Shown here one piece after another: positions 1-47,769 of a stretch of 47,769 nucleotides of DNA. Source of the DNA: a virus. Lineage: Duplodnaviria > Caudoviricetes. The first letter of the stretch is position 1, and the number at the start of each line of letters is the position of its first letter. Both the position numbers and the translations under genes were made by a program. The stretch covers positions 1-47,769 of IMG/VR virus record IMGVR_UViG_3300031673_000090; one strand, 5' to 3'. The notes under the pieces were generated by a model. It was not told the DNA's origin and searched no databases. It saw nothing but the letters and a program-made list of their open reading frames with translations.

Positions 1-65
1 AGAATACAATAAACAATTAATCATTTGTATTGATTATTAAATCATTTTGAATAAAGGGGATAAGA

Positions 66-404
66 ATGGCTCTTACTGCAAATTGGAGAGAGCGGAGCCT
101 GATTGACGCGGGTGGTCATACAGGTAACGTATATTATATGAGGATTATTGGCCGTGAGGGTTACGTGTGGAACCCCGTGACTGAGACAATGGTACTTCAT
201 ACGGCAATTACTTGGGCTGTTTCAGCGGCACTACTTGTAGAGGATGGTTTGACAGGGGTATTTCCAATTACCATTTCGCCAGAAATTCCTGCCAGTACGT
301 ATGATATAATTGTTTACCAAAGGGTGGGTGCTACTGCAGTCAATACTGATGGTGTAGAAAGTCACTTTCAGGCCAAACTTGGTGGGGATATTTTTGGCTT
401 CTAA
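66..404 (+). CDS. hypothetical protein (possible virion protein)
   Basis: 112-aa ORF with GGGGA RBS-like sequence upstream; beta-rich; no recognisable family. Confidence 0.6.
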   Translation: MALTANWRERSLIDAGGHTGNVYYMRIIGREGYVWNPVTETMVLHTAITWAVSAALLVEDGLTGVFPITISPEIPASTYDIIVYQRVGATAVNTDGVESHFQAKLGGDIFGF

Positions 405-448
405 CATGTCATTTGGAAATATAAATTAACTTAGACAGGTGAACGGAT

Positions 449-2320
449 ATGGGTATGGATTATTTTAATTTGATAAAAGGATCTGATGGTCCGGGGAAGA
501 ACACGGAATTAACTTTTGGCGATTTGTTAAGTGAATGTCGGGAATCCGCTAAAGAAAAAGTAAATGAAGCTGATTACAAAGAAGACAATGACGAGTTGAA
601 TAAGCTAAATAAAGGTAAGAAAAAAGATAAGGGAATGGTGGATGCCGGTGTCAACGGGGAAGAAGACCCCGACAAGGAAGAGGAACTTGAGAATGATATG
701 AAAGATCGCAGTAAGGATCCGGACTCAGACGTACCTCCACCTCCTGATGAAGTTAAAGATAATGACTCACCCATGGAGATGAGAAAAGAGTATCTGGGTA
801 AGTCAGATGAAACTCATTTTTACTTTATTACCACGGAAGGTGGTTCAGGTGATATTGATGATCTTGTAATTGCGGATCAAGATGGTGTAAAGAAGTACTC
901 TGCTAAAGAGCAGGATATTGAGATCTCGGAAGAAAGTATTCCTGATTTTCTTATTGCAGCTATTCGTGATATGATGATTGCTACGATAGAGAGAAGTATC
1001 TTCTTGAAGTATATCTATCCGAAGTTGATTGAGGAAGAGCCTGAAACTGCGGAAGAAGAGTTTGAAGAGGAAGAACTCTCGGAAGAACCTGACATGGAAA
1101 AGGCTCCAGAGGAAGCAAAGCCTCCGAGAGAGTCTGTACTACATGAGGCTGTTGAAGTTGATGAGCAGGAAGTTGATTTAAGTAAACTTGGCGATGATGA
1201 ACTCGTTGCAAAATACGAGGCACTTTTAGTTAAAGGGGGTGCTTCACATGCTGCTGGTCTTGATATGGCTGTTGAGATTAAGAAACGTGGATTAAGTATT
1301 AGCGAATCTAAAGTTCGACTTTTTGAAACGACAGTAGTGGATGATAAGGGAAATTCATTTGATGTGTTCCTCATGGATGATGATCAAGAAGCAACTACCA
1401 TCAGCATTAATGGTTTAGAGCATACTTTTGACCAATACAGTAAGTACTTTCAAGATGATACAGGTAAACTTACCGAGGAGGGATTAAAAGAGCTGGCTCT
1501 TGATACCCTTGCAAATCTTAGCGAAGAGGAATATAATGAGTTAGCTGCCCGGGCGATAGATGCTGAAAGTCAGGAGGGCAAGGTTGATCCGGATGTTGTT
1601 CACGTGCACAATCCACAAAATGAATCTAAAATTGAAGAAAATAATAAGGGGAATGATATGTTAGACGAAAAGAAAACAGTAAATAGCCTACTTGCTTTAG
1701 CACAAAAAGCAGAGAATGAAGCTAAGGCTCTTCGTAAAGAGGCTGAGAACTTAAAGAAAGCAAAAGAAGCGGCAAAGGCGAAAAAGGAATCAGTCGAGTC
1801 TGATATAGTTAAGACAAAGATTGAGGAAACTGATGTCACTAAAGGTACCAAGGCTTTGGTTAAGTTGGCAAAGGATGCCGCAAAGGTTTCTAATTATAAA
1901 GAAGCTGCTGATTACTATACGAAATTGGCTGAGATAGAGTCTATGGTTCCAGCCGAAGCCGCTGATGCAGCCGAGGAACTTCCAGAAGAGACTCCAGATG
2001 AAGCTTTAGAGGATGAGGCTCCAGCAAAGGAAGAAGCCCCAGAAGAAGAAATTGAGGATACACTGGAAGATGACCTCGAAGAGGATGTTATACCTAAGGA
2101 AGATGCAGTTGAGGAGGCTGCCGTCGAGGAGGCTGCCGTCGAGGAAGAAGTTACTGACGAGAAGAAAGCAGTACCTACTTGTAAGAAATGTGGCAAGAAA
2201 CACTGGCCCTTTGAGAAGTGTACTAAGGCGAAGAAAGAAAGCAAAATCGCATTAGAATCTACTGAGGATATTAATGAGACACGGCAGATACAAAGTCTGC
2301 GGAATTTGCTCGATATGTAG
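449..2320 (+). CDS. very acidic putative prohead core / internal head protein with repeated ES-x-V-x-E linkers and C-terminal Zn knuckle
   Basis: 623 aa, E/D-rich, upstream of protease and capsid genes; motifs ESVLHEA, ESKVRLFET, ESKIEE, ESKIALES; CKKCGKKHWPFEKC near C-terminus. Confidence 0.6.
   Translation: MGMDYFNLIKGSDGPGKNTELTFGDLLSECRESAKEKVNEADYKEDNDELNKLNKGKKKDKGMVDAGVNGEEDPDKEEELENDMKDRSKDPDSDVPPPPDEVKDNDSPMEMRKEYLGKSDETHFYFITTEGGSGDIDDLVIADQDGVKKYSAKEQDIEISEESIPDFLIAAIRDMMIATIERSIFLKYIYPKLIEEEPETAEEEFEEEELSEEPDMEKAPEEAKPPRESVLHEAVEVDEQEVDLSKLGDDELVAKYEALLVKGGASHAAGLDMAVEIKKRGLSISESKVRLFETTVVDDKGNSFDVFLMDDDQEATTISINGLEHTFDQYSKYFQDDTGKLTEEGLKELALDTLANLSEEEYNELAARAIDAESQEGKVDPDVVHVHNPQNESKIEENNKGNDMLDEKKTVNSLLALAQKAENEAKALRKEAENLKKAKEAAKAKKESVESDIVKTKIEETDVTKGTKALVKLAKDAAKVSNYKEAADYYTKLAEIESMVPAEAADAAEELPEETPDEALEDEAPAKEEAPEEEIEDTLEDDLEEDVIPKEDAVEEAAVEEAAVEEEVTDEKKAVPTCKKCGKKHWPFEKCTKAKKESKIALESTEDINETRQIQSLRNLLDM
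2111..2145 (+). repeat. 15-bp tandem repeat (gaggaggctgccgtc x2 plus partial) encoding EEAAV
   Basis: seen directly at 2111-2125, 2126-2140 and partial 2141-2145. Confidence 0.9.
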
Positions 2321-2351
2321 TATTTAGGTTACTTTATAGGTAAAAATACGT

Positions 2352-2492
2352 ACAGGAACAGTTCTGCCGCCAATGGGGCGGTAGGACCCCTGGATCACAA
2401 TGTTAATAGGTTATGTAGTACAGTTATTTGAGTACACCCGTCAAGCCTCTCAAACCTTAGGGTAACTGAAGCTCAAATGTGATGGGTCTTGT
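2352..2492 (+). ncRNA. candidate structured RNA abutting tRNA-Leu
   Basis: nested complementary segments: acagga/tcttgt, hairpin 2361-2387, atcaca/tgtgat, cagtta/taactg, tttgag/ctcaaa. Confidence 0.35.
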
Positions 2493-2566
2493 GGCCCTCT
2501 ATCCCAACTGGCAGAGGAGATGGTCTTAGAAACCATTTAGTGTGGGTTCGACTCCCTCGGGGGCTA
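2493..2566 (+). tRNA. trnL: tRNA-Leu(TAG), short variable loop
   Basis: acceptor GGCCCTC/GGGGGCT, anticodon arm ATGGT-CTTAGAA-ACCAT, T loop TTCGACT; no encoded CCA. Confidence 0.85.
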
Positions 2567-2567
2567 T

Positions 2568-2640
2568 TGCGATATAGACTGGAGTGGCTCCAGCTTGGCC
2601 TCATAAGCCAATGACCTGAGTTCGATTCTCAGTATCGCTA
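2568..2640 (+). tRNA. trnM: tRNA-Met(CAT), initiator-like (1:72 mismatch)
   Basis: acceptor TGCGATA/TATCGCT, anticodon arm TTGGC-CTCATAA-GCCAA, T arm CTGAG-TTCGATT-CTCAG. Confidence 0.85.
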
Positions 2641-2735
2641 TTGGTGCTCAACGAATTCCTATATGGTGACGCCTTGATGCTCAGAGAAATGGCACGGCGT
2701 CCTAAGTGTGTTGAGTTATTTCTCATTTGTTAGAT

Positions 2736-2809
2736 GATCTCATAGCCCAATTGGCAGAGGCGGCAGTTTCAAACACTGCAGGTTGAAGGTTCGAATCCTT
2801 CTGGGATTA
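2736..2809 (+). tRNA. trnL: tRNA-Leu(CAA), short variable loop
   Basis: acceptor GATCTCA/TGGGATT, anticodon arm GCAGT-TTCAAAC-ACTGC, T arm GAAGG-TTCGAAT-CCTTC. Confidence 0.9.
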
Positions 2810-2811
2810 TT

Positions 2812-2883
2812 GCTCGGATAGCTCAACGGTAGAGCACTGGTTTTGTAAACCAGAGGTTGTGGGTTCGAATCCGACTCTGAGCT
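2812..2883 (+). tRNA. trnT: tRNA-Thr(TGT)
   Basis: acceptor GCTCGGA/TCTGAGC, D arm GCTC..GAGC, anticodon arm CTGGT-TTTGTAA-ACCAG, TTCGAAT loop. Confidence 0.92.
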
Positions 2884-3228
2884 TTTGAATGGAGGGAAGA
2901 TGAACGATTTTGATTTTGGAAAAGATGTTGATAACTTGACACGGGAAGAAAGAACCATAGAAGAGTTAATGGAACTTTCTGTCTATGATGAACAGGATAT
3001 AAATAATTGTCCCGATGAATTCTTCCATCAGGAGTATCTATTTACCGCGGGTAGGGATAAGTTTGATTTTATAATGATGTTTATGAAAAATGTGGTTACA
3101 TTCCTATATACATCCCAGTTCACAATGGATATGATATAATGGTGATACGCTTAGTTAAAATAGTATATTCAAAAAGTTGGGCAAATTCAAAAGAAGTGGA
3201 TCAATAGTTGTCTGACTCTGAGCTTTTG
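2873..3228 (+). repeat. 15-bp direct repeat gactctgagcttttg (2873-2887 and 3214-3228): tRNA-Thr 3' end duplicated around a small ORF
   Basis: exact match read from the sequence. Confidence 0.85.
2900..3139 (+). CDS. hypothetical acidic protein inside tRNA cluster
   Basis: ORF track 2885..3139; ATG at 2900 follows GGAGG at 2891-2895. Confidence 0.65.
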   Translation: MNDFDFGKDVDNLTREERTIEELMELSVYDEQDINNCPDEFFHQEYLFTAGRDKFDFIMMFMKNVVTFLYTSQFTMDMI

Positions 3229-3284
3229 GTTTTGTTCTGTTACAGAATAGGGGTAACACTGTCAATGTCCGCAAAACTGGTTAT

Positions 3285-3358
3285 CCAAATGTAGGAAAGT
3301 TTGGTAATCCGCGTGGTTTGGGACCACGAGACCGCTGGTTCGAGTCCAGCCATTCGGA
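3285..3358 (+). tRNA. trnP: tRNA-Pro(TGG)
   Basis: acceptor CCAAATG/CATTCGG (one mismatch), anticodon arm CGTGG-TTTGGGA-CCACG, T arm GCTGG-TTCGAGT-CCAGC. Confidence 0.9.
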
Positions 3359-3434
3359 CTTGTTCTCTGCCAGTGGCAGTAGAATTTAAAAAGGCTTATC
3401 GTTGAGCCCGCCTGGCGAATCAACGGTATGATAC

Positions 3435-3508
3435 GGGCGAGTAGCTCAATTGGGAGAGCGCCTGGTTTGCAACCAGGAGGTTAAGGGTTCGAGGCCCTTC
3501 TCGGTCCA
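3435..3508 (+). tRNA. trnA: tRNA-Ala(TGC)
   Basis: GGGCGAG..CTCG(G)TCCA with G3:U70-type pair and one extra G; anticodon arm CCTGG-TTTGCAA-CCAGG. Confidence 0.88.
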
Positions 3509-3543
3509 TTGGGATAAGAAATAATACTATAGGGGATGACAAG

Positions 3544-6500
3544 ATGATATTAAATGAAATGGTGCAGGGTAAACCAATTCTCGAAGAAACCTCAAGAGAG
3601 AAACTTCCAGATGGCGTTTTGTGTAGGGTGTCATATCCTATCTGTGATATTGGTAAACGAAATGCAAATAAGCGAGTTTACGAGGCGGATGTTTGGGAGG
3701 GGGTTCATGCAGATAGTGGCCTTAAAGATAAGCTAGAAAATCGGGCACTCTTTGGTCATGCAGAACATCCTGAACAAACTCAATCTAATCTTGAGAAAAC
3801 CAGCCATGTTATTTTTGAAATGTGGAACGACGGTCAAGATAGAGAGTGGCAGAAGTTTGATGTTCTGGATACCCCCACAGGTCGAATTGTGGATTGCTTA
3901 CTCAGGGCAGGTTGCCGAGTAGGTTGTTCTACCCGAGCAGAGGGTGATCTTGAGGAAGCAGAGGATGACGAGGGTTCTTACCAAAAAGTTGTTGCAGAGA
4001 GTTACAAGTATATAACGACTGATTTTACTGCTGATCCCAGTACCTTCGGATCTGTTCCCCATGATATAAAAAGAAATGTTGTGTCTGAAGTTAAGAAAAT
4101 GTTTGAAACTAAAGATGTTGGCACAGGTGAAATAGAGTTCGCAGAAAAGGTGCTTGAATCCATGACGTGTAAGAAAACTAGAAAAGCTATAGGTAGAAAA
4201 CATAAATGCCAGCATTGTGGTGCCTGTGAAGCTCTTGAGGAGAGAAAAGTTTTGAAAGAAAATAAAACCGTATCAATCTTACTTGAAAATGGTACTATTA
4301 CAGAAGGTGCCACAGTTAAGTATGGTGCAAAAGATGCCAAGGTTGAGAAGATAGAAGAAGGCAATGTGACTTTGTCTGTCGGGGATGTAGAGCGTACTGA
4401 TGTAACAGTTAATGGTAACGCCAATGTCAGTGTTTCTGTAACAGGTGTTATTACTATTCTTCCTGAAGAAGTAATGGCCATTCCAGATGTAGGGCAAGAA
4501 GAGGTTCCTGCAGAATTAGATGTAGAACCCGCAGCAGAGCCCGTAGATGACATTCCTGTTGATGATATGCCTGTTGAGGACGAACTCGAGGCGGAACCTG
4601 AGTTGGATGATATGGATAAGGATGTAGTTCCCGAGAGCAGATTAACAAAAGAAAGTTTAACGGCCGCCTTAGGCAAAGTTGTTAAGATATTGGAAGGTGA
4701 GCATAAAGATAAAGAGGGTAAGCTCACTGAGATCAGTGAAGGAGCAATTGGAATTACTCTGGATGATGGAACGATAGTAAATATTGAGGATCCAACGTCC
4801 ATTAATATTACAGTGACGTCTCCGCCGGAACCTGAACCAGAACTTGAGGAAGAACCCGTTGTTGAACCAGAACTTGAAGATGAGGTTGTTGAACCTCTGG
4901 CTGATGAGGAAATTCCTGAGGCTAAAGAAGAAGGTTGTCCAAAGTGTGGTAACTTAGCAGTTGGACACAATGGACTTTGTCAGAAGTGTCAAGAAGAGGC
5001 GGAACGTCAAGCGAAAAGAGGAAAGAGTGATGCCTATGCCTCTGAATCTGTACTTGATGAAGTAAAAGCGCCTACAGCTTTTGGCGTTAGTGATAAATTG
5101 GATGCCGGAAATTTATTGAAGGATAAGGATGGTAAATCTTGGACGGTTACCGAGGTTACAAATTCTCGTTTACTTATCACTCAGCTGGGTGCACCGGGTA
5201 CTGAAAAATCTCTAAGTTGGGATGAAGTACCGGGTTGGGGTTTTACTAAATTAGCCGAACGGGAATTGGCCAAGGATCCGCATGCTGTGGTTGTTCGTGC
5301 TACAGGTGGTGGTTGGGGAGTTTGGTTAACTGGTGATGGAAAGGATAGATGGTTGGCTGTCTTTTCTGATAAGGATGCTGCAGTTAAACGGGCAGAAAAA
5401 GTTGCCGGTGATGGGGGTATTGATTACACGGGAGTGGAGGAATCTGTACTGGATGAAACAGGTTTTAAATCCGTAGATAGAGACCATTTGAAGAAATTGG
5501 TTAACTGGATGAAGTCTGTTGACCAGAAAAATTATCCCTATGGTAATTTACGCACTGATTTAGAAAAAGCTGAAGAGGCTTTAGAAAATTTAGGAAAATC
5601 TGGTGTAAAGGAATCTGCAGTTGATGAAACCGCGGACATTAATAAAATGTATTCCGATGCTGGTTTACCCACTCCGGATGGTAAAGGTGAGCACACGAAG
5701 GCTTTTCATAAGTTGGCTGTTGGAATTGCCAAGGATTATGTAAAGAGTGGTGATAGTCCTAAAGAAGCTTTGAGCAAGGCATACCCCACTGCTATGAAAC
5801 AACTTGGAAGAGATAAGGCAGTAAAGAAAGCTCATCAGAGAAATGAATCAATCTCCACAACGGTTAAAGAAATCAAGAGTCTAAAACTTCAGGAAGCTGT
5901 AGCAAGATCTGAAAGAGATAAGGCTATTGAATTATTGGAAGACCTTACAAATGGGAAGCAACAGTTTGAATCAAAGGTTGCAAAAGGTAAAGCTCTTGAA
6001 ATTAAGATGCTTGTTTCTCGAATGTCAAAGACTTTAGAAGCCAAAGAGCAGGAAGTAAACGCTCTTAGATTTAAACTTGAGGAAAAGGCTAAACTTGCTG
6101 CGGATCAAAAGAAATTGGTTTCTGAAGCCAGGGCTAATTCGTTAAAAGGAATTACAAGTTTGACAGAAGCGGTTGTCAGTGAAGCAAAAGTGATGAAGGA
6201 CGACTGGGCAAAATCAGACGCAAAGCATGCACAAGAATTGAATCAATTGAGTGAAGCATTAAAAGTAGAGGAGAAAAAGCATAAAGAATCTTGTGAGGTT
6301 TTGAAAGAAAAGATTACAAAAGAAGTTACTGCTGCAATTACTGAGCAGTTTATTAAGCGTTTTGTTGAGTTTAGACTATCCGAATCTAATTTGAAGGTTG
6401 ATGAAAATTCTCGGGCACTTCTCGAGCAAAGTACATCACTGGAAGACGTGGATAATCTTTTGGATGACATCGTAGATGCAAGCAGAAGGAGTGCACTTCA

Positions 6501-6609
6501 CTCTGAGGCAGTAAGGGGCATTCGTGTTCCTCAGCATACTATGCCAGATCCAGAAGGGGATAGGATTAAACGTAGTGTTAATAACATATTTGAAGGTATG
6601 AACGGATAG
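3544..6609 (+). CDS. prohead core protease (T4 gp21-like) fused to accessory modules and C-terminal scaffold-like coiled coil
   Basis: N-terminal ~175 aa has RNANKRVY, GHAEHP, VLDTPTGRIV, GCSTRAEG, DFTADPS motifs of gp21-type proteases; last ~250 aa helical; directly upstream of MCP. Confidence 0.9.
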   Translation: MILNEMVQGKPILEETSREKLPDGVLCRVSYPICDIGKRNANKRVYEADVWEGVHADSGLKDKLENRALFGHAEHPEQTQSNLEKTSHVIFEMWNDGQDREWQKFDVLDTPTGRIVDCLLRAGCRVGCSTRAEGDLEEAEDDEGSYQKVVAESYKYITTDFTADPSTFGSVPHDIKRNVVSEVKKMFETKDVGTGEIEFAEKVLESMTCKKTRKAIGRKHKCQHCGACEALEERKVLKENKTVSILLENGTITEGATVKYGAKDAKVEKIEEGNVTLSVGDVERTDVTVNGNANVSVSVTGVITILPEEVMAIPDVGQEEVPAELDVEPAAEPVDDIPVDDMPVEDELEAEPELDDMDKDVVPESRLTKESLTAALGKVVKILEGEHKDKEGKLTEISEGAIGITLDDGTIVNIEDPTSINITVTSPPEPEPELEEEPVVEPELEDEVVEPLADEEIPEAKEEGCPKCGNLAVGHNGLCQKCQEEAERQAKRGKSDAYASESVLDEVKAPTAFGVSDKLDAGNLLKDKDGKSWTVTEVTNSRLLITQLGAPGTEKSLSWDEVPGWGFTKLAERELAKDPHAVVVRATGGGWGVWLTGDGKDRWLAVFSDKDAAVKRAEKVAGDGGIDYTGVEESVLDETGFKSVDRDHLKKLVNWMKSVDQKNYPYGNLRTDLEKAEEALENLGKSGVKESAVDETADINKMYSDAGLPTPDGKGEHTKAFHKLAVGIAKDYVKSGDSPKEALSKAYPTAMKQLGRDKAVKKAHQRNESISTTVKEIKSLKLQEAVARSERDKAIELLEDLTNGKQQFESKVAKGKALEIKMLVSRMSKTLEAKEQEVNALRFKLEEKAKLAADQKKLVSEARANSLKGITSLTEAVVSEAKVMKDDWAKSDAKHAQELNQLSEALKVEEKKHKESCEVLKEKITKEVTAAITEQFIKRFVEFRLSESNLKVDENSRALLEQSTSLEDVDNLLDDIVDASRRSALHSEAVRGIRVPQHTMPDPEGDRIKRSVNNIFEGMNG

Positions 6610-6628
6610 TATTAGAAAGGTTTTACAA

Positions 6629-8140
6629 ATGACTGATATGGAATTAGTCCAATCTCAGCTGAACGCTCTACAGGAGCGTCAAGAGGGATTGATGCGCATT
6701 CCTCGTATTAAAAAGTACTTGGGTGTGGTTAATGAACACGTGAAGTCAAATCAAGGTCGGGATATGACGATTTATGAGAAACGTAACGTGGCTCAATGTC
6801 TCTATAATGCTGTGATTGATACCGGCTTAAAGGCCGGAACAAGATTGTTCGAAGCAACAACCGAGGATAACATTGCATTCTTGGGAGTACAGCTTCCGGT
6901 TATCGCGGCACTTTTGCCTTCGTTGGCTCTTAACGAAATCGCAGTTGTGCAGGCAATGGACCGGAGAATTGCTGCTGTGTTCTATCTGGATGTGAAGTAT
7001 GGTTCAACTAAGGGTGGTGTCACTTCTGGCGCAACGATGATGTCGGCAACGACTGGTCACAATGAAGCAACTGCTGGTCGTCGGTACGCAATGGCTCGTG
7101 TAGTTGGCGAGGTATTGACGGATGTCGCTCCAAGTTCTGCAGTGTACACGGGTACCGTAACTTATTCTCCTGGTCTTATCAATTTGGAGAATGTTAAGAT
7201 TTATGATGCCGCGGGTACTTTGTTAGGTTCGGCTGATGAAGATGGCGTTGTTACTGCCGCTTCTGCAACAGGTGTAACCGGCACTATTACCACTGCGGGT
7301 GTGTATAGCCTCGATTTTAGTGGTACAGCTCTTGGTTCAGGTCTAGGCGCAACTATTACTTATGATTATCAGTATGATCTCCCTGTAGATGATAATAATG
7401 AGCGAATTGGTGTGCCTGAGGTTGATGTTAGCGTTCGTCAGGAAACTGTGGAAGCAATTGACTTCCCGCTGAGAGCAAAGTACAGCATCGGTGCACAGAT
7501 TGATTTGATGAAAGCTCATGGGATAAATCTCGAATCCGAACTGGTTAAGTACTTAGGTGGAGAAGTTAAATTCACGATTGATCAGGTGGGACTCGACATG
7601 ATTGATGATGCTGCAGCTGGTACGGGTTCAGCGGATGCAATCACTACCTGGGATGCTCGCCCAAGTCAGGGTGAACCATGGATTTGGAAAAAGGAGGAGT
7701 TGCTTGACCGTTTTGAACAGGGATCAAATAACATCTTTGAGAAGACGAAGAGAGGCGTTGCAACGTTTATCCATTGCGGAAATAACGTAGCACGGATCAT
7801 TCGGCAACTTGATAAGTTCAAAGCACGTGGTGGGGCCACGAATATTCCGACTGGTCCTATGGTAATTGGTACACTTGACGGACGAACAGTTGTACAGAAT
7901 CCGTTCAAGAGTTCCAACTATTACACGATGGGATTTAGAGGACCGAGTTATTTGTATGCAGGCTTTATTTATTGCCCATACATCCCATTGTTCACCACAC
8001 CGACTCTGATTACTTCGGACTTGATGGCTCAGAAAGGCTTTCTTTCGAGTGCAGGTTTCAAGGTGGTCAACGCCGGTCTATTCTGCCAGGGTTTGATTCA
8101 GAACCTGGGTGGTGGATATGTTTTAGGTGTTGATGTGTAA
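6629..8140 (+). CDS. major capsid protein (T4 gp23-like)
   Basis: EIAVVQAM..AAVFYLDVKY, LRAKYSIGAQIDLMKAHGINLESEL, GFIYCPYIPL motifs typical of gp23 family. Confidence 0.95.
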   Translation: MTDMELVQSQLNALQERQEGLMRIPRIKKYLGVVNEHVKSNQGRDMTIYEKRNVAQCLYNAVIDTGLKAGTRLFEATTEDNIAFLGVQLPVIAALLPSLALNEIAVVQAMDRRIAAVFYLDVKYGSTKGGVTSGATMMSATTGHNEATAGRRYAMARVVGEVLTDVAPSSAVYTGTVTYSPGLINLENVKIYDAAGTLLGSADEDGVVTAASATGVTGTITTAGVYSLDFSGTALGSGLGATITYDYQYDLPVDDNNERIGVPEVDVSVRQETVEAIDFPLRAKYSIGAQIDLMKAHGINLESELVKYLGGEVKFTIDQVGLDMIDDAAAGTGSADAITTWDARPSQGEPWIWKKEELLDRFEQGSNNIFEKTKRGVATFIHCGNNVARIIRQLDKFKARGGATNIPTGPMVIGTLDGRTVVQNPFKSSNYYTMGFRGPSYLYAGFIYCPYIPLFTTPTLITSDLMAQKGFLSSAGFKVVNAGLFCQGLIQNLGGGYVLGVDV

Positions 8141-8157
8141 GAATGGATTGTTAGTTC

Positions 8158-8189
8158 GTATGGGGAGGCCTTCCTCCCTATACTTTTTT
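8158..8189 (+). terminator. rho-independent terminator after capsid gene
   Basis: GTATGGGGAGG-CCTT-CCTCCCTATAC followed by T6. Confidence 0.85.
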
Positions 8190-8205
8190 AAGTAGAGGAG
8201 ATAAT

Positions 8206-8502
8206 ATGCGGGGTATAGTGGTAAAGATTAAGGCCTTGTTGGATTGTAATTTACGCACCTATTACGAAAGTCATGATTTGATAAAGGATGAAGTAAAATC
8301 TATTCGGTTTAAGAATATAAATACAGTTACTGAGTTGTTGAAATTTAAGAATTTTGTTCTGGCTCGTCCAGATGAGGAAGAAGTTCGGAGTATACCCGTA
8401 CTATGGCCAGAGGTGGATGAGGATGTCTTAGTTGCCGTGGAAAATGGACAGGTACTGCGGTCGGGAATTGATGTGGAAGATGAGCAAATACTCCTCCTAT
8501 AA
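8206..8502 (+). CDS. hypothetical protein
   Basis: 98-aa ORF with GAGGAG RBS. Confidence 0.7.
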   Translation: MRGIVVKIKALLDCNLRTYYESHDLIKDEVKSIRFKNINTVTELLKFKNFVLARPDEEEVRSIPVLWPEVDEDVLVAVENGQVLRSGIDVEDEQILLL

Positions 8503-8507
8503 ACTCA

Positions 8508-8705
8508 GTGTTAATGGTATTATTGAAAATGGAAATGAAATATAAAGTTGATTTGGTGATTCAACAAATTAGCAGGAAGTTGATTCTGCTTCAGACTGAA
8601 AGAAAGGCTATCAATAGAAAAGAGATTATTGATAGCATAGTGTTTGATAAAGAAGGTGAGCTATGTCAGTTAAGAGAATTGGTGAGGCTGCCTGAGAGAG
8701 AGTAA
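8508..8705 (+). CDS. hypothetical protein (start uncertain)
   Basis: short ORF filling the gap between neighbours. Confidence 0.4.
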   Translation: MLMVLLKMEMKYKVDLVIQQISRKLILLQTERKAINRKEIIDSIVFDKEGELCQLRELVRLPERE

Positions 8706-8726
8706 TTCAAAATAGGAGAAAGAAAG

Positions 8727-9242
8727 ATGTTATTAGATCTGAGTCAAAGATTTGTTACTATGGAAGGCAAAGTCATTAAGGATATCATAAAAAATGAAAA
8801 TGCTCCAGATACTGTAAGAGCCTTAACTTTGCTTAGAGTCATTACTTTGGCGTTACTGGAGCCAGTGGCAAAACTTTCCGATGATGCCAAGATTACACAT
8901 TTTGAATTGTGTTTGAAAGTTATTGCAAATAAGGCTGGTGCTGTTGAACTCACAGCAGAAGAGGCAGCTTTACTTAAATCATTAATTAAGCCAAAATATG
9001 GGATACTGATTGTTGGTGAAGCGATGAGGATGTTGGAAGGCAAGGTTGTGGGTATTGAAATTGTGGAAGACATTCCTGACAAACAACCTCTCGATGAATA
9101 TTATGATAGTCAAGAACCAGAGTTACCCACTATAGGTTCTCCCGAGGATTCTCCAATAGATCACTCAGAAGAACCCGTAGTAGAGGTGGTTGAGCCTCCA
9201 GTGGAAATAGTAGAGCCAACGGAACCCACAGTAGATAGTTAG
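8727..9242 (+). CDS. phage hypothetical protein, helical domain plus acidic Pro-rich tail
   Basis: AGGAG RBS; VELTAEEAALLKSLI motif seen in small phage proteins near structural genes. Confidence 0.7.
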   Translation: MLLDLSQRFVTMEGKVIKDIIKNENAPDTVRALTLLRVITLALLEPVAKLSDDAKITHFELCLKVIANKAGAVELTAEEAALLKSLIKPKYGILIVGEAMRMLEGKVVGIEIVEDIPDKQPLDEYYDSQEPELPTIGSPEDSPIDHSEEPVVEVVEPPVEIVEPTEPTVDS

Positions 9243-9286
9243 AATAGGACGGATTATGAGCCAAATAGATAAAGGGGGTAATAGCT

Positions 9287-10006
9287 GTGAGTGACCTTGA
9301 TCCAACGAGAGTGATGACTAAATATGTTGACTGGATAAAAAAGGAATTTGAGCCTTTAGAACTGATAGTAGCTCAAGAAGATGATTCTGTAATTGAGCAA
9401 CAAATAGAGAATGCTATCAGATACTGGAATACCCATTCAGCGTTTAAGATTAGTGGTATATATACTTACGCAGCAGGTACTAAAAGGGTTCAACTTGATG
9501 CCGCATTTAAGGGCGTAGTGGATGTCCTTCCTACAAGGAACACTTCGAATTTTTTAGATAATCACCCAGTGTGGACTCTTACGGGAATTACAGTTCTTGA
9601 TAATGTTACCTCTGATTTAATTATGATGTCTGAGGCGTTTAGAAGTTATCGGATATATGTAGGAACAAATTTCCGATTTGCCTACCAAAAATCAGATGAT
9701 CCATTAGTTGGTGGTTATTTGTACTGCGTTAATGTTCCAAATGGAACACACAGCATAATGGTGATTGGCACGAAAAGAATTACAAAGAATGAGGATATAA
9801 CAAATACTTATATCTTGGATTGGATTCTTTATTATGCAAAAGCTTTGGTAAAGCAACAAGAAGGTAACTTGTTAAGGAAGTCGATGATTATTGATACTCC
9901 TCTTGATGGGCAAACTTTAGTGGACGAAGGGAGAGAGGAACAAAAATTGTTGAAAGAGGCTTTGCAGAAAGATGGCAGATGGGTCATATTTATGAAGCGA
10001 AAATAA
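9287..10006 (+). CDS. neck / head-completion protein (T4 gp13-like)
   Basis: WILYYAKALVKQQEGNLLRK..LDGQTLVDEGREEQKLLKEAL resembles the gp13 C-terminus; position after MCP. Confidence 0.8.
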   Translation: MSDLDPTRVMTKYVDWIKKEFEPLELIVAQEDDSVIEQQIENAIRYWNTHSAFKISGIYTYAAGTKRVQLDAAFKGVVDVLPTRNTSNFLDNHPVWTLTGITVLDNVTSDLIMMSEAFRSYRIYVGTNFRFAYQKSDDPLVGGYLYCVNVPNGTHSIMVIGTKRITKNEDITNTYILDWILYYAKALVKQQEGNLLRKSMIIDTPLDGQTLVDEGREEQKLLKEALQKDGRWVIFMKRK

Positions 10007-10017
10007 AGAAGAAATAA

Positions 10018-10045
10018 AAGGCAGAAGTTGGGGAACTCCTGCCTT
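10018..10045. terminator. intergenic hairpin (possible terminator or processing site)
   Basis: AAGGCAG-A-AGTT-GGGG-AACT-C-CTGCCTT; A-rich upstream, no T tract downstream. Confidence 0.4.
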
Positions 10046-10131
10046 AGGGGATGGACGTCCTTGTCGTTTAGGGTATTAAAATTGTTTTACAATATTATTA
10101 TACTGGGTAATATCTGTTCTTAAGGAAATTT

Positions 10132-11208
10132 ATGAAAAAGAATCAAATACGGCTCTTGGAAAGTATGATTGAAATACCCTCACCTTCAGGATACGAAGAA
10201 GAGATAGCGGAATTTATTAAGAACAGATTGTTACAATTTTTGCCAAAGTCTAAAGTTTCAGTAGATTTTCAAAATAACGTATGTGCAGTCATCGAAGGCA
10301 CTTCCAATAAGGTAGTGATGATTGATGCCCATTTAGATCAAGTGGGTTTTGTAGTTACCAATGTTGATAGAAAAGGTTTTATCAGTCTAGTGTACGTCGG
10401 TGGAGGGGACTTATCCATACTAAGTGCAAGAGACTTGGTTATTCTTACGAGTAAAGGACCTGTTAATGCTGTAGTGAATCGAAAACACGCCCACCTAGTA
10501 GAGGACGAAGGTGATGCCAATGTTAATAGTATGATTCAGGCCATAGTTGATATCGGTCCTCGTAGTCGAAATAAGGTATTATCAATAGTAAAGGTGGGTG
10601 ATCCTGTTGTATACAAACCATCATTTTCTCATCTAAGAGAAAGTTTTTATGCCGGTCCTGGTATGGATGATAAGACAGGTTGTTTTGTACTGTTGGAAAC
10701 AATGAGGGCGGTAGCAAAGTCTAAAAAGAAATCTATGCCAACATTGGTTTTTACCTTTTCTGGTCAAGAGGAAGTCTACGGACGCAAACTTCGACCATTG
10801 ATTAAAAAGTATAATCCGGATTTATTTATTGAGGTTGATGTAACCTTTGCTACGGATTGGGAAGATGATGCCGATTTGCAAAGAGAGGTGGGTCTGTGTG
10901 AGTTATGTTCAGGCCCAGTTATTTACCGTGGAGTCGACATTGATAAAGCTTGTTTTAAGCTGATCAGTTCCGTAGCAAGAACTCATAAGATAAAAACACA
11001 AATACAAGCATCAGCGGGATCAATTGGATACACTGCCACAGAGGTGACCAATGAAGGAAAAGGAATCAAAGCCCTAATACTGGGTATTCCATTGAGAAAC
11101 ATGCACACACCTGTGGAGGTTATAAGTATGCGAGACCTCGCGTATACCACCCAACTATTAAAAGAATTCCTATTACACCGGAATATCGGAAAGGTTTTGG
11201 AGAGATAA
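10132..11208 (+). CDS. M42 family (TET-type) metallo-aminopeptidase
   Basis: PSPSGYE, DAHLDQVG, MDDKTG, QEEVYG, EVDVT, RNMHTPVE metal-binding motifs all present. Confidence 0.92.
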   Translation: MKKNQIRLLESMIEIPSPSGYEEEIAEFIKNRLLQFLPKSKVSVDFQNNVCAVIEGTSNKVVMIDAHLDQVGFVVTNVDRKGFISLVYVGGGDLSILSARDLVILTSKGPVNAVVNRKHAHLVEDEGDANVNSMIQAIVDIGPRSRNKVLSIVKVGDPVVYKPSFSHLRESFYAGPGMDDKTGCFVLLETMRAVAKSKKKSMPTLVFTFSGQEEVYGRKLRPLIKKYNPDLFIEVDVTFATDWEDDADLQREVGLCELCSGPVIYRGVDIDKACFKLISSVARTHKIKTQIQASAGSIGYTATEVTNEGKGIKALILGIPLRNMHTPVEVISMRDLAYTTQLLKEFLLHRNIGKVLER

Positions 11209-11258
11209 TAAGGAATTGTTTGTTTAGGATGGTTAAGCAGATAGGGGAATAAAATGAG

Positions 11259-11654
11259 TTGGCCAAAGGTAAACCAAGAGGTCCTCTTACAGAGGAACAT
11301 AAAGCAAATTTAAGTGCTGCTCACACAGGTACACATCAGTCAGAAGAAACCAAAGTCAAGATAGGTGTTGCCAGCATGGGAAATAAGTATGCTTATATAG
11401 AGGATAGAACTCATACAAGCGATACTAATCCTTATCCTTCCAGTTTTAGAGATGCCAATAATGTGGTAAGAGAATTACTTGGTGATAGTTGTGAAGAATG
11501 TGGTAAAACTCCCGCAGAGAATAACCGTCAAATGGATAAGCATCATATAGACGAAGATAAAGAGAATAATGGTATTGAGAACTTTCGATTGATGTGTCAG
11601 TCTTGTCATGCAAAGCTGCATGCTCAATTAAGAAAGAACACAGTAAGAATATAG
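11259..11654 (+). CDS. HNH homing endonuclease with NUMOD3-like DNA-binding motifs
   Basis: TEEHKANLS / HQSEETKVKIG motifs; CEECGK..HHIDEDKENN..N...CQSCHAKLH. Confidence 0.85.
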   Translation: MAKGKPRGPLTEEHKANLSAAHTGTHQSEETKVKIGVASMGNKYAYIEDRTHTSDTNPYPSSFRDANNVVRELLGDSCEECGKTPAENNRQMDKHHIDEDKENNGIENFRLMCQSCHAKLHAQLRKNTVRI

Positions 11655-11723
11655 GTGAGTAACCTAGTTGGGAGAGTACCTGTTTTGCAAGTAGGGGTCA
11701 AGGGTTCAATTCCCTCCCTTTTT
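11653..11723 (+). pseudogene. degenerate tRNA-Ala(TGC)
   Basis: AGGTGAGTAACCTAGTTGGGAGAGTACCTGTTTTGCAAGTAGGGGTCAAGGGTTCAATTCCCT aligns with tRNA-Ala at 3435; D stem and acceptor stem broken. Confidence 0.7.
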
Positions 11724-11778
11724 AATTTATAGGAGCAATATTGTCTGGTGAACAAAATTTAACAGTGAAGGAAAGATA

Positions 11779-12825
11779 ATGCTGGATTTATTTGAAAAAT
11801 TAATTGAAGCTTCTGCTTCTGATATACGAAGAAAGCAAAAGTCTATAAAAAGACTCTTTCCGGACTTTGACGCTAAAACAAAGGGCGTCGAGGACAAAGG
11901 TGGGTTAAAATTAGTTAATCAAAGTGCAAATAGGTGGACATTTAAGATACATTCAGGTACTGATGATAGTCTCTGGTATGATGCCTATCTGAATTTTAAG
12001 GAAGTAAAATCAACACTTGAGCGAATGGTAAAAGATAGAAGACTTTGGGTTTCAGATAAATCTAGGGTTGACTTGCGGAAGTTAGCAAAGCAATTTATGG
12101 ATAAGGTGGATATCCAATTATTCTGCTCCTGCAAAGCATTTCAGTATTGGGGTCCTGCCCATATACTTAGTCTTGACAAATATGATGCGATGGCGGGTGG
12201 TCGGAAAGAGGTTCGTCCACCAAAAGAGCGAAATCCCAAAAAATATGGCATGTTATGCAAGCATTTAGATCGGTTGCTAAAGGTACTTCCGTTTTATTCA
12301 GGTACTGCAGCTCGGTGGATTAATGATTTTTATGCCGAGGATATTAAGAAGTGGGAACAAGAAGCACGAGAAACATTTGGTTGGGCAAAGGCAGTAGGTA
12401 AAGCTTTGGGAAAGAGACGGGAAGAAAAGCCTATCACACCACCTCCAGTTGAACCAGAACCCAAACCAGAATTAGAAGTAGAGCCCGAAGTAGAACCTGA
12501 GGTAGTTCCAAAAGAAGAACCCACTCGGGAACCTAAAGCGGCAAAAATTTCAACTGAGGAACCGGGGATAGCAAAAGGACCACCTCGGGAACCTGGAGTA
12601 TCAAAGAAGAAAGTTAAAGAACCTGGGATAGCAAAGTCAGAACCCGTGGAACCTGGGTTGGCAAAAGAAAAGCCCATTGAAAAGCCCAAAGAGGAGCCAG
12701 AAGAAGAGGAGCCAGAAGAGGAACCCAAAAAGACTGGGAAGACTCCTGGAGGTAAGAAGGACAAGAAAAAGAAACCTGAGTGGAAACCAGATGCTGGAGA
12801 AGGTCCTGAGGAGGATTACTTTTAA
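11779..12825 (+). CDS. SWIM-type zinc-finger protein with P/E/K-rich repeat tail; putative internal head protein
   Basis: CSCKAFQYWG...LCKHL (CxC..CxH); EPG[IVL][AS]K x4; leader MLDLFEKLIE. Confidence 0.75.
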   Translation: MLDLFEKLIEASASDIRRKQKSIKRLFPDFDAKTKGVEDKGGLKLVNQSANRWTFKIHSGTDDSLWYDAYLNFKEVKSTLERMVKDRRLWVSDKSRVDLRKLAKQFMDKVDIQLFCSCKAFQYWGPAHILSLDKYDAMAGGRKEVRPPKERNPKKYGMLCKHLDRLLKVLPFYSGTAARWINDFYAEDIKKWEQEARETFGWAKAVGKALGKRREEKPITPPPVEPEPKPELEVEPEVEPEVVPKEEPTREPKAAKISTEEPGIAKGPPREPGVSKKKVKEPGIAKSEPVEPGLAKEKPIEKPKEEPEEEEPEEEPKKTGKTPGGKKDKKKKPEWKPDAGEGPEEDYF

Positions 12826-13070
12826 TGTTTGACGAACTACTTGAAGATGTTAAAATTTCTGATTTAAATGAAAAGCTTATTGAAAAGCTTGCCGCTCTTG
12901 AGCACGATCAGTGGGCTCATTGGACGAAGTACATGCTGGCTAACATGACTGATGAGAATATAGCCAGATGGAAAGAGCAAATAGATACCCCTTATTCTGA
13001 ACTATCAGAAAAAGAAAAAGACAGTGATAGAGAGTGGGCTCAAAAAGTTTTGGATATAATTGAGGAATAA
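12825..13070 (+). CDS. small RyR-repeat-like protein
   Basis: KLAALEHDQW...PYSELSEKEKDSDR matches the RyR domain pattern (LAxxxHxxW..PYxxLxxxEKxxDR). Confidence 0.6.
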   Translation: MFDELLEDVKISDLNEKLIEKLAALEHDQWAHWTKYMLANMTDENIARWKEQIDTPYSELSEKEKDSDREWAQKVLDIIEE

Positions 13071-13072
13071 CA

Positions 13073-14002
13073 ATGGAAGATTATATGAATATCTGTGATG
13101 AGCTTGCTGAACTGGAGAAGCAGCGGAGATATCGATTACTTGAAGCTACCACAATGGATGCTGTAACTTTTCTGCCTACAAATTTGGGGGCAGTTCGGGC
13201 AGCAGTCAAGAATTTGGCAAAAAAGAAATGGAAATGGGGCCTATCAATTCTTGAGGATGACAATGGTAATAAGGATGTTAGAATTGAAAATGTTCTTAGA
13301 ATAATTGTTCCGAAGGAACATTGGGATGAGTTTCAGGGAATGTTCACAGAAAGCTTAAATGATGACATGGAACTTAATTTACAAGAACTTCTTAATGAAG
13401 CACTTGAGGATGAACTGTCGGATCTTCGAAAAGGATTGAAGCCCTCTTTGGTTAAAATGTATAACGAGCAGAATTTTGAACTTACGGATAAGACCATAAA
13501 AGTTTGGAACAGTGTCTTTGGAATAGATCAGATTATAACAGATAGGAATAAGGTAGCGGTTACATCCGGACATAAGGGTAAAGATATTCAAAAACTGTAT
13601 GGCAAACTTCTCCGAGCTTATGGAGAAGACAAGGGCGGATTAGAAATGCTTTTGGCTGATATAGAAAATGATAGACCATTAGGTGCTTATTCAGAAGTTA
13701 AGAAATTTGATTATCTTTACGGGGATAGAGTAGTTAGTGTACTCCATGATATCACACTAATATTTGAAGCAGTAGTGGATACTGCTCATATGACTTCGGA
13801 ATCTATTTATGTAAGTGACAATGACGTACTTGATGAATTAGAAGATCAATTGACTTCTGTTAAGCGAGTTGGAAATGTTCTGTACCCCGAGAGCGAACGA
13901 TTTGACGTTGGCTTTTTTAGTGCACTTCGTAATATCCTGGAAGATACCACAGAAGAAATGGAAGCAGAGTCTGAAGAGGAATCTGAACAGGAAGACGAAT
14001 AA
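13073..14002 (+). CDS. acidic hypothetical protein; putative internal head protein
   Basis: 309 aa; RLLE-ATT at aa 21-27 mirrors MCP RLFE-ATT. Confidence 0.65.
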   Translation: MEDYMNICDELAELEKQRRYRLLEATTMDAVTFLPTNLGAVRAAVKNLAKKKWKWGLSILEDDNGNKDVRIENVLRIIVPKEHWDEFQGMFTESLNDDMELNLQELLNEALEDELSDLRKGLKPSLVKMYNEQNFELTDKTIKVWNSVFGIDQIITDRNKVAVTSGHKGKDIQKLYGKLLRAYGEDKGGLEMLLADIENDRPLGAYSEVKKFDYLYGDRVVSVLHDITLIFEAVVDTAHMTSESIYVSDNDVLDELEDQLTSVKRVGNVLYPESERFDVGFFSALRNILEDTTEEMEAESEEESEQEDE

Positions 14003-14022
14003 TATTTGTTAGAGGAATATTA

Positions 14023-14481
14023 ATGAATAATACATTGAAGAAAATACGTGAAGCAAAAGATGTTTGTATTTATCAAAAATTACTTAAGGCTTTAGGAACT
14101 TATTCGGCGGATATTCCTGCTACTGGTATTGATGGCTTGTTTGATGCTGTAGCAAAGGGTGGTACAAAGATACTACCCAAGGATAAGAAAGCATTGGAAA
14201 TTCTCTATCACGTACTGGAAAGTGGACTTGCCGCCCGAATTGTACACAAGCTACTAAACTTGAGATTTTCTGACTTGCCTGCTGAATTCAGGCCCATGAT
14301 GAAGAACGGACGAAAAACTCAAGTGGCTCATTGGTCAAGAGACTCGAAAATAAGTGACAGGATTAAGGATTTAGTGAATTGGGACGGTACAGGTAAGGTT
14401 GGCGGTTGGACTGACATTGACGGTGAAAAAGTTACGCTTATCCCCATACTGAAAAAAGAGGAGAAATCACATGCTGTTTAA
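14023..14481 (+). CDS. hypothetical protein; putative internal head protein
   Basis: GAGGA RBS; leader MNNTLKKIRE-A. Confidence 0.65.
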   Translation: MNNTLKKIREAKDVCIYQKLLKALGTYSADIPATGIDGLFDAVAKGGTKILPKDKKALEILYHVLESGLAARIVHKLLNLRFSDLPAEFRPMMKNGRKTQVAHWSRDSKISDRIKDLVNWDGTGKVGGWTDIDGEKVTLIPILKKEEKSHAV

Positions 14482-17236
14482 TGATGAAAATTCAGATGTT
14501 TTAGATTTATTGGCAAAGATGCAAGAGGCCACAACTTCTGAGGTTGATGAAGAGAGGGGCACTTTTAAGAAGGGTGATAAAGTCACATACAACATGTTTG
14601 GAGGAAGTCTCTCCAACGATGATTTTGTTAGAACACTCGGTGTACATGAGCATGCAATAAGAGTCCGTCACGATGGAGCTATTGCAGAAATCGTAGAGGC
14701 TATGGGTGAAGAAGTAGCTCGGTACAGCATACAATTTACTGATGGTTTCATTATTAATGACGTTGCTGTCAGTGAAGTTAAGGCCATAACTGAAGCAGAG
14801 GATGCCACCCAGACTATGAAACCCCAGGAGAAACCTGCTCTTGATGCTGAAGATGCCAATATGGAGGATTACAGCGAAGAGGACCTTAACAAGCCAGAAG
14901 CTAAAATTAAAAGCAAGTCTGAAAAATCTGGGGATGCCATTAGGGGTGTTGAGGATAAGGAACTTGAGCAGAAAGAAGATAAGGTAGAAAAGCCTAAGAA
15001 TGAATCTAAAGTTGATGAATCTGTTCAAACAGATATAAAACGATATAAGGATCAACTTGAACGTAAAGCTAAAAAATCTGGTCTTTGGGAGAACTTTGGT
15101 CAAAAACAAGTTGGGTTACTGGAGGATAAGTATTCAGATCATCAATATAAACATGATGGTATTTGGGATGCTATTCGAGTTTTTGATAAATGGTGCCAGT
15201 CTTATACTGGGAAGAATGAATCTAAGGTTGAAGAAGCGGAACGCAAGGATCATATCCCCGGTGGACAAGGTGATAAGAAAGTTGCTTCAGATTTTAATGC
15301 CGAGCAAGTTAAGATTGGTACTAAAATTGAGATGGAACACACTGATGACCCAGTTATTGCTGGCGAAATAGTGTTGGATCACTTGAAGGAAGATCCTGAG
15401 TATTACACAAAGTTAGTACGAATGGAAGCCGGTGCCTGTGACACGCCTAAGAAAGAATCCAAAGTAGCAGAAGGTGAAATGGAAGTGGCTCCTTCTAAAG
15501 TGGGGATAAAGAAAATCTCTGATGAAAACTTGAAAAAATTACACGATGGTTCTATGCGTTCATGGAATCAGTGGAAAGATTCCACACAGCCTGAGAACGG
15601 AAAATTGGCTGCTCAGGCAATTAAGCAATATGAAGATGAAATGATAGTCCGAGGACTCAAGTCAGAGGATCAAAGGACCACTGGTAAATTTATGGCTGAG
15701 TCAGCTCTGTTTACCTTATTGAAGAAACAAGAACCCCTTCGGTTATGTAATGAATGCTTTAAGACTTTCCGAAGTACCGGAAGTTGCTGTGAGTTTTGTG
15801 CCAGTCCAGATACAGAATCTTTGGTAGAAGGATACGGAGATCTCGTGGGTTCCGCTAAAGAAGTATTTCAAGTTACCTGGGATGATGCTAAAACTGGAAA
15901 AGAGGAGTCAACAAGGGTGATGGCCTTTGATAAAGACGATGCCAAGCGAGAAATGGAAAGGAACCCCAACAAGAAGGTTACCAAAGTTGAAGGTCCAATT
16001 GTTTCCAAGTCTAAAGATGAATCTGCTGTATCAGAAGATTATACTGAAGTACATCCTGGAAAATATTTGGTAATGTACTACGATGGATATAAGGAAGAGA
16101 TATCTGCTCAATCAAAAGTTGATGCTATGAAAAAGGGTCGGGAAAACTACCCGGAAAAAAGAATTTCTAACGTGAGGTTATTAGAACAGGAAAATAAATC
16201 CCCTTTTGATCATACTTCGGAAGGATCCGAACTCCAAGAAGCTGTTTTAGAACTTGTTGGAGAAACGCCTGGTATTGACATTGAAGATCAGAAAATTTTG
16301 AGATGGGCTCTTGAGCAGAATGCTATATCAAATGAATGGCCTTCAGTGGAACAGATGATTGATGTTGTAACTGAGTTGGATGTTATAGATACTTCCGGTG
16401 CAGATGATCCGGATGGATTGGATCTTGGAGAAATCGAAGCAGTTTATCTCAAGTATGTTTTACTTCCGAAGGCAACTGCAGCTTTTGCAAAATCAGTAAG
16501 CGAATCAGAAGTAACTGAGATGGCACAGGAGGGGATTCCAGTAGCTGGTAAAACGTACCATATCACTCAAACAACTGGATGGCATTGGCCAGAAGGAGAT
16601 TATAAAGTTACTGATGTTCAATATCTTCGGTGTGCTCGTGGTGATTTAGCCAAGCAATTTCAGGTTGAGGGTAATGATAATTGGTGGATAGCCACATTCT
16701 ATCACTTTAAGGAAGCTGATGGAGTTAAGGAAGCTCAGAAGGAAGTTAAACCTTTTAGGACGATAGAGATTGTCAAAAGTAAAATAGATCCAGACGTTTT
16801 TAATATTCGTGTGGTGGAGTTACCACGAGGTATTACTATGATTGTGACCACTGAACCAACTGATAAAATGGCTATAGCAAAGGGTAAGGAAATTGCAAAC
16901 CTTATAAATGCAAAATTCTTGGGGATTGTTGACGAAGCTAAACTCAAGGAGCGGGAAGAAGGGAAACTTCCTTCAAAGTTAATTACTAAATTAACATCCT
17001 TTGCAAAAGAACATGGTATGACACTTGCAGAACTTGGAGAGGTCCCCGCCGAAGAGCTTGATAAGAAAACTGATGAATCCAAAGTTACCGAGCAGGAAGA
17101 AGATACTTTTACAACCGTGGGCAAGGGCATGGAAAAGGAAGACGCGGAGAAACTTGCTCAGGAAAAAGATGGTCAAGTTGTGACCGATGAGGATAATCCA
17201 GAGAAATTTGCCGTGATTACAAAAGGGAAACCATAA
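14471..17236 (+). CDS. 921-aa multi-module protein (includes DUF5661-like module); putative protease-processed polyprotein
   Basis: GTKIEMEH..IVLDHLKEDPEYYTKL (DUF5661-like); repeated ES-x-V-x-E linkers separating small domains. Confidence 0.75.
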   Translation: MLFNDENSDVLDLLAKMQEATTSEVDEERGTFKKGDKVTYNMFGGSLSNDDFVRTLGVHEHAIRVRHDGAIAEIVEAMGEEVARYSIQFTDGFIINDVAVSEVKAITEAEDATQTMKPQEKPALDAEDANMEDYSEEDLNKPEAKIKSKSEKSGDAIRGVEDKELEQKEDKVEKPKNESKVDESVQTDIKRYKDQLERKAKKSGLWENFGQKQVGLLEDKYSDHQYKHDGIWDAIRVFDKWCQSYTGKNESKVEEAERKDHIPGGQGDKKVASDFNAEQVKIGTKIEMEHTDDPVIAGEIVLDHLKEDPEYYTKLVRMEAGACDTPKKESKVAEGEMEVAPSKVGIKKISDENLKKLHDGSMRSWNQWKDSTQPENGKLAAQAIKQYEDEMIVRGLKSEDQRTTGKFMAESALFTLLKKQEPLRLCNECFKTFRSTGSCCEFCASPDTESLVEGYGDLVGSAKEVFQVTWDDAKTGKEESTRVMAFDKDDAKREMERNPNKKVTKVEGPIVSKSKDESAVSEDYTEVHPGKYLVMYYDGYKEEISAQSKVDAMKKGRENYPEKRISNVRLLEQENKSPFDHTSEGSELQEAVLELVGETPGIDIEDQKILRWALEQNAISNEWPSVEQMIDVVTELDVIDTSGADDPDGLDLGEIEAVYLKYVLLPKATAAFAKSVSESEVTEMAQEGIPVAGKTYHITQTTGWHWPEGDYKVTDVQYLRCARGDLAKQFQVEGNDNWWIATFYHFKEADGVKEAQKEVKPFRTIEIVKSKIDPDVFNIRVVELPRGITMIVTTEPTDKMAIAKGKEIANLINAKFLGIVDEAKLKEREEGKLPSKLITKLTSFAKEHGMTLAELGEVPAEELDKKTDESKVTEQEEDTFTTVGKGMEKEDAEKLAQEKDGQVVTDEDNPEKFAVITKGKP

Positions 17237-17643
17237 TGCGTGACATATATGAGAAACTGACTGAGGAAGACGGAGCTTCACCTGAGGACGTTGCTAGTAT
17301 GGACGTAGACCTAGAGCTTCATGTTGATGGCTTGGGCGACGGAGAGGCAGTGTCCGAGCCAGAAAGGGTATCCCTAACCTATCGTATCGAGGTGGAATGG
17401 CGAAGTTGGGGCATTAAGGATATAAATGTAACTCCAATAGGTGAAGTTGAGTTTGAAGTTGAGATAGTTGATGACGTTAATGGTAATTTAATAGATACTA
17501 TTAATGTCAACTTTGATATGGGCGATGTTAAGATACACTGGGTGCAAGGACACAGCTACGTTCCTGAGTCTTTTATGGTTAGAGTAGATAGATCAGGGAA
17601 GTTATTGGAAGCGGAACTTAATTTCTATTTTCAGAGTCAATAA
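17236..17643 (+). CDS. acidic beta-rich hypothetical protein; putative internal head protein
   Basis: TAATG-coupled ORF; leader MRDIYEKLTE. Confidence 0.7.
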   Translation: MRDIYEKLTEEDGASPEDVASMDVDLELHVDGLGDGEAVSEPERVSLTYRIEVEWRSWGIKDINVTPIGEVEFEVEIVDDVNGNLIDTINVNFDMGDVKIHWVQGHSYVPESFMVRVDRSGKLLEAELNFYFQSQ

Positions 17644-18308
17644 TGGAAGAACTACTTGAAAAATTAATGGCAGAAGGTTGGGGTCAACATGTAGCCACTG
17701 CCGCCGCGGCAGGTATTATTGGTGGCGCTGCTGTTTTGGGTGGTGCCTATAAAGCGGAGAAAGAAAGACCCGTTGAACCATCTCCTTCTACGGTCAGGGC
17801 AGAAGAACCCAAGGTAGAAGAACCCAGGGTAGAAGAACCTAATGAACCCGCTGCTAAAAAAGAAATAGTTAGGATGTTAGTAACTGCGTACTGTCCTTGT
17901 GCAAAATGCTGTGGTACGGGTTCACCAGGTATAACCGCCAATGGCCATAAAATACAATCCGGGGATACTTTTGTGGCCGCAGATAAAAGGTATGCATTTG
18001 GTACTGAGATGGTTATTCCAGGATACAATAAGGGTCAATCTGTGGAAGTTCTTGATAGGGGTGGAGCTATAAAAGGGAATCATATTGATGTGTTCTTTCC
18101 CACCCACCAAGAAGCCCTGAATTGGGGTGTCCAAAATTTGGATGTTGAGATTCTTAGAGGGGTTACAGAAGCTCGGGGTCATTGGAGAAATTGGGAAGAA
18201 ATACAATGCCTTAAATGTTTTTGGAGAGATTATAAAAAGAATTTTGCCAAGAGAAAAGAATCTATTCCAAAGATATGTCCTAAATGTGGTGCTGAGTTAA
18301 AGACTTGA
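17643..18308 (+). CDS. 3D-domain (MltA-like) peptidoglycan hydrolase with C-terminal Zn ribbon
   Basis: VTAYCPC..GITANG..VAAD..DRGGAIKGNHIDVF; CLKC..CPKCG at C-terminus. Confidence 0.9.
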   Translation: MEELLEKLMAEGWGQHVATAAAAGIIGGAAVLGGAYKAEKERPVEPSPSTVRAEEPKVEEPRVEEPNEPAAKKEIVRMLVTAYCPCAKCCGTGSPGITANGHKIQSGDTFVAADKRYAFGTEMVIPGYNKGQSVEVLDRGGAIKGNHIDVFFPTHQEALNWGVQNLDVEILRGVTEARGHWRNWEEIQCLKCFWRDYKKNFAKRKESIPKICPKCGAELKT

Positions 18309-19303
18309 GACTGAGAAATATGATTGATAAACTATATGAAAATGCATTCGCTGTGGATATGCAATTATTCTCCACCAGATTGACCAAGGAATCTTTGGAT
18401 AGGAGTACGTTTGAATCCTTGATAGACTTTGCTCAGTCCGGTTTAGATCCAGATGTATGGGTTCAAGATGGTAAAGGTGTGTACTCTCTTGTTCCAGGTG
18501 TTGAAGAAAAAATTATAGGATTCATAAAAAAGTATCCCGGCGGAGACCTTTTATCATTAACAGACAATGTACACGTGGTTGGTTCCATAACTACAAATCA
18601 ATATTTGGAGGATTCTGATCTTGACGTTCATATTTTTCTGAAGGATATTAGCAAGTGGAATGAAGATATCGTTTGGGAAGTTAAAGGATGGTTTGATAGG
18701 AATGCAAAATTATCCAGTGCTCTTGTAGGTGAACATACAATTGAAATATATATTCAATTACGTCCGTCTGTGGATTATCTATCACCGGGATTTTATGACT
18801 TAACAAATCATAAATGGATAAAAGGTCCGAAGATTGTGGCGGAAGATTATGATCCGTATGCTGATTTTTCTGACATTGCAGATGATTTAAGAAGTTCTGT
18901 AAAAGATACAGATTTGATTATTGGCGAACTTAAAAGAGATGTTATTGATTTTGAAACAATTCAAAAGGCGGTAGGTAAAATGTCGCCAGAGAATAAAAAG
19001 AAGTTTCTTACCAAGCTGGAATCTAAATTGGAGGATATAGAGTCCTCAATTAGGACCTTATTGAAACATAAAGATCAGTGGGTAGCCAATCGGCGTTTAG
19101 TGGATGAGCCGACCTCGCCTGAACAAGCTTTGAAGGATGTCGATTTGGCAAAACAATGGCGAGATTCCAATGCAGTGTTTAAGCTGATTGGCCGGTACAA
19201 GTACGTAACCCTCATTAAGGACCTAAAAAAGCTTTTGCAGGATGATGGTAAAGTGACTCCAGACGAAATAGATAAAGTTAAAGATATCATAGGGACAAAA
19301 TAA
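18305..19303 (+). CDS. DNA polymerase beta-superfamily nucleotidyltransferase with helical C-terminal domain
   Basis: hhGS-x(9)-SDLDVH (VVGSITTNQYLEDSDLDVHI) and third acidic residue in IEIYIQ; start may be TTG 18305 or ATG 18320. Confidence 0.8.
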   Translation: MRLRNMIDKLYENAFAVDMQLFSTRLTKESLDRSTFESLIDFAQSGLDPDVWVQDGKGVYSLVPGVEEKIIGFIKKYPGGDLLSLTDNVHVVGSITTNQYLEDSDLDVHIFLKDISKWNEDIVWEVKGWFDRNAKLSSALVGEHTIEIYIQLRPSVDYLSPGFYDLTNHKWIKGPKIVAEDYDPYADFSDIADDLRSSVKDTDLIIGELKRDVIDFETIQKAVGKMSPENKKKFLTKLESKLEDIESSIRTLLKHKDQWVANRRLVDEPTSPEQALKDVDLAKQWRDSNAVFKLIGRYKYVTLIKDLKKLLQDDGKVTPDEIDKVKDIIGTK

Positions 19304-19797
19304 TGGCTACAGGCATGATACCTAGGGCGTCAATTGACGTTCTACGAAAATACGTAGATGTAATTATGAAGGCAATAGGGATAGACTGTACACTTTATAT
19401 TCCAAATGTAGCCTCATTTGATGCCGCAGAGATTAAGGATGTATTTGCCACGCCAGCAGATTATACATATAATAGTTATTCAGCAAAGGTGTTTATACAG
19501 TGGAATCCCTCAACCTACAAGTTAAAGAAATTGGGATTGTTTGTTGAAGATACATTGCCAATACTTGTTTGGTTTGGCAATAAGGCTACTGCACTTGATG
19601 TTGATGGTGTTGCCTCCGGGACTTTAGTGGATATGGATACCTGTGTGAAAAGTTATTTCAGCTTTACTCCGGAATTTATTCCAGAAAACTATGAAGGTGT
19701 GGAAGCATTTGAATTGGTTAACGTTGCTGTAAAAGGTTTTCAAGATTGTATTATTCGTAAGATTTATAGCGCTGTACCACGTCGGGTACAAATTTAA
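19303..19797 (+). CDS. neck protein (T4 gp14-like)
   Basis: MKAIGIDCTLYIP and LKKLGLFVED motifs; position before gp15-like gene. Confidence 0.65.
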   Translation: MATGMIPRASIDVLRKYVDVIMKAIGIDCTLYIPNVASFDAAEIKDVFATPADYTYNSYSAKVFIQWNPSTYKLKKLGLFVEDTLPILVWFGNKATALDVDGVASGTLVDMDTCVKSYFSFTPEFIPENYEGVEAFELVNVAVKGFQDCIIRKIYSAVPRRVQI

Positions 19798-19806
19798 AGG
19801 AAGATA

Positions 19807-20010
19807 ATGAAACTGAAAAAGATAACTAATAATTCTAGTGAATTCATTGAGTTGGACCACAAGAACGGAGCTAAGACAGCTTTGCCTCCGGAGGTATCAT
19901 TGAAAGATGTTGATATTGTTAATCTCACTGAGGTGGCAGGAAAAGTCACAATGGTGACTGACCTCACTGAAGTTACTGAAAATGTAGGAAAAACAGTACT
20001 GCTTGGGTAA
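19807..20010 (+). CDS. hypothetical protein
   Basis: 67-aa ORF with AAGGA RBS in operon. Confidence 0.65.
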   Translation: MKLKKITNNSSEFIELDHKNGAKTALPPEVSLKDVDIVNLTEVAGKVTMVTDLTEVTENVGKTVLLG

Positions 20011-20014
20011 TTAA

Positions 20015-20269
20015 ATGCAATTTCATGTTAAGTTAGATTGTGATGTGAAAAATAAAGCGGAGTTTCTTCGACATCAAGCTGCTTTACTAGCTGCTACAAA
20101 AATGTATCATAACTACGTTGAAGTTAAGGATAAGATACTAGGTACAGGTCCAGAGTTGTTTGCAGAACAATGGTTACGTGGAGCTATCAGCGGATCTGAT
20201 ACGCAGTTTGAGAATTTGATTTTAATTTACTTCACTAAAATTTTAATCGGAGCCCAGCATGGCAAATAG
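20015..20269 (+). CDS. hypothetical protein
   Basis: 84-aa ORF in operon. Confidence 0.6.
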   Translation: MQFHVKLDCDVKNKAEFLRHQAALLAATKMYHNYVEVKDKILGTGPELFAEQWLRGAISGSDTQFENLILIYFTKILIGAQHGK

Positions 20270-21236
20270 TTTTTTACAATCATATGATGACGCAGTAAAG
20301 CATCTGCTGTATAGCAAGTTTGCTGCGATAATGGGAATAGATACTTCGTCAAGTGATGAAGGTGTAAATATAAATTTAGGGGTGTACAATTTTCCAAAAG
20401 AAGTTGCCCAAAGAGTTTCTGCAGAAAAAAGAGGTCAAACCTATTTAGAGTTCATAAATTTTTGGAGAGTTAGGGCAGGTTTTAGCTGGGAAAGAAATAG
20501 ATCAGTGTTATCCAGAAGAGGTATGTGGGTAGGTGATGCAGATGTGGTGGGATCAAGGACCGTCCATGTAAAAGCAGTACCCATGGACTTGACATATGAT
20601 GTGTGGTTTTGGAGTGTAAGCCGGGATAAGCTGTATAAAGTTATGGAGGAATATGCCTTCTGGCAGCAGGACAATCCTAAGGTAACACTTACGTATATTG
20701 ATGATTCAGGGAATGAGTATCCTATGACTCCGGACATCCATCTTGGGGACATAGTTGATGAGTCCACAGTTCTTGAGCAGTTTAGAGAAGGTATAAAATA
20801 CATAATTCGAATGCCCATCACTGTGGATGCTTGGGCGTTAAAGGGTATTAACTGGAATATCATTAGTAAGATTTTGGTAACCTTTTATGATAAGGATGAC
20901 CTTGATACTGCCGCTGAATATTCAACAGTTATAGTAGAAGATGAACATCAGGATACCGAATTAGAGGCTGCTCTTAAGTATTTTAGTAGGGCTATTTATG
21001 ACGATTATTCGATTGATCTTGTTGCTAATTCAATAAGTGTCCGGGGTGATTTTGCAAGTGACTTTGCCGCTGGGGATAGAATAGATATTTGGAATTCCAC
21101 GGATAATGACGGACCGTACATTGTCTCCAGTAATGGAGCAGATTATGATTCCACCACTGGGGTAACAACAATTGAGCTGAACGAGTCATTAATCAGTGCA
21201 ACCGCAGATGGAACCATCTATAAGAAGGGTGAATAA
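20259..21236 (+). CDS. tail terminator / sheath stabiliser (T4 gp15-like) with C-terminal beta extension
   Basis: KAVPMDLTYDVWFWS..LYKVMEE motif; upstream of sheath. Confidence 0.7.
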   Translation: MANSFLQSYDDAVKHLLYSKFAAIMGIDTSSSDEGVNINLGVYNFPKEVAQRVSAEKRGQTYLEFINFWRVRAGFSWERNRSVLSRRGMWVGDADVVGSRTVHVKAVPMDLTYDVWFWSVSRDKLYKVMEEYAFWQQDNPKVTLTYIDDSGNEYPMTPDIHLGDIVDESTVLEQFREGIKYIIRMPITVDAWALKGINWNIISKILVTFYDKDDLDTAAEYSTVIVEDEHQDTELEAALKYFSRAIYDDYSIDLVANSISVRGDFASDFAAGDRIDIWNSTDNDGPYIVSSNGADYDSTTGVTTIELNESLISATADGTIYKKGE

Positions 21237-21238
21237 TT

Positions 21239-21652
21239 ATGTTTCTTGATATGCTTGATTTTGTTCAGAGTTACAGCGGTACTTTACTTTTATGTGAGGT
21301 CTTGTCGAAAGCTGATATAGAACGAATGCGTGGCGAGGTAGCCACACCGGAGATACTTCCTTGTACCTTTGATGTATCAATTCCTGGTTGGCTTGAAAGA
21401 ATTGGGTTATGGGGTACGATAGATATTCGACATAAAAATCCTGAGAAATGGAGGGGAAAGAAGGGGGTAACTCAGACCCAGTTCATAAAAGGATTGATGC
21501 CAGATGCCATAACTAAATATTTTGGTAGGTGGGAATTTGTTAAGAAGGGTTTGACAAAGGTTGAATGCCATCGCACTTATTTTGGGATAGATGGTACGCG
21601 ATATACAGAAAAGTTTATAATCAGTATCAAATTAAAAAAAGAACTAAGATAA
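21239..21652 (+). CDS. hypothetical protein
   Basis: 137-aa ORF between gp15-like and sheath genes. Confidence 0.6.
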   Translation: MFLDMLDFVQSYSGTLLLCEVLSKADIERMRGEVATPEILPCTFDVSIPGWLERIGLWGTIDIRHKNPEKWRGKKGVTQTQFIKGLMPDAITKYFGRWEFVKKGLTKVECHRTYFGIDGTRYTEKFIISIKLKKELR

Positions 21653-21670
21653 TCTTATAGGAGAATTAAT

Positions 21671-23332
21671 ATGGGTAGTAGCATTTTTTTAAGCCCTGGC
21701 ATATTTGTGTCAGAGAAGGACATTTCTGAAGTGGCCCCAATGATTGCAACTGCGTCTGCTGCACTTGTGGGGTATTCAGCAAAAGGGGATACCAGTAGCA
21801 TCCGCCTAATGACCACGAATCAACAATTTATTGAAGAGTATGGTGAGCCAGATCCTTCTTCAGGCCACTATTTCCACTATGCAGCTTTAGCCTATCTGGC
21901 AAGGGGTAATGTACTCTATTGCTTGCGGGTGGAGAATGGCGCTTTGTTTGGTGGTGCTGATATAATGTCGTCTGTATCCAGTGAGCTTAATGCAGCATTC
22001 ACTGTTGGGGCTTCTGCAGCTACTTTTTCTGCTCCGTCTGGTCTTGAAGAAGATTGTATATTCCAGATCTTTGGAAAAGATCCCGGGGTATGGGATAATA
22101 AAATCGGCATCACTATTACTGATAGCAAAGATGGTACGGATCCCGTTCCAACGGATCAGTATACGTTTGTAATTAATGTCTACTATCAAAATGAAGATGG
22201 TGATTACGAACAGGTTGAGAGTTTCAAGGTATCCCGCAAGATAAAGAAAGATGGTTACGGCAAGCAATTATATCTGGAAGATGTGGTTAACGGAATAAGT
22301 CAGTACATCGTTGTTAAGGATAGTGCACTCTTAGATACAGTTCTTCCAAAAGAGGCGACTGCTGTTCCTGATGCAGCCCTTTCAATTATTTTTGCTGGGG
22401 GTACCATTGGTGCTGAAATTTCTAGTGCAGAAATCATCGCAGGTTGGGATGAGTTCACTGATCCTGCTGTAGTGGATATTAGAATTCTGATTGAGGGTGG
22501 TGAAGCTTCACTGGGGGTAGCAGTTCAGACTAAGATGAAAGCCATTGCTGAGGCCCGACTTGATTGTATTGCAATTTTAGATATGCCCTATGCTTCCCTG
22601 AATTCAGCTACAGATATGCTGATTTTTAGGAATACCACGCAGAATTATAATTCTAGTTATTGTGCGCTGTACGCTCCATGGCCTAAGATATATGATCCGT
22701 ATAATGATCTTTTAATCACGGTTCCTCCATCAGGTCTTGTGGCTGGGCAGTTTGCTTACAATGATTATGTAGGTAACTCCTGGTCTGCCCCCGCGGGTTT
22801 TACCCGAGGTGGATTGGATGTACTTGAGATAGTTAAGACGAATGGTAAACCTTTCACTGAAGGAGAGAGGAATGTACTTTATCCAGATCAAGTAAATCCT
22901 CTTCAGATGTTTAAGGGTGAAGGAAATGTTATCTGGGGTCAAAAGACTGAGCAGAGGAAATCATCTGCTACAAGTCGGGTTAATGTTAGACGACTTTTGA
23001 TTGTTATAGAAAAGACTCTGGCAATTTCTTTGCGGCAATTTACTTTTGAGCCAAATAATGAGATAACCCGGTTTAGAATTGAGTCTCTACTAAATGACTA
23101 CTTGGATAAGTTATCGTCTCAAGGAGCTTTTCAATTAGAAGGTGGAGATAAAGGATATCACGTTGTTTGTGATGAAACCAATAACACTCCAGCGACCATA
23201 GATGACTTTGTATTAAATGTGGATGTTTTTGTCAAGCCAGTTCGCTGTGCTGAGTATATCAGATTACAAGTTATTCCTACAAAAACGGGGGCTTCGTTTA
23301 AGGAATTGGTAGCTCGTGGAGTAATGTTTTAG
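21671..23332 (+). CDS. tail sheath protein (gp18-like)
   Basis: SPGIFVSEKD start, PGVWDN, VPPSG, WSAPAG, IWGQKT, RVNVRRLL, VCDETNNTP. Confidence 0.97.
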   Translation: MGSSIFLSPGIFVSEKDISEVAPMIATASAALVGYSAKGDTSSIRLMTTNQQFIEEYGEPDPSSGHYFHYAALAYLARGNVLYCLRVENGALFGGADIMSSVSSELNAAFTVGASAATFSAPSGLEEDCIFQIFGKDPGVWDNKIGITITDSKDGTDPVPTDQYTFVINVYYQNEDGDYEQVESFKVSRKIKKDGYGKQLYLEDVVNGISQYIVVKDSALLDTVLPKEATAVPDAALSIIFAGGTIGAEISSAEIIAGWDEFTDPAVVDIRILIEGGEASLGVAVQTKMKAIAEARLDCIAILDMPYASLNSATDMLIFRNTTQNYNSSYCALYAPWPKIYDPYNDLLITVPPSGLVAGQFAYNDYVGNSWSAPAGFTRGGLDVLEIVKTNGKPFTEGERNVLYPDQVNPLQMFKGEGNVIWGQKTEQRKSSATSRVNVRRLLIVIEKTLAISLRQFTFEPNNEITRFRIESLLNDYLDKLSSQGAFQLEGGDKGYHVVCDETNNTPATIDDFVLNVDVFVKPVRCAEYIRLQVIPTKTGASFKELVARGVMF

Positions 23333-23392
23333 AATGTAGATTGTAATTTGTAATTGTTAGAATTCTTATAAAACAAATAAAGGAGAAATTTC

Positions 23393-23905
23393 ATGGCAAA
23401 AATGAGTGCGGAAGATTTTAAAAATAATCTTAATAATCCAGCAAGACTTTATTTATGGGACGTTATGTTTACCAATCCCATTGGGGGCGGGGATTCCGAG
23501 GCTCTTGAGTTAAGGTGTCAAAGTACGGCTATTCCTGGAAGGAGTTTTGGAGAAATCCTTATTCCTTTCAAAGCAACTGCAGGAATAAAAGTTCCAGGTA
23601 AGTTGAGTATGTCACATTCTTGGCCAACTACTTTTGTGGAAAGCACTGATAAGAAAGTGTTCACTGTTCTTCAAGCTTGGAATCAGACGATCATAAATGC
23701 TCGATCTGGAATTGGTAGTCCAGATATTTTGATTAAGAGCAATATTTACCTTCGGTTATTGGATGCTGCCGGAACTATTTATCAAAAAATAAGGATAGTA
23801 GGTTGTTATCCTCAAGATGTGGCTGATACACCCCTGGCCTATGAAACGGAAGGTGTGGTTACCTACTCGGTGGTGTTTTCATATGATTATTGGGAAGAGG
23901 CCTAG
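23393..23905 (+). CDS. tail tube protein (gp19-like)
   Basis: ARLYLWDVMF, CQSTAIPG, GCYPQDV..L.Y..YSVVFSYDYW; follows sheath. Confidence 0.9.
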   Translation: MAKMSAEDFKNNLNNPARLYLWDVMFTNPIGGGDSEALELRCQSTAIPGRSFGEILIPFKATAGIKVPGKLSMSHSWPTTFVESTDKKVFTVLQAWNQTIINARSGIGSPDILIKSNIYLRLLDAAGTIYQKIRIVGCYPQDVADTPLAYETEGVVTYSVVFSYDYWEEA

Positions 23906-23945
23906 TTATACCTCTGTAGAAAATTTAAGATCATGAGGATTTATT

Positions 23946-24554
23946 ATGCAAACGATTGGATTTGATCTTTCTTCTATCGGGGGTAATTTCCTGCGAAGAG
24001 CCTGGATGCTCCAAAGGACGTTTAATTGGCAATTAATCATGCCACACGATTTTAGAGGAAATATTGGTTTCTTAGTTTCTCAGTATTGCCAGGATGTAAA
24101 TTTTGGTGATTATCGTATGGCCGATGTCACTACAATGAGATATGGCGCGTATCAAAGATTTTATGCCGGGTTGCAGGATATCAGTACTGTCACACTAACT
24201 TTTCTTGTACCAGTTGACAATTCAGTGTATGATTATTTTTATTCCTGGTCTGAATTGATTGTGGATGTTAATGGTTATTATCATCCAAAGAACGAGTATA
24301 AGAAAACTATTTTTGTTATTATGTACGACAGAACTGGTATCCAAGCTACCAAGTTTGCTTTAAAGGGAACTTTCCCATTAAACAAAGCCGCTGCGGGACT
24401 GTCCTATAGTACTGAGGGTATTGTGACATTAACAATGACATTAAGTGTTGATTCCATTGAACCCAATAGTTTTCTTGGAGACATTCGCCAGGCGATAGTG
24501 GGTATCGGGCAGGATGTTGTTGGCGGTGTCACAGGGGCACTTGGATTAAAATAA
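23946..24554 (+). CDS. tube-fold baseplate protein (gp54/gp19-like)
   Basis: YFYSWSELI..YHPKNEYKKTI..LKGTFP..LSY; paralogous to tube fold. Confidence 0.7.
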   Translation: MQTIGFDLSSIGGNFLRRAWMLQRTFNWQLIMPHDFRGNIGFLVSQYCQDVNFGDYRMADVTTMRYGAYQRFYAGLQDISTVTLTFLVPVDNSVYDYFYSWSELIVDVNGYYHPKNEYKKTIFVIMYDRTGIQATKFALKGTFPLNKAAAGLSYSTEGIVTLTMTLSVDSIEPNSFLGDIRQAIVGIGQDVVGGVTGALGLK

Positions 24555-24617
24555 CTAATTATGGTTATTTGGAGCAGAGTTAGATAAGAAAAGTCAATAA
24601 TTTGAACAATTATGTTA

Positions 24618-24673
24618 TAACTATGCCCATTTGGGGTGTAGTTAGACTGTACCGGGTTTGGAGAAACCCAGTA
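24618..24673. other. two adjacent intergenic hairpins
   Basis: TAACTATGCCC/GGGTGTAGTTA and GGGTTT-GGAG-AAACCC. Confidence 0.5.
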
Positions 24674-24717
24674 TCTTATAGGTAAACTAAAAGAGAATTT
24701 ATTTAGAAGGGAAAGTA

Positions 24718-25440
24718 ATGAGCACATATCTACCAATCAATCTGCCTTCACGTTGTCTTCCATATGAAGGTATTGATCCCGCGAATATCACTATACGGGC
24801 CTATACGGCTGCGGATGAAATTTTCTTGTCCGAAATCAATCCTGTCAATCTTGAATCAAAATATCTTATGGTACTCAAGGAGGTACTTTTAGGAATAGAT
24901 CCTAAATTATTAACTCTTGGGGACAGGTTGTACATTATGATTTGGGAGTATATCAAATCATATTCTTCCAAGGTTAGACTACCTGTAGTTTGCAGCCACT
25001 GTATGGAAGAGAGTACTGTTTCTATAGACTTATTGAATTTGGATCAAGTGTGTCTTCCGGATAACTACCAGCAACCCCATAAAGTGAAACTTCCAGATAA
25101 AGGGAAAGAAATTGCATTGAAGTTACTTACTATCGAGGATGAGATAGCTATTGAACGATATGAAAAACAAGAGCGTAACGGTCACATATACAGGTATGCC
25201 CGGTCTGTGGTTAGTGATGCGGATATCTTATCTGTTGTGGCTGACATGGAAAAATTGAGTGCAAAGGACCTTGCCCAGATACGGACATTTCAAACGAAAT
25301 TTTATCACGGTCCAAATATGGACACTAAATATACCTGTCCTCGGTGTGGAGAGGAGGATGACGTAACTGTCCCCTTTCGACTTGAATTCCTTTATCCGTA
25401 TGGTGACACCCTTACAGACGCTTTTGGAGAGGGAATTTAG
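24718..25440 (+). CDS. baseplate hub assembly protein (T4 gp26-like)
   Basis: LPS..IRAYTAADE, LTLGDRLYIM, CSHC and CPRCG. Confidence 0.85.
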   Translation: MSTYLPINLPSRCLPYEGIDPANITIRAYTAADEIFLSEINPVNLESKYLMVLKEVLLGIDPKLLTLGDRLYIMIWEYIKSYSSKVRLPVVCSHCMEESTVSIDLLNLDQVCLPDNYQQPHKVKLPDKGKEIALKLLTIEDEIAIERYEKQERNGHIYRYARSVVSDADILSVVADMEKLSAKDLAQIRTFQTKFYHGPNMDTKYTCPRCGEEDDVTVPFRLEFLYPYGDTLTDAFGEGI

Positions 25441-25579
25441 ATTGTGTTATCATGTGCCTGGATTTTCTTTACATGATCTTAGAAGTATCAGTGCAAGGGA
25501 AGTTGATTGGTTTCATGGTCGACTTATGCAGGAACTTCGCGAGGAAGAAGAGGCTCGTACAGGTAAAAAATTGTATTAG
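25382..25579 (+). CDS. small baseplate/tail assembly chaperone (gp51-like)
   Basis: FRLCYHVPGFSLHDLRSISAREVDWF pattern; overlaps gp26-like gene, precedes tape measure; start may be ATG 25400. Confidence 0.65.
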   Translation: MNSFIRMVTPLQTLLEREFRLCYHVPGFSLHDLRSISAREVDWFHGRLMQELREEEEARTGKKLY

Positions 25580-25593
25580 TAAGAAAGATTGGC

Positions 25594-27204
25594 ATGATTA
25601 GAAAAAGATATTATCATTATCCTTCACCGATAGCAATAGATAGATTCAATACTCGGGTACTATCAGCACTATCTACTAAACTTGCAAGGGATTACTTAGG
25701 ATTTTTTGGCAGTTTAGCAAAGACATACACTCAAGGTCCACAGAAAAAGAAGTTGGATTCCATTGTTATTGTAGTTAAAAAATCTGTTGTTCTTCTGGAT
25801 AATATGATATCTAACAATCAAGTCTCCAAAAGAGATGTGCAGGACTTGGTGGACTATGTAGAAGAAATAAATCAAGCTCGAGATGAGTTTTTACAACAGG
25901 CGGAACAAAATAAATCTCTTGATACAAAGATACAAAAAATATCTGAGACTACGGGGATTTCACCCGGAGATTTAAGTGTAACAAAAGAAATCATTGAAAA
26001 AGGCGCCAGGGTAACTCGCAAGCGAACAAAAGAAGGTGTGGCACCTTTTATGAAGCGTACAATGCCCGGTACACTTGGGTTGGGTGGGGAACTTGCTGGT
26101 GGAGCAGCCACGGCCTTACTTGGTCCATTTGCTCCTATAGCGTTTATGGCCGGCACATTGGCAAAAGGAGCTTGGGGTGTAGGTAAAGGATTGCGTGGAA
26201 AATTACAAGATAGAAGGGAAGAAGGACTATCCCGTCGATTGACTCCTATGTCAGCGGCGTTGCCAACTTCTGCATTTAACCGATTGGCAGGAGCCAGAGC
26301 TCAACGTCCATTTGCTGCAAATTTTAGTGGTATCTCTCAGAGAAGATCTAAACACCCATTTGCTGCAAATTTTGGTGGTATCTCTCAGAGAAGGCCCTTC
26401 TCTACAAAACGAAGTAAAGAAGAGATGGTTCTCCCATTAACTTACTTTTTTGATAAGAAAGCGCATAAGGCTAAGTGGACAAAAGAATTGCTCGATAGAT
26501 TTAAGAGCATGGAGAAAAAAATTGGTGGAAAAGGTGTTGGTGGATTGTCTGGGATGTTGACGGGGCTGCTACCATTGATTGGTACTATTGCAGCTTTTGG
26601 AGTTGGAATAGCCGCAGCAACAGTGAGTATATATGAAATTGTGAAAGCGGCAAAGGCTTTTACGGATTGGTGGAATGCTAAAGAGGGGTTGGCTGAATCC
26701 AAGAAAGCAATGGAGAAGGCTTCAGGTTTAGGCCAGGGAACTTGGGGAAAACATGCTCTTGAAAAAGGAAAGACTGGAACAGAGCAATTAGGTATTATTG
26801 ATAAGGCAACGAAGGAGGGAAAACTTTCTCCATTGATGTCTAAAAAAATAAAAGAAAATATGATTCTTGAAAATATACTTCCGAAGAAAGTGCCTGAATT
26901 GGAAAGAGATTCTTCCGAGGTGAAAGCAGTTACAGAGAGACTCCGTGGTGGGACAACTAAAAAGAATAAACTTTTGGAACCTATGCCGACAAAGATAAAG
27001 GATCCTTTCCAATCTGACCGAGAAAAGAAAGAGACAAATAAGAGCATGCTCGGTGTACAGAAAGCTGTGGAACAGGTGAATGAAACTTTATCACGACAGC
27101 AGGGTTCCGGAGTGAGGGGTGCCGCTCTAGGTGATCCCTATGGCGTTGGTGATCCGCTATTAATTCCCTGGAGTTCAGGTCAGTTAACAGTGGGGAGGGA
27201 TTAA
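25594..27204 (+). CDS. putative tape measure / hub protein (gp29-like position)
   Basis: 536 aa, helical with Gly/Ala-rich hydrophobic segments; syntenic position. Confidence 0.6.
   Translation: MIRKRYYHYPSPIAIDRFNTRVLSALSTKLARDYLGFFGSLAKTYTQGPQKKKLDSIVIVVKKSVVLLDNMISNNQVSKRDVQDLVDYVEEINQARDEFLQQAEQNKSLDTKIQKISETTGISPGDLSVTKEIIEKGARVTRKRTKEGVAPFMKRTMPGTLGLGGELAGGAATALLGPFAPIAFMAGTLAKGAWGVGKGLRGKLQDRREEGLSRRLTPMSAALPTSAFNRLAGARAQRPFAANFSGISQRRSKHPFAANFGGISQRRPFSTKRSKEEMVLPLTYFFDKKAHKAKWTKELLDRFKSMEKKIGGKGVGGLSGMLTGLLPLIGTIAAFGVGIAAATVSIYEIVKAAKAFTDWWNAKEGLAESKKAMEKASGLGQGTWGKHALEKGKTGTEQLGIIDKATKEGKLSPLMSKKIKENMILENILPKKVPELERDSSEVKAVTERLRGGTTKKNKLLEPMPTKIKDPFQSDREKKETNKSMLGVQKAVEQVNETLSRQQGSGVRGAALGDPYGVGDPLLIPWSSGQLTVGRD
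26308..26393 (+). repeat. 38-bp direct repeat (one mismatch, 48-bp period) encoding PFAANF[SG]GISQRR
   Basis: copies at 26308-26345 and 26356-26393. Confidence 0.9.
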
Positions 27205-28082
27205 TGTCCAAATGGAATAAAAATACTAAAACAAGCGGTGGGAAAAAAACCCATGCTTTCACAGAATATGGTTACCTTCCTGATGGTGATTCCGTTCCCG
27301 CGGATTACCTTGCTCGAATTACAAGTATTAGAAATAAGGCTTCTGTTGTTGGTTTACTTCAAGAAGATATTTCAATGCGAGTTGAATCGAGATGGGATCC
27401 GTTCATTCCCACGGCTATTTTGGCTAAAGGAAACATGCTTGCACAATTAATATCTGAGGTTGGCGGAGGTGGGGGAGGGCCAAAATCTTTAATTACAAAA
27501 GCGGCTTCGAGAAGACTTTGGGTGGGAACTACTCCAATGACTTTGTCTTTGAAATTGAAATTTGAAGCTATTAATGATTCATTTAAGGATGTTGTTGAAC
27601 CTTGCAGAATATTGCAATCATTAGCTTTGCCTTCTGAATCGGGAGAAGATGCTACTGCCACAGGAGTTACTACAGCTTATGAGAGTGGTGGTATTGGTGC
27701 CGCACTCGAACTACTTCCTCTTCTAACTCCTCCGGGACCATCTCCGTTTTCATTAGAAGGAGTGCTCACTTCAAGAAAACCCATTGATGAATTAAATATC
27801 ACCAGTATCATAGAAGGATCAAAAGGTGGTGATCGAATAATGCTCCAATTGGGTAAGTTTTTGAGGTTTGATGATGTTATTGTGAAAGAGGTATCCACGG
27901 CGTATCATATTAAAATGGACATGTTTGGCGATCCAATCAGTGCAGATATATCTTTGATATTTGAAACCTATGAGATCCCCACAGTACAGTCATTAGAAAA
28001 GGCATACGAAAAAACATCATTATTTCAAGAATCTGTTACGGAAAATGGTCGAAGAGAATTTCATATTACCACATTTGGATAA
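27204..28082 (+). CDS. baseplate tube-cap / initiator protein (gp48-like)
   Basis: LWVGTTPMTLSLKLKF..LALP..GDPISADISLIFET; position after tape measure. Confidence 0.65.
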   Translation: MSKWNKNTKTSGGKKTHAFTEYGYLPDGDSVPADYLARITSIRNKASVVGLLQEDISMRVESRWDPFIPTAILAKGNMLAQLISEVGGGGGGPKSLITKAASRRLWVGTTPMTLSLKLKFEAINDSFKDVVEPCRILQSLALPSESGEDATATGVTTAYESGGIGAALELLPLLTPPGPSPFSLEGVLTSRKPIDELNITSIIEGSKGGDRIMLQLGKFLRFDDVIVKEVSTAYHIKMDMFGDPISADISLIFETYEIPTVQSLEKAYEKTSLFQESVTENGRREFHITTFG

Positions 28083-28085
28083 AAA

Positions 28086-28397
28086 ATGAATCGAACAAAT
28101 TTTTATAACATCTCGGTGGTGGATGGTACGAGTGAGCTCGACTTTCTACACAACACTTTATCTGAGTTCACCATGCAGTATTCTCCAAGATATTATAGGG
28201 TTAACGGTGCGGATTTGATGCGACCTTATTTAATTTCAAATAGATTTTATGGTACAATAAATTTCTGGTGGATAATTATGTTGGTGAACGAAATAGCCAG
28301 CCCACTTACTGATTTAGAGGTTGGACAGATTTTGAAAATTCCAAGTAAATTGGATATCTACGCTTTCCAAAAGAAGTTCCGTATGCGCAGGTCGTAA
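28086..28397 (+). CDS. baseplate wedge LysM-like protein (gp53-like)
   Basis: RPYLISNRFYG..WWIIMLVNEI..P..DLEVGQILKIP. Confidence 0.85.
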   Translation: MNRTNFYNISVVDGTSELDFLHNTLSEFTMQYSPRYYRVNGADLMRPYLISNRFYGTINFWWIIMLVNEIASPLTDLEVGQILKIPSKLDIYAFQKKFRMRRS

Positions 28398-28398
28398 T

Positions 28399-29062
28399 AT
28401 GTTAAATTGCAAACTTCCATTCTGTGAATGTGATTGTGGCCAAAGAGTGAAAGCTCTCGGTTCCTGGTTTTGTAGGGTCATAATACGAGAGGAAGGCCTT
28501 CTAATAGAAAAGGTAAGTTTAAGGTTTTAAGAGAAATAAGAATATGTTTGAATAAAGAGTGCACTAATACATTTGAGGTTAGGGTAACCGGTACTAAAAA
28601 ATATTGTTGCAGTAAATGTGCTAATCGCGGTGAGAACAATCCAAAAGGAATGTTAGGTAAACACCATATTAAGGAGGCCAAGAAGAAGGATAGTGATAGT
28701 GTAAAACGGCTATGGCAAAGATTAGAGTATAGAATAAAACAAGCAAGATCTCGAGTAAAAACTAAGCAAAATAGAGCGGAAAAGTTATTGGAGAAAATAC
28801 TTGATAATTCTTTCCTGATCAATATAAGTTTGTAGGTGATTGGACATTTACTATTGATGGCAAATGCCCTGATTTTATAAATGTTGGTGGCCAGAAAAAG
28901 ATAATAGAACTCTTTGGCGCTTATTGGCATAAACCAGAAGAAGAACAACAAAGAATGGATTTGTTTGCCCAACATGGTTATCAAACTTTGGTTATCTGGG
29001 ATTATGAATTGGGTGATGTTAAGAAACTAGAAGACAAACTTTTTGAGTTTGTAGCAGAGTGA
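28399..29062 (+). pseudogene. frameshifted Vsr/DUF559-like homing endonuclease with Zn-finger N-terminus
   Basis: three consecutive frames give MLNCKLPFCECDCG..WFCR / GHNTRG..KYCCSKC..NRAEKLLEKILDN / FPDQYKFVGD..KCPDF..KIIELFGAYWH..GYQTLVIWDYEL; shifts near 28476 and 28810. Confidence 0.85.
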
Positions 29063-29103
29063 GAAGATCAACGTAATAATCTTGAGGATATGGAGAAATA
29101 GTA

Positions 29104-30273
29104 ATGAATTCTGCGAGAGGGTATGATCTTACTGTAACTATTGGTAGTACGATAGTTCCCATTCAGCCACAAATGATTCAGGAACTTACAATATCTCAAG
29201 ATATTGATCAGTTACTTCCTACATTTAAGATGGCTATAAGAGAACCCACCGGACTACTCGGAGAGATAATTCCTCTTGATAGAGACGCCAATACTGTGGC
29301 TCTTAAGATTACCGGTATAGGTGGAGAGGACAGTACCAATGAATTTAAGTTCTCTGTAAAAAGGCGGAGAACAGGTTCAGCAAAAGAATATGTCATTGAG
29401 GGACTGTTGGATATTCCGGGAATGTTGGATCCTTCTAGAGTTAGAGCTCTAACAGGAGATGTGCGGGATACTCTCGACCTCATAGCCACTGATGAATTAG
29501 GTGGTATCAACACCGAACTTGGTGCATCATTGAAGTTCAATAAGACAATAATCCAACCTTATTGGACTAATGCTCAGTTATTCCGATACTTGAAGTCAAA
29601 TTTATTGGGGGCTAATGATCAATCTGGGTATTGTTGTTTCATTAAAAATATAAGGAGCAATCCCATATTAGTATTTAAGAGTTTAAACGAATTGGTAGCT
29701 CAGGATACCTATTTTAATTTTATGGTTGGTCCTAAACAGTATGAAAATTTTCGTCCTGTATCAGAATACCATATTATAGATAGTTCTCAATTTCTTGGAG
29801 ATTTTGGTGCAAAAACTCAATCATATAGATATTTTGATTACAGTACTGGAGTACATAAAAGTACCAATGTCAGTTTGTCTGGGTATCCGTCACTTGCAGA
29901 GCAATTTTTAATAAATAAGGATAGTGATATTGAGGGAGTTAACCTTGTCGAGGGTCGCAGCAATGATTTTACAAGTGACTTTACCGGAAAGATAAAGAAT
30001 GTACTCTACAATAGACTTAATGGATTTGTAAACATGTGGATATCTACTTGGGGTACCGAGAATATTGCTCCCGGTGATGTGGTAAAAGTGGTTTTTAACG
30101 AGGCCTTTGCCAGCGGAAATTTTTATCTTTATCAGCATTCAGGATACTGGCTTGTAAAGAGAGTTGTACACATGATAACTAATTCGTTTATGTCAAATAT
30201 CTTGTTAACAAGAAATGGTATTGATAGTTCAATTGAAAATACTCTGTTAACGGCAGATTATTCCAAAAGATAA
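29104..30273 (+). CDS. baseplate hub protein (gp27/GpD-like)
   Basis: IIQPYWT..LFRYL, GTENIAPGDVV..SGYWLVKRVVHMI; upstream of gp5-like gene. Confidence 0.8.
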   Translation: MNSARGYDLTVTIGSTIVPIQPQMIQELTISQDIDQLLPTFKMAIREPTGLLGEIIPLDRDANTVALKITGIGGEDSTNEFKFSVKRRRTGSAKEYVIEGLLDIPGMLDPSRVRALTGDVRDTLDLIATDELGGINTELGASLKFNKTIIQPYWTNAQLFRYLKSNLLGANDQSGYCCFIKNIRSNPILVFKSLNELVAQDTYFNFMVGPKQYENFRPVSEYHIIDSSQFLGDFGAKTQSYRYFDYSTGVHKSTNVSLSGYPSLAEQFLINKDSDIEGVNLVEGRSNDFTSDFTGKIKNVLYNRLNGFVNMWISTWGTENIAPGDVVKVVFNEAFASGNFYLYQHSGYWLVKRVVHMITNSFMSNILLTRNGIDSSIENTLLTADYSKR

Positions 30274-30800
30274 TGCTTGATTTTAAAAAAGACACACTAA
30301 AATTTCCTGGTCACTACCGGGGTACAGTTGTAAGTAATACTGATCCGAGTAGTCTGGGAAGGATAAAGGTTGAAATATACACCGTGTATGATGGTATTGC
30401 TGCTGCAGATATTCCCTGGGCGGTACCTGCTTTTCCATTATTCAGTGGAGCGGGGAGTGGATTTGGTTCCTTTGCTATTCCCGAAGTTGGCAGTATTGTT
30501 TGGTGCTTTTTTGAAAATGAAGAGGTCTACCAGCCAGTTTACTTTGCGGCAGCCCCTGATAGTGTGCATGGACTGCCATCGGAAAGAACAACCAATTATC
30601 CCGGTAGGAAAGTTTGGAAGACAAAAAATGGTATCACAATAATTGTGGACGATTCCGCGAAAGAAGTTTACGTAAATCATCCTTCTGGAACATCCGTGGT
30701 TATAGATACTGATGGAAAAATAATTTTAACTGGTGGGGATGTGAGTATTATTGGAGAGGCCGTGGTGATAGAGGGAACTACGGTCGATATTAATCCTTAG
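30273..30800 (+). CDS. baseplate spike protein (gp5/GpV OB-fold, short)
   Basis: YRGTVVSNTDPSSLGRIKV..PWAVP..PEVGSIVWCFFE..HPSGT. Confidence 0.92.
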   Translation: MLDFKKDTLKFPGHYRGTVVSNTDPSSLGRIKVEIYTVYDGIAAADIPWAVPAFPLFSGAGSGFGSFAIPEVGSIVWCFFENEEVYQPVYFAAAPDSVHGLPSERTTNYPGRKVWKTKNGITIIVDDSAKEVYVNHPSGTSVVIDTDGKIILTGGDVSIIGEAVVIEGTTVDINP

Positions 30801-30807
30801 GTAGCAT

Positions 30808-32829
30808 ATGGCATTACTTAGAAAAAATTTCGCTAAAGGTACTCTTGCCGCAGGCGTTAATGGTCTAGTTACTCAGATGACTGTGGTTGCCGGACATACT
30901 CTGCCCATTAATGCTGGTACTTTTCCCTTGACCATTTGGGACAATGCCACTTATCCAGATCCTGCTGATGCTCTTGCTGCTGGGGATTTAGAGATAGTCA
31001 TCGCGGAATACTCTGGTACACCAAATGTATACACTATTACTAGAGCTCAAGAAGGTACTTTAGGAGTACCACATGGTTTAGGTCACAGAGCAGCTCTGCA
31101 TTATACTGCAGGAATGTCAGAAGATGACTTAACTGTTGTGGCAGATCATGCCAGTACTCATGAAGTCTTGGGTACGGATTTAGTTAGTCATGATAGTCTG
31201 ACTGATTTTGTAGCAGATGAACATGTAGCCCATGGTGGAGTTTCAATAATAGCCGGTACAGGGATGTCTGGTGGTGGAACTATTGCTGCCAACAGAACTT
31301 TAAATTGTAGCATCACTCAGTATACAGATGAATTAGCACAGGATGCAGTTGGTGGTACTCTTGATGATGGTACTGTAGGGAATATAGTTTTTACCTATGA
31401 TGATGCTGGTGGAGTTATATCTGCAGTTACCCAAGATGGAGAAATAGACCATAATTCTCTTTTAAATACTCATAATTTAACCACAGATATAGACCACAAT
31501 GCTTTAACAAATTATGCATCTAATCAACATTTCTTGCAAACAGATATAGACCATGTAGATACTGACCTTGCTACTGGGTTATTGAAAGTAACAACTGGAA
31601 CAGGAGCATTATCTGTCATAACAGACTCTTCAGCTAATTGGGACACTGCATATAGTCACAGTCAACTCACAAGTGGCAATCCTCACAGTATATATTTTAC
31701 TGATTTATTAGATGTTACTCCTTCTAGTATTGCTTCAAGCGATATCAATAAAGTAGTAGTAATTGGTTCTGATTTAAATTTAGAATTCTCCGATGTTTCA
31801 ACAGATTGGGACACGGCGTATTCTCATAGTCAGTTAACCAGTGGTAATCCCCATGCGGTAGCTTTTACTGATTTAGATGAAGTAACTCCAGTAAGTATAG
31901 CATCTGCAGATATTGGCAACGTAGTGATGGTGGATGCTGGTCTGAATTTGGATTTTGTTGATCCCTATACTTTAAGTCATGATGGTTTTGCAGATTATGC
32001 TGCTAATCAGCACTTCGTACAAAGTGCAATTACAGAAGTTGGCACGATAGCGACAGGGACATGGGAAGCAACTGATGTCGCCATACTTCATGGTGGTACA
32101 GGTCAAAGTACTGCACAGGCGGCTATTGACGCTCTTACTGCCGTAGGTGTTGCAACTAATGAACACGTACTTACTAAAGACACTACTACTGGAAATGCAA
32201 TTTGGAAAGCCGCAACAGGCGGTTCAGATGCTTTTACAGTTAAAGTAGACGCTGCTGCGACTGCCGGTTATATTGGTGCGGCAAGTAATGATGGCGTATT
32301 GAGAACTGGTGCTGGAATATCTTATACTGACGGCGGAGATTTTGTTACACTGGCTTCAACCCCCCTTGCCGGAACTGTAGTACAGGTTGTAAATTTTCAA
32401 ACAGGTGCATTTAATTCAGGAACTACAGTTATACCGGATGATGATACAATCCCTCAAAGTAATGAGGGAGACCAATATATGTCTCTTGCTTTCACTCCTA
32501 CAAGTGCAACCAATAAATTAAAAATAGAAGTTGTTGCAATGTTGTCTAATTCTTATGCTGGTGTCCATACCCTTGCTGCGGCTTTGTTTCAAGATGATAC
32601 AGCAGATGCTTTAGCATGTACTTATATGTCGTCCCCAGCGGCTTATTTTGGATTTTCCGAGTCTTTTACCCACTTTATGGTTGCTGGTACAACAGACGAA
32701 ACAACTTTTAAGGTTAGGGCTGGTTCAAGATATGCCGGTTCCACTACATCTTTTAATGGTGCTGCCAGTTTGAGAAAATTGGGTGGGGTGATAGCGTCAA
32801 GTATAACAATAACAGAAATACAAGTGTAA
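30808..32829 (+). CDS. tail fibre-like structural protein with internal repeats
   Basis: TITRAQEGT N-terminal module, WDTAYSHSQLTSGNPH x2, VAILHGGTG, C-terminal beta-sandwich. Confidence 0.75.
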   Translation: MALLRKNFAKGTLAAGVNGLVTQMTVVAGHTLPINAGTFPLTIWDNATYPDPADALAAGDLEIVIAEYSGTPNVYTITRAQEGTLGVPHGLGHRAALHYTAGMSEDDLTVVADHASTHEVLGTDLVSHDSLTDFVADEHVAHGGVSIIAGTGMSGGGTIAANRTLNCSITQYTDELAQDAVGGTLDDGTVGNIVFTYDDAGGVISAVTQDGEIDHNSLLNTHNLTTDIDHNALTNYASNQHFLQTDIDHVDTDLATGLLKVTTGTGALSVITDSSANWDTAYSHSQLTSGNPHSIYFTDLLDVTPSSIASSDINKVVVIGSDLNLEFSDVSTDWDTAYSHSQLTSGNPHAVAFTDLDEVTPVSIASADIGNVVMVDAGLNLDFVDPYTLSHDGFADYAANQHFVQSAITEVGTIATGTWEATDVAILHGGTGQSTAQAAIDALTAVGVATNEHVLTKDTTTGNAIWKAATGGSDAFTVKVDAAATAGYIGAASNDGVLRTGAGISYTDGGDFVTLASTPLAGTVVQVVNFQTGAFNSGTTVIPDDDTIPQSNEGDQYMSLAFTPTSATNKLKIEVVAMLSNSYAGVHTLAAALFQDDTADALACTYMSSPAAYFGFSESFTHFMVAGTTDETTFKVRAGSRYAGSTTSFNGAASLRKLGGVIASSITITEIQV

Positions 32830-32950
32830 TATGAACCAAGAAATTGTTCAAAAGATAAGATGGCTTCAACAGGCTGAGGGACATCAGCCCTGTTTCAGGT
32901 CTGGTAAGATTGTTCCATAAAAGGACAACTGTGGAAAATTAAGGTATAAA

Positions 32951-33283
32951 ATGTTCGGTACTTTTGGATCAAAACAATTTGGAACAACTTGGTATATACC
33001 ACCCATTACTCCGGTAATAGGCGGTAACATATCTTTAGTGGGAGATTCTTCAAACCACGGAGGCACCATTATCTCCAGTGGCCAAGATGGAACTTTAATG
33101 GTTGGGGGAGTAGCAGTGGCAGTAAACGGGGCAACATTAAATTGTCCTATACATGGAGTAACCCCAATTATAGCAAGAACTATTAAAAGCTTTCATAACG
33201 GAAAATTGATTTTGACGAATGGGGCAGTGGCAGGTTGTGGGGCTACCATAGTTAGTCCTGACCGTTTCGTGTACGTCGAGTAG
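32951..33283 (+). CDS. PAAR-domain spike tip protein
   Basis: GDSSNHGGTI..CPIHG..GCGATI. Confidence 0.88.
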   Translation: MFGTFGSKQFGTTWYIPPITPVIGGNISLVGDSSNHGGTIISSGQDGTLMVGGVAVAVNGATLNCPIHGVTPIIARTIKSFHNGKLILTNGAVAGCGATIVSPDRFVYVE

Positions 33284-33367
33284 GACTTAATACTAGCAGT
33301 AGTAGATCACCTACCCTAGGCGGTGGTAGGTATGTTAAATTAGAAGTTAAAGGGTGGGTAGAATCAT

Positions 33368-33763
33368 ATGAGCAGTAAAATTTCAACTATTTGGTCCGAT
33401 CTTGACCATCGGCTTATTCAGGATGCCCAAGGTGCACTTAAAAAGGTTGATAATGTGCAAGCAGTTATGTCTTCTGTAGACAACATACTTAGAACTTCCA
33501 AGGGTGAACGTGTAAATTTACCATCTTTCGGATCCAGTCTCAAGAACATGGTTTTTGAATCTATGAATAGTCCTTTAATAGATTTACTATCTCAAAGTCT
33601 TAAGGATGAAATAGAATTTTGGGATAGCCGAGTTATTGTTTCCCAAATTCGATACATGGAAGAGCCGGATAACAATTCGATTGTAGTTGAGGTTGCTTTT
33701 TCAATAAGAGGGTATGATAAGATTTTTAAGCAGGAAGTTACAGTAAGAGGGGAGGCAGGATAA
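33368..33763 (+). CDS. baseplate wedge protein (gp25/GpW-like)
   Basis: NILRTSKGERVNLPSFGS..FE..WDSRV. Confidence 0.92.
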   Translation: MSSKISTIWSDLDHRLIQDAQGALKKVDNVQAVMSSVDNILRTSKGERVNLPSFGSSLKNMVFESMNSPLIDLLSQSLKDEIEFWDSRVIVSQIRYMEEPDNNSIVVEVAFSIRGYDKIFKQEVTVRGEAG

Positions 33764-35475
33764 TGTCTAACTTATTAAGCTACACAGATTACGATTTTGA
33801 CTCTATAGTACTACAGCTTCAGAACCGGTTAAAAAGTAAAGCAGCCTGGCAGGATATTTATAGATCTTCTACGGGTGAAATGCTAATAGAATTGCTTGCC
33901 TACGTTCTTAACCTGGGAATGTTTTACACGGAGCGTAGAGCAGAGGAGTCCTATCTTCCAACGGCACAACTACGATCTAGTATAAAGAATTTAGTGGCAC
34001 TTTTGAACTATTCGCCTAAAAGAAAAACGTCGTCTACGGGCAATTTAACGTTCAGTATTTCTGAAGCATCTACTAAAATAGTTTACATTCCAAAATATAT
34101 AGTTTGTAAAGATGCTGCCGGGCTTGAGTTTTTAACAAATGAATTTGCCGCAATAGAAAAAGGTCAAACTTCAGTTTCCGTGGTGACCATTCAAGGAGCA
34201 TTAAATCGGGTAGAAGTGGCTGCAAATGGAGCAACTAACCAAGAATACCATATAAATAATACTTCCGTTGAAAATTCCGCCTCCACTACCAATCCTACAT
34301 TGAGAGTTATTGTGGATGGGACTGAATGGACTAAAGTAACTTCGTTTATAAATAGCTTAAACACAGATCAGCACTATCGAGTTATTGATGAAATGGATGA
34401 TACCATCACAATCCAATTCGGAGATGACATAAATGGGGCCATTCCAGAATCAGGTTTAACAATTATCATACAATATATTCAATCTGATGGATTGGATGGC
34501 AATGTCACTTTTGCGGACAAGATTACTGTAGTTGATTCAATCATTTATGATGAGGATGGAGTAGCCGTAACTGTGACGGTAACTAATGATGATTCGTTTC
34601 TTGGGGGGGATGCAGAAGAGAGTGCGGAAGAAATTCGATATGAAGCTCCGCGAGTATTTAAAACTGGAGATAGGGCTGTAAGTAGGGCAGATTTCATATC
34701 TATTCTTGAAAATTATGCAGGAGTAGCTAATGCTAATGTCTGGGGTGAGAATGAAGAAGCAGAGGTGGCGGGTACCTCAGTAGTTGCCGCTATGCTGAAT
34801 AAGGTAAAAATGTGTGTGCTACTTCAAGATTGGGAATTACCGGGAACGACCTTTAAGTCCACTTTATCAGCCCACATTTATGATATATCAATGCTTACAG
34901 TGAAGTATGAATTTGTCACTCCAGTAATACTTTTGGTTATTCCTGTTCTTGATGTTAGAGTAACTGAAGGTCATTCACTATCTCAAGCACAGGCAGATAT
35001 AGAAGTAGCTTTGGCGACAAAGTTTGTTCTGGGTGATACAGCTAAATTGGGGACTATAGTTAAGTACAGCGAAGTACTTTCAGCCATTCACGATCTTGAA
35101 AATGTTGCGTATGTGTCGATGGATCTAGAAATAAAGAAAGTTCTATCGGATAGTTATGATTCGACGTATGACTGGAGTGAAGTTCTTGATGCAACGGATG
35201 TTAAACCTGAAACATGCCGGGTATTTGTAGACGGAGTATATAAAGTTACAGATGTTCAGATTAGTGCTACAAAGGGTACGTTTAGTCTACCAGCCATAGG
35301 ACTTACGGGAGATATAGATTATCACTCAGGACTAATTACTTTAGATGTAGTGACATCACCGGCACTTCCAGTTTATGTCAGGTACCAGCAGGATCAAAAC
35401 GATAACATCGTGCCATCTGCTAATCAAATTGCGAAACTAGAGGACACGGATATCAATAGTATTTCCATGGAGTAA
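33763..35475 (+). CDS. baseplate wedge protein (gp6/baseplate J-like)
   Basis: DYDFDSI, ESYLPTAQLRSS, IQFGDDING, GGDAEES.EEIR..RAVSRADF. Confidence 0.93.
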   Translation: MSNLLSYTDYDFDSIVLQLQNRLKSKAAWQDIYRSSTGEMLIELLAYVLNLGMFYTERRAEESYLPTAQLRSSIKNLVALLNYSPKRKTSSTGNLTFSISEASTKIVYIPKYIVCKDAAGLEFLTNEFAAIEKGQTSVSVVTIQGALNRVEVAANGATNQEYHINNTSVENSASTTNPTLRVIVDGTEWTKVTSFINSLNTDQHYRVIDEMDDTITIQFGDDINGAIPESGLTIIIQYIQSDGLDGNVTFADKITVVDSIIYDEDGVAVTVTVTNDDSFLGGDAEESAEEIRYEAPRVFKTGDRAVSRADFISILENYAGVANANVWGENEEAEVAGTSVVAAMLNKVKMCVLLQDWELPGTTFKSTLSAHIYDISMLTVKYEFVTPVILLVIPVLDVRVTEGHSLSQAQADIEVALATKFVLGDTAKLGTIVKYSEVLSAIHDLENVAYVSMDLEIKKVLSDSYDSTYDWSEVLDATDVKPETCRVFVDGVYKVTDVQISATKGTFSLPAIGLTGDIDYHSGLITLDVVTSPALPVYVRYQQDQNDNIVPSANQIAKLEDTDINSISME

Positions 35476-35504
35476 TAATCAATAGTATAATTGAGGAAGT
35501 AATA

Positions 35505-36008
35505 ATGAAAAATTTTCATGGGTTAGAACAAATATGGACAATCACACAAAAGCGCAATGGCAGAATTCTTTGGGCAGAAACAAAGAAAAATCTAATTGTG
35601 GACGAGGGTGAAAAAGCTCTTGTGGATACTTTTTATCGAAACCTGGCTGCCACGTATTTTGTTACGGCGGATTTTTGGGTTGGACTTTATTATGGAAGTC
35701 TCGCTGAAACCACAGTGCTTGGTACTATTCCTGAGATTTCAGCCATTAATGGTTATGCCCGAGTTCAGATTGAGAGGTCCGTTGTAGGTTGGCCCACAAT
35801 TGAATTCCACGAGAATGACTGGCGGGTTGTATCTAAAACAATAACTATGACAGCTTCTGGGGGGAATATTGGTCCAGTAAACGGGGCCTTTTTGTGCACT
35901 TCTTCAAATAACACAGGAGTGTTAATCGGTGGCGTGGCTATGAGTATGTCTCGCACTATTCCCGCCGGTGATGATATTGAATTCACAATAAAAGCGAAAC
36001 AAAAATAG
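35505..36008 (+). CDS. virion structural protein (baseplate/fibre associated)
   Basis: KNLIVDEG..GYARVQI..GAFLCT pattern of beta-sandwich tail proteins; position. Confidence 0.6.
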   Translation: MKNFHGLEQIWTITQKRNGRILWAETKKNLIVDEGEKALVDTFYRNLAATYFVTADFWVGLYYGSLAETTVLGTIPEISAINGYARVQIERSVVGWPTIEFHENDWRVVSKTITMTASGGNIGPVNGAFLCTSSNNTGVLIGGVAMSMSRTIPAGDDIEFTIKAKQK

Positions 36009-36040
36009 GGGTTGAGAAACGTTAGTAAGAGAATTTAATT

Positions 36041-38224
36041 TTGAATAGGGCAATTATGGCTGTTGCAGATATGGTTGTAGTGGGTATTCGAGATGTAGTT
36101 AAGGGTGTTTCCGTCTGGGGCATGAAAGATGATGGGACTGTTGCCTGGACTTATGATACAGGTGGTTTAACTAGAAAAGCATTAATCAGTGCTGGCTCTG
36201 TTTTTATCGTTGGAACAGCTGCGGATAATGGGGATGGTACCAAAAATCTTTGGAAACTAAGTCTTACTACTGGTCTATTAGAGGCAAGCAGATATTGTCG
36301 AAGTTCTGGATTTACATGGGACTTAGCTTTGGATTCAGTAGATAGACTCATTGTAGGTACCAATGATGGTGCTTCCAGGCTCCCTTTGGATTTATCTTCG
36401 GAAGAAACTTTTAGCAGTGGAGGTTGTCTTTCATGTGCAATTGACCTTGTTGATAATAGTATTTACATAGGTTCTGGGGGACTTTCTGCGAACATTAGAA
36501 AATATGCTTCTAATTTAACTTCTGGTTGGACAGCCACGCCTTATAGCAGTTCTTCCACGTATGGTATTGGAGTTTTATCAAATCAAAAAATTGTGTTTGT
36601 TCAAAGTGGGAGAAGATACGCTTATGATAAAGATGGGAATCAACTGTGGGGTATAGTTGCTGCGTATGCTGGTGCAGAAAGAGTTAAGATTTCCTCACTA
36701 GATAGAATATTTCTATTTTCTTCTAATCTAGTTGAAGTAAATGAAACTGATGGATTGGCAATATCAACAACTGCCTCACCTGAAACTTATGATGCATTTA
36801 TTGCTGCGGATGGCATCACTATATACACCTGTGGAGGGTATTCTAAGGCTTTTAATATACGTAAAGAGCACGCAGATAATTTAACCGTTTATGGACAAAT
36901 GGTTACTCCCAGCTGTGGAACTCTTTATGGGATATCCGCAGATCCTTCATTCAGTTTTTCTAAAGAACTTAAAGATGATATCCAAGGTTTTTGGAAATTA
37001 AATGACAATGCTGCCAATACCACAGTTGTAGATGATTCCGGTAATGCTTATGATGGTGTAGCTTCTAAGAATACTTCTGTTATGTCTACCGTGGGTAAGA
37101 TAAATGAAGCTTTGACTTTTGTAGAAGCGGATTCAGACGAAGTTAATATAGGAAACGTGATTCCTGCTTTAAATTTAGCTCCGAGTCAAGATTTAAGTAT
37201 TGCTTTTTGGTTTAAGTGGGCAGGTGGTGGGGATGTATTTAACACTATCATACATAAGTGGAAAAGTGGTGTTAACGCAGGCTTTGGTATTTATATAAAC
37301 AGAGATCAATCAAAAATTAGGGCAAGTATAGACTGGGCTGGAACAACTGCGGTCAGTGAAAATGTAGTAGATATTATTGTTGATACATGGTATTTAGCAG
37401 TTTGGAGAGTAGATCGTACCGGAAATTCTTCTTTAAGTTTAAATAATTGGGCGGATTTCCAAAAACTTACCATTTCGAGTTATGTTTTGAATGATGTAAC
37501 AAATGTTCAGAATTTTTACTTGGGGGCAAATGCTGCTCTCAACGCAAGTTATGGGCCATATAATGGAGTTTTAGATTGTGTAGCTGTCTGGGACAGATTA
37601 ATTACCGAAGAGGAAGAAGCACAAATATGGAATGATGGTAATGGAACAGAAGATTACGGAATTTGGGAAGCACCGGTAATAAGTGTACAACCTATTAGTC
37701 AAACAAAAAGTGTTGATGATAGTGTTACCTTTTCCGTGACAGCAACAGGAACACCAACTCCTACGTACCAATGGAAAAAAGATGGTAATGATATATTTGG
37801 GGAAACTTCTGATTCACTTTCTTTTACGGTAGATGCAAATTCAGGGGGGGACTATACTTGTGTAGCCAGCAATTTAGAGGGTTGGGATACTTCTGATACT
37901 GCTACCCTATCAATTATTCCGTTGATAACGGATCAGTCTTCAAGTACTCCAGTTCCTTTAGGACAATTAGCCACTTTTATTATGACTGTTGTAGGGTATC
38001 CTGTGGTAACCTACCAATGGAGTAAAGATGGCTCTCCAATGGTTGGAGAAACGAGTTCTTCTTTATCTTTTTACACGGAAAGTTCTGATGCGGGTACATA
38101 TACTTGTGTAGTTACAAATGTTGCAGGATCTGATATTTCAGATGGTATTGTTTTAACAATTATTAGTAATCCATATACTTGGAATCCTTTTAATTTGATT
38201 TTAGATGCAGAGAGGGCTGATTAA
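36041..38224 (+). CDS. beta-propeller + LamG/concanavalin A-like + two Ig-like domain virion protein
   Basis: WKLNDNA..DDSGN..GKINEALTF..LDCVAVWDR (LamG); QPISQ..VTATGTP.PTYQWKKDG..YTCVASN twice (Ig I-set); start may be ATG 36056. Confidence 0.85.
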   Translation: MNRAIMAVADMVVVGIRDVVKGVSVWGMKDDGTVAWTYDTGGLTRKALISAGSVFIVGTAADNGDGTKNLWKLSLTTGLLEASRYCRSSGFTWDLALDSVDRLIVGTNDGASRLPLDLSSEETFSSGGCLSCAIDLVDNSIYIGSGGLSANIRKYASNLTSGWTATPYSSSSTYGIGVLSNQKIVFVQSGRRYAYDKDGNQLWGIVAAYAGAERVKISSLDRIFLFSSNLVEVNETDGLAISTTASPETYDAFIAADGITIYTCGGYSKAFNIRKEHADNLTVYGQMVTPSCGTLYGISADPSFSFSKELKDDIQGFWKLNDNAANTTVVDDSGNAYDGVASKNTSVMSTVGKINEALTFVEADSDEVNIGNVIPALNLAPSQDLSIAFWFKWAGGGDVFNTIIHKWKSGVNAGFGIYINRDQSKIRASIDWAGTTAVSENVVDIIVDTWYLAVWRVDRTGNSSLSLNNWADFQKLTISSYVLNDVTNVQNFYLGANAALNASYGPYNGVLDCVAVWDRLITEEEEAQIWNDGNGTEDYGIWEAPVISVQPISQTKSVDDSVTFSVTATGTPTPTYQWKKDGNDIFGETSDSLSFTVDANSGGDYTCVASNLEGWDTSDTATLSIIPLITDQSSSTPVPLGQLATFIMTVVGYPVVTYQWSKDGSPMVGETSSSLSFYTESSDAGTYTCVVTNVAGSDISDGIVLTIISNPYTWNPFNLILDAERAD

Positions 38225-39453
38225 TGGCAAATTGGCATTTAGATGAAGGCTATTATTTAGATGAGGAAAGCCAAGTAGAGATATCTTCGGAAGCGACCCT
38301 ACTTCTAGATTTGCAATACATAGCTAAACCTTTAGCCAGCATAGAATTGATATCAGAGTGTGAGTTATCAATAAGTGTAATTCAAGCTGTCGCTTTGGAT
38401 TTACTTGAGTTGGTTCCTGAGAAATTTCAATCGTCTCTTATTCTTCAAGATTATTGCGAAGAAGCCAGTACTCAAGTGGGTAGCTGGCTATCCAGTGTAA
38501 AGAATTCCATAAAGCTCGTGAATCCTAATACTGTTGGTACGATACCTTATTTAAGATATCTTGGGGCACTTATCGGGGTTGAGTTTTCTCCAGAGGATGA
38601 GACCACAGAAGCCGCTATGAGGAAAGAGCTGGCTAATGCTATTAGCTGGTACAAGTTAAAAGGGACCTATGAATCTATACAAATTCTGTCCTTAATTCAG
38701 CAATTTATAGTTAACTTCTACGACATGTATACGAACGACTATGATACCTTTTACATGACGGATTGGTTTGTGGGAGATGAGGATGAAAATCCACCGGGAT
38801 TTGACGCTACGTATTACAAATCCCCACACTTTGGATTGGAAGTTTTATTAAATAAAGTATTCGAAGTAGGTTCTGACCGGTATCTTTGGCGTTCAACCTA
38901 CTTGGATAATTTGATAGCTCAGGTTGAAAAGACACGGCCGGTTCATACTATACCTCATTATTTGTTATTGTTGAATCCTAAAACGGATGAGCTTGGACAC
39001 ATAATTGAAGTGGATGGTGAAATACGAACAAAGGTATTGGGTAATTGGGAGTATTCAACTAAGTACTTCGATATGGCCACCGGAGCTGGAGCTTGGAATT
39101 TTGATGATGGATCTGTTTTTGATGAATCTGCTACAAACTTTATTAATAGTATCACAAAATACGTTTTCGGGACAGGTGGTAGTTTTGATATAGATAACCC
39201 TGTAATAGAGGGTACAATAGATGTTGCAGATATACTTATTACGGATGAAAAAATTGTATTCGAATTCATTCTTCCGAAAACAGAAGTTCAGGCCGGAATA
39301 AATGAACTCGGCCTGTACAGTACAGCGTCCGGGACTCCTTTAGTATTATCAAGTGTTTTTCCAAAAATTGACAAAGCAAATAATGTTGAATTAAGAGTGG
39401 TAGTTGAAGTTTTCAAATCGGATTTATCTTCAAGTGAACTTCCTCCATCTTAA
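38224..39453 (+). CDS. baseplate wedge / tail protein I (gp7-like)
   Basis: YLRYLGALIG..WYKLKGTYESI..RPVHT; INELGLY C-terminal module. Confidence 0.7.
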   Translation: MANWHLDEGYYLDEESQVEISSEATLLLDLQYIAKPLASIELISECELSISVIQAVALDLLELVPEKFQSSLILQDYCEEASTQVGSWLSSVKNSIKLVNPNTVGTIPYLRYLGALIGVEFSPEDETTEAAMRKELANAISWYKLKGTYESIQILSLIQQFIVNFYDMYTNDYDTFYMTDWFVGDEDENPPGFDATYYKSPHFGLEVLLNKVFEVGSDRYLWRSTYLDNLIAQVEKTRPVHTIPHYLLLLNPKTDELGHIIEVDGEIRTKVLGNWEYSTKYFDMATGAGAWNFDDGSVFDESATNFINSITKYVFGTGGSFDIDNPVIEGTIDVADILITDEKIVFEFILPKTEVQAGINELGLYSTASGTPLVLSSVFPKIDKANNVELRVVVEVFKSDLSSSELPPS

Positions 39454-39485
39454 ACTTAATGAATTTAAACATATAGGAGAGTAAC

Positions 39486-40676
39486 ATGCCTGATAATGTG
39501 GGAACACAAATTGTTAGCTTAATACATTATTCAGCTGCTTCAAGTCCAAATGTAAATAGGCGGCACCAGGATATTAGACAAGTTGGTCTGTACCAAGGGG
39601 GTCGACTAACTGTTGTGGACGGACCGACCCGGGCCGCATCATTGTCTGCCTTGATCTGTGAAATTTCTGATGGTACCTACCAAGTAAAAGTTCAAACAAC
39701 TACTGCAATAAGTCTAACTGCAGTAGAAGCTACTCCGTACATCATCTTGCGGTGGACATATGTTGGTGCCGCTTCTGATTTTATGGAAGTATTATCAATA
39801 GCAGCTCCATTAACAAATGACGTTGTGATAGGTAAAGCTAATTTTGCAGCGGGAGCCTTGACTGGATTTACTTATGGGGATGCCACGTATCCAAGAAGTA
39901 CTCCCAATACTCAGGATCTATTTTTGAAAGTAGAACCTACAGAGGATGCCGAATTAAAAGTAAGGATCCGGGCGGGAAGGATTACTGGTTACACAGAAAG
40001 TATTGATGTTATTGATCAAAAAAGTTCTTTGTTTACCGTACCAACTGCTAATTCAAGAATTGATTTAGTGTACTTAAATAAAGATACTGGGGCGGTGAGT
40101 ATTGATGCATCAGGAACGGAGGCAGCTTCACCTGTCGCCCCAGATTACGCCGGAAAGTTAGTTCTGGCTGAAGTAACTCTGGCTGCTGCTAGTACTAATA
40201 TCATAGCGAGTATGATAAAGGATGTTAGAAATTGGATAGCTTTGCCTCAGAGTGTAGATGATACTACAATAGAAAAAAGTGCCACTGGAGAACTCCAAGT
40301 TAAATCAACGGGAGTAGGATTACAATTAAGAACTGGAACATTGGCGGCGTATGATTTTACTGAAGTGGATATTACTCAAGATGGTGCTTGGCATGATTTA
40401 GATTTATCTTCTATTGTTCCAGTTGGAACTAAAGCTGTTACATTATCAATTGGTTTGTATACGTATGCGGATATTGCAGAAACTATTTATTTTAGAAAAA
40501 AGGGTGTTCTTGATAGTGTTAATATCGCAAGAGCCGACAATACAATACTAGGTCGTGGACAGGTTTCAGATGTACTAGTTGGAGTTAATAGTGATAGAAA
40601 AATTCAATATTATGTAACACATTCAGTTCAAGCAATTGGATCAATACAAATAGTAATAAGAGCATGGTACTTATAA
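39486..40676 (+). CDS. tail fibre protein 1
   Basis: NSRIDLVY..G..A.SP.AP..LAEV module; C-terminal DLDLSSIVPVGTKAV tip domain. Confidence 0.7.
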   Translation: MPDNVGTQIVSLIHYSAASSPNVNRRHQDIRQVGLYQGGRLTVVDGPTRAASLSALICEISDGTYQVKVQTTTAISLTAVEATPYIILRWTYVGAASDFMEVLSIAAPLTNDVVIGKANFAAGALTGFTYGDATYPRSTPNTQDLFLKVEPTEDAELKVRIRAGRITGYTESIDVIDQKSSLFTVPTANSRIDLVYLNKDTGAVSIDASGTEAASPVAPDYAGKLVLAEVTLAAASTNIIASMIKDVRNWIALPQSVDDTTIEKSATGELQVKSTGVGLQLRTGTLAAYDFTEVDITQDGAWHDLDLSSIVPVGTKAVTLSIGLYTYADIAETIYFRKKGVLDSVNIARADNTILGRGQVSDVLVGVNSDRKIQYYVTHSVQAIGSIQIVIRAWYL

Positions 40677-40689
40677 GAGGAGAAAATAA

Positions 40690-41775
40690 ATGGGAAGTGT
40701 GAATCATGGTACCCAGGATATAAGTTGGAATTTTTATGAAGAATTGACATCGAGGGATTTCAATGAACGTAATATGAATATTCAACCAAGAGGTATATAC
40801 AAGGGTGGCTATTTGACTAGAGTTTCTGACGCTGAGGTCTCCTTATCTCCCCTTACCGCGGAGATAGGTGATACTGTTATTCAAGTATCCATAAGTACCG
40901 CTGTCGCGGCCACACTCAATGTCAGTACGTTAGATTCGGGAAGTATATCCTCAGCTACTCCTGTTTTGGTGCTTCGATGGGCATACACCGCTTCGGCCGC
41001 CAATTATATGGAAATTCATGCGATTGCCTCTGCTGCCGTTGCTTTATCTAATGACATTATTATCGGCAAATGTAACTTTAGTGGGGCAACTCTGGTTGAC
41101 TTTGACTACGCGAATAGAACTTTTCTTACTATACAAGATCTGTTCTTAAAGGTGGAAAGTAGCAGCGGTCTTTACGTACAACTGCGGGCTGGTAGAATTC
41201 AAACCGCCACGGGTTACGTACAAATTCCGGAAACATTGGTAGGACCGTTCTCGGTACCGGGATCTCCTAATTCTAGAATCGATCTTATTTATATTGATAC
41301 CGATGGGACAGTATCAATAGCAGCAGGAGCTGCAGCTCCTAGCCCATCTGCACCTAGTTATGCAAGAAGATTGGTAGTTGCTGAAATTAGGATAGCAAAT
41401 GGGGATACCACCATCCCGGCTAGTCGAATTACTGATGTCCGATCTTTTATAAGTAAGAATTTTGATATGTCTCCGGTTACTTATGTAGGCGGAGAAAGTG
41501 TGACTCATGCTAACGGTTTGATAGAAAAAATGGGTAAAACCGCTACGCCGGTAGGCAATCTCGCATACAATGGTACTGTAACGGTTACCTTTGCAACACC
41601 TTTTCCAAATGGTATTAAGTCAGTAGTCGGGAATATGAAAAATACAGCAGGATACGGGGCAGTTGTTGAGATTTATTCTGCAACTGTAAACGCCGTGGTG
41701 TTTAGATATACTGAGTCCGATATAGGGATATACGAAGCTTGTGATGGAATTTACTGGATGGCAAAAGGTTGGTAA
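40690..41775 (+). CDS. tail fibre protein 2 (paralogue of fibre 1)
   Basis: shares QDLFLKVE, RAGRI, NSRIDL with previous ORF; NGLIEKMG..VTFATPFPN..YWMAKGW tail-fibre C-terminal domain. Confidence 0.75.
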   Translation: MGSVNHGTQDISWNFYEELTSRDFNERNMNIQPRGIYKGGYLTRVSDAEVSLSPLTAEIGDTVIQVSISTAVAATLNVSTLDSGSISSATPVLVLRWAYTASAANYMEIHAIASAAVALSNDIIIGKCNFSGATLVDFDYANRTFLTIQDLFLKVESSSGLYVQLRAGRIQTATGYVQIPETLVGPFSVPGSPNSRIDLIYIDTDGTVSIAAGAAAPSPSAPSYARRLVVAEIRIANGDTTIPASRITDVRSFISKNFDMSPVTYVGGESVTHANGLIEKMGKTATPVGNLAYNGTVTVTFATPFPNGIKSVVGNMKNTAGYGAVVEIYSATVNAVVFRYTESDIGIYEACDGIYWMAKGW

Positions 41776-41780
41776 CCAAT

Positions 41781-42539
41781 ATGATAACTATTAAACATAA
41801 TAAGGGGACGGGTGTAATTCCGATTAAAAATACCGCGTGTAGGGCTCGTCCCATTACGGATATTCTTCCAACAGGGGCATGGAAAGACCGTACATGTTTT
41901 CTTATTGGTGGAGGTCCAAGTTTAGTGGATTTTGATTTTCGCAAGATAGAGAATCAATTATCAATAGGAATAAACAAGTCGTTCATCAAATTTCCTACAA
42001 CAGTAAACTACGCCATGGATGTGCGATTTTATGATCTTATTACTTTTCCAGAAAATGATAAGTTAAAAAATCTACACCAACAGTGGTTGGACTACAGGGG
42101 AATTAAAGTTTTCTTAAAGCACAGCAGTAAGACACGCTATGATCCTTCTGTGTATTTTGTACCCAAGTTTCCCACCAATGCTTTAAGTTTAGATCTTAAG
42201 AAAGGAATATGGGGAGGTAATAATTCTGGATTCGGCTCGCTAATGCTGGCTTGTGCTTTGGGAGCAAAACGAGTGGGCCTTTTGGGATTTGATTTAAAAG
42301 TTAAAGAACCTAAGGATTCTAAAGAAAATAAAATAGAAACCCATTGGCACAGTGGGTACGGAAATGAAAAGAAGGAAACTTATCAAAAGAAACTGGATAA
42401 GTTTAAAGAATGTTTTACCAGTTATGCATCTGCGATAGCTGAGCAGGGTATTTCTGTGGTTAATTTAAATCTTGATAGTGCATTAAATTGTTTTCCAAAA
42501 GATACTTTGGATAATTTTCTGTGTAAGAGCGGGAAGTAG
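41781..42539 (+). CDS. Maf/MptE-like (DUF115-type) glycosyltransferase-related protein
   Basis: CFLIGGGPSL, IGINKS, NNSGFGSL..ALGAKRVGLLGFD, THWH; ATG 41781 preferred over TTG 41769. Confidence 0.7.
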   Translation: MITIKHNKGTGVIPIKNTACRARPITDILPTGAWKDRTCFLIGGGPSLVDFDFRKIENQLSIGINKSFIKFPTTVNYAMDVRFYDLITFPENDKLKNLHQQWLDYRGIKVFLKHSSKTRYDPSVYFVPKFPTNALSLDLKKGIWGGNNSGFGSLMLACALGAKRVGLLGFDLKVKEPKDSKENKIETHWHSGYGNEKKETYQKKLDKFKECFTSYASAIAEQGISVVNLNLDSALNCFPKDTLDNFLCKSGK

Positions 42540-42557
42540 GTATAATTATAACATAAG

Positions 42558-42758
42558 GTAGACTGACGGCTTGAATGTTTTAGAGAGTTAATGTAAGCTC
42601 CGATTCTGTGATGGAAGAGGACGAAGGACTGCACTGGGTTCGAGTCCTGGAACTTTCTGTTCAGTTTACTAATTATGATGTGGATAATATTAATAGGGCG
42701 GTGGCGACCGATAAGGAATGTAGGGAAAGCACAAAGCCATCATGCCCGCCCTATTAAT
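42558..42758 (+). ncRNA. candidate structured RNA(s) in 240-bp intergenic region
   Basis: GTAGACTGA/TCAGTTTAC, AGGACT/AGTCCT, T-loop-like GGTTCGAGTCC, and a perfect 13-bp inverted repeat 42689-42701/42746-42758. Confidence 0.4.
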
Positions 42759-42783
42759 TTATCAAGAGAGAAGGTGGAGAACA

Positions 42784-43617
42784 ATGCAGAATTTAAGACA
42801 TCTGGGATCGAAGCTAAATCATTCTGCTCTGATAAAAAGAATTATTGAAAAGCCAAGGTCTCTACTTTTCAAAAGTTCATTTTTAATCACCAGTAAAACT
42901 GCACCAAAAATGTTAACCTCCATTTCTTCTATAATAAGTGCCAAGCAAAAAGATAGGGTTTTTCTTGTAGGTAGTGGACCAAGTTTGTGGGGATTCAATT
43001 TTGATATCCTGGCGGATGAGGACACTATCTGTGTAAACAGTTCAGTATTTGATGTTCCACAACCTAATTTTTTTATCACTAAGGATTATTCTTTTTTGCT
43101 GAAGTACCTCATTCCCTGTTTGCAAGCTAAAAGTAACGCGGTAAAAATTTGGAACAGTGCTATGAAAATTTTTGTCGCTTGCTACGCTGAAGGAAATCTT
43201 CAAGATATTGACAACGAAATTGTTGACGTGTCACATGGAATTAGATATGATTTATGCCCAGTTAACTGGGTTATAAAGAATCATGAGCAGTGGGGTATTG
43301 GTTTATCACTAGCTGATTTTAGATGTGGAGTTGATAGTGGGTACGGGGCCTTACAACTTGCTATTCTACTGGGTTATAAAAATATTTATTTTTTGGGCTA
43401 TGATATGTGTGTACAGGGGGAAACACATTATCATAGTAGATATAAAAAGAGAAAGTCTGAAGAATTCCAAAAGAAACTTGATGGTTATGCTAATTTGTAT
43501 ATACAAGCCTTTCAAGAAATAAAAAATATGAATCAAGTAAAATTATATAGTTGTTCTTCCACTAGTAAATTTAATTCGTATATTGAATATCTTCCAGTGG
43601 AGGAAGTTTTGAAATGA
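42784..43617 (+). CDS. Maf/MptE-like (DUF115-type) protein, paralogue
   Basis: VFLVGSGPSL, ICVNSS, DSGYGALQLAILLGYKNIYFLGYD, THYH; ATG 42784 follows GGTGGAG. Confidence 0.7.
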   Translation: MQNLRHLGSKLNHSALIKRIIEKPRSLLFKSSFLITSKTAPKMLTSISSIISAKQKDRVFLVGSGPSLWGFNFDILADEDTICVNSSVFDVPQPNFFITKDYSFLLKYLIPCLQAKSNAVKIWNSAMKIFVACYAEGNLQDIDNEIVDVSHGIRYDLCPVNWVIKNHEQWGIGLSLADFRCGVDSGYGALQLAILLGYKNIYFLGYDMCVQGETHYHSRYKKRKSEEFQKKLDGYANLYIQAFQEIKNMNQVKLYSCSSTSKFNSYIEYLPVEEVLK

Positions 43618-44282
43618 AACGTATCACAATATTGATTCCCACTAGGAATCGTCTCGAAAAATTGAAAAAAACACTTGCCTCAATTCCAAATCTTGATTAT
43701 GTGAATGTCTTGATTGCCTGTGACAGTGACATGGATACATTCAAGTATATTGAATCTCTTAACAATCCAAGAATTTGGCCAATGATGGTGCTCGCCTGTT
43801 GCGGTTCGGAATTTGCTGGTTCCGTTGAATGTAAAAATTTATGCACACCCGACGTGGAAGACGGATTGTTATATGGTACAGATGATATCATTTTCCAAGA
43901 AAATGCTATTCAAAATGCTTTTGCTTATTTTAATTTGAATTTTCCAGATGATGATGGTGTTGTTGGATTTGTTCAAGAAGGGAATACCTTTCATCCAACT
44001 GGTGTAGGTTTAGTAGGTCAGAAATTTCTTCAGAGGTACCCCGGGAAACAACTATTCTTCCCAGGTTACTTTCATTTTGCTTGTCAGGAGATTTATGACT
44101 TGTGTAATAAAATTGGTGGAAAGTTTGTTCAAGCAAAAAATGCAGTAGTTCTGCATAAACATCCTTGCAATTTTAGAGAAGAAATGGATCAAACACATCA
44201 GGACGCTCGAATTAAAAAGCGTAAAGATCATACTCTTATAAAAGAGAGAAAAGCAAAAGGATCAATATGGGGTGACAATTAA
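43614..44282 (+). CDS. glycosyltransferase family 2
   Basis: ITILIPTRNR..IACDSD..GTDDI. Confidence 0.85.
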   Translation: MKRITILIPTRNRLEKLKKTLASIPNLDYVNVLIACDSDMDTFKYIESLNNPRIWPMMVLACCGSEFAGSVECKNLCTPDVEDGLLYGTDDIIFQENAIQNAFAYFNLNFPDDDGVVGFVQEGNTFHPTGVGLVGQKFLQRYPGKQLFFPGYFHFACQEIYDLCNKIGGKFVQAKNAVVLHKHPCNFREEMDQTHQDARIKKRKDHTLIKERKAKGSIWGDN

Positions 44283-44838
44283 TACAGGGGAAGAAATGGA
44301 TATTTTAGAAGAAGTTTTAGTTGGTGGTAAAGATGAGAGGCACTGCCAGCAGACTCCAGATGAAGCAAAATTTTTAGCTGAAACTGCTTCGCTAATAACA
44401 GATGGAGTCATTGTTGAGATAGGTCGTAGATTTGGTGGGTCAACGCTACTTTTATGCTCGTATTCCAAAAATTCAAAAATGTATTCTATTGATACGGAAA
44501 CGGTAGACAGTGAACGGGCTTTCAAATTGCTAACGGATCACGGAATTCTTCCAGAGAGTTTTACATTCATAACGAATCATTCTCAACATATATCAAAATG
44601 GAATGTACCTATTGATCTATTATTCATTGACGGTAACCACACTACTAATGCTTGTAGAATAGATTTGGAGATTTGGGTTCCAAGAGTTAAGCCAGGTGGA
44701 CTGGTTTTAGTTCACGATGTTGGTTCTACAGGAATTCCAGGACCTAAATTGGCTATTGCTGAGTATCTTAAAGCAGGTGGACCATTGACTTTCGTCAAAC
44801 AAATTGGCTCAAGTCAATTATTGAGAAAGATGGAGTAG
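44272..44838 (+). CDS. class I SAM-dependent methyltransferase (Methyltransf_24-like)
   Basis: IVEIGRRFGGST, IDLLFIDGNH, VKPGGLVLVHD; start may be ATG 44296. Confidence 0.9.
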   Translation: MTINTGEEMDILEEVLVGGKDERHCQQTPDEAKFLAETASLITDGVIVEIGRRFGGSTLLLCSYSKNSKMYSIDTETVDSERAFKLLTDHGILPESFTFITNHSQHISKWNVPIDLLFIDGNHTTNACRIDLEIWVPRVKPGGLVLVHDVGSTGIPGPKLAIAEYLKAGGPLTFVKQIGSSQLLRKME

Positions 44839-44843
44839 TTAAC

Positions 44844-45584
44844 ATGAGATACGCGGTAGAAATGCCAACAAGGGATAGGAATACAACTCTGGTTCAATGT
44901 TTAAGAACCTTTGAACAACAGGTTCCAAAGCCAGATTTTATTGTTATTGTTAATAATAATACAGATGGAATACTACCTGAGATTCCAGCATTAAGTATTC
45001 CTTTAAGTGTTATTCATAATAGATACTCTGTTCCTGGTCCTGAACAAGCCCACCAAACAGCTCTTGAATTTTTTGTTGAAAGAGATATCAAAGTAGGTGT
45101 TCGATGGGATGATGATTTACTCCCACGACAAGGATGTATGAAAGCCTTACTCGCCCACTTTGAAGACCCATATTTTAATGGGGTTGTTGGGGGTTGCTAT
45201 CCCAGACCAGGGTATCCAATTTGGAATAACACGGGCGTAACTCCGTTGCCCCTAAACCAACCACCAGCCCATTTACAATTTTTTGAATGGCAAAATAAAG
45301 TTATGAAGCACGTACCTAGTTTGTATAGTGGTATGATGTACTCGACCAAACGAGCGTTACAAATTGGGGGATTCTGTACTGAGTATAGTCAACTTGGTTT
45401 TCGAGGTGAAACAGATTTTTCGATACGAATGGAAAACTGTCGAATTGAACCTCATGCGGTAGCTGTCCATTTATTGGCCGTAGGTGGAGTCAGAACAATC
45501 GGCAATCCACTTGCCATAGAAAAAATAGATCAAGCTTTGTTTGATAAAAGAATGAAGGATAACAAATGGCAAGAAGAATTATAA
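44844..45584 (+). CDS. glycosyltransferase family 2
   Basis: MPTRDR, RWDDDL, GGF..GETDFSIR. Confidence 0.85.
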   Translation: MRYAVEMPTRDRNTTLVQCLRTFEQQVPKPDFIVIVNNNTDGILPEIPALSIPLSVIHNRYSVPGPEQAHQTALEFFVERDIKVGVRWDDDLLPRQGCMKALLAHFEDPYFNGVVGGCYPRPGYPIWNNTGVTPLPLNQPPAHLQFFEWQNKVMKHVPSLYSGMMYSTKRALQIGGFCTEYSQLGFRGETDFSIRMENCRIEPHAVAVHLLAVGGVRTIGNPLAIEKIDQALFDKRMKDNKWQEEL

Positions 45585-46507
45585 TTTTAACCAATACCTC
45601 TATGGAGGATAAAATTGGTGGGGTCCCAGTTCATTGTAAACTTCTGCAAAGAGTTTTTCCAGAAGCTATCCATTTAACTTGTTCAAAAGTTGGTGTGACT
45701 AAGGGTACTTTCGAAGAGATGTCTTATAATTTAGGGTACCTTGCGGAACACAAAGGATTGATTAAACCTGATGATATTGTTATAACTGATGGCTTTTGGG
45801 GTTGTGGGTTATCCAATCAAGATCGAGTCATTGTTGTTTGTCATGGAATTTTATCCGGAGATGTGGGCTTACAGCATCCCATATCCCAATATCAAAAAAA
45901 ACACATGGAAAGAAACCATGTTGTCTCAGTCAGTATAAACGCAGCACAAGAGTGTATTCGGGATTACCAATTTACTTGTGATACAGTCATTATGAACGGA
46001 ATTGATTTGGATATATTTTGTCCTCCTCAAGTTCCACCGGGAGCGTTTGTTCTTGGTACTATTGACCCCATGGGGAAATGCCGAATAACCAAATTCAATG
46101 GACTTATAGATCGGTTAAAGGCTGATTTTACTATTCAAAATGTTCAAGGAGATTGGCCATACGCAGTTGCTAAAGAATATCAAAAGTGTTCTGCATACCT
46201 CCATCTATCAAGATATGAAGGTTGCTCATACGCAGTAAATGAAGCCTTGGCGACGGGCCTTCCAATAATAGCAACGCCTACAGGTTTAATAGGGAATTAT
46301 CAAGCTTTCTTAAATGAATATAAGTTACCAATAGGTGAAATTTTAACCTCAGTAACTCCTACTTATGAAGAAGTAAAGGCCTCAGTTTTGAAGGTTCAAA
46401 GAGAGTACTCAACCTATAAACCCCTAGAGTGGTGCCAAAAATATTGTAACTTTCAGCTTTTCAAGAAAGAATGGACGAATTACATCGCTAATTTTATAAG
46501 CGTATAA
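45566..46507 (+). CDS. glycosyltransferase family 4 (GT-B)
   Basis: GGV, CHG, VSVS, IMNGID, SRYEGCSYAVNEALATGLPIIAT. Confidence 0.9.
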   Translation: MARRIIILTNTSMEDKIGGVPVHCKLLQRVFPEAIHLTCSKVGVTKGTFEEMSYNLGYLAEHKGLIKPDDIVITDGFWGCGLSNQDRVIVVCHGILSGDVGLQHPISQYQKKHMERNHVVSVSINAAQECIRDYQFTCDTVIMNGIDLDIFCPPQVPPGAFVLGTIDPMGKCRITKFNGLIDRLKADFTIQNVQGDWPYAVAKEYQKCSAYLHLSRYEGCSYAVNEALATGLPIIATPTGLIGNYQAFLNEYKLPIGEILTSVTPTYEEVKASVLKVQREYSTYKPLEWCQKYCNFQLFKKEWTNYIANFISV

Positions 46508-46515
46508 GGATAGGT

Positions 46516-47694
46516 ATGCAATATCATAGAGATAGAATTAGCCGAACAAATTCGAGGATTCAAGGTACTCAGATACATAAAAAAGTACCAATAAGTAGTC
46601 CTATAGTAGCACCCGAACTTAATTATGCCTATGTTCGAAAAGTTGGTAAGAAAAGTATTGTGCATGTTGTTTATCCAGCAATTTCAATTCCTCCAAAAAA
46701 TTATGGCGGGGTCGAAAAAGAAATATATCTTTTAGCTAAGGAACAAGCCAAAAGAGGATATGATGTGTACGTTTTTGCTCATCCAGAATCCGTGATTCCA
46801 GGGTGCAAGATAATTCCTTGTCCATCCTGCGGAAATACTATGGGTCAAATTCAAGCGGATATGGTGCTCAAGTTTATTCAACGGTGTAAACCGGATGTAA
46901 TTCATGACCATAGTCCCTGGGGACTGCTGGGTTCTCGTAACTGTCATTGTCCAGTTATCCGGGGTGTTTATGGAGATCCTTTTAAGCTCTATGTGGCAAC
47001 AGTTAGAAGTGATACTACAGTGGTATTTACTACTAAAGCTTTTGCAACATTTTATGGTTATCCAAATGCGCCAATCATTAGAATGGCCATTGATGAGAAC
47101 TTAAAAAATGTTCCCTTTTGTCCTGTTAGAAAAGCAACCTGGGCGCTATTTGTAGGAAAAATGGAAGAAATTAAGGGTCCACAAACTGCCATTGCCTGGG
47201 CAAAGAAAACCAATAGAACCTTAGTTATGTTGGGTCCAATTTTTAACCTGGCATTTTTTGATACACAAGTACGAACACATGTGGACTATTCCTGCAATAC
47301 CATTAAAAATGCTGTGGATCTGGCAAATGCCCTGCCCACGGGTAAGATAATCTATGGAGGTACTTTACGTCAGGTTGATTTTTGGGTGCCCTATCTTGCA
47401 GCAGGAGTTACTTTTGTTCCGAGTGAATGTGAAGAAGCTATGTCTATGGTGGTTCAGGAAGCAATGCTAACTGGATGCCCCGTTATTGCTACTAACAGAG
47501 GTGGGATATTTGAATCAATGGGAGAAGGAATTGGTGGAAGAGTGGTAAGTTCCACCGATGAAGTTGCCATGTATCTCGATACCCTCAACCATTGGTATCA
47601 GGCTAAGGAAGCTCGAGATCATATTCTCACTACACGCACACCTGAAGTTATGGTTGACAGCTGTGACGAGATCTACAGAAAGGTGATGAAATGA
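46516..47694 (+). CDS. glycosyltransferase family 4 (GT-B)
   Basis: PPKNYGGVEK, PDVIHDH, KGPQTAI, EEAMSMVVQEAMLTGCPVIATNRGG. Confidence 0.92.
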   Translation: MQYHRDRISRTNSRIQGTQIHKKVPISSPIVAPELNYAYVRKVGKKSIVHVVYPAISIPPKNYGGVEKEIYLLAKEQAKRGYDVYVFAHPESVIPGCKIIPCPSCGNTMGQIQADMVLKFIQRCKPDVIHDHSPWGLLGSRNCHCPVIRGVYGDPFKLYVATVRSDTTVVFTTKAFATFYGYPNAPIIRMAIDENLKNVPFCPVRKATWALFVGKMEEIKGPQTAIAWAKKTNRTLVMLGPIFNLAFFDTQVRTHVDYSCNTIKNAVDLANALPTGKIIYGGTLRQVDFWVPYLAAGVTFVPSECEEAMSMVVQEAMLTGCPVIATNRGGIFESMGEGIGGRVVSSTDEVAMYLDTLNHWYQAKEARDHILTTRTPEVMVDSCDEIYRKVMK

Positions 47695-47769
47695 AAATTT
47701 TGGTAGCCGGTCCGTACATTGGAGAACTCGGATTTGAATCGTGTAACTGGATGCCCCATCTTGCTGCAA
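47691..47769 (+). CDS. partial ORF (MKILVAGPYIGELGF...), probably next glycan-modifying gene
   Basis: ATGA overlap with previous stop; open to the window edge. Confidence 0.65.
   Translation, partial: MKILVAGPYIGELGFESCNWMPHLAA

Follow-up and report, generated by a model that had tools for sequence, protein, structure and literature searches.

The 921-aa protein encoded at 14471..17236 of the analysed DNA (the window, a stretch of 47,769 nucleotides) is made up of 13 small modules, with a six-residue tag recurring at junctions between them. The best explanation that we can offer, judging from sequence, is that of a head polyprotein that is targeted by a leader and is probably cut by an S77 protease into modules that would survive and be injected. 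What the sequences show is a modular build, a tag that is concentrated in three head genes, exchange of modules between these genes and, across the family, avoidance of [LI]-x-E within modules. The steps of the interpretation differ in strength: loading by the leader together with cutting is likely, survival of the modules after cutting is rather probable, and ejection with a counter-defence role is a tentative proposal. The leader would likely dock the polyprotein in the prohead core, and the S77 (gp21-type) protease would likely cut after the last Glu of each E-S-K-[VLIT]-x-E tag, freeing about a dozen modules of 5-10 kDa that would be retained in the head and injected with the DNA, countering host defences being their most plausible role. 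New modules, likely gained through recombination at the tag-coding DNA, would be packaged and released by inheritance and would need no separate leader. The gene and its parts are the following (counts are members of the protein family, described below, that carry the module).

14471..17236, + strand: modular polyprotein gene, 921 aa, an ORF with an AGGAG ribosome site upstream
14471..14527, + strand: N-terminal leader (residues 1-19), predicted helix at 8-20, end K-M-Q-E; likely a capsid-targeting propeptide
14552..14794, + strand: module A (28-108), SH3/KOW/Tudor-like barrel, candidate cut after E108; 22/64
14795..15019, + strand: module B (109-183), acidic, predicted disordered, conserved core, end ESKVDE (15002); 51/64
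15020..15235, + strand: module C (184-255), helical, end ESKVEE (15218); also as separate proteins of 68-73 aa
15236..15472, + strand: module D (256-334), DUF5661, end ESKVAE (15455); its place differs among relatives
15473..15700, + strand: module E (335-410), helical hairpin predicted with lower confidence; the full motif is missing where it joins the Zn ribbon; 11/64
15701..15829, + strand: Zn ribbon (411-453), CxxC...CxxC, conserved core, end ESLVE (15815); 52/64
15830..16036, + strand: module G (454-522), predicted beta-beta-alpha-beta, end ESAVSE (16019)
16037..16240, + strand: module H (523-590), predicted beta-beta-alpha-beta plus connector, candidate cut after E590
16241..16519, + strand: module I (591-683), acidic four-helix domain, conserved core, end ESEVTE (16502); 44/64
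16520..16732, + strand: module J (684-754), Trp-rich beta domain, candidate cut after E754
16733..16951, + strand: module K (755-827), three strands, helix, strand, end EAKLKE (16934)
16952..17092, + strand: module M (828-874), short, helical, in this protein only, end ESKVTE (17075)
17093..17233, + strand: module N (875-921), small alpha/beta C-terminal domain, conserved core; 46/64

Twelve of the modules are predicted to be folded and B to be disordered; the predicted products are 43-93 residues long, with masses of 4.8-10.1 kDa, and for the most part neutral or acidic. A preliminary description of this DNA had counted about ten modules, and the number is 13 because there are further junctions at E108, E410, E590 and E754. 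The eight linkers that it had listed, at the positions given above, were all confirmed. The motif ES-x-[VLI]-x-E occurs six times in the protein against 0.16 expected, a number that none of 1000 shuffles reached, while bare [VLI]-x-E is only mildly increased (29 vs 21.0, P=0.033). The 47 ORFs of the window hold 12 copies of the tag, 11 of them in three genes (six in the 921-aa protein, three in the protease and two in the 449-2320 protein). The linkers had been described as ending in a gp21-type hydrophobic-x-E site. EAKLKE has L at P3; the other seven have V there, a residue that the L/I-X-E rule of T4 gp21 (PMC9026906) does not include.

The AlphaFold model of the whole protein (pTM 0.31, mean pLDDT 76) contains about 12 separate small domains. 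Independent domains with disordered linkers had been anticipated, and low-confidence gaps do appear at seven of the eight linkers; EAKLKE is predicted to lie within a helix (822-829) and not in a loop. The sequence has no HExxH, and a promoter scan gave results at chance level. In related phages the slot of the gene is fixed, with a homologue of 14023-14481 on one side and one of 18305-19303 on the other. When the 921-aa protein was the only query, locus searches found no match in viral_contigs or genome_contigs, and in metagenomes just one identical record (100% across residues 1-921).

The preliminary description had also proposed a targeting leader, and a leader resembling that of small head-region ORFs nearby is indeed present. 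A profile built from stand-alone head-region ORFs fits the 19 residues of the 921-aa protein and scores at least 8 bits in 22/61 polyproteins vs 0/122 non-head ORFs. The leader ends in M-Q-E here and in K-I/L-Q-E in most homologues, and the K-[hydrophobic]-x-E of the tag with its invariant terminal Glu resembles both this end and the capsid site. The head genes concerned are:

449..2320, + strand: acidic protein of 623 aa, encoded before the protease, with the linker in two copies and a module in common with a polyprotein relative
3544..6609, + strand: S77 (gp21-type) prohead protease, Pfam PF03420 2e-7 (above cut-off), PHROG 207 4e-29
6629..8140, + strand: gp23-type major capsid protein, candidate maturation site L-F-E75
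17236..17643, + strand: stand-alone leader-bearing ORF whose body is the fused C-terminal module of four related polyproteins

The product of 3544..6609 is the likely processing enzyme. It consists of the protease, a modular middle with three linker copies and a scaffold-like tail rich in [LI]-x-E. Its H, S and D motifs, which we take to be the catalytic residues, are conserved in 9/9; the protease domain had no PDB sequence match, so that its assignment depends on the Pfam and PHROGs hits. In the capsid protein, L-F-E75 falls close to T4 residue 81, but within an aligned segment that is non-significant, and is therefore a candidate site only. A leader-bearing neighbour carries a 3D peptidoglycan-hydrolase domain.

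We compared a family of 64 members (a first set of 68 included four 449-2320-slot proteins that were later dropped, although the 56 seed clusters of modules, drawn from 116 segments, still contain segments of these four). ES-x-[VLI]-x-E is found 152 times in the 64 members vs 1.5 expected, and the number of tags rises with protein length (rho 0.81). Gaps between tags shorter than 40 aa are rare (4/148 vs 33 expected), the commonest being 55-70 aa. Directly upstream of module starts [LIVT]-x-E is present in 340/390 cases, compared with 425/1950 windows inside modules, and of the 50 indels that have the size of a module, 26 have a strict tag at their end (22% by chance). The short members (255-328 aa, B-Zn-I) have no strict tag, and at the E-Zn junction of homologues the final Glu is missing. 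Among the members of at least 450 aa the module strings are all different (48/48), arranged around a Zn-B-I-N core. These four modules are retained in 44-52 of the 64 members, so that some of the protein may serve a conserved function in assembly rather than being variable payload.

Homologues thus keep the linkers and not the order of the modules, as had been predicted, and neither full-length collinear homologues devoid of linkers nor any other refuting outcome open to computation appeared. The accompanying prediction of free-standing ORFs held as well: C and D are found as short separate proteins, and 17236-17643, which stands alone here, is fused in four relatives. No free-standing genes were found for G-N. 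Module movement extends into the prohead-protease gene and the one preceding it. In one S77 protease (P0048), module I lies directly after a tag (53% identity, E 5e-29), so modules are there covalently part of a core protein. The three head genes hold 11/15 tags in a related genome of 102,811 bp with direct terminal repeats (G002) and 9/11 in another (G001); the gene of a third (G003) has six tags. P0042 (2513 aa) was discarded as a relative, its match being a spurious repeat. No prophage or firm host was found; the hints are the label 'Firmicutes bacterium' on a fragment (P0009) and weak Atlas neighbours.

The distribution of [LI]-x-E differs between the parts of the head proteins that are expected to be disposed of and the modules. 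It is enriched 2.36x in the scaffold-like tail and 2.98x in the capsid N-terminus, close to neutral in the rest of the capsid protein (0.91x) and in non-head proteins (1.07x), and depleted in the family modules (0.48-0.53x), as expected if modules are excised and survive. Residues other than E at that position show no such drop inside modules. Helical periodicity was rejected as the origin of the scaffold enrichment, K, R, Q and D not being raised there and a helical tail family reaching 1.33x. The depletion is a family-level signal: the folded spans of the 921-aa protein itself contain 8 [LI]-x-E vs 7.1 expected, it falls short of significance in the 13 commonest module families (0.74, z -0.9), and in module A [LI]-x-E is enriched (2.0x). 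The catalytic domain of the protease is also enriched (1.9x), in part non-specifically ([LIV]-x-D 1.64x). VxE behaves weakly (scaffold 1.27x, modules 0.80x) and TxE is neutral. Since the signal is seen for L and I only and most linkers carry V or T at P3, the tag would need the E-S-K context to be a good site.

These data bear on the first alternative, an improbable one in our view, in which the protein would serve as core or filler of the prohead in the manner of T4 gp67/gp68, loaded and then cut at the tags for clearance, with the modules as tolerated passengers. Tag and modules are common to the protease-scaffold protein and the preceding acidic protein, the acidic and disordered B belongs to the conserved core, and T4 core proteins fragment heavily, their fragments mostly exiting the head (PMC9026906). 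Clearance does not fit, however, with disposable parts rich in [LI]-x-E (2.4-3.0x) and modules poor in it (0.48x), with a site spacing equal to domain length, or with modules that are predicted to be folded and are highly diverse.

As to the identity of the modules, three folds named in the preliminary description were recovered. Module A matches SH3/KOW/Tudor-like folds (best Z 7.3, rmsd 2.4, 62 aligned, none at Z 8), module D is a DUF5661 (PF18905, Pfam 2.5e-12; 47.4 and 52.2 bits vs a cut-off of 27), and the four cysteines of the Zn ribbon are invariant across 26 aligned sequences. The two similar beta-beta-alpha modules, G and H, share a predicted beta-beta-alpha-beta topology but BLAST did not align one to the other. 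For module I, searches of BFVD, PDB folds and PDB sequences returned no match (best fold Z 4.0); Acb4 was noise (Z 2.9), and a proposed HD-domain (Atlas score 0.91, 147 shared features; HD annotation on 21% of members in the linked Atlas clusters) was rejected because the module has no His. Atlas returned nothing for module C, and a Foldseek comparison of the complete model with BFVD gave no informative result. In the fold searches, which mainly covered the whole model and module I, the best hit of the whole model was again the SH3/KOW one (Z 7.3), and no module matched known anti-defence families. Pfam, PHROGs and NCBIfam scans found no zincin-like MPTase, MuF or catalogued effector enzyme in the 921-aa protein, and profile and fold searches assigned no known function to its modules. 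The lone enzyme seen, a 2H phosphoesterase with an Acb1 score below cut-off, belongs to P0062, which is distantly related and carries no strict tags.

The lack of an enzymatic or known anti-defence signature in the 921-aa protein, together with a conserved Zn-B-I-N core that suits housekeeping, would agree with modules that are cut but stay in the head, for DNA packing, ejection, capsid stability or no role at all. We consider this second alternative unlikely. Host-driven selection would better account for the extreme turnover of module strings, each of the three T4 internal proteins inhibits restriction enzymes (PMC12373910), and the peptidoglycan-hydrolase domain of a leader-bearing neighbour makes sense only outside the head.

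The codons of the tag are skewed (TCC 36% vs 8%, CTC 29% vs 5%, AAA 83% vs 58%) and copies within the same gene have 25/36 codons in common vs 17.1 expected, indicating that copying at the DNA level occurs. Nevertheless, 42 tags comprise 41 distinct 18-mers with both serine codon families, so what is kept is the peptide, and a pure DNA-repeat origin is ruled out. The least probable alternative, an uncut polyvalent protein with the tag as flexible spacer or microhomology scar of shuffling, could draw on this codon pattern and on V/T at P3, which deviates from the T4 rule, but it conflicts with the 18-mer diversity and with the invariant, leader-like end of the tag, and a spacer leaves the avoidance of internal [LI]-x-E unexplained.

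Returning to the cut and injected polyprotein, we did not find such a strategy described for phage head cargo in the literature. If true, tailed phages inject many small proteins at the onset of infection from a single leader. This clade of T4-like phages may go further and use a two-tier proteolytic code, to which we give somewhat less than an even chance, with [LI]-x-E shredding the scaffold and the tag excising the payload of a plug-in counter-defence library. Any small gene placed between two tags, even within the protease gene, would then be packaged and injected, and these genes would represent dozens of counter-defence proteins. The clade offers 56-58 module families, nearly all of them without known function, for screens of immunity inhibitors, and they are ready for cloning because the tag marks exact boundaries. 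The opposite bias of protease sites in parts that are disposed of and parts that are kept gives a signature by which head cargo can be looked for computationally in any phage genome. The findings also touch on a question left open in PMC9026906, namely the way in which gp21-type proteases select their sites when the motif is so short.

Among known systems, that of the phiKZ gp175 / SPN3US gp245 processed head and ejection proteins also has a gp21-like protease that cuts after Glu, and ejection-protein propeptides with several sites (PMC9026906, PMC7411985, PMC5694885); the extra sites serve there to clear the propeptide, the motif is S/A-X-E or A-X-E, and what these sources say of them describes no chain of mature domains. 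T4 gp22, gp67 and gp68 are likewise acidic, with many Glu-type sites and in the head-gene region (PMC9026906, PMC7411985), but their sites are dispersed and the fragments mostly leave, whereas here sites are at domain boundaries and depleted family-wide inside modules. Polyvalent proteins, for which processing and injection were proposed, carry 2-15 disparate domains per chain in shuffled architectures near virion genes (PMC5512222), a definition into which the 921-aa protein falls. They are largely enzymatic, often MuF-fused and with their own zincin peptidase proposed as processor (PMC5512222), while our modules are small and mostly non-enzymatic and the repeated tag points to a separate S77 protease.

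The closest precedent is that of the T4 internal proteins IPI, IPII, IPIII and Alt (PMC9026906, PMC3012670, PMC12373910, PMC9391042), with leader loading, gp21 cutting and an ejected 76-residue inhibitor (PMC9026906, PMC3012670, PMC12373910), in a phage with the same gp23-type capsid and gp21-type protease. The T4-type targeting propeptide has 10-19 residues and ends in L/I-X-E; the putative propeptide here is similarly short with a hydrophobic-x-Glu end, the predicted products compare in size with the 76 residues of IPI*, and in both cases the repertoire varies across related phages. T4 internal proteins touch DNA via lysines (PMC3012670), in contrast to the mostly neutral or acidic products predicted here. 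Each T4 internal protein is one gene with one leader and one product, Alt being trimmed at both ends, while here, at the level of sequence, a single leader precedes 13 modules with six-residue internal tags, and modules are found also within the protease and the preceding gene.

The window spans the entire virus record. It comes from a T4-like myophage and makes up its structural arm, with the tail sheath, tube and baseplate genes downstream of the capsid gene:

3544-6609: S77 prohead protease
6629-8140: gp23-type capsid protein
14471-17236, plus strand: polyprotein gene (921 aa), among small ORFs running from capsid to tail genes

All eight linkers of the preliminary description (ESKVDES 15002, ESKVEEA 15218, ESKVAEG 15455, ESLVEG 15815, ESAVSED 16019, ESEVTEM 16502, EAKLKE 16934, ESKVTEQ 17075) were found at these positions. 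The pattern E-S-x-[VLI]-x-E occurs six times in the polyprotein against 0.16 in shuffles, and of the 12 copies across the 47 ORFs of the window the others are in the protease (three), the acidic protein of gene 449-2320 (two) and elsewhere (one). The linker pattern is real and far above chance. The AlphaFold model, obtained with a 46-sequence alignment, had a mean pLDDT of 76 and a pTM of 0.31, with confident islands apart and pLDDT <50 between them (residues 109-179, 251-256, 325-349, 404-419, 453-460, 513-525, 574-588, 679-687, 752-759, 862-877). The expected disorder of linkers between independent domains holds for seven of the eight, covered by or directly adjoining these stretches, but EAKLKE lies in a predicted helix. 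The chain of small blocks also stands, but instead of about ten modules AlphaFold and homology breakpoints give 13 plus a leader. They measure 43-93 residues, 12 being predicted folded and one (B) disordered.

The H, S and D motifs of the protease, which we take to be the catalytic triad, are kept in 9/9 relatives. In the capsid protein a hydrophobic-x-E precedes [AT]TTED in 8/8 cases, with L or I at P3 (the [VLIT] position of the tags) in seven. According to passages of PMC9026906, T4 gp21 cleaves after L/I-X-E, takes 10-19-residue targeting propeptides off the internal proteins and cuts the core proteins into many fragments. The polyprotein leader ends with a K-hydrophobic-x-E common to the tags. 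A profile trained on 14 leaders from 50 stand-alone head-region ORFs scored at least 8 bits at the N-terminus of 22/61 polyproteins (ours 8.8, at E19), 0/122 non-head ORFs and 0/18 tail proteins, a result that is supporting and not independent, the leaders having been picked by our own pattern.

A phmmer search of 1.84 billion representatives gave 5512 matches at E 0.001, and the family was built from the best 150. Proteins with at least two core modules, locus translations and the query made a set of 68, and removal of four proteins of the 449-2320 slot left 64 members (144-1267 aa, some fragments). In these the strict tag, ES[KR][VLIT]xE, occurs 152 times against 1.5; one copy or more is present in 50 members and three or more in 26, and tag number rises with protein length (rho 0.81). 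Gaps between tags shorter than 40 residues were 4/148 versus 33 expected in the set of 68, where the commonest gap is 55-70. The turnover of content is high: 116 single-module segments gave 56 clusters, 39 of them singletons, the module strings of the 48 members of at least 450 aa were all distinct, and 45 module pairs were seen in both orders, bearing out the prediction that order varies between phages. The retained core consists of the Zn ribbon (52 of the 64), B (51), N (46) and I (44). Among the related loci listed and three related genomes (G001-G003), the slot is constant, just upstream of a nucleotidyltransferase homologue, for products of 255 to 1267 aa, of which the smallest consist of B-Zn-I and lack strict tags.

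An [LIVT]-x-E was found between -14 and +3 of the module start in 340/390 cases versus 425/1950 intra-module windows of the same size. In 13 hand-picked pairs, a strict tag stood at one end of 26/50 module-size indels versus 22% by chance. Local alignments started within 8 residues of the last Glu of a tag in 26.5% of cases and ended there in 16.6% (random 9.5%), a test that is partly circular because alignment ends are drawn to shared tags. On this sequence evidence the tags do appear to delimit units of exchange. Since as many as 41 distinct 18-mers, with both serine codon families, code for 42 tags from 19 genes, the peptide is the conserved thing. Codon choice is nevertheless skewed and copies in the same gene are alike at 25/36 codons versus 17.1, so tags have spread by copying too; the DNA coding for them could act as recombination points.

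Exchange seems to involve other genes as well. Module I lies right behind a tag within another S77 protease (P0048; 53% identity, E 5e-29), the 449-2320 protein shares a module with a related polyprotein (P0005, E 8e-11), and D, G, H or I are present in six relatives of the former. The stand-alone ORF 17236-17643 is the C-terminal module in P0059, P0062, P0099 and L023. Tags fall mostly inside the three head genes (polyprotein, protease and 449-2320), with 11/15 genome-wide in G002 (122 ORFs), 9/11 in G001 and, in two of the three, 8/11 in G003. All this indicates that modules move between head genes. Candidates for the predicted free-standing ORFs, at the level of protein records, were found for C (68-73 aa) and D (many, 80-114 aa), but not for G-N: residues 450-921 gave five matches among 5024 shorter candidates, each of them either a fragment or a short member of the family.

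The sites of gp21 type are unevenly distributed. The putative scaffold tail (the last 230 residues), taken from nine protease proteins with identities of 23-47%, contains 111 [LI]-x-E versus 47.0. Capsid N-termini have 24 versus 8.0, the rest of the capsid protein 14 versus 15.4 and non-head proteins 299 versus 280. Within 56 representative modules we found 22 versus 46.0 (z -4.1), and no such drop when E was replaced by K, R, Q, D, S or A, nor at other spacings. The ratio was 0.53 in a second module set (58 families). Against the depletion, the 13 commonest families gave 0.74 (not significant), module A showed a 2.0-fold enrichment, and the folded spans of our polyprotein are not depleted (8 versus 7.1). 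The modules would probably survive the putative cleavage. In 233 ES-x-x-x-E, P3 was V in 72, L in 63, T in 32 and I in 23, although V or T gave no signal outside tags. Either the E-S-K prefix would widen the tolerance of the protease or some tags would remain uncut.

As described before, A is an SH3-like module (SH3/KOW/Tudor-type barrel, Z 7.3) and D a DUF5661; module I had no match in fold and sequence searches. Pfam scans of 60 related proteins gave mainly DUF5661, KOW and Zn-ribbon matches. P0062, a distant relative without strict tag but with D, N and the 17236 module, has at residues 501-594 a 2H phosphoesterase (it passes the PF13563 cut-off; the match to the Acb1 model, E 0.0034, falls short of that model's cut-off), a possible cyclic-nucleotide-degrading cargo. 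The predicted released products of our polyprotein are mostly neutral or acidic. In the portions consulted, T4 Ip1-3 are described as injected, each blocking a different GmrSD enzyme (PMC12373910), and IPI* as a compact fold of 76 residues (PMC3012670). Because of this analogy and the fast module turnover, injection of the modules as counter-defence proteins may be entertained, tentatively.

Other features of the region deserve mention. Six tRNA genes (Leu x2, Met, Thr, Pro, Ala; 2492-3507) separate the 449-2320 gene from that of the protease, whose 1021 aa comprise the S77 domain, a modular middle (KOW match, Zn-ribbon-like stretch, three tags) and an [LI]-x-E-dense tail resembling a fused scaffold (621 to 1168 aa in relatives). 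The capsid gene appears as two ORFs in L001 (3844-5660) and as three in L008/G001 (L008 181-3313), possibly through introns or frameshifts. An M42 aminopeptidase (10132-11208) sits in the head region, its G002 homologue in the replication arm. The Cys/His-motif protein at 11779-12825 (PHROG 4315; Pro/Glu/Lys tail) has longer homologues (721 aa in G002, 1087 aa in G003) and is perhaps a fourth module carrier. Leader-like starts are found in an 81-aa stand-alone RyR-domain ORF (12825-13070; PF02026 above cut-off; homologues in L003 and G002) and, near-identical, in small paralogous ORF families, some with weak LRR matches (L035 1587-5020; L042 142-645, 14390-15202), that are scattered among the head genes in G003 and G001. 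The product of 17643-18308 has a leader, then a hydrophobic stretch of Ala and Gly, and a 3D domain (PF06725), which makes it a candidate head-packaged cell-wall enzyme; the gene of the nucleotidyltransferase (PF01909; 18305-19303), with leader, adjoins that of the polyprotein or lies close to it in most of the related loci listed. After the tail-fibre genes, 41769-47694 is an ORF run resembling, by eye, glycosyl- and methyltransferases.

We consider this modular polyprotein to be quite probably leader-targeted and cut by the prohead protease, a variation on the T4 head-cargo system. Our literature search, with subscription papers largely outside it, gave no account of head polyproteins from which the prohead protease cuts many cargo modules. 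The protein is similar to the polyvalent proteins, as far as the sections consulted describe them (PMC5512222), but lacks their zincin or MuF domains. Compared with the T4 internal proteins, the working mode is likely alike, while the architecture is different.
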